Shown one piece after another: positions 1 to 32,000 of a stretch of DNA of 32,000 nt. The translations under genes and the position numbers were made by a program. Each line of letters begins with the position of its first letter. The first letter of the stretch is position 1. This DNA is from Candidatus Kuenenia stuttgartensis (GTDB lineage Bacteria; Planctomycetota; Brocadiia; Brocadiales; Brocadiaceae), in NCBI RefSeq assembly GCF_900232105.1, contig NZ_LT934425.1:3930001-3962000 (forward strand), read 5' to 3'. The notes beneath the pieces are model-generated. The model did no database searches. It saw only the letters and a program-made list of their open reading frames with translations, and had not been told where the DNA came from.

Positions 1-1148
1 TCTCTTATCATAATTTCAGGGAAACTCCTGAAAATCTTTCGGAAATATACAATACATTATTTCAGAGTGGTGCTGATATTGTAAAGATTGTTACTCATGC
101 GAATTCGATAACCGATAATATTAAAATATACCAGCTTCTTCAGCAGTCAAAAATACCCATAATTTCATTTTGTATGGGCGAATACGGAATAATCAGTCGT
201 ATATTATATAAAATATTTGGCAGTTATTTGACTTTTGCATCACTTCAGAAAGGAAAAGAATCCGCCCCCGGCCAAATCAATATCGAAGAACTTTTAAATA
301 GGTATAATATTAAAAACCAAAACAAGCATACCGCAGTGTATGGTTTAATTGGCAATCCTGTTTCTCACAGTATTAGTCCAGTGATTCATAATGCACTTTT
401 TAAAGAAATAGGCATGAATTGTGTTTATGTTCCTTTTAAAGTGGATGAAATTGGCAGATTTATTTCTGAATTTAAAAAATTAAATATTTCAGGGTACAGC
501 GTTACTATTCCTCATAAAGAATCGATAATAAATTATCTTGATGACGCGGATCCGATTGCCAAAAAAATTGGTGCGGTAAATACTGTGGTAAACAAAAATA
601 ACCGTTTGATAGGTTTTAATACTGATTTGGAAGCTGCCGTTACCGTGCTCGCAGAGGTTGCGAATGTATCTGGCCATACTGCAGCGGATGCTTGCTTTAA
701 AAACAAGCATGTTACTATTATTGGAGCAGGGGGTGTTGCACGTGCGATTGCCTTTGGGTTAAAAATGTATGGCGCCGATATTACACTCGTTAGTAGAAAT
801 CACAATCGTATGCAATCACTTGCCGGCGAAGTTGGTTGTTCCTTTACCAATAAGAATGGTTTGCAAAATTTGGAAACGGACATATTCGTTAATGCAACAC
901 CGGTGGGTATGTATCCCTCAATAAATGAGACGCCCGTTGATAGAAAACTTTTGAAGCCGAATATGATTGTTTTTGACACTATTTATAATCCTCCCGAAAC
1001 GAAATTAATAAAAGATGCAAAGGAAATAGGCTGTAAAACGGTGGGGGGGATGCCTATGTTTATTCGCCAGGCAGCAGCGCAGTTTAGATTGTGGACGGAT
1101 ACAGAACCACCTCTGAATATAATAGAAAATATTGCATACAATGCCTAG
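1..1148 (+). CDS. aroDE: Bifunctional type I 3-dehydroquinate dehydratase / shikimate 5-dehydrogenase, 5'-truncated by the window edge
   Basis: The frame of ORF 174..1148 is open from nt 3. Nt 3-173 translate to SYHNFRETPENLSEIYNTLFQSGADIVKIVTHANSITDNIKIYQLLQQSKIPIISFCMGEYGIISR, the C-terminal half of a type I DHQase (MG..G..SR). The downstream part has shikimate dehydrogenase motifs: GLIGNPVSHSISPVIHN, SVTIPHK, NTD, GAGGVARA. Confidence 0.85.
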   Translation, partial: SYHNFRETPENLSEIYNTLFQSGADIVKIVTHANSITDNIKIYQLLQQSKIPIISFCMGEYGIISRILYKIFGSYLTFASLQKGKESAPGQINIEELLNRYNIKNQNKHTAVYGLIGNPVSHSISPVIHNALFKEIGMNCVYVPFKVDEIGRFISEFKKLNISGYSVTIPHKESIINYLDDADPIAKKIGAVNTVVNKNNRLIGFNTDLEAAVTVLAEVANVSGHTAADACFKNKHVTIIGAGGVARAIAFGLKMYGADITLVSRNHNRMQSLAGEVGCSFTNKNGLQNLETDIFVNATPVGMYPSINETPVDRKLLKPNMIVFDTIYNPPETKLIKDAKEIGCKTVGGMPMFIRQAAAQFRLWTDTEPPLNIIENIAYNA

Positions 1149-1246
1149 CAAATACGTTTTGATGTCGGGTTTTCTCATACTGAAGTAAGGGATATGGACG
1201 TTCGTTTAATGTTCATTGATAATAAACGTATTAATGAGGATCAGGA

Positions 1247-1810
1247 TTGAACATTTTTTTAATTGGTTTTCGAGGCACCGGAAAAACTTCTGTAGGCAAA
1301 ATACTCGCTCAACGATTAAATAGGAAATATATTGATGCGGATGAGTATTTGGAGCAAAAAGAAGGAAAAACCATAAAAGACATATTTGAAGAATGCGACG
1401 AAGGGAAATTCCGGGAAATAGAATCGGACGTAATTGCTGAGTTGTGTTTGCAAAATAACACGGTTATTGCTACCGGCGGGGGAGTGGTTATTAAAGAGGA
1501 AAATGTAAAGAGGATGAAAAAGTGCGGTGTTGCCATTCTTCTGGAAGCGGATGCTGATACTCTGTATAAACGAATAAAAGGAGACATTACCTCAACTACT
1601 AAAAGGCCTGGCCTGACAAATTATGGGGAATATCAGGAAATCCGGTATCTTTTGGGAAAAAGAAAACCATTATATGATAAGACGGCTGATTTTGTTGTAA
1701 ACACCGGAAAGATGTCAATAGATGAAGCGGCAGGTAAAATAGCGTCTTTTATAGAAAATTATGTGATGGATTTTGATAAAGGGCAAGATCCTTCTCTGAC
1801 AATGCAATAA
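1247..1810 (+). CDS. aroK: Shikimate kinase
   Basis: N-terminal P-loop NIFLIGFRGTGKTSVGK, then D.D..IE....G.I..IF and ATGGGVV, collinear with AroK. TTG start. Follows aroDE in the same direction. Confidence 0.85.
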   Translation: MNIFLIGFRGTGKTSVGKILAQRLNRKYIDADEYLEQKEGKTIKDIFEECDEGKFREIESDVIAELCLQNNTVIATGGGVVIKEENVKRMKKCGVAILLEADADTLYKRIKGDITSTTKRPGLTNYGEYQEIRYLLGKRKPLYDKTADFVVNTGKMSIDEAAGKIASFIENYVMDFDKGQDPSLTMQ

Positions 1811-1899
1811 ATTGAAATTCATTGCAGGCACTGGTTCTCTAACACCTTTCCCGATGATTTGATATTAAAATGTACCGTATAAATTTTGTTTAATAGGAA

Positions 1900-2202
1900 T
1901 TATGACCTGGTGCTGTTTATTTCCTTAACTAATTTTCTGATTAATTTTTCATAAGATTTAACAACGTTTTCTTTCGCATTTGTATCAATGCGTTTTAATG
2001 GGTTCTTTTCGATCAGTGCCAGGAGGGAATCGGTAGCATTTGAAATAGTAACGGCGGAAGTTTTATCAAATAATGGAGATTTTAATAGTTTCGATTCCGG
2101 CGACGTATCACTTGATATCCCATTTTTTTTCGTTGAAGACTTTTTGCCTGATGTAGATTTCTTGGGCTGCCTGCCTGATGCAGATGTGTTTTTTTTGTTC
2201 AT
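1900..2202 (-). CDS. Small hypothetical protein with a Lys/Ser-rich basic N-terminus
   Basis: 100-aa ORF preceded on the minus strand by GAAAGAGGAAAATATG (plausible RBS). I recognise no family. Confidence 0.4.
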   Translation of the reverse strand: MNKKNTSASGRQPKKSTSGKKSSTKKNGISSDTSPESKLLKSPLFDKTSAVTISNATDSLLALIEKNPLKRIDTNAKENVVKSYEKLIRKLVKEINSTRS

Positions 2203-2367
2203 ATTTTCCTCTTTCCCGCCTCTGAAAATTTTTTATTTACTCATTTAACGCAAGGAATATCAATTTTTTTGTAGAGACGCATTGCATGCGTCTGGAAACT
2301 ACTGCACGTAATGAAAATGTTGACACAACAGAGAGGCACATGCAATGCGTCTTTACATCAACATCAA

Positions 2368-2407
2368 CAACAGTCATCATGCCGCTATAGCGGCATGATG
2401 ACTGTTG
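2368..2407. repeat. 40-bp perfect palindrome inside a palindrome-rich intergenic region
   Basis: caacagtcatcatgccgctatagcggcatgatgactgttg is identical to its own reverse complement. Nearby hairpins include agacgcat-tgc-atgcgtct (2275-2293) and gtacat-atac-atgtac (~2442-2457). Confidence 0.9.
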
Positions 2408-2782
2408 TACAAAAGCAGCTTTTTGTAAAAAGAAAAACTCTGTACATATACATGTACAATGTATATGTATATAGATACTAACTACCAAAATCAACATATT
2501 TTTCATTTGGTTTTACTGAGGCATTACATACAATAAAAATATGCGCATTTTGTTATTTGAAGTTTTTAGCCCTTTTTTTAACAGAAAATAAAAATATGAA
2601 AATTCATCTATCTTTAATAAAAGTAGGCATTTCAGGAATATATCACACTCAATAATTCGCATCGCACGTAATTGACCGTAATTTTCATTTGTGTCTGTCT
2701 TTTGTATTCCTTCTGAAATGATGAAACATTGGGTGGGGATGCAATCATCTGTTTAATTTTTTTTAAATAAATAAGTAAAAAT

Positions 2783-3136
2783 ATGAAGCGTTTATGGAAT
2801 GCCCTGATGTATTCTCTTTTTGGGTTAAAAGATACCTTCGTCATGGAACGTGCTTTTAGACAGGAGATAATTGCTACAAGTATATTGCTGCCTCTTGCGC
2901 TATACATAAAGGTTTCGCTCTGCTTAAAACTTCTGTTAATCGTTTGTAATATTACCGTGCTTATCGTCGAACTTTTGAACACTTCTTTGGAATTAATAGC
3001 CGATATTGTTTCTCCCGGATTTAATATTAAAGTAAAACATGCGAAAGACTGCGGGAGCGCCGCTGTTTTCCTGAGTCTGGTAAGTTGGTTTATTGTATGG
3101 ATGGTTGCTTTTTCCCAATGGTTATGTGCTCTATAG
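2783..3136 (+). CDS. dgkA: Diacylglycerol kinase (prokaryotic DgkA family)
   Basis: 117 aa, collinear with E. coli DgkA: ERAFRQE, IVELLNTSLELIAD and HAKDCGSAAV correspond to EAAFRQE, IVEILNSAIEAVVD and RAKDMGSAAV. Confidence 0.85.
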   Translation: MKRLWNALMYSLFGLKDTFVMERAFRQEIIATSILLPLALYIKVSLCLKLLLIVCNITVLIVELLNTSLELIADIVSPGFNIKVKHAKDCGSAAVFLSLVSWFIVWMVAFSQWLCAL

Positions 3137-3267
3137 CAGTAAACAGAAAGATATAAGCATGGAAACGTACATAAGAGGGAGAAATAACTATCAATACGTT
3201 TACGTTTTCGCCCACTTTATATACACACCGTTTATAGTAGTCCTTATTTAATTTAGTTGCTGTATCT

Positions 3268-5400
3268 ATGAAAAGACATTATTTCAACAAAGCATTTGTT
3301 ACGCCAATAATACTCATGTGGGTGTTTATGAGCGTGCCCAGGCTTTGGTATTTTTACCGGGGAGGGCTGCCGGCAGATACTACGATACTTACCGGCGGAG
3401 TCTATCCGTTTATTCTCGGCTTTATGCGAGACGGGGCTTTTGCCTGTTCTGTTCTTATCCCCGTACAGTTTTTATATCTGCTCAAAGTGGCAGATATAAT
3501 GCCGGACAAGATAATAAAAATTTTCGGGATTTCATTAAAAGTATTTTTCTCCGTACTCCTTGCAATCATGATGGTCAACGTAGAGTTCTTCAGATATTTT
3601 GGCTTTCATTTCAATAGTACCCATTTTAGTTTCCTCAATTACACAGGCCATATTTCAAGCTCATTTTTTGAATTTTCTAATCCTTTATGCATGGCTTTTG
3701 AACTTCTTATTTTCCCTGGAATATTTCTTTTTTTTAGTTTGGTTATTTCAATAAAAAAATTTGAAAAGGTGTTTTTATCCCGTTACTCATTCTCAATCTC
3801 ACTTTTTATTCTGCTTGCTGGAATAGTTGTTCAATATGTTCCGTTAAAAACGGCGCTCATTACCAATTTGACGGAAAACTATAACATCGCCTTTGTAAAA
3901 CACCTGGTTTTTGGAGATGAAATAAAGAGCAGACATTCCAAGGATATTGAGAAAATATTGGATACACTTCCGCTTAACGATGACCGGATAAAGAATCAGC
4001 CATGGGTATATCCAGACCCCGATTATCCTCTATTAAAGGCAACCTTGCACCATTTATGTAAACTTGGGAAATTGCCGGAGGCAGTATGCAATGAAGACAA
4101 AGACGGCGACGGTTATGTCTTGAAAGATGATTGCAACGATTATGACCCTAATATTCATCCCGGAGCATATGATATTCCTAGAAATGGAATTGATGAAGAT
4201 TGTTCCGGGTGTGACGCCGAACCGCCAAACATTATATTTGTTCATTGGGAAGGTGTGCGGGCAGTAAATGTAGATTGCATTGGTTATTCCGCGCCGTCCA
4301 CCCCGAGGTTTTGCGACATTTGCACAGAGAATGGAGTACTCTTCACGAATGCTTATTGCAATGGCGTTCAGACAAGGTGGTCTCTCATTTCGGTATATTG
4401 TTCCATACTTCCCCGTCTTTCAACTGAATGGATATTCCAATATAACATTGATTTGAATTTGTTGTCTTTTCCTGAAATCCTGAGAAGAAGGGGATATGAA
4501 ACGATTTATGTTCATGGAGGCAATATTGGGTTTTCAAACAAATTAAGCCGGTTTGCCGGATGGTTTGAAACCAGGTACGACCGTACAAATGCACCAATAA
4601 AAGATATGGAAATGTTTAACTGGGGGTTAAAAGACAGGGATTTATTTGAATTTGCGTACAGTGCTATGGAGAACCGTGAAGATCCAAGGCCTTTTTATAT
4701 GACAATTGCGACACTTTCCATGCATCATCCTTTTAAATTGCCTGAAAAGGAATTTGAAATGAACGATCATAACGATGTGAAGAATCAATTATCAAATATT
4801 GCAATATATTCTGACGATGCACTGGGCGATTTCCTGGAAAAGGTATTATCAAGTGAAAAACTGGAAAATACCATCATTATTGTGACGAGCGACCACGGCA
4901 TTAATTGGTTCTATCCCCACCCGGAAAGAGAACAAAACATATTATGGGAAGACCTCGTATGGATACCTATCGCTCTTATTGGGAAAAACTGGAATATTGA
5001 TACCGGACAAAAAATCAGTGAAGTCAGACAATTGGCAGACATAGGGCCAACAATCCTTGACCGATTAGGCATAGAAATCCCAAATCCATTTATTGGACAT
5101 TCTCTTCTGAGGCGTTTTAAGAATCGGGATGCGAGGGCATTTTTTGCGACGGCGAATGGTGGGGCATCAGCGGGAATCCGGTTTAAAAATCATAAATATT
5201 TTACTCACTTTGATTCAAAAAAAGAATATTTATATGATATTGAGAACGACAGGGAAGAAAAGTTTAATCTATGTGAGGATTCTCGTTACAAAGAACAGCT
5301 TGAATTGTACAACAGTATGGTATCAGATGTGTACTCGCAAAGTACGGAACTTATTAAAGATGACAGAATCTGGAATTGGGAGTATTGGATAGAATATTAA
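3268..5400 (+). CDS. Membrane-anchored sulfatase / LTA-synthase (phosphoglycerol transferase) family protein with an inserted Cys/Asp-rich motif
   Basis: About 210 aa of N-terminal hydrophobic helices, then an alkaline-phosphatase-superfamily domain (IIIVTSDHG, LSMHHPF). The insert at aa 264-316 is described in the findings. Confidence 0.7.
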   Translation: MKRHYFNKAFVTPIILMWVFMSVPRLWYFYRGGLPADTTILTGGVYPFILGFMRDGAFACSVLIPVQFLYLLKVADIMPDKIIKIFGISLKVFFSVLLAIMMVNVEFFRYFGFHFNSTHFSFLNYTGHISSSFFEFSNPLCMAFELLIFPGIFLFFSLVISIKKFEKVFLSRYSFSISLFILLAGIVVQYVPLKTALITNLTENYNIAFVKHLVFGDEIKSRHSKDIEKILDTLPLNDDRIKNQPWVYPDPDYPLLKATLHHLCKLGKLPEAVCNEDKDGDGYVLKDDCNDYDPNIHPGAYDIPRNGIDEDCSGCDAEPPNIIFVHWEGVRAVNVDCIGYSAPSTPRFCDICTENGVLFTNAYCNGVQTRWSLISVYCSILPRLSTEWIFQYNIDLNLLSFPEILRRRGYETIYVHGGNIGFSNKLSRFAGWFETRYDRTNAPIKDMEMFNWGLKDRDLFEFAYSAMENREDPRPFYMTIATLSMHHPFKLPEKEFEMNDHNDVKNQLSNIAIYSDDALGDFLEKVLSSEKLENTIIIVTSDHGINWFYPHPEREQNILWEDLVWIPIALIGKNWNIDTGQKISEVRQLADIGPTILDRLGIEIPNPFIGHSLLRRFKNRDARAFFATANGGASAGIRFKNHKYFTHFDSKKEYLYDIENDREEKFNLCEDSRYKEQLELYNSMVSDVYSQSTELIKDDRIWNWEYWIEY

Positions 5401-5532
5401 ATAAAAAACGATACGTATGATAAATATAGTAGTTCTGATAGGTGCGCTACCGCTTGCAAACCAGAATCCCGCCCCCAGGGTATTCTGCCGGAGCAAAAGT
5501 TATGCGCATAATTCTGGTATTAATCGTGGATC

Positions 5533-6081
5533 CTATAATACTCCTTTAGGCGGGAAAAGTTTTTCAATCAAAGTTCTTATAAAGGCAAGTTCTTCCTTTT
5601 GTTTTTCAAGTGTTGATTCCATTATCGTTTGCTTCTTTTGCATCAACCATAACATTCTTAGAACAAATCCAAGAATTACAATGCTTATGGTAATAAAGAG
5701 GCCAAACATCCACTGGAGTATGTCAAACCTTTTGTCTACAGATGCGAATTTGGCGTTCATCTCAGAACGTAGGTCATCAAATCTCTTGTCGACAGCATCA
5801 AATCTTTTGTCGACAGATTCAAATCTCTTATCGACAGCATCAAATCTCTTATCGACAGCATCAAATTTTGTGTCAACAGATTCAAATCTTGTGTTCATTT
5901 CAGAACGCAGGCCTTCTAATTGTTTTTCTAAATTTTTTTGTCCGTATTCCAGTTGAGTAAGTCTTTCAATGATTTTCCTATCGGTAATCCTTGGAGCAAC
6001 TTCAACCTCAGCAGCAATAACGTGCGCTGTCTTTAATAAAACTACTGATAAACATAAAAATATCGTCAATGTTCTATACAT
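5533..6081 (-). CDS. Secreted or membrane-anchored coiled-coil protein with a heptad tandem repeat ([SA]VDKRF[DE])
   Basis: N-terminal signal-like segment MYRTLTIFLCLSVVLLKTAHVIAAE. Repeat block SVDTKFDAVDKRFDAVDKRFESVDKRFDAVDKRFDD. One predicted TM helix (WMFGLFITISIVILGFVLRMLWL) after the repeats. Confidence 0.6.
   Translation of the reverse strand: MYRTLTIFLCLSVVLLKTAHVIAAEVEVAPRITDRKIIERLTQLEYGQKNLEKQLEGLRSEMNTRFESVDTKFDAVDKRFDAVDKRFESVDKRFDAVDKRFDDLRSEMNAKFASVDKRFDILQWMFGLFITISIVILGFVLRMLWLMQKKQTIMESTLEKQKEELAFIRTLIEKLFPPKGVL
5775..5900. repeat. 21-bp tandem repeat, about 6 copies with the last one degenerate, in frame within CDS 5533..6081
   Basis: Plus-strand units atcaaatctcttgtcgacagc / atcaaatcttttgtcgacaga / ttcaaatctcttatcgacagc / atcaaatctcttatcgacagc / atcaaattttgtgtcaacaga / ttcaaatcttgtgttcatttc. 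Confidence 0.9.
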
Positions 6082-6113
6082 GACCGGATTCTATCATACC
6101 ACAATGGATAAAG

Positions 6114-6986
6114 TCAAATGCCTGAACCATCGGAAAAGTTAATATTGCAATATTTTGGTACATTGTCAGATGATTCATTTAAGTGCCTCCAGCGACCTGC
6201 CCTTGGGTTTTCTCCAGGTCTTACGGGCGTCGTGCAGCACTCGCAACCAATGCTGGGATAATTCTTATTATGTAAAGGATGAATCGGTATGTCATTTTCA
6301 AGCAAGTAGGATTCTATTTGTTCATCCGACCAGTCAAAAAGCGGGTGGAGTGCATAACCCTCTATTCTCGGGTCCCGCAATAAAGGCTCTAATTTCGAGC
6401 GTTTTCCGCCTTCCGTTTGTCTCAGACCAACCATAGACAACATCAAACCATTGTTTTTCATGTAACTAAGATAGGGCGCCTCTTTTCTTAAACGACAACA
6501 TTCTTTCTGTCCGTCAATATATTGATACAACTTCTTGCCGTACAGCTTTTCTTGTTGCTCTATAGTAAGATCAGGGTACAATGTGACCATGTTTAATTTG
6601 TATCGTGTAATGAATTCATCCCTGAGTTGTAATGTTTCTGCAAAATGGTATCCCGTATCGATAAATAAGATGTAATTTTCCAGGCCCAGGGAATAAAAAT
6701 AGTGCATTAACACAGAAGCCGTCTTTTGCATACTGCTCAATAAAATTGCATCCATTCCGAAATTGTCAACTGCCCATTGTATTCTTTCCACGGCGGAAAA
6801 ATTTCTAAGTTTTTGATTAACTGAGATAATATCCAGTTGCATTGTTTGTTCCATTCGTTTTGCATAACTCCCGGTATAATTACGTAAAAGTTGTTTTATC
6901 GTAAAATTAAAATTCCACAAAGATGCCTGTGGCAATCCTGTTATTATGGTTGAAAAATGAAAATTCCATCTCAGTTTATTAATCAA
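6114..6986 (-). CDS. cysH: Phosphoadenosine/adenosine phosphosulfate reductase, Fe-S (CC...CxxC) type; the true start is probably internal (Met45, nt 6854)
   Basis: Motifs collinear with CysH: ILLSSMQKTASVLMH, FIDTGYHFAETL, ECCRLRKEAP, YPSIGCECCT. The first 44 aa of the ORF are not CysH-like. A TTGACT-17-TAAACT promoter-like site on the minus strand (6973-7001) lies inside that extension. Confidence 0.75.
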   Translation of the reverse strand: MINKLRWNFHFSTIITGLPQASLWNFNFTIKQLLRNYTGSYAKRMEQTMQLDIISVNQKLRNFSAVERIQWAVDNFGMDAILLSSMQKTASVLMHYFYSLGLENYILFIDTGYHFAETLQLRDEFITRYKLNMVTLYPDLTIEQQEKLYGKKLYQYIDGQKECCRLRKEAPYLSYMKNNGLMLSMVGLRQTEGGKRSKLEPLLRDPRIEGYALHPLFDWSDEQIESYLLENDIPIHPLHNKNYPSIGCECCTTPVRPGENPRAGRWRHLNESSDNVPKYCNINFSDGSGI

Positions 6987-7154
6987 TTAACAGTGAGTCA
7001 AGCAATAAGTAAGGTGTTTTGTAAAATCGTAAAGATTTTAACAAATTAAGGACTGCTTGCTCAAAAAGGTAAGATTGTAAATATGCAGCTATCGATATAC
7101 AAGGGCTTATTGCCTGAACAGCAAAGATGATATTATGCATACAATAAATTGTCG

Positions 7155-7183
7155 TTGACTTTACATTTATTAGCCTGTACAAT
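7155..7183 (+). promoter_or_regulatory. Near-consensus sigma70-type promoter upstream of the acpS operon
   Basis: TTGACT (7155-7160), a 17-nt spacer, then TACAAT (7178-7183), about 50-65 nt upstream of the acpS start candidates. Confidence 0.45.
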
Positions 7184-7234
7184 GCGAAAAATTATATTAG
7201 ATACTTATTTTATAAGGAGTTACGATAGTTTTGG

Positions 7235-7648
7235 TTGGTTAGGATTTATATGTTTATAGGCATTGACATAGTTGAAATAAATCGTATAAAGAAGCTATGT
7301 ATTTCCAACGAAAGATTTTTAAATAAAATTTATACGGTGAAAGAACTTGAGTATTGTTTACCGAAAAAGAACAGACATCAACATTTAGCGGCACGTTTTG
7401 CTACGAAAGAAGCTATGTTCAAAGCTTTAGGAACCGGATGGACTGGTAAAATAAAATGGACTGACGTCGAGTTGTTAAATGATGAAAAAGGGAAGCCATA
7501 TCTGAATTTTTATGGAAATGTAAAAGAATTAGTTGAAGAGAAGAATATTAATACTGCCGAGGTCTCATTATCACATTGTAATGAATACGCTATTGCACAG
7601 GTGTTATTAGTGCCAGGAGCAGTATCTGCAGCATCATCAAAACTGTAA
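7235..7648 (+). CDS. acpS: Holo-[acyl-carrier-protein] synthase (4'-phosphopantetheinyl transferase)
   Basis: MFIGIDIVEINRI..., RFATKEAMFKALGTG, LSHCNEYAIAQVLL are collinear with AcpS. The likely start is the ATG at 7250 (MFIGID). Confidence 0.85.
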   Translation: MVRIYMFIGIDIVEINRIKKLCISNERFLNKIYTVKELEYCLPKKNRHQHLAARFATKEAMFKALGTGWTGKIKWTDVELLNDEKGKPYLNFYGNVKELVEEKNINTAEVSLSHCNEYAIAQVLLVPGAVSAASSKL

Positions 7649-7671
7649 ACGCTTATAAAAAGGGTAATTGC

Positions 7672-9153
7672 ATGAAAAAGCTCGTACTTATCAACCCGCA
7701 TCCAATGGGTAACGTTGGTGAGGAGAATGTGTCCGTATTAAACCAAATGCCGGTAAATCTTGGTTATTTGAAAGTGCTAACGCCCGGCAACTGGCAAGTC
7801 GATATCATTGATGAAACGCAGGAATATGCCATTGATGAAAATACAGGCGACATTACCTTTGGAGGCGCCGACCTGGTTGGGATTACCTCAGTAAGTTATC
7901 AGGCAGACCGTGCGTATAAAATAGCAACAGCCTGCAGAAAAAGAGGAATACCTGTAATTATGGGTGGCATTCATGCCACAAGCAATCCTGATGAGGCTGC
8001 AAAATATGTTGACAGTGTGGTGATCAGAGAGGGAATCACCCTTTGGTCAACCATTATTGATGATTTCGAAAAGGGTCGTCTCCGGAAAAGGTATGACGGC
8101 GGCCTTACCCCCATGGAAATCTACTGCAATTTAAGCCCTGATAGAAAGTTTTTGAAGGATAAATATAAATACCGGTATTCGGGGATTATTACCACCGCAG
8201 GGTGTCCGTTTGCCTGTGAATTTTGCTCCGTCCCACAATTTCAGGGTCAAAAATACAGGGAACGGCCTGTAGACGATATATTGAATGAATTTGAATCGAT
8301 AAAGGGACAATACCGCGGTTTGATTCTAACGGATGAAAATTTTTACGGACATAGTAAGAAATCTAATGAACGGGTTCGCACTCTTTTTAAAGGTATGGTC
8401 GAGAGAGGTATCTATCAAAACTGGTTCGGCTTTACCTCCCTTAATATATATAAGGATGACGAAACGCTTGAGTATATGGCGAAGAGTGGATGCGTTGGCG
8501 TGCTGATTGGCATAGAATCCATTGAGGAAGAATCTCTCAAGTCCATGAACAAAAATGTGAATTTGAAAATATCCGTAGAAAATTATTATGAGGCAATCGC
8601 TAACATAAGAAAACATGGTCTTGCCGTGTGGGGAACTATGGTATTCGGAAATGACGCCGATACCTCTGGCACGTTTGAACGGGTAGCCGATTTTATCCTT
8701 GATTCGCATATCGATATTATGACTTGCGGCATACTCTGTCCGTTTATCAATACGCCGCTTTATCACCGCCTGAACAGAGAAAACAGGCTTTTTCGTACAC
8801 ATTTTCCTGAAGATTGGAAATATTACACGTCGCATCATTTGACGTATGTATTGAAAAAACTGACCCTCGATGAAATGATCGAGGGGTTCCAATACCTTTA
8901 CGACAGGATTTTTGCCACAGAGGTGTTGCGGAAGAGATTCCACCGCGCTAAGGATGAGTTGAATAATAATATGAATGCCGCTATGTTTGCATTTCGCGTG
9001 AATCTTGACTGGCAAAATGTGTATCAGCATTTGATTCAAAATCTAAAAGATTTACAGACCTCTGGCGATTATGAGGCAGCCTTAAAATGCTACGTTGATA
9101 CAGATAAGCAAGGCAAAGGGAAAAAATTAGCTTCAATTGAAGCAGCTCCTTAA
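7672..9153 (+). CDS. B12-binding-domain radical SAM protein
   Basis: N-terminal cobalamin-binding-like Rossmann segment (DLVGITSVSYQADRAYKIATACRKRGIPVIMGGIHAT), then a CxxxCxxC radical SAM cluster motif (CPFACEFC) and a long C-terminal extension. Confidence 0.8.
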   Translation: MKKLVLINPHPMGNVGEENVSVLNQMPVNLGYLKVLTPGNWQVDIIDETQEYAIDENTGDITFGGADLVGITSVSYQADRAYKIATACRKRGIPVIMGGIHATSNPDEAAKYVDSVVIREGITLWSTIIDDFEKGRLRKRYDGGLTPMEIYCNLSPDRKFLKDKYKYRYSGIITTAGCPFACEFCSVPQFQGQKYRERPVDDILNEFESIKGQYRGLILTDENFYGHSKKSNERVRTLFKGMVERGIYQNWFGFTSLNIYKDDETLEYMAKSGCVGVLIGIESIEEESLKSMNKNVNLKISVENYYEAIANIRKHGLAVWGTMVFGNDADTSGTFERVADFILDSHIDIMTCGILCPFINTPLYHRLNRENRLFRTHFPEDWKYYTSHHLTYVLKKLTLDEMIEGFQYLYDRIFATEVLRKRFHRAKDELNNNMNAAMFAFRVNLDWQNVYQHLIQNLKDLQTSGDYEAALKCYVDTDKQGKGKKLASIEAAP

Positions 9154-9256
9154 AATGTAGTTCCTTTTTTTGCAGATTTAAAACAGGCATCGTTCAGGTC
9201 AACTTATTTACATATACTCGTGGATAGTTGACCTCTCTTATTTTTGAGAACTGAAA

Positions 9257-10468
9257 ATGACAAAGGTCGTTATTACTGGATTAGGATTGGTCACTCCGGT
9301 TGGAACCGGTTTAAAAAAAAGCTGGGAATCTTTTGCACAAGGGCGTGATGGGGCTTGTGAAATGAAATCATTTGACACCTCCTTGTACAAGGTACACAGG
9401 TCGTGCGAGGTAAAGGATTTCTTCCTCGATGTCGAACTGGAAAACCAGATCAGCGAAAATACCCTTCACAAGTATGTTTATTATGCGGCAAGAGAGGCAT
9501 TGCTGGAAAGCGGATTACATGGAGATAAGAAATCGGGTAGAGAACGGTTTGGTATTGCCATAGGAACGCTTGCTGCAGAGCTGACCCCTTTTGAGCGACT
9601 TTTAAGAAAAAACACTTCTTTAAAAAATAATGGATTCGACCACAAAGTAGCTGCGGTATACCCCCCCAATTCTATCACGAAGATGCTGGCAAATTATTTC
9701 AACTTTGAAGGGCAGTCAATGATATCCCTTAATGCCTGCTCTTCCGGGAATCATGCCATTGCCTGGGCGTATGACCGTCTGATTGACAATAAGCTTGATG
9801 TGGTAATGGTGGGAGGAGCCGATATGATTCCTCAAACGGAATTTACCCACTTTCATAATCTTAAGGCATTAACGCCTGATAAATGCCAGCCTTTTGACAA
9901 GAATCGTAAGGGGCTTATGATTGGAGAGGGCGCTGGTATATTGATTATGGAACGTTATGAATATGCAAAAAATCGCGGCGCTGCAATTATTGCCGAAATG
10001 GCGGGATATGGGCTGAGTTGCGACGGGTTTCACATGACTGCCCCGCATCCGGAAGGGGATGGGGCGGTAAAATCCATGAGTGATGCGCTTAAAATGGCGA
10101 GAATGAATCCGGAGGATATCGGATATATTAACGCTCACGGAACTGGTACGCCACATAATGATAGAACGGAGACTATTGCGATAAAAAGAGTTTTCGGTGA
10201 GCATGCTTACAAAATTCCGTGTAGTTCCACGAAGTCCATGATAGGACACCTCATGGGCGCCGCAAGCGCCGTGGAGTCTGTAATATGTTGTTTAGTATTG
10301 AGGCATGGTATAATTCCTCCAACAATCAATTACGAGACCCCTGACCCGGAATGCAATCTGGATGTAACGCCAAACAATGCCCGCGAGGCAAATGTATCCT
10401 GTATTGTTAATAATTCATTTGCCTTCGGGGGCAATAATGCAACTACTATTTTTAGAAAATTAGAGTAA
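9257..10468 (+). CDS. fabF: Beta-ketoacyl-ACP synthase II-type ketosynthase with an intact Cys-His-His triad
   Basis: LNACSSGNHAI (active-site Cys), NAHGTGTPHND (His), SSTKSMIGHLMGAAS (Lys/His), C-terminal NSFAFGGNNAT. Confidence 0.85.
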   Translation: MTKVVITGLGLVTPVGTGLKKSWESFAQGRDGACEMKSFDTSLYKVHRSCEVKDFFLDVELENQISENTLHKYVYYAAREALLESGLHGDKKSGRERFGIAIGTLAAELTPFERLLRKNTSLKNNGFDHKVAAVYPPNSITKMLANYFNFEGQSMISLNACSSGNHAIAWAYDRLIDNKLDVVMVGGADMIPQTEFTHFHNLKALTPDKCQPFDKNRKGLMIGEGAGILIMERYEYAKNRGAAIIAEMAGYGLSCDGFHMTAPHPEGDGAVKSMSDALKMARMNPEDIGYINAHGTGTPHNDRTETIAIKRVFGEHAYKIPCSSTKSMIGHLMGAASAVESVICCLVLRHGIIPPTINYETPDPECNLDVTPNNAREANVSCIVNNSFAFGGNNATTIFRKLE

Positions 10469-10486
10469 TTAACCAATAATAAGGGC

Positions 10487-11722
10487 ATGAAAAAAAGGGT
10501 AGTGATAACAGGATTGGGGGCGGTATCGCCCCTTGGAAATACGAAAGAAGAATTCTGGAATGGACTTGTAGAAGGGAAATCAGGCATTGCCCCGATGACT
10601 TCACTTGATTTATCCTGTTATAAGTCCAAATTAGGCGGGGAAGTACGCGATCTCCTGCCGGAAATCCATTTGGGGAAAAAGGGGCTGCGTTATTTGAATA
10701 AAGGCACATACTTTCTCGGTTCTGCCGCTAAAATGGCACTTGATGATTCAAAATTACCTCAGGATGGTTCTCTGGAAGATACGATTGGCATTATTATCGG
10801 GTCATCTCTGGGAAATTTTTCTGAAACTACAGATTATTTTTATGAAATAATACGGAATAACCCGTCAGAATTGTCCCCTATGTGCAGTTACGATGTGGCA
10901 TTAAACTCTTCTGTCAATTATGTGTCCGTTCTCTTTAAAGCAAAAGGGCCCGTTCGTACTATTTCTGCAGGATTTACGTCAAGCATCGATGCCATAGAAG
11001 ATGCATACCGAATGATACGGAATGATAGGGCAAAAGTTATGATAACCGGTGGTGTTGAGCAGATTTCCATTGATTTGTATTTGATATTTTACCTCAGAAA
11101 ATATCTTTCCGGTATCAATGGGGGGCAGGAAATTAGCGCTCCCTTCGATGCAAAACGAAACGGATTCATTATGGCAGAGGGTAGCTATGTAATCATCCTT
11201 GAAGAGCTTCAGCACGCATTGGAAAGGGGCGCCTCCATTTATGGTGAAATAAAAGGATTTGGGAATACCTATGTGGGTGCAAAAAATTATTCTCTCCTTG
11301 AAAGAGTAAGCAGTGTTGAAAAAGCCATGCAGGAAGCATTACAGCGAGCGGGGATAAAGAAGGAAGATTTAGATTGCATGAGCGTAAATGCGAATGGATG
11401 CAAAATACAGGACCCCATAGAGGCAAACGCCATACAATTTCTGTATGGTGAGGACGTAAAACATATCCCTATATCTGCAATAAAATCAAACGTGGGAGAG
11501 TCTTACGGTACGGCAGGCGCCGCACAACTAGTTTCAACGGCTATGTCTATTAATAACGGCGTTATACCCCACATCATCAATCACCAGGGAAAAGAGCCGG
11601 AAAATAACCTCAACCTCGTCCTCGGTAAACCACTTCGCAAACAAACCAACCATGCAATGATTAACAACATGGATTTTGAAGGTAATAATTCTTGTCTGGT
11701 CGTGAGCCGCTTCACTCAATAA
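10487..11722 (+). CDS. Ketosynthase-like protein lacking the catalytic triad (CLF / KS-beta-like partner)
   Basis: Full-length thiolase-fold KS homologue. By manual alignment to FabF, Cys is replaced by Phe163 (ISAGFTSSIDAI), His by Asn303 (VNANGCKIQD) and His by Glu338 (IKSNVGESYGTAG). Starts 18 nt after the stop of the upstream KS. Confidence 0.75.
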   Translation: MKKRVVITGLGAVSPLGNTKEEFWNGLVEGKSGIAPMTSLDLSCYKSKLGGEVRDLLPEIHLGKKGLRYLNKGTYFLGSAAKMALDDSKLPQDGSLEDTIGIIIGSSLGNFSETTDYFYEIIRNNPSELSPMCSYDVALNSSVNYVSVLFKAKGPVRTISAGFTSSIDAIEDAYRMIRNDRAKVMITGGVEQISIDLYLIFYLRKYLSGINGGQEISAPFDAKRNGFIMAEGSYVIILEELQHALERGASIYGEIKGFGNTYVGAKNYSLLERVSSVEKAMQEALQRAGIKKEDLDCMSVNANGCKIQDPIEANAIQFLYGEDVKHIPISAIKSNVGESYGTAGAAQLVSTAMSINNGVIPHIINHQGKEPENNLNLVLGKPLRKQTNHAMINNMDFEGNNSCLVVSRFTQ

Positions 11723-11753
11723 AACACTGGAGAATGGCGATTATTATTAAATA

Positions 11754-11809
11754 GGGACACATCCCATTTAACCTACTATACAACTATTAAGTAATTGGGA
11801 TGTGTTCCC
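11754..11809. repeat. Imperfect inverted repeat (13/14 bp) between convergent genes
   Basis: gggacacatccca (11754-11766) versus tgggatgtgttccc (11796-11809). The right arm encodes the atypical C-terminal tail of the GxxExxY ORF. Confidence 0.6.
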
Positions 11810-12134
11810 ATTTTCCCCCAGTTATCTTGAGGTAATTCAATATCTGGCCGCGTTCAATATCGGTGATTTTCTTGATGGTTTTGGTATCCACAACTATCTG
11901 ATCGAAAACAATAAGGTCGGGAATGTATTTCCCCATCTTCACCGATTTATAGATCACATCAAAACGCGGTTGCTGGTTAACGGGAATCCCCCGTGGTCCT
12001 AACTCTACGACCAAAGCATTCTCGTATGGCTTTTCCAACAAACCATGTCCAAACGTATTCAGCACTTCCATAGCATCGCCAACTACCTGAAATACTTCCT
12101 CCTTCAGTATCAGACTACACATTGCGTCAGTCAT
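11787..12134 (-). CDS. GxxExxY family protein (PD-(D/E)XK-like fold), with an apparently replaced C-terminal end
   Basis: GHGLLEKPYENALVVEL...YIPDLIVFDQIVVDTKT...ERGQILNYLKITG matches the GxxExxY family pattern. The expected hydrophobic C-terminal strand is replaced by GKWEHIPIT. Confidence 0.7.
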   Translation of the reverse strand: MTDAMCSLILKEEVFQVVGDAMEVLNTFGHGLLEKPYENALVVELGPRGIPVNQQPRFDVIYKSVKMGKYIPDLIVFDQIVVDTKTIKKITDIERGQILNYLKITGGKWEHIPIT

Positions 12135-12141
12135 TGGCGTC

Positions 12142-12571
12142 CTATGCTGGAAGAATTTTACGTTCGTGAGCTATTTCAAAACCATCAGGGACCGGCTTGA
12201 ACAGTTTATCTGGCGAACGGTGACTGCTTTGGAAAGTGCGCAGTGTCTGAATGTCGATTGCGCCGGTTACGAAATAATCCTCTACTCCACCTTTTACTCG
12301 TACAATGTCGCGCATCCAGCTGTCCTTATGCGGAGCGCGGATTCGGCTATCGCCGTATTGGCGATCATTACACTGGATGATGTAGGAATGAATATCCAAA
12401 GCGGCAGACTCCACCAGAGCGTTGAAAGATTCCGTGTCCTGATTCCATTCAAGCACAAACAGGGCGTCCACTTTTCCGCGCAAGGCACTGCGGTAAGCGA
12501 TATTTGTCAGCTCGCTACAGACAAGTAGCGCAAATTGAAAGTCGCCATGGTTGATGAGCGGTGGTGATGCC
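12142..12571 (-). pseudogene. 3' fragment of a carbon-nitrogen hydrolase-fold gene split by an IS insertion
   Basis: Carries the Cys-containing segment FALLVCSEL and the downstream CN-hydrolase-like core. It joins in frame to fragment 13958..14748 once the IS and one TSD copy are removed. Confidence 0.75.
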
Positions 12572-13957
12572 CCATAAGCGCTAACTTGTTTTATTGACAA
12601 ATTTTATTCATCATGGTATTTTTATGTTAATTATCCCGCTAATCACTCTATAGGAGGATAAAGCCATGATGAGAGAAGATTGGGATCTTCTAAGAACTTT
12701 CTTCCCAAACGATTGGAAAAGTTTAGCCGTTGATACAAATGCTTTAAAAGGCTTGCGCAAGGATAAATCTGAAGAAAAGCTTCTTCGAACATTATTAATT
12801 CATTTAGGATGTGGCTATTCATTGCGTGAAACAGTAGTTCGAGCCAAGCGTGCTAACTTAGCAGATTTATCCGATGTTGCCTTATTAAAGCGATTAAAAA
12901 AGAGCAAAGAATGGCTATATAAATTATGTTTATCTTTATTCCGTGAGCGTGGCCTCCAAATTAATAAACGGAATAATTTTCATCTTCGCTTATTTGATGC
13001 AACAACAGTAAAGGAACCTGGGAAAACAGGAAGTCTTTGGCGCATTCATTATAGTATTGAGGTTCCTTCATTATCTTGCGATTTCTTTAAACTTACGGGA
13101 ACTGAAGGAGAAGGCACAGGAGAATCTTTTCGGCAGTTTCCGATGAAAAAAGATGATTATATTATAGCTGACAGAGGTTACTGTACTGGCCAAGGAATTC
13201 ATCATGCAACAAGGAAAGGCGCTTATCTTAGCGTTAGAGTTAATTCGCAATCTCTACGGATATTCGGCGAAGAAAAGAAACCCTTTCCTTTATTGAAAGA
13301 AATCCAATATTTAAAAAGACCCCTTGCTATAAAATCATGGAACGTTTTTATTCCAAACGTTGATAATACTGAATATGTCAAAGGTCGTCTTTGTATAATA
13401 CACAAAACAGAAGAAGCCATTAAAATAGCTCATAAAAAACTTAAAAGACATGCAAGCAAAAAGGGCATTGAACTAAAACCGGAGACCCTTATTTATGCCA
13501 AGTACGTAATAGTATTCACAACGTTTCCTGAAAATCAATTTACCGCTTTTGATATCTTAGAATGGTATCGAGTTCGATGGCAAATTGAACTGGTCTTTAA
13601 AAGATTTAAACAAATAGCACAATTTGGACACTTACCTAAATACGATGATGATAGCTCAAAAGCTTGGCTTTATGGCAAACTATTCGTTGCTCTTTTGACA
13701 GAAAAACTAATAGATTTTGCTACGTCTTTTTCCCCCTGGGGATACTTCATTGTCAAGCAAGAAGACTAAAAGCAAATGGCGTGAATTTGCTTTTATGCTT
13801 AATCAAGTAAAACGGGCTATAGAACCAGCGTTATCATTACAGGAAGTTCTTAAGTGCTGGAATGACATTGCTTGTTCTTTAGCAGAAAATACAAGAATCC
13901 GAAAAACACAGATATCAAAATACTTCGAGCGCACCTAAAACAAGTTAGCGCTTATGG
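12572..13957 (+). mobile_element. IS4-family insertion sequence (1386 bp) with 22-bp perfect terminal inverted repeats and a 9-bp target-site duplication
   Basis: IRL ccataagcgctaacttgtttta (12572-12593) is the exact reverse complement of 13936-13957. Flanking direct repeat ggtgatgcc at 12563-12571 and 13958-13966. Confidence 0.9.
12666..13769 (+). CDS. IS4-family DDE transposase; the C-terminal ~60 aa continue in the +1 frame (13717..13938)
   Basis: ADRGY (second Asp) and YRVRWQIELVFKRFK (the Y-R-E-K signature of IS4-type transposases). The tail ...SKWREFAFML... lies in a different frame, so there is an apparent frameshift near the homopolymers around 13731-13770. Confidence 0.8.
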   Translation: MMREDWDLLRTFFPNDWKSLAVDTNALKGLRKDKSEEKLLRTLLIHLGCGYSLRETVVRAKRANLADLSDVALLKRLKKSKEWLYKLCLSLFRERGLQINKRNNFHLRLFDATTVKEPGKTGSLWRIHYSIEVPSLSCDFFKLTGTEGEGTGESFRQFPMKKDDYIIADRGYCTGQGIHHATRKGAYLSVRVNSQSLRIFGEEKKPFPLLKEIQYLKRPLAIKSWNVFIPNVDNTEYVKGRLCIIHKTEEAIKIAHKKLKRHASKKGIELKPETLIYAKYVIVFTTFPENQFTAFDILEWYRVRWQIELVFKRFKQIAQFGHLPKYDDDSSKAWLYGKLFVALLTEKLIDFATSFSPWGYFIVKQED

Positions 13958-14748
13958 GGTGATGCCCACGGCTTTAGTTGAGGTCGAAGGGTTTTGCCGC
14001 TGACGCGATGCAATTCCTGTTCTTCGTGCAAAGCCGGATGCTGTTTGTCCTGCCGGTAAATCATGGTTGTTGGAAAACCGAACGCATCGTGTAACAGCGC
14101 CGCCCAAACCTGATTATGCACAGTGTTTTTCGGTGCATGCAGATATTCGATGCCACAAATAAGCGAAATCCTCTTGCCTTGCAGTTTGCGCACTATGGCG
14201 AGGAACCAGTGTATTGGTATGGAAAGTTCCGACAGAATGAGATAATCGAGGCGTTTTCGACATTGGATGACACTGTTCAGCAAATGATTGAGGCGATCTA
14301 AACGCGGAACGTCAGGATCGGGATGGCGACTGGCAGAGGCGATCCAGCTTTTTATATCCGTCTTCCAACTGGTTATCGCGATGAGTATGGGGTTTTGAGA
14401 CCGTTCGCCATAAGGTATTTCTATCGGATACCCCGGCTTGGAGTTTTTGAAGATTGGCAAGTTGCCTTCTGGCCTAAATCCACGCAGCGCCAGCAGGCAG
14501 TCTGCTATTTCGGTGGAGCCTTCTTTTGAAAAGGGATCGGCATGTAGGATGTAGATGTCATGAATGCCTAAGGGCCTGGTCGGAAACAAGAGACCAGACG
14601 AGGTTTTCTCCGTGCTGGGCACTTTTGCCAGCCGCATGACAATGTGATATCCTTTAAGAATCGTATTCCCTAGCAAAGCTGAAACACCTGAACTATCAAA
14701 ATTGCCGAGTTCTTTTCGGGCTATCGGGGAACGCGTCAGGCCGGACAA
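13958..14748 (-). pseudogene. 5' fragment of the IS-disrupted carbon-nitrogen hydrolase-fold gene
   Basis: Contains the Glu segment DYLILSELSIP and the Lys segment YRQDKQHPA. In the current state it reads into the IS and stops at 13945. The start is uncertain: TTG at 14748, with a stop three codons upstream. Confidence 0.7.
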
Positions 14749-15161
14749 TGCGGGTTGCTACGTCTTAGAATAAATGCTCCAAAAATGCCCAATTAGTCTC
14801 AGAATATTTGAGTCTAATACCCAGCAAATGATTTGAAAAATCTTACCCAGCTACCCCGCCTTTTTTTTATCCTGCGTAAGTATTTCACTTGATTTTTTGT
14901 TCACGTTAAGAAAAATACATCGTTTACCCCGTTAGAAAGAAGTTCCGTCCGTAAGGCGGAGTAAAGCCTCATTAAATAGTTTGGAAGAGGTTAAAACCAC
15001 TTCCAAACTTCCTAACGGCGGTTTACTTCCCAGTTCCCCGTTTTCACGAGGACAAGTTTTGTAAGATTTTTCCGGAACATAAAAAACTCAGGGCAGGAGG
15101 ACCGAACGTTGGGAAACTTCATCCTCCTGCCCATTTCCCCCCTATACAAAGGAGGCAGTGC

Positions 15162-15800
15162 GTGAATATTATAGAAAAAATCCACAAGCATGAAAAGCTT
15201 ATTGCGACAAAACAGAAGCCATGCTTTTGTCCAAAGTGCAAGAGTACCCATGTCAATTTCACCCTTCATGAATGCAGATATCGGTTGTTTCACGTTATTA
15301 TCGACTCCCTTGTTCATACGATAGAATCTTTCCTGGGACGTTGGAAATGTTCCTTGTGCAAGAAGACGTTTACTTCCTATCCTGAGTATGCGCTCCCTTA
15401 CAAGCGGTACGTAAAGGATCACTGTCTCTCCTTCAGTCAGGCTTATGTCAAAGATGATACAGAAACCTACCGGAGTGTCTCCTCTGCCATCGGATATACT
15501 ACCCGAACACAGGAAATAGACAACCGCATGCTTGCCTGGTCAACCGTTTGGAGGTGGCTGCGTTTCTTTGGCTCACTGAAATACACACTCCGCAACGCCT
15601 TTGACCTCATCAGGCAGGCCGACCCCAACTCTCCGGTTTTTCGCCAAATGTTTCCCATTTACCACGGAAAGTATAAAAGCAAACAACGAAAAACCTCCCT
15701 CGATCAATCGATTCAATTGTTCAGCGCCGAGCCGGAATATCACCGAATTTTTGGGCATTCATTTTTCCCCGAACTGGCAACAAAAAGCGGCTGGTCTTGA
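15162..15800 (+). CDS. Zinc-ribbon protein (two CxxC pairs) of unknown function, first gene of the transposon module
   Basis: GTG start 7 nt after AAGGAGG. Contains CPKC...CSLC. I cannot assign a confident family. Confidence 0.5.
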   Translation: MNIIEKIHKHEKLIATKQKPCFCPKCKSTHVNFTLHECRYRLFHVIIDSLVHTIESFLGRWKCSLCKKTFTSYPEYALPYKRYVKDHCLSFSQAYVKDDTETYRSVSSAIGYTTRTQEIDNRMLAWSTVWRWLRFFGSLKYTLRNAFDLIRQADPNSPVFRQMFPIYHGKYKSKQRKTSLDQSIQLFSAEPEYHRIFGHSFFPELATKSGWS

Positions 15801-15838
15801 GTTACAATCACCTCCACACTTAAAAAAGGAGGTGAATT

Positions 15839-17399
15839 ATGAAATCGAAAGACGAAAAATGGGCTTTATTCTGGTGCAATCTTCTGCATCCTGTCATCTT
15901 CGGTGAGATTGAGAAGGAGCAGACCAACCTTTTTCTGAAAAAACTCTGCCTTCAGGAGGTCGTATTCCCCAACGGAAAGCGGAAAAGACCCACTATCTCT
16001 ACCCTCAGGAGAAAACTCAACCGCTACCGCAAAGATGGATTTCAATCTCTTGCAAGAAAGGCGAGGAGCGACCGTGGCGCATCCAGAAGGTTTTCTCCTG
16101 AAATTATCGACAAAGCCGTTGAACTCAAAAAAGAACAACCACGCCGCAGCGACGATTGCCTCAACCGCTTTCTTGAGAAATACTATGGGAAAACGATCCC
16201 CAAATCCACCCTCTACCGCCATCTCAGACTCGCAGGGGCGACCCGGCTCAAACTCGGCGTCTCACAGCAAAAGGTGCGTATACGCTCTTAGCCGTGAGCA
16301 TACCCACGACCTCTGGATTGGCGACTTCCAGGAAGGCCCTTTCGTGCTCGTTGACGGCGAGGCGCTTCCCACAAACCTCTGTCTCTTTATCGACTGCTAC
16401 AGCCGTTATGTGGTCGAAGGACGGTATTATCTCAAACAAACCCTCGATATCCTTATCGATTCTCTCATCAGGGCCTGGACTATCCACGGCTCGCCCAAAG
16501 AACTCTACCTCGACAATGCCAAGGTCTACCACTCTGACGCCCTGCGCTCTGCCTGTTACAACCTCGGCATTAAACTCATCCACAGACCACCACGCGACCC
16601 TGCTCCCGGCGGACTGGTCGAACGTTTCTTCGGCACCAGCCAGACACAGTTCGAGTCGGAAGTCCGCTCCGGCGACATTATCACCCTTGATGCCATTAAC
16701 CAGGCCTTCTCCGCTTACCTTGCCGTTGTCTATCACGCAAGAATCCACTCCGAAACCAATCAATCTCCAAAACAACGCTACGACGAGGGGCTTACCGTCA
16801 TCCGACACGTCGATATGGACGCCGCTCTTGCCTTCTTCATGAAACGCATCCCCAGAACCGTTGACAGAACCTTTGCCGATGTCCGCATTGATAACCGCTT
16901 TTACCGTGTTGACCCCAAACTCAGAGGCGATAAAGTAGAAGTCCGTTACGACCCATACGGCGATCTCAAAAAGGTCTTGATCTATTCCGCAAACGGTGAA
17001 TACCTCGGCTCGGGAAATCTCTACCTGCGCGACCAGGGCGCTGAAACTCCAGCCGCCTCACCTTCAAAACCAAAACATAATTACCTCGACCTTATCACTC
17101 AGAAACACAAATCCATTCTCCAGGCTCAGGCCAAAGGCATTGATTACCACCAAATCATCTCCGAACGACCCTGGCCATTCATGGCATTCGTCCAGAAACT
17201 CGCACTCCTCATGGGACACAAAGGCTCTCTCTCCGCCTTCAGCTCTCATGAACTCGAATCGCTTAAAAAATGCTACAACCGTATCCCCGCTCTCAACGAA
17301 TCATTGCTCACGGAGGCATTCCAAAATGCCTCCGTGAAAACCTTACCCTATATCATTCGTGAATTACAAATCGCTTACTCGAAAAAGGAGGTCTCTTAA
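15839..17399 (+). pseudogene. Mu/TnsB/TniA-like DDE (rve) transposase interrupted by a +1 frameshift near 16270-16291
   Basis: The N-terminal HTH part (15839..16291) ends ...QQKVRIRS*. The catalytic part continues in the +1 frame: SREHTHDLWIGDF (D), LYLDNAKVYHS (D), GGLVERFFGT (E). Mu-transposase-like C-terminal segment FYRVDPKLRGDKVEVRYDPYGDL. Confidence 0.75.
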
Positions 17400-17401
17400 C
17401 C

Positions 17402-18193
17402 ATGTTTACTTCTCATTTTTCCATGACTACTCAGCCGTTCTCTGAAAGAATCAACACCAGCCTTATCATGAAAGACGAACGCTTTACCCAGGGGCTTGCA
17501 CGACTCCAATACCTCTTACACTCAGGCTCTATCGCCGTCCTCTACGGACAGACGGGAGTCGGAAAATCCACACTCCTCAAACTCTTCCTCTCACAAATCC
17601 CCCAAAACCTGTTTCTCCCCATCTACCTCCATTTTACCCACCTAAAATCATCCAGCCTTCTCTCCTTAATCGTCTCCCAGCTCGGTGAAATACCAAAACA
17701 CACCAAAGACCGGCTCTTCCTCCAAATTATGGATAAATCCTTGCGCTCAAATCTCACTCCCATTATCGTTATCGACGAGGCTCATCTCCTGAAAACCGAC
17801 GCCATCACAGACCTCAGACTCCTTGTCAGCTCTCCGCTTGATTCTTCCACTCATCTCAAAATCATCCTCTCGGGACAGGAACACCTCAAATATATCCTCA
17901 AAAGAGACATCCATGCCGACTTCGCACAACGCATCTCGGTACATTACCACATTCATCCCCTTACTAAAACTCAAACCGCTGCATACATAGACTTCCATCT
18001 GAAATCTTCCGGCGCATCCGATAAAATCTTTGACTCAGACGTCAAAGACCTGATCCATGAGTTCTCCGCCGGCATCCCAAGGCAAATCAACGCCATTTCC
18101 ACCGCCTGCCTGATTAACGCTTCCATCAGACAATCACAGAAAATTACCCAGGATATCTTCCATCAGGCTCTTGCTGAAATTCAATCTTTTTAA
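17402..18193 (+). CDS. AAA+ ATPase, TniB / ExeA-like transposition helper
   Basis: Walker A YGQTGVGKSTLL, Walker B VIVIDEAHLL. Starts 2 nt after the transposase stop. Confidence 0.75.
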   Translation: MFTSHFSMTTQPFSERINTSLIMKDERFTQGLARLQYLLHSGSIAVLYGQTGVGKSTLLKLFLSQIPQNLFLPIYLHFTHLKSSSLLSLIVSQLGEIPKHTKDRLFLQIMDKSLRSNLTPIIVIDEAHLLKTDAITDLRLLVSSPLDSSTHLKIILSGQEHLKYILKRDIHADFAQRISVHYHIHPLTKTQTAAYIDFHLKSSGASDKIFDSDVKDLIHEFSAGIPRQINAISTACLINASIRQSQKITQDIFHQALAEIQSF

Positions 18194-18204
18194 GGAGGTC
18201 TACC

Positions 18205-18507
18205 ATGGCCCGTCTCTTTTCCCCTCAACTCTTGCGCTCATTACGAAACGATATCCCCATCGATCGACTCATCGCTGATGTCCTCTCCATACCTCATAAA
18301 TACTCCGAAGGCTATTTCCGCTTCCTCTGCCCTCTCTGTTCTGAATTTAATTCCGCCACCAACCCAAATACGAACCTCGCCAGGTGTTTCCGTTGTAAAA
18401 AAAACTTTAATACCATCGACATCGTCATGGTAGATTCCAACTCCTCTTTCCCAGATGCTGTCTATCTGCTAAAATCCGTTTTACCTCAATATATTAATTC
18501 CACTTAA
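18205..18507 (+). CDS. Small zinc-finger protein (CPLC...CFRC), reminiscent of a CHC2 primase-type finger
   Basis: 100-aa ORF with a strong RBS (TAAGGAGGTCTACCATG). FRFLCPLCSEF...LARCFRCKKNFNTIDIVM has the spacing of CHC2-type fingers. Confidence 0.5.
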   Translation: MARLFSPQLLRSLRNDIPIDRLIADVLSIPHKYSEGYFRFLCPLCSEFNSATNPNTNLARCFRCKKNFNTIDIVMVDSNSSFPDAVYLLKSVLPQYINST

Positions 18508-19278
18508 TCTGAGAATTCCAGGTTCATTTATTGTGGGGCTTAGCAATTACCCCTTTTCCCTTCGTGATGTATGTTCAAACGCATTAACCAGAGATGGTTT
18601 TACTTAATCTGTTTATCCATCTCCAACAAAGGACATTGTCAGTGCTTCGCTGAGAAATGGCAGTTGGCACGGAATAACACGCCACACTCATACACCCCAA
18701 AAGGTCGTCTGTACCTCGTAACTCCGTCATACCCCTCACGGGTATATGCTATCTTTCTACGCATACGGATTGCTCCATTGTGTGCGCATAGGCACAAACT
18801 TCTCTACGAGGATTAGGCTCGCAGAGGTGGTATTTTCAACCACTCAGGTATTCCATACTTCAAGGCACACACAACTCTATGTCTTCTAACCGCACATTCC
18901 CTGAAAGCACTATGATCCGAAACCGTTTCTCTATTTTCCGTTTCCTTTCACTATCTTAACCAGTAAATTCAGGCATTTCAACCTACTTTAACTCTCTCAG
19001 ATTAAAAAATTACGCTTGTTTTAGGATTAGATCCATCCCATGAGGAGAATTATCAAATTCCCCTCATGAGAGGGATTGGGATGAGTAAAAATGAATGCCG
19101 TTGGGTTTTTGCCTTTTAAAAACTCAGCCTAATTTCAGAACCCAGGAAGTGCCTTTTTAGTCAAAAAGTATGTAAGCTATTGAATTGTGTAGAGATAGGT
19201 GTATATAGAGAGAAGGCATTGCCATACGTGGGTGGAAAATGATATGATCCCTTTTTTTCGGAGAAAGGGCGGGTACTC

Positions 19279-19779
19279 ATGCCACAGTTAGTATTACCCC
19301 TATTTTCCCCTGACTGCAAACTGATAAATAATCAGGTAGGTTTTGAGAAAATAGGTAGCAAGATATATTATTTTCACGGAAGACTTCCTGTGTTTAGTCA
19401 TGAGGAAGACGACCTGGAATCATTTCGGTTCATCACCAGTCAATTAGTAGTCGGCGGTAATGTCAAGCAACAACAAATAGTGAAGGCCTTCGGTGTTTCG
19501 GCAATAAGTGTTAAGCGTAGTGTAAAGCGGCTAAGAGAACATGGGCCTAAGGGATTTTTCCGTCAGTCAGCGCGAACAAGGTCAGCCCATGTGCTTACGC
19601 CAGAGGTAAAAGCGAAGGTGCAAAAGTGCCTGGAAAGAGGGCAGAGTGTTTCAGAAACAGGTAAGAAGTTCAATATCAAATCAAGTACGATTCACAAGGC
19701 AATCCAAAGCGGTCAGTTAGAGAAAAAAAAACGGCAGAAAGCGCTCCGGAGCAAAGAAACAAAAGTGAGCGTGCCGTAA
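19279..19779 (+). CDS. IS OrfA, a helix-turn-helix DNA-binding protein
   Basis: Two HTH-like segments (QQQIVKAFGVSAISVKRSVKRL and SVSETGKKFNIKSSTIHKAI). Contains the A9 tract at 19723-19731 near its 3' end. Confidence 0.6.
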   Translation: MPQLVLPLFSPDCKLINNQVGFEKIGSKIYYFHGRLPVFSHEEDDLESFRFITSQLVVGGNVKQQQIVKAFGVSAISVKRSVKRLREHGPKGFFRQSARTRSAHVLTPEVKAKVQKCLERGQSVSETGKKFNIKSSTIHKAIQSGQLEKKKRQKALRSKETKVSVP

Positions 19780-19796
19780 CCGATAGTCGTGCTGGT

Positions 19797-21515
19797 ATGG
19801 GTCTTGGATGTACACGGGAACAAGAACGTGTAGAAGCCGCATTAGGTGGGCTTAATGAGGCAGTTCCGGCATTTGTTCCCGATCAGGACGTCAAATCGGC
19901 AGGGGTATTGTTTGCACTGCCGGCATTATTATTAAATGGTTTGCTAAAGTATGCAAACAACTATCTCTCATTTCCCAAAGGGTACTATGGATTACAATCG
20001 TTTCTGCTGCTACTGTCGTTTGCAGCCCTCTTAAGGATCAAATCACTGGAGGCAATTCGCTATTGTGAAGCTGGGGAATTGGGCAAGGCAATCGGGTTAG
20101 ACCGTATACCTGAAATACGAACACTGCGCAAAAAAGTGAAATATATAACAAACCATGGCGAACCTGAGCAGTGGAGCAAAGAGTTATCAAAATACTGGAT
20201 GGAAGAGGATCCGGAATTGGCCGGGATCCTTTACGTGGACGGCCATGTACGGGTATATAGCGGAAGCAAGACACCGTTACCGAAGCGGTATGTATCGAGG
20301 CAAAAGCTATGTTTAAGGGGTTTAACCGACTATTGGGTAAATGATGCAGTAGGTAAGCCATTTTTCGTGGTAAGCAAAGCGGTAAATTCCGGCTTGCTTT
20401 CGGTAATGAGAGAACAGATCATACCCCGGTTGCTCCGAGACATACCAAAGCAGCCTACCGGGGAAGAATTAAAAGCCAATCGTCATCTCTATCGCTTTGG
20501 TGTAGTATTTGACCGTGAGGGTTACAGTCCTGAGTTTTTCAAAGAAATGTGGGAGAAACGCATAGCGTGTTATACCTACAAAAAGTATGTAAATGATGTT
20601 TGGCCGGAATCAGAATTTATAGAGAAAGAGGTGGTTCTTAACAATGGCGAAGTGGTAAAGATGAAATTGGCGGAACGAGGAGTGTATTTCCGGAAGCAAG
20701 ACCTTTGGGTGCGCGAGATACGCAAATTGACCGATACAGGTCATCAGACATCGATAATAACCACTGATTTTATGAATAACGCTGAGGTACTGGCAGCAAG
20801 AATGTTCTCCAGATGGTCTCAGGAGAACTTTCTTAAATATATGATGGAACATTATGGTATAGACAGACTTATCGAGTACGAACAGGAGGCAATAAGTGAG
20901 ACGACAAAGGTGGTGAATCCCCGTTACAGGGAATTGGAAAGTCAGATAAAAACCAAAAGTACACTGTTAAACAGGCAGCGGGTAAAATATGGGGCATTGG
21001 TATTAAAAGCAGAAGGAGAAGAACCCGATATCCGGAAGTATGTACAGGAGAAAGCAACAATAAGAGAATCGATAGATACGCTGGAGAAAGAGATTGAACA
21101 ACTCAAGGCGACAAAAAAGAATACGGAGAAACATATAGAGTTTTCAAAACTCCCGGAAGATAAGAAATTTCAGGATTTAAAGAAGAGCGGAAAGCAATTC
21201 GTAGACACAATCAAAATGATTGCTTATCGGGCAGAGACGGCAATGGCAAATACATTGCAGGAATATATTTCTAAAAAAGATGAAGCAAGATCACTGGTAC
21301 GTCAAATTTTTATGACAGATGCAGATATAATGCCGGATGAAAAGAATGGCGTCTTAAGGATAACGATTCATAACATGACAAACCCAAGGAACAACAGATA
21401 TGTTCAGCAATTATGCGATGTACTTAATAGTTCCGAAACATTATTCCCAGGCACAAATCTGCGCCTTGTATATAATTTGGTATCAAATCAAATTCCACCA
21501 GATCAGGAGTTCTGA
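19797..21515 (+). CDS. IS OrfB, a putative DDE-type transposase; probably expressed as an OrfAB fusion by a -1 frameshift
   Basis: Candidate acidic triad contexts ILYVDGHVRVY, VFDREGYS and SRWSQENFLKYMMEHYGIDRL. This reading frame is open upstream back through the A9 tract, with no stop between 19731 and 19797. Confidence 0.6.
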   Translation: MGLGCTREQERVEAALGGLNEAVPAFVPDQDVKSAGVLFALPALLLNGLLKYANNYLSFPKGYYGLQSFLLLLSFAALLRIKSLEAIRYCEAGELGKAIGLDRIPEIRTLRKKVKYITNHGEPEQWSKELSKYWMEEDPELAGILYVDGHVRVYSGSKTPLPKRYVSRQKLCLRGLTDYWVNDAVGKPFFVVSKAVNSGLLSVMREQIIPRLLRDIPKQPTGEELKANRHLYRFGVVFDREGYSPEFFKEMWEKRIACYTYKKYVNDVWPESEFIEKEVVLNNGEVVKMKLAERGVYFRKQDLWVREIRKLTDTGHQTSIITTDFMNNAEVLAARMFSRWSQENFLKYMMEHYGIDRLIEYEQEAISETTKVVNPRYRELESQIKTKSTLLNRQRVKYGALVLKAEGEEPDIRKYVQEKATIRESIDTLEKEIEQLKATKKNTEKHIEFSKLPEDKKFQDLKKSGKQFVDTIKMIAYRAETAMANTLQEYISKKDEARSLVRQIFMTDADIMPDEKNGVLRITIHNMTNPRNNRYVQQLCDVLNSSETLFPGTNLRLVYNLVSNQIPPDQEF

Positions 21516-21616
21516 ATTTAAGTCTTGCGATCCTTTGCTTTGCGGCTTTCAGCGCCTTAAATAATGACGAGTTAGTTGGTACTATTTCTGTAGCCAATTC
21601 GTGAAATACAGGTATT

Positions 21617-21747
21617 TATACTCAATCAGACTGGAATCACTGGTTTCTGACATGCGCATTCATTGCCTTCTATGCCCTATCGATTAGGATCAACTTGGAT
21701 TATACTCAATCAAACTGAAGCCAGTGGTTTCAGTCTGATTGAGTATA
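21617..21747. repeat. Three copies of a ~17-nt motif TATACTCAATCAGACTG (two direct, one inverted, forming a 19-bp-stem hairpin)
   Basis: Copy A at 21617-21647 and copy B at 21701-21731 are ~31-nt direct repeats. 21731-21747 (cagtctgattgagtata) is the inverted copy. The 21701-21747 segment folds with one mismatch. Confidence 0.85.
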
Positions 21748-21914
21748 GTAATTGTTACTTTGGGGATATGGTCCGCAATACACCCGTTTTAAGGTATTGA
21801 CAGAATAAAAAAATTATTTATTCTACTACGGTCGTAAGCATTTATCCTTTAGCTGAAAGTGGTTTCTTTATTGCATTTTGAGGTTTATGGACTATCTATC
21901 TACGCATTAACTCA

Positions 21915-22045
21915 TTTCTAAGAAAAAGAGACCGAATAGAACTTAAAAAGGCGTATAAAAAATAGCATCAAAGACTCATGCCGACCGAATCAGGACGATA
22001 CTTCTTATTGATTCAGGATTGAGTTATGAAGAAGTGGCAAGATTA
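21915..22045 (+). pseudogene. Remnant of an IS630-like transposase N-terminal HTH region
   Basis: Frame-hopping translation gives LRKRDRIELKKAYKK* ... HADRIRTILLIDSGLSYEEVARL, which resembles the N-terminal HTH of IS630-type transposases. There is no catalytic domain. Confidence 0.35.
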
Positions 22046-22107
22046 ACAAACAATCAGGAATTAAGAAGAATTATACAAAAACAAAAATTATTTCAAAGGA
22101 AGAGAAA

Positions 22108-23393
22108 ATGGAAGAAGCAAATGGGAAAAAAAGGTATCTACCGGAAAAACGAATGTAAATAATGAAGCAGCATTTATTCGAAAAGAAAGCACTCTCTGAA
22201 GTATGTGACGCTAATGGTATTCATCCAATCATGTACTATCGTTGGCTGAAGGGATTGCTGTCAAATGCCGTATACGCTTTTAGAAAATGGAAAGTCAAAG
22301 AGTGCCGGGAATGGAAGAATAAAGCGTTGGAGCTAGAGAAGAAACTTGCTCGCAAAAACGAGGTATTGTCCGAACTGATGGAGGAACACGTTGCGCTAAA
22401 AAAAGTCTTGAGGTAAACTAAAAGGCATTTGGGTAGCCCATGATACAAGAGATATGTTGGTTGATTTTGTTAATCAGTGGTCGGTAAAGGTGGAAACACC
22501 GGTTCGCCAAATGATCAGACGGGTCGGTTATCGCTGTCTAAGTTCAATGAATGGAGGACTCGTTACAGCAAAGTAAATGAGCACAACGCCTGGATACCAC
22601 GTGATACGTGGCATGAAGAATAGGAAAAGAAAGTGATACTTGCTTATTATGAAACATATCCTCTTTAAGGATATCGGAGATTGGCCTTTATGATGCGGGA
22701 TGCAGACATTAGCAGTAAGCCCATTAAGCGTGTACCGGGTGTTGGTGAATGCCGGTGTAATGCGGGAATGGTATAGGAAGCCCTCCAAAAAAGGAACGGG
22801 GTTTATGCCGCTTTAAGACGCAATGAACACTGGCACATAGATGTGTAGTACTTGAATATTCGTGGTACGTTTTATTATCTCTGTGCTGTTTTAGACGGTT
22901 ATAGCAGACAAATAGTACATTGGGAAATCTCGTGCTAAGCCTGTCGAAGTATCGGGAGACGATGAAGGAAACGGAGGTGGAAATCATCCTGGAACGGGCT
23001 AAAGAGAAGTATCCGGATGTCAAACCAAGGATCATTTCTGACAATGGTCCACAGTTCATAGCAAAGGATTTCAAGGACTATATCCGGATAGGCGGGACGG
23101 CGCATGTTAAAACAGCACCTTTCTATCCTCAAAGTAACGGGAAAATAGAAAGGTGGCACAAAACAATTAAGCAGGAAAGTATTCACCCCTATTGCCCTGT
23201 AAACCTGCAAGATGCCCGGCGAATCGTGGATGAATTTGTTGTGCATTACAACACGAAACGATTACATAGCGCAATAGGTTATATCGCCCCGCAGGACAAA
23301 TTGCTCGGACGTAAAAAAGAAATCTTTTTGGAACGAGACCGAAAATTAAGTGAAGCGCGGCAACGGCGGGCGGCTAAACGAAAGATCGCTTGA
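22108..23393 (+). pseudogene. Degraded IS3-family element (OrfA plus rve OrfB with multiple stops and frameshifts)
   Basis: OrfA-like MEEANGKKRYLPEKRM*..KALSEVCDANGIHPIMYYRWLK...leucine-zipper-like tail. The OrfB region reads ...NEHNAWIPRDTWHEE*..., HWHIDV*, YYLCAVLDGYSRQIVHWEI across several frames. The intact tail is ISDNGPQFIAKDF...YPQSNGKIERWHKT...RLHSAIGYIAPQDKL. Confidence 0.8.
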
Positions 23394-23635
23394 CAGAAAG
23401 GAGGTGAAGGAATAGAATCGTGCCGTTCGGTAAAACAGAGGCGGGCTCTGCTGGGGAGCAACCCGCCGAGGGACGACGGATCGTCATTCCTAGAGAGGAG
23501 GCAAATCGCTCCTCTCTCACTCACAACCAAAGAATGACGAACCAGAGTTCCTCTTATGCCTAAAATAAACCATGGGGGTCTGGGGTAAAGCTCCAGTTTA
23601 GTAGCTTATTTTGAATTCGAAAATTCCAATTCACG

Positions 23636-23785
23636 GTGAACCAACACAATAGTTTTTGGGCACGTAGATACTATGTGAGTACTGTTGGTTTGGATGAAGC
23701 AAAGATAAGGAAATATATTCAAGATCAAGACCTCAACGAATCCATAGAGGGTAAGTATGATACTGATTTAAGTAAACCCTTTTAG
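23636..23785 (+). pseudogene. 3'-terminal fragment of an IS200/IS605-type TnpA (Y1 transposase)
   Basis: Translation ...NQHNSFWARRYYVSTVGLDEAKIRKYIQDQD... matches the conserved C-terminus (HFWARGYFVSTVG..E..IR.YI..Q). The upstream part of the gene is absent. Confidence 0.65.
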
Positions 23786-23885
23786 GGAAACTAGTGATAG
23801 GAGCATCAATTAACAGGATTAACAAACTGGATCGGCTAAGAAACAACCGCTAAGTAAGAAACATGTGCTAAAGAATGCGAAGAAA

Positions 23886-23950
23886 CCCCTTAAGGGGAGC
23901 TAGTAACAATGCCCTTTTAGGGCTAATCAAGCCACCAGCTATGCTGGTGG
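23886..23950 (+). repeat. Three short perfect hairpins, probably the right-end structure of the IS200/IS605-like remnant
   Basis: ccccttaagggg (23886-23897), gccct-ttt-agggc (23911-23923), ccaccagc-tat-gctggtgg (23932-23950). Confidence 0.5.
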
Positions 23951-24409
23951 TACTGACTTTCCTATCGTTCCCAGGTTCCACAGGCTGGGTCAAATCGGCA
24001 ATTTTACCCTATTTCGCGATATGCATTCCCCACTTTAATGGAAAAACAGTAATAAATAGGGCATAAAACAGGCAAAATGTAAGGAGTTATCCCCACTTAT
24101 GCGACAACAAGGTTCATTTGACCCAGTCTGTCCAGCTTGGGAACGGGGTTGTTTGTGTAGAGACGCACGGCCGTGTGTCGCTACAATGCTTTGAATAAAA
24201 AAAAGAGAGTAACACTTAGACGAAGCAAATGAGGAAGGAATGAGATTGGACGACGCACCTAACAAAAGCATGCACTGTAGTACGCGGAGGTAGCGTCATT
24301 ATTTTAATGGTTAGCACGCTCGCGCTCCCCATTTGATACCTAGCCGGGGGCGGATAGCTGTCGAGTGCGCCGGCCCAGATAAAACACATCACATAAGAGA
24401 GGGGAAATA

Positions 24410-25561
24410 ATGAATTCGATAAATCAAGACTACACAGCGGGGGTATTGGAGGCTTGTGAGCCGCCGTGTCTCTCGCTCTACCAACCTACACATCGGCACC
24501 ATCCGGAAAACCAGCAGGATCCGATCCGGTTTCGGAACCTCGTGAAGGCACTAAAAGAGTCGCTATTACGGAAATATCTTGCGTATGATATCCAGCCTTT
24601 TTTGGATCCCTTTCTGGCATTGGCTGAAGATCGCGACTTCTGGAATCACACCCTAGACGGCCTGGCAGTGCTGGGTGCAAGAGGCAGGTTCCGGGTTTAC
24701 AAGCTACAGCGTCCGGTTGCCGAATTGGCTATTGTAGCAGATAGTTTCCACACCAAACCCCTGATGTACATCCTTCAGTCAGCCGACCGTTATCAAGTTC
24801 TCGGTTTGAACCGAAAGGAGATCAGATTGTTCGAGGGCAATCGTTATACTTTGGACGAGATCGAACCGGCACAGGGCGTCCCAAAGACGATCACCGAGGC
24901 ACTTGGAGAAGAATTGTATGAGTCGCACCAGACCGTCGCCTCCTACGGCGGCGTCGGGCAAGGGCACTCGCCTATGTACCATGGACACGGTGGGAAAGCA
25001 TCTAAGGTGGACATCGACACAGAACGATTCTTCCGCTCCATCGACCGCGCGATCATGGAGCACCACTCGCGGCCTTCGGCCCTGCCGCTGATCCTGGCGA
25101 CGTTGCCGGAGCATCACCAACTGTTCCGCCAAGTCAGCCACAACCCATACCTGATTGACGAAGGTCTTGATATCCAACCGGACGCCCTATCCATCGATGA
25201 ACTCCGCCAGCGCACCTGGCAGGTTCTCGAACCGCGCTATTTGGCACGGCTGGCTGCGCTGGGCGAGGAGTTCCGCAGTGCACGATCCAAGGGTGCCGGT
25301 CACGACGAACTTGGGCACGTCGCCAAGGCTGTAGTGGGTGGTCGGGTCTCTAAGCTGCTGATCGAAGCCGACCGCGAGATTCCAGGTAAGATCAATGCAG
25401 CGACCGGCGATATCAAGTTTGACGACTTGGCTGACCCGGAGGTTGATGATGTGCTCGACGACCTGGGGACATTGACCCTGAAGATGGGTGGGCAAGTCTT
25501 CATAGTCCCTAGTGAGCGGATGCCGACGGAGACGGGTATAGCTGCGATCTATCGATACTGA
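24410..25561 (+). CDS. Bacterial archaeo-eukaryotic release factor-like (baeRF family) protein; subfamily not determined
   Basis: The N-terminal pattern PCLSLYQPTHRHHPENQQDPIRFRNLVK and the C-terminal GIAAIYRY match my recollection of baeRF-type proteins. GC-rich codon usage differs from the left part of the window. Confidence 0.5.
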   Translation: MNSINQDYTAGVLEACEPPCLSLYQPTHRHHPENQQDPIRFRNLVKALKESLLRKYLAYDIQPFLDPFLALAEDRDFWNHTLDGLAVLGARGRFRVYKLQRPVAELAIVADSFHTKPLMYILQSADRYQVLGLNRKEIRLFEGNRYTLDEIEPAQGVPKTITEALGEELYESHQTVASYGGVGQGHSPMYHGHGGKASKVDIDTERFFRSIDRAIMEHHSRPSALPLILATLPEHHQLFRQVSHNPYLIDEGLDIQPDALSIDELRQRTWQVLEPRYLARLAALGEEFRSARSKGAGHDELGHVAKAVVGGRVSKLLIEADREIPGKINAATGDIKFDDLADPEVDDVLDDLGTLTLKMGGQVFIVPSERMPTETGIAAIYRY

Positions 25562-25947
25562 ATCGCAGTGGTAATGGCAATAGAAGAACAGGCTTGCGCA
25601 GATTCAGATTGGCATCTGTAGCAACATTTAGAATAACTACCGGCATGTGCCCAGCATAGCAAAAAAGATGCAATAGAAGCAGAAAAGGCTTTTGGCAGAT
25701 TATTAAAATTAAAAGTAGAGTGTAAATAACAATTAAATCCAGAGTACGGCAAAAAGTGCCAACGCTGATTTTGGTCATTAGGTTAGGACATAAAATCCGA
25801 TAACATAGTGCAATTATACTCCAAAAGGGTTAAAATTTAATCTTTACTTTTAGCATAATTTAAGCTCAGAGCCTTTGTGGACGTGAAACTTCAGTCTTTT
25901 TAAAAAGTTAAAAATTCAATCGTTTAGAGTTTAACGCCTACGGTGGT

Positions 25948-25983
25948 GGAGATGGAGATGGAGATGGAGATGGAAATGGAAAT
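25948..25983. repeat. Hexanucleotide microsatellite (GGAGAT)4(GGAAAT)2
   Basis: Read directly from the sequence. It lies in the AT-rich spacer between the two GC-rich genes. Confidence 0.95.
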
Positions 25984-26122
25984 GGCATTATGCCTCCATA
26001 ACCTGCCAATAATTCAAATAGGCGGTTCAGATCATTAGGTCAGTGCAGATCGCGCTGACTACCTCGTATTCGAGCAAGGAGAGGGAGGCATCTTTATCAA
26101 AGAGTTCAGATTTTTTTCACGC

Positions 26123-29100
26123 ATGCGGAATGTGCTGCATAACGAATTGGATACCGAGTTGCTGCGGTCGGAACTGTTCAGTATTGAGCAACTGAAGCGT
26201 CACGCGATCAGCCTGGCGGGTCAGCATAGAATAGATCTACGGCGAAGGCCTGACAGGTTGCTGCCACGTCTGGCAGACAATGAGCGAGTTCTGTTGGCGG
26301 CGTACGACGTCGTGACAACCGCAGCGACGCATGGACAACGTATCACGCCGGCAGAGGCTTGGCTGCTCGATAATTTCTATCTGATTGAACAGCAGATCTG
26401 TCTGGCGCGACGGCATTTACCGCGCGGATACAGCCGGCAGTTACCGAGACTGGCCGATGGCCAGTCAGCCGGTTTCCCCCGTATCTATGACTTAGCGCTG
26501 GAGTTAATCTCTCACATGGACGGTCGCGTCGATAGAGACAACGCCACCCAATTCATCGCTGCTTACCAGGCCGTCGTACAGTTGAAGCTGGGCGAATTGT
26601 GGGCATTCCCGATTATGCTGCAATTGGCGTTATTGGAAAATCTGCGCCGCATCGGGGTACGTATTGCCTATCGGCGCAAGGAGCGTGATGCGGCCATCAC
26701 ATGGGCAGACCGCATGCTCGCCACGGCTGAAAGCGAACCGAAACAACTGATCCAGTTGCTGGCCGCTTTTGCCAATGCCGATGTACCTCTAACTGCACCG
26801 TTTGTGGAGGAGTTCTACGCTAGACTCCAGGCGCAGGGTCCCGCAATGGCCTTCGTTCAAACGTGGTTCGAGCACAAGCTATCCGAACAGGGGGTGACCG
26901 CAACGCAGTTGTCGGCGGTGGACGGCCGAATCGCTGCGGCCAACCAGATCTCCATCGCCAACAGTATTAACAGTCTGCACTTCATTAGCACCATGGACTG
27001 GAAGGATTACGTAGAGTCGCTCAGTGTCGTCGAACAAACCTTGCGTGAAGACCCTTCGGGGGTGCACGCAAGCCAGGATTTCGCCACCCGAGACCGCTAC
27101 CGCCATGCCATAGAGGACGTGGCGCGCGGCTGCGCATGCAGCGAAATGGATGTAGCACGCAAAGCTGTGGCTCTCGCGCAGACGGCTGCATTGCAACTGG
27201 GACTGCACGACCGCAGCGCACATGTCGGGTATTACCTGATCGATCACGGGCGGCAGATGCTGGAACATGAGGTTTGCTGTCGTGTATCGTGGAAATTGCG
27301 AATAAGCCGGACCAGCCGACATTTCCGCCTGCCCCTTTATCTTGGCCTCATTCTGTTGCTTACCTCACTGACGACAGCGGTCGTGCTTTCCTCATTTGGT
27401 GGGTTCGGGCTAGGTGACTGGCGGGTCTTGTTTTTTTCGCTTCCTCTGGTCATTGGTGCCTCGGCGCTGGCGGTACCGCTGGTGAATCTGCTGATCACAC
27501 TCACCCTGCCACCGTGCTCATTGCCACGACTGGATTTTGCCAAAGGGATTCCAGACAGCCATCGCACCATGGTGGTTGTCCCCACCCTGCTGGCAAGGCC
27601 GCAGGACATTGATGATTTGCTCGAAGCTATGGAGATCCGCTATCTTGGCAACCGCGATCCCAATCTGTTCTTTGCCCTGCTGACGGATTTTAGCGACGCG
27701 CCGGAACAAACACTGCCTGACGACAAGGCCTTGCTCGCCCATGCATGCGCCGCGGTGCGGACGCTCAACGAGACCTACAGCGAGGATCGCCCGTGCATCT
27801 TCTCTTTGTTTCATCGGCCTCGAGTATGGAATCCGTTCGAGCAGATATGGATGGGGTATGAACGCAAACGCGGTAAACTGGAGCAGTTCAATGCCAGGCT
27901 CAGAGGCGGGGCGCAAACGGCCTTCTCAGATATCGTCGGCGATCAGTCCATCCTCGCTTCGATCAGGTACGTCATTACCCTGGATACCGACACGCAACTG
28001 CCGCGCGATGCGGCACGCACCCTGATCGGTAATCTAGCGCATCCTCTTAATCGGCCGGTCTATAATGCAAACAAGAGGCGCATTGTCGAAGGCTACGCGA
28101 TACTGCAGCCCCGCACTTCGATAAGCCTGATTAGTGCAGGTCAGTCACGTTTTACCAAACTGTTCGCGGGAGACTCGGGCATAGACCCCTATACGCGCGA
28201 AGTATCGGATGTCTACCAGGATGTTTTCGGAGAAGGCTCGTTCATCGGCAAAGGCATCTATGATGTGGATGCATTTCGACAGGCCGTTGACGGACGCTTT
28301 CCGGAGAATCTCATCCTCAGTCACGATTTGCTCGAAAGCGGATATGCGCGTTCAGGACTAGTGACCGATGTCGACCTGATTGAAGAACACCCGGCCAGCT
28401 ATGCCATTGAGGCCAGCCGCCGCCATCGTTGGATACGCGGCGATTGGCAGCTTGCCGGCTGGCTTCTGCCTTGCGTCTCAGGGCCGCCTGGTCGGAATGG
28501 AACGAAGACAAGGCGACAGGCGAATCCGCTCTCGGCTTTGTCGCGGTGGAAGCTTTTCGACAACCTTCGGCGCAGCCTCATAGCACCGGCGCTACTTGCC
28601 TTGCTAACATGGGGATGGTTATTGGGACCTGGAGCAGTATGGCTTTGGTCCATGCTGGTCGTAGCGGTGGTATTCCTGCCCACACTGCTATCAATGGTGA
28701 TAGAACTTATTCGCAAGCCCGGGGAACGCGATTTGCTGGTGCACCTGAGTCTGACCGGCAAATCTGCGGGCCGCCCGATTATGCTAGCCTTGCTGGCCTT
28801 GACCTTTTTGCCCTACGACATGTTAATCTGCCTGGATGCGATCCTGCACTCGGGGGTGCGAATGCTGTTCACGCGACGCGGCTTATTGCTCTGGCAACTG
28901 CCTTCTTACGCACGCCGCAACGCATGTCGTACGCTGTCCGACTTTTTCAGAGAAATGCGAATTGCGTCTGTTTTCGCAGTGGCGCTGGGCGTAGCGTTGG
29001 CATGGACATTGGGAAACAACCGATCGGTAGAGTTACTCTTCTCTGTGCCGATCTTGTTGCTGTGGCTAGTGTCGCCCTGCGTCGGCTGGTGGATTAGCCA

Positions 29101-32000
29101 GCCGCTGCCATCCCTCACCCCTGATCTGAGCTTCGAGCAACGTGCGTTTCTGCGGATATCGGCTCGGAGAACATGGCGCTTTTTTGCTGACTTTGTGGGT
29201 CCGCAGGACAACTGGCTGCCGCCCGACAACTTTCAGGAATATCCGGCGCCGTCCATCGCCTCGCGCACATCGCCTACAAACATAGGCATGGCGCTGCTGG
29301 CACACATGGCTGCGTACGATTTCGGTTATCTCGCAACCGGAGAATGCCTGCGGCGCATAGGTAATACCCTGGCAACGATGGAAGAGCTGGAACGCTACCG
29401 CGGCCATTTTTACAACTGGTACGACACCCGCACGTTGCAACCACTGCAACCACAATACGTCTCTTCGGTGGACAGTGGCAACCTGGCCGGCAGTTTGCTC
29501 ACCCTGCAAGCGGGGCTGGCGGAACTAAAGTATCAGCCGGTGTTGCCATCCAATGCGTTTCAGGGACTACATGACACTCTGCGTGTACTTGTAGAACTCC
29601 TGCCCGCTTCTATCGTTCCTGATCTGGGGAATAAAATCAGGTTGCTGCTTGACACCTTCCACGCATTCATGCTGAATGGACAGCCTCATACGTTGACTGC
29701 TGCGTTCAGTGCTCTGAACGATATTCTCCGCACTAGCGGGGATCTGGTTGCATGGCTGCCGACAGATAGCAATAGCGAACTCGTCTACTGGGTACAAGCA
29801 TTCGATCATCAATCCCACGCCCTTCGGGATGAGCTTGAGTTCCTGGTACCCGAACCGTTGCAGAGCAACGCCATTCCGACACGGGGGGAACTGGCCGGTG
29901 AGTGCGGTGCAGGTGTAGGCGCACGGGTGCAGCTTGACATCATCAATAATCTTATGAATCGTTGCCGCACACTTGCGGTAATGGATTTTGAGTTTCTATA
30001 CGATACCTCATGCAGCCTGCTGACCATCGGCTACGACGTGAGAGAAAGACGCCGCGACCCGTCCTGCTACGACCTGCTGGCTTCGGAAGCGCGCCTAGCC
30101 AGTTTTCTGCTCATCGCACAGGGACAGGTGCCGCAGAAGCACTGGTTCGCGCTCGGCCGATTGCTGACCAGTCATGGTGGCAACGTAAGTCTGATTTCTT
30201 GGAGCGGATCAATGTTCGAATACCTCATGCCGCAACTAATCATGCCGAGTTACGCAAATACCCTGCTGGATCAGACCTGCAAAGCCTCTGTCTTGCGACA
30301 GATTGAATATGGTCGGCAACGCGCGGTGCCCTGGGGCATTTCCGAGTCTTGCTACAATGCCACCGACCTGCACCAAGTCTACCAATATCGGGCGTTCGGC
30401 GTACCAGGGCTTGGTTTCAAACGTGGGTTGGGAGAAGACCTGGTCATCGCACCCTACGCCAGTGCATTGGCGCTGACAGTGCTGCCGCGGGAAGCGTGCC
30501 GCAACTTACAAGTGCTTGCTGATAGTGGATTTCTCGGCGTCTATGGATTCTACGAGGCGGTCGATTACACACTCTCACGTGTGCCGCGGGGCAAACCTCA
30601 CGTTATCGTGCGGTCGTTCATGGCGCATCACCAAGGCATGAGCCTGTTGGCCTTTGCGCATGTATTGCTAAACCAGCCGATGCAGCGCAGGTTTATGTCC
30701 GACCCGCTCACACGGGCAACAGAATTATTGTTGCAGGAACGTGTGCCGAAAAAAGGTGCCACCCTGCACCCTCACGCAGCCGAAGTGAGCGCCGCCTCCA
30801 ACCCTTCCGGTGCAAACGTCAACTCGATCATACGTGTATTCACCGAGCCTAATATACCTATCCCCGAAGTACATCTGCTATCTAACGGCCACTACCACGT
30901 TATGGCGACTCATGCCGGCGGCAGTTACAGCCGCTGGCGTGACCTCGCCATCACCCGTTGGCGCGAGGATGCCACCTCTGATGACTGGGGCACCTTCATT
31001 TACCTGCGTGACTGCGATAGTGGACGGTATTGGTCGACCGCGCATCAACCGACCCTGCGCCGTGCCGATCACTACGAGGCAATCTTCGTGCAGGCACGTG
31101 CCGAATACCGGCGGCGAGACCACGCGATCGAAGCGCACACAGAAATCATCGTTTCCCCGGAAGACGACGTCGAGATCCGTCGTGTAACACTCACTAACCA
31201 TTCGTCAAGGCTCCGTCATATCGAGGTAACGAGTTACGCGGAAGTAGTGCTGGCGCCATTGAATGCCGATCTGGCACATCGTTCATTTAGTAATTTATTC
31301 GTGCAGACTGAAATCTTGTTTGAGCGGCAGGCGATCCTCTGCACCCGACGTCCCCGCACACCTGGAGAGCATGTGCCATGGATGTTTCACCTGTTTGCCG
31401 TACATGGCGCCATTGCCGACGAGACGTCTTTCGAGACCGACCGCGCTCAATTCATTGGGCGTGGTCGCACGGTGGCCAACCCGGCGGCGCTGGATAGCAG
31501 CAACAGTCCACCTGCCCTGTCGAACACAGCGGGGTCGGTACTCGATCCCATCGTGGCAATCCGCCGTACCATTAGTCTGTTCCCCGACGAATCGGCGACC
31601 TTGCAGATTATCTCCGGAGTCGCGGACACGCGCGAGGCCGTATTGGTATTGCTGGAGAAATATTGCGACCGGTACTTTGTCGAACGTGCTTTTGAGATGG
31701 CATGGTTCCAAAGCCAGGAGGTGCTGCGCCACCTCAACGCAACCGAGGCCGATGCCCAAGACTATGGACGTCTGGCCAACTCCGTCATTTACGGCAATAC
31801 ACTGCGCCGCGCCGCACCTGGAATCATTACTCGTAACCAACTGGGACAGTCCGGGTTGTGGCGTTTTGCCATCTCGGGCGATCTGCCGATAGTTTTGCTG
31901 CACATTGGCGACCTCGACCGCATTGATCTGGTCAGGCAGGTATTGCAAGCGCATGCCTATTGGCGAATAAAGGGAATGGCCACCGACCTGGTGATAATAA
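26123..32000 (+). CDS. ndvB: Cyclic beta-1,2-glucan synthase (Cgs/ChvB/NdvB type), 3'-truncated by the window edge
   Basis: Frame 2 is open from 26039 to the window end, which is why the gene is absent from the ORF track. The ATG at 26123 gives MRNVLHNELDTELLRSELFSIEQLKRHAISLAGQH...AWLLDNFYLIEQQI. Later segments: LPRLDFAKGIPDSHRTMVVVPTLL, RRHRWIRGDWQLAGWLLP, MFEYLMPQLIMP, WGISESCYN, ...WRIKGMATDLVII. A GTG at 26039 is an alternative start. Confidence 0.85.
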   Translation, partial: MRNVLHNELDTELLRSELFSIEQLKRHAISLAGQHRIDLRRRPDRLLPRLADNERVLLAAYDVVTTAATHGQRITPAEAWLLDNFYLIEQQICLARRHLPRGYSRQLPRLADGQSAGFPRIYDLALELISHMDGRVDRDNATQFIAAYQAVVQLKLGELWAFPIMLQLALLENLRRIGVRIAYRRKERDAAITWADRMLATAESEPKQLIQLLAAFANADVPLTAPFVEEFYARLQAQGPAMAFVQTWFEHKLSEQGVTATQLSAVDGRIAAANQISIANSINSLHFISTMDWKDYVESLSVVEQTLREDPSGVHASQDFATRDRYRHAIEDVARGCACSEMDVARKAVALAQTAALQLGLHDRSAHVGYYLIDHGRQMLEHEVCCRVSWKLRISRTSRHFRLPLYLGLILLLTSLTTAVVLSSFGGFGLGDWRVLFFSLPLVIGASALAVPLVNLLITLTLPPCSLPRLDFAKGIPDSHRTMVVVPTLLARPQDIDDLLEAMEIRYLGNRDPNLFFALLTDFSDAPEQTLPDDKALLAHACAAVRTLNETYSEDRPCIFSLFHRPRVWNPFEQIWMGYERKRGKLEQFNARLRGGAQTAFSDIVGDQSILASIRYVITLDTDTQLPRDAARTLIGNLAHPLNRPVYNANKRRIVEGYAILQPRTSISLISAGQSRFTKLFAGDSGIDPYTREVSDVYQDVFGEGSFIGKGIYDVDAFRQAVDGRFPENLILSHDLLESGYARSGLVTDVDLIEEHPASYAIEASRRHRWIRGDWQLAGWLLPCVSGPPGRNGTKTRRQANPLSALSRWKLFDNLRRSLIAPALLALLTWGWLLGPGAVWLWSMLVVAVVFLPTLLSMVIELIRKPGERDLLVHLSLTGKSAGRPIMLALLALTFLPYDMLICLDAILHSGVRMLFTRRGLLLWQLPSYARRNACRTLSDFFREMRIASVFAVALGVALAWTLGNNRSVELLFSVPILLLWLVSPCVGWWISQPLPSLTPDLSFEQRAFLRISARRTWRFFADFVGPQDNWLPPDNFQEYPAPSIASRTSPTNIGMALLAHMAAYDFGYLATGECLRRIGNTLATMEELERYRGHFYNWYDTRTLQPLQPQYVSSVDSGNLAGSLLTLQAGLAELKYQPVLPSNAFQGLHDTLRVLVELLPASIVPDLGNKIRLLLDTFHAFMLNGQPHTLTAAFSALNDILRTSGDLVAWLPTDSNSELVYWVQAFDHQSHALRDELEFLVPEPLQSNAIPTRGELAGECGAGVGARVQLDIINNLMNRCRTLAVMDFEFLYDTSCSLLTIGYDVRERRRDPSCYDLLASEARLASFLLIAQGQVPQKHWFALGRLLTSHGGNVSLISWSGSMFEYLMPQLIMPSYANTLLDQTCKASVLRQIEYGRQRAVPWGISESCYNATDLHQVYQYRAFGVPGLGFKRGLGEDLVIAPYASALALTVLPREACRNLQVLADSGFLGVYGFYEAVDYTLSRVPRGKPHVIVRSFMAHHQGMSLLAFAHVLLNQPMQRRFMSDPLTRATELLLQERVPKKGATLHPHAAEVSAASNPSGANVNSIIRVFTEPNIPIPEVHLLSNGHYHVMATHAGGSYSRWRDLAITRWREDATSDDWGTFIYLRDCDSGRYWSTAHQPTLRRADHYEAIFVQARAEYRRRDHAIEAHTEIIVSPEDDVEIRRVTLTNHSSRLRHIEVTSYAEVVLAPLNADLAHRSFSNLFVQTEILFERQAILCTRRPRTPGEHVPWMFHLFAVHGAIADETSFETDRAQFIGRGRTVANPAALDSSNSPPALSNTAGSVLDPIVAIRRTISLFPDESATLQIISGVADTREAVLVLLEKYCDRYFVERAFEMAWFQSQEVLRHLNATEADAQDYGRLANSVIYGNTLRRAAPGIITRNQLGQSGLWRFAISGDLPIVLLHIGDLDRIDLVRQVLQAHAYWRIKGMATDLVII

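Follow-up and report, generated by a model that had tools for sequence, protein, structure and literature searches.

A probable AcpS-linked second copy of an anammox-specific ketosynthase, dead-ketosynthase and radical SAM module at kuste2802-2805 of Candidatus Kuenenia stuttgartiensis

The locus analysed here is kuste2802-2805 of Ca. Kuenenia stuttgartiensis, and our results suggest, with a probability that we put at roughly 0.6, that its four genes form the second, AcpS-linked copy of a three-part module which is specific to anammox bacteria and combines an active ketosynthase (KS) with a dead KS and with a B12-type radical SAM enzyme (rSAM). The locus is not new, as it is already known as a ladderane candidate and was listed as one of four candidate ladderane/FAS clusters by Rattray 2009 (PMC2649909). 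The ladderane-type cluster of anammox planctomycetes that the first-pass annotation had brought up on seeing these genes is thus one that had been proposed for the very same genes.

The window, that is the whole stretch of 32,000 nucleotides that was analysed, contains four co-directional genes, all of which lie on the plus strand and are separated by gaps of exactly 23, 103 and 18 nt, as first described. The features considered below are the following.

7155..7183, plus strand: sigma-70-like promoter candidate TTGACT-17-TACAAT, putative in function
7250..7648, plus strand: acpS (kuste2802), holo-ACP synthase, by PF01648 and TIGR00516
7672..9153, plus strand: B12-binding-domain rSAM enzyme (kuste2803), by Pfam and identity with CAJ73554.1
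9196..9248, plus strand: 15-pair RNA hairpin AGGUCAAC...GUUGACCU between the rSAM and KS1 genes, with a U-rich tract behind it
9257..10468, plus strand: KS1 (kuste2804), FabF-type ketosynthase with intact Cys-His-His, by identity with CAJ73555.1
10487..11722, plus strand: KS2 (kuste2805), catalytically dead KS paralogue and putative chain-length-factor-like partner, by identity with QII12138.1
11787..13769, no strand assigned: breakpoint region 3' of KS2, by Pfam and synteny comparison

The rSAM is identical to CAJ73554.1 (kuste2803) at 492 of 493 positions and KS1 to CAJ73555.1 (kuste2804) at all 403, and both of these accessions are included in the 90% clusters of the locus proteins; KS2 matches K. 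stuttgartiensis QII12138.1 at 409 of 411 positions. The proteins as encoded here are also present, letter for letter, on the 4.4-Mb genome of K. stuttgartiensis. The order acpS, B12 rSAM, FabF and non-canonical KS is that of the cluster of Rattray 2009, which lists an acpS (kuste2802), a B12 rSAM (kuste2803) and a KS bearing Phe163/Asn/Glu (kuste2805; PMC2649909); kuste2804 was described as FabF by Javidpour 2016 (PMC4790861). No homologue of an ACP, KR, DH or ER was found in the window, in line with the initial description, and scans of the window with Rfam (gathering threshold) and for tRNAs gave no matches.

The near-consensus promoter that had been placed in front of the four genes does exist as a site at 7155-7183 with 10/12 matches, but it is not accompanied by any enrichment over shuffled sequence. 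The sigma-70 scan found 13 such sites in the window as compared to 15 +/- 4.2 in the shuffles and hence lends the promoter no statistical support; because sites of this kind are not above the shuffles, the promoter-like site alone is not evidence. Across three Kuenenia-group genomes the -35 element of the candidate is invariant and the -10 element is kept as TAnAAT, as seen in K. hertensis and in a Lake-Kivu-type MAG. The expression of the four genes is near-equal (FPKM of 33.9, 32.4, 24.0 and 34.8), which is consistent with co-transcription, and it is moderate and lower than that of the canonical FAS genes. The 103-nt gap between the rSAM and KS1 genes contains a conserved RNA hairpin (folding z = -2.0), which is AT-rich and was missed by the terminator scan of the window. 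It is present at 26 Brocadiaceae loci, and in the alignment of 23 of them 96.5% of the cells pair, as compared to 25-41% in slid controls, with compensatory changes at 4 pairs and many G.U pairs. The equal FPKM values on both sides of the hairpin argue that termination at this element is inefficient.

The acpS open reading frame (7235-7648) opens at TTG 7235, but its likely start is ATG 7250, since six other assemblies call acpS as 132 amino acids. Its assignment as a phosphopantetheinyl transferase holds: with a single domain and a length in the range of about 125-135 amino acids it scores as an AcpS-type 4'-phosphopantetheinyl transferase well above the cutoffs of TIGR00516 (AcpS; 97.4 bits, cutoff 59.8) and PF01648 (64.3 bits, cutoff 25). 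The gene has been reported as the sole acpS of the genome (PMC2649909, Table 1). As this makes it the only such transferase of the organism, acpS may owe its place here to housekeeping co-regulation and not to membership in a pathway.

KS1 and KS2 each comprise the N- and C-terminal ketoacyl-synt domains. When aligned to B. subtilis FabF, KS1 displays Cys/His/Lys/His and is indeed a canonical FabF-type ketosynthase, whereas KS2, which had been called a paralogue without catalytic residues, displays Phe/Asn/Lys/Glu: Cys163, His298 and His333 are replaced by Phe, Asn and Glu, respectively, and Lys328 is retained, in agreement with Table 2 of PMC2649909. KS2 lacks the catalytic triad in all lineages examined, and the Phe/Asn/Lys/Glu pattern and the full length of the protein are kept in 11 lineages. 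The best PDB match of KS1 is 9s5h_B (amxFabF2, 395 bits; best canonical FabF, 305 bits) and that of KS2 is 9s5h_C (amxFabFmut, 281 bits; canonical FabF, 245 bits; act CLF, 139 bits). In a neighbor-joining tree with split-based bootstrap support and three canonical FabFs only as the outgroup, the KS phylogeny that had been recommended as a check, each protein groups with the corresponding 9s5h subunit, the splits (KS1 + amxFabF2) and (KS2 + amxFabFmut) both being recovered in 200/200 bootstraps (support 1.0). As in the 9s5h type, the two genes are adjacent, one subunit has Cys-His-His intact and its partner lacks all three residues. The original comparison of the pair with KS/CLF heterodimers is thereby backed by a solved paralogous heterodimer, PDB 9s5h (bioRxiv 10.64898/2026.05.19.726425). 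Because this pair, encoded by Cluster I, was solved as a KS/chain-length-factor-like heterodimer, KS1 and KS2 very likely heterodimerise too, and by analogy they would do so obligately, with KS1 carrying the catalysis and KS2 only shaping the tunnel and setting the substrate and chain-length preference. Neither of the Cluster I subunits shows activity by itself, co-expression of the two being required for it, and malonyl-ACP decarboxylation requiring both subunits has been shown only for these paralogues (bioRxiv 10.64898/2026.05.19.726425).

Could such a pair belong instead to a secondary-metabolite cluster of the type II PKS or aryl-polyene kind, in which the rSAM tailors a polyketide or polyene made by a KS/CLF, rather than to membrane lipid synthesis? 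The architecture of a KS with an inactive KS would be that of such a system, the closest structural homologue of the amxFabF2 subunit is the ishigamide KS, and KS1 scores 277 bits with the 6kxd ketosynthase, which we take to be this same enzyme. KS2 itself, however, was rejected as a type II PKS or actinobacterial CLF, as it has Phe and not the Gln of CLFs and is FabF-derived by the bit scores given above. Moreover, the operon lacks an ACP, cyclase, aromatase or thioesterase, it is kept in essentially every sampled Brocadiales species, unlike accessory biosynthetic clusters, and its downstream partners in other genera are FAS-like, a FabG equivalog among them. Rattray 2009 found the genome to be without PKS (PMC2649909). 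Taken together, we consider a polyketide or polyene product quite improbable.

Each of the three proteins KS1, KS2 and rSAM is a paralogue of the corresponding protein of Cluster I (kuste3603-3608), with identities of 45% to kuste3605, 38% to kuste3606 and 55% to kuste3608, respectively; KS1 and KS2 share only 28% identity with one another. The His-to-Asn and His-to-Glu replacements are common to both dead-KS groups (11 lineages) and derived. Cluster I consists of amxACP, amxFabZ, amxFabF2, amxFabFmut, a phytoene-dehydrogenase-like enzyme and a B12-rSAM, and its heterodimer has been solved as PDB 9s5h/9s5i (bioRxiv 10.64898/2026.05.19.726425). The present locus is not Cluster I itself, which lies elsewhere in the genome, as the amxACP, amxFabZ and phytoene-dehydrogenase-like genes are absent from the window. 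Likewise, the 55%-identical Kuenenia match was rejected as an orthologue of the rSAM, because its neighbourhood is Cluster I and it is hence a paralogue.

The module is conserved throughout the order Brocadiales. A check of neighbourhood conservation, which had been suggested at the outset, found the core kept across about 60 species; among GTDB species representatives the counts are 65/67 for acpS, 64/64 for KS1 and 59/60 for KS2, and gene order is kept between families that share only 50-75% protein identity. In most lineages the core is followed by genes for a FadH/OYE reductase, a crotonase (ECH), FabG and an MIase-like protein. At 30 of 49 assessable loci FadH/OYE is no further than 1.5 kb from KS2, and where the downstream sequence extends for 5.5 kb or more (44 loci) ECH was seen in 23, SDR in 23 and MIase in 21 cases, the SDR scoring above the FabG equivalog cutoff (322 vs 298). 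The earlier idea that a locus without KR, DH and ER would be an add-on to FAS-II therefore holds for some genomes, but most anammox lineages continue with reductase, crotonase and FabG. In Kuenenia this tail is separated from the core and mobile elements now lie 3' of KS2: the place of the FadH/OYE-ECH-FabG-MIase genes of other anammox genera is occupied by the region 11787..13769, which holds a PD-(D/E)XK gene and a 152-aa ORF on the minus strand and an IS4-family DDE transposase on the plus strand. The OYE-ECH pair of K. stuttgartiensis is found on the same contig about 82 kb away. That the reductase and crotonase genes are no longer adjacent to the core in Kuenenia and Brocadia counts against the reading that we favour.

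These data also bear on the possibility that there is no dedicated pathway at all and that a housekeeping acpS and an unrelated rSAM happen to lie beside redundant FabF paralogues, of which one is decaying. Such a view would be in keeping with the lack of an acpS paralogue in the genome (PMC2649909, Table 1) and with expression below that of the canonical FAS genes. It is nevertheless strongly disfavoured and scarcely credible to us: gene order persists between the distant families, the lasting KS2 pattern and full length point to purifying selection and not to decay, and all three genes recur together in Cluster I as a duplicated set.

For kuste2803, the call of a B12-binding rSAM is confirmed by the Pfam domains Radical_SAM (PF04055, 73 bits), B12-binding (PF02310, 32.1 bits, exactly at the Pfam cutoff) and DUF4070. 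The protein shows the class B architecture, with a CxxxCxxC core (C178/C182/C185, invariant among 38 homologues) behind an N-terminal Rossmann-like B12-binding domain, and is predicted to use cobalamin; AprD4 has a B12-binding domain and yet is not cobalamin-dependent. It reaches none of the curated NCBIfam families. Membership in PhpK, BchE, HpnJ or HpnR was rejected, as was that in the equivalog TIGR04072 (rSAM_ladder_B12), every score being far under the cutoff. In the case of TIGR04072 the score is 77.2 bits against a cutoff of 360, and the Cluster I rSAM too stays below it (87 bits), while a Geobacteraceae protein lies above (406 bits). The closest non-anammox relatives of the rSAM have 34-37% identity, and at the two loci inspected out of three, those of Lentisphaerae and Geobacteraceae but not that of Acidobacteriota, no KS pair is present.

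The nearest solved folds to the AF2 model of the rSAM (pLDDT 89.8) are MgmA, AprD4, TsrM, CysS, OxsB and TokK, with matches across both domains to MgmA, TsrM, CysS, OxsB and TokK. They are mostly methyltransferases, which counts against a role in ladderane synthesis. The module might then make methyl-branched non-ladderane fatty acids, with the rSAM acting as a class B C-methyltransferase on an acyl-ACP methylene and KS1/KS2 elongating or selecting the methylated chain. Most characterised cobalamin-dependent rSAM enzymes are methyltransferases, as are the best structural neighbours MgmA, TsrM, CysS and TokK; the top weak NCBIfam match is the PhpK methyltransferase family, and 10-methylhexadecanoic acid and other fatty acids with a mid-chain methyl group reportedly occur in anammox bacteria. 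However, these fatty acids are not confined to anammox bacteria whereas the KS/dead-KS/rSAM trio is, the family scores are all far under cutoff, and the non-methylases AprD4 and OxsB are equally close in structure. A published similarity network, moreover, groups kuste2803 with the non-methylating HpnJ and BchE (PMC9204698), and a literature search for a link between 10-methyl fatty acids and the cluster found nothing. We therefore regard methylation as an unlikely function of the module.

Returning to the AcpS-linked second module, its product is probably an anammox-specific lipid, most plausibly as part of the ladderane pathway, a link that rests on phyletic correlation and analogy. AcpS would make holo-ACP from an ACP encoded elsewhere, and KS1 would carry out malonyl-ACP decarboxylation and Claisen condensation; the absence of an ACP gene from the operon counts against this reading as a whole. 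The rSAM would functionalise the ACP-bound chain at an unactivated carbon by means of a 5'-deoxyadenosyl radical and probably of cobalamin; that it makes the cyclobutane C-C bonds is conceivable but rather doubtful. In the ancestral eight-gene form FabG would add keto reduction, the crotonase dehydration or isomerisation and the FadH/OYE flavoenzyme enoyl or dienoyl reduction, so that the operon would code for an elongation cycle of its own, with the radical step at its centre. The view that product and chemistry are unsettled agrees with a 2026 review, which still calls the ladderane pathway unknown. Against the ladderane reading, expression in E. coli in 2016 gave no new fatty acid, although the proteins were insoluble and KS1 and KS2 resided in separate synthetic operons (PMC4790861). 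It also counts against it that the field by consensus assigns the central ladderane enzymes to Cluster I and not to kuste2802-2805.

A bolder proposal, which we put forward tentatively and think unlikely to hold, is that the AcpS-linked module together with the FadH/OYE, crotonase, FabG and MIase-like genes is the missing second ladderane pathway, building or attaching the cyclobutane-ladder moiety. The Cluster I enzymes, which prefer C6-C8 chains, may then make just the short linear part, and the rSAM would form the rings by C-C chemistry on an enoyl or dienoyl intermediate attached to the ACP. The heterologous failures would be explained by the splitting of KS1 and KS2 between operons and the omission of four partner genes. 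A literature search for a link of FadH or crotonase to the cluster gave nothing relevant.

To our knowledge, lipid biochemistry has faced the question of how ladderanes are made for some twenty years: none of the enzymes has been connected with the formation of cyclobutane, and a genetic system for anammox bacteria is lacking. The locus is a candidate of long standing, and finding it again changes nothing by itself. But the comparative results could sharpen experiments: KS1 and KS2 should be co-expressed as a heterodimer, as the Cluster I paralogues required, and the natural target for reconstitution is probably not the set of four genes found in Kuenenia but the operon of eight genes found in Jettenia or Scalindua. 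In addition, two paralogous KS/dead-KS/rSAM modules fit the "two separate pathways" (type b) model and supply it with a concrete second gene set.

How does the locus compare with known systems? The cluster of Rattray 2009 (PMC2649909) is the same locus with the same gene order, 99-100% identical proteins and the same KS2 substitutions (Table 2), and differs in nothing essential but 1-2 residues at the strain level; synthetic operons 3 and 4 of Javidpour 2016 (PMC4790861) likewise correspond to it. Whereas the four genes were published as 'a complete cluster', our comparative data add four more genes in most other anammox genera. The TIGR04072 clusters of Deltaproteobacteria (Geobacter, Desulfotalea), which are syntenic with kuste3335-3352, resemble the locus in placing a B12-rSAM amid fatty-acid-type genes, and in a Geobacteraceae MAG the nearest non-anammox relative of our rSAM (34%) adjoins a true TIGR04072 member, but in these clusters no KS/dead-KS pair accompanies the rSAM, and the organisms that carry them do not make ladderanes. 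Type II PKS KS/CLF pairs (actinorhodin, 1tqy; ishigamide Iga11/Iga12, 6kxd) are alike in principle, combining an active KS with an inactive homologue, encoded by an adjacent gene, which gives the tunnel its shape and sets the chain length. KS2 nevertheless falls outside their clade, being nearer to FabF than to the act CLF, and their ACP, cyclase and aromatase have no counterpart at kuste2802-2805. Finally, Cluster I and the locus share the adjacency of their KS genes and the distribution of both modules across anammox lineages. Different from Cluster I, however, the locus carries AcpS in place of the ACP, FabZ and phytoene-dehydrogenase-like genes, has the order of the KS genes relative to the rSAM reversed and encodes a dead KS in which the Cys is replaced by Phe and not by Val/Thr, and its ancestral partners FadH/OYE, crotonase, FabG and the MIase-like protein set it further apart.

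The four genes that the first-pass annotation had described as co-directional all lie on the forward strand, separated by gaps of 23, 103 and 18 nt:

7235-7648, forward strand: acpS, open reading frame opening at TTG 7235
7672-9153, forward strand: B12-domain radical SAM enzyme (rSAM)
9257-10468, forward strand: KS1, ketosynthase
10487-11722, forward strand: KS2, ketosynthase paralogue

The 132-aa form of AcpS called in all public assemblies starts at ATG 7250. Pfam and NCBIfam HMM searches uphold the domain assignments of the four proteins, and alignment to B. subtilis FabF bears out the proposed division into a canonical ketosynthase and a partner without catalytic residues (Cys/His/Lys/His in KS1, Phe/Asn/Lys/Glu in KS2). 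As had been stated, nothing resembling an ACP, KR, DH or ER gene is found within the window. The exact rSAM, KS1 and KS2 sequences are present in many assemblies, including a 4.4-Mb Candidatus Kuenenia stuttgartiensis genome; CAJ73554.1 and CAJ73555.1 belong to 90% clusters of the window proteins, and pairwise identities are 492/493 (rSAM and kuste2803), 403/403 (KS1 and kuste2804) and 409/411 (KS2 and its K. stuttgartiensis counterpart).

Rattray et al. 2009 (PMC2649909) listed a single acpS, kuste2802, identified kuste2803 as a B12 SAM-radical enzyme and put it forward as a candidate for cyclisation chemistry, and described kuste2805 as a ketosynthase with Phe163/Asn/Glu. Javidpour et al. 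2016 (PMC4790861) listed kuste2804 as FabF and kuste2805 as a non-canonical FabB. Since the locus has been published as a candidate and the ladderane pathway is still unknown according to a 2026 review and a 2026 preprint, the proposal of a ladderane-type candidate with unresolved chemistry is a correct rediscovery: the observation is confirmed and its interpretation supported, for a locus already known as an unproven ladderane candidate. In the 2016 study all four genes were synthesised, yielding no new fatty acid in E. coli and insoluble proteins; this negative result is weakened because KS1 and KS2 were carried by separate synthetic operons, each tested individually. The leads added here are modest but usable: the ketosynthases are paralogues of a KS/CLF-like pair of solved structure, the ancestral operon probably had eight genes, and a hairpin is conserved in an intergenic gap.

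With each GTDB species represented by one genome, a scan yielded three distant non-anammox matches and 77 Brocadiales loci covering Kuenenia, Brocadia, Jettenia, Loosdrechtia, Scalindua, Anammoxibacter, Subterrananammoxibius and deep groundwater lineages. Among the assessable Brocadiales loci the radical SAM gene does travel with the KS pair, being followed by KS1 in 64/64 and by KS2 in 59/60, and acpS lies upstream of it in 65 of the 67 loci where the contig allows assessment. That the genes serve no dedicated pathway appears very improbable beside these counts. A Scalindua-like copy of the operon (rSAM 78% identical) on contig CAXMPV010000029.1, from a MAG labelled Thermodesulfobacteriota, is most likely a binning error and not a non-anammox occurrence.

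In Scalindua, Jettenia and many others KS2 is followed by genes for a 673-aa FadH/OYE Fe-S flavoenzyme, a crotonase, an SDR scoring above the FabG equivalog cutoff (322 vs 298) and a muconolactone-isomerase-like protein. Of 49 assessable loci, 30 have the flavoenzyme gene no more than 1.5 kb from KS2, and where at least 5.5 kb of downstream sequence is available the crotonase and SDR genes each occur in 23 of 44 loci and the isomerase-like gene in 21 of 44. In Kuenenia, Brocadia and Loosdrechtia these genes do not adjoin KS2: the K. stuttgartiensis OYE-crotonase pair is found about 82 kb off on the same contig, and the B. pituitae OYE gene elsewhere in the genome. As the partner genes accompany the module in many lineages and are displaced in Kuenenia, the four-gene form looks, from gene order, to have arisen secondarily through the breaking up of an eight-gene operon; our literature search found no paper describing such an extension. 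Downstream of KS2 the window has a PD-(D/E)XK gene, an IS4 transposase and several further transposon genes. Mobile elements pile up directly downstream of the operon, and K. stuttgartiensis assemblies differ in the region after KS2. Further features of the window are:

5775-5889: 21-bp tandem repeat, 5.5 copies, inside an open reading frame at 5533-6081 (reverse strand)
12666-23393: mobile-element genes (IS4 DDE transposase; Mu/Tn7-like transposase with AAA_22 ATPase partner; Transposase_29; rve fragment)
24410-25561: bacterial archaeo-eukaryotic release-factor-like gene (baeRF family 3), among mobile elements
26039-32000, running off the end: open reading frame of at least 1987 aa with GT2, glucoamylase and GH94 domains

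By its domains the last encodes a cyclic beta-1,2-glucan synthase-like giant protein, and its composition (~55% G+C against roughly 40% in the region) suggests horizontal acquisition. The frame with the tandem repeat has a small membrane protein as its predicted product, in which the repeat encodes a recurring, heptad-like DKRFDAV motif; the length of this protein, 182, 175 or 161 aa between assemblies, indicates that the repeat number is polymorphic.

The near-consensus promoter-like site proposed for the operon, TTGACT-17-TACAAT, is present at 7155-7183 and both hexamers are kept in two related genomes, which hints at promoter function, but the 13 promoter-like sites of the window are no excess over shuffled sequence (15 +/- 4.2). 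Published FPKM values for kuste2802-2805 (33.9, 32.4, 24.0 and 34.8) are below those of canonical FAS and of Cluster I (kuste3603-3608, another anammox candidate cluster), and are consistent with one transcription unit. The rSAM-KS1 gap contains a further element:

9196-9234: hairpin AGGUCAAC...GUUGACCU, followed by a U-rich tract (whole element 9196-9248)

It occupies the same place in 26 Brocadiaceae loci, in which the outer stem AGGUCAAC/GUUGACCU does not vary and the inner stem shows covariation; when 23 of these loci are aligned, pairing holds in 96.5% of cells, as against 25-41% in slid controls, with compensatory changes at four pairs and frequent G.U pairs. The element looks like an intrinsic terminator. 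Yet the space left before KS1 is too short for a promoter, and expression does not differ across the element; we therefore read it not as an operon boundary but as an attenuator, a processing site or an mRNA-stability element. The rSAM and KS1 genes of deep-branching lineages overlap or lie a few nucleotides apart. Insertions favour this gap: Jettenia has a 217-aa DUF8196 reading frame there (L012 7034-7687), and in Brocadia DTUAMX2 the gap measures 322 nt and holds a long, nearly perfect, MITE-like palindrome.

The radical SAM enzyme has an N-terminal B12-binding domain and a CxxxCxxC motif (C178/C182/C185) invariant in 38 homologues. It reached no curated NCBIfam family, and membership of TIGR04072, named for ladderane-type lipid clusters, was rejected at 77 bits against a cutoff of 360; the Cluster I rSAM likewise falls short (87 bits). 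A true member of this 'rSAM_ladder_B12' family (406 bits; L091 12757-14148) adjoins the closest non-anammox relative of kuste2803 in a Geobacteraceae MAG. No ladderane production is known from this organism, and the family name misleads. Searched against 1.84 billion representatives, scores drop from 555 to 408 bits and then into a continuum from 327 bits (42% identity) downwards, with 1,322 representative proteins (one per 50%-identity cluster) at E <= 1e-30. This drop within a large homologue set marks the anammox enzymes as a distinct branch of a large family. The KS pair is absent beside the nearest non-anammox relatives inspected, which are surrounded by lipid A-acyltransferase, acyltransferase and thioesterase genes or by FadL and aminotransferase genes. 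The AlphaFold model, a confident one (pLDDT 89.8), is closest among solved folds to MgmA, AprD4, TsrM, CysS, OxsB and TokK (TM 0.55-0.68, 13-19% identity); the predicted fold confirms a class B architecture, and such folds do not distinguish methylation from other radical chemistry. We regard the synthesis of methyl-branched fatty acids by a class B methylase as unlikely.

What, then, might the module make? In the best-supported model AcpS would activate an ACP encoded elsewhere, a KS1/KS2 heterodimer would condense malonyl-ACP with a chain, the dead subunit determining how long that chain is and what shape it has, and rSAM would functionalise an unactivated carbon on the ACP-bound intermediate; in the ancestral form FabG, crotonase and the FadH/OYE enzyme would close a private elongation-reduction cycle. 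We put the probability that the product is an anammox-specific lipid at about 0.6, and consider cyclobutane formation by kuste2803 itself doubtful. A bolder and improbable reading makes this module the second pathway that the "type b" model requires, Cluster I then supplying no more than the C6-C8 linear part; if so, ladder formation should be sought in the eight-gene operon.

The likening of the pair to a KS/CLF heterodimer gains support from Cluster I, whose gene order is ACP-FabZ-KS-KS-PDH-rSAM. Below orthologue level the best Kuenenia match of rSAM is the Cluster I rSAM (55% identity), and KS1 and KS2, only 28% identical to each other, share 45% and 38% identity with kuste3605 (amxFabF2) and kuste3606 (amxFabFmut), respectively. 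In the PDB the top matches are chain B of 9s5h/9s5i for KS1 (395 bits vs 305 for the best canonical FabF) and chain C for KS2 (281 vs 245), which the preprint (bioRxiv 10.64898/2026.05.19.726425) and our tree identify as the Brocadia fulgida amxFabF2/amxFabFmut heterodimer. The act CLF reaches only 139 bits with KS2, and a polyketide or polyene secondary metabolite, the product that a KS/CLF-like pair might bring to mind, seems decidedly improbable. A neighbour-joining tree of 11 lineages per KS, three canonical FabFs and two KS pairs from Cluster I united KS1 with amxFabF2 and KS2 with amxFabFmut in 200/200 bootstraps each. According to the preprint, in which kuste2804/2805 go unmentioned, neither Cluster I subunit is active by itself, and the pair co-purifies and decarboxylates malonyl-ACP. 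Given that this paralogous pair is active only together, KS1/KS2 very probably form a second KS/CLF-like heterodimer. In a deep-branching Planctomycetota MAG (CSMAG_693) the acpS module lies within 10 kb of Cluster I rSAM and PDH genes, on opposite strands, and the two clusters may once have been neighbours. Finally, both dead-KS groups have exchanged His for Asn and His for Glu and differ in their active-site changes solely at the Cys position (Phe in KS2, Val in Cluster I); the simplest reading of the sequences is that the KS/dead-KS pair and its B12-rSAM had a single origin and were then duplicated as a set.
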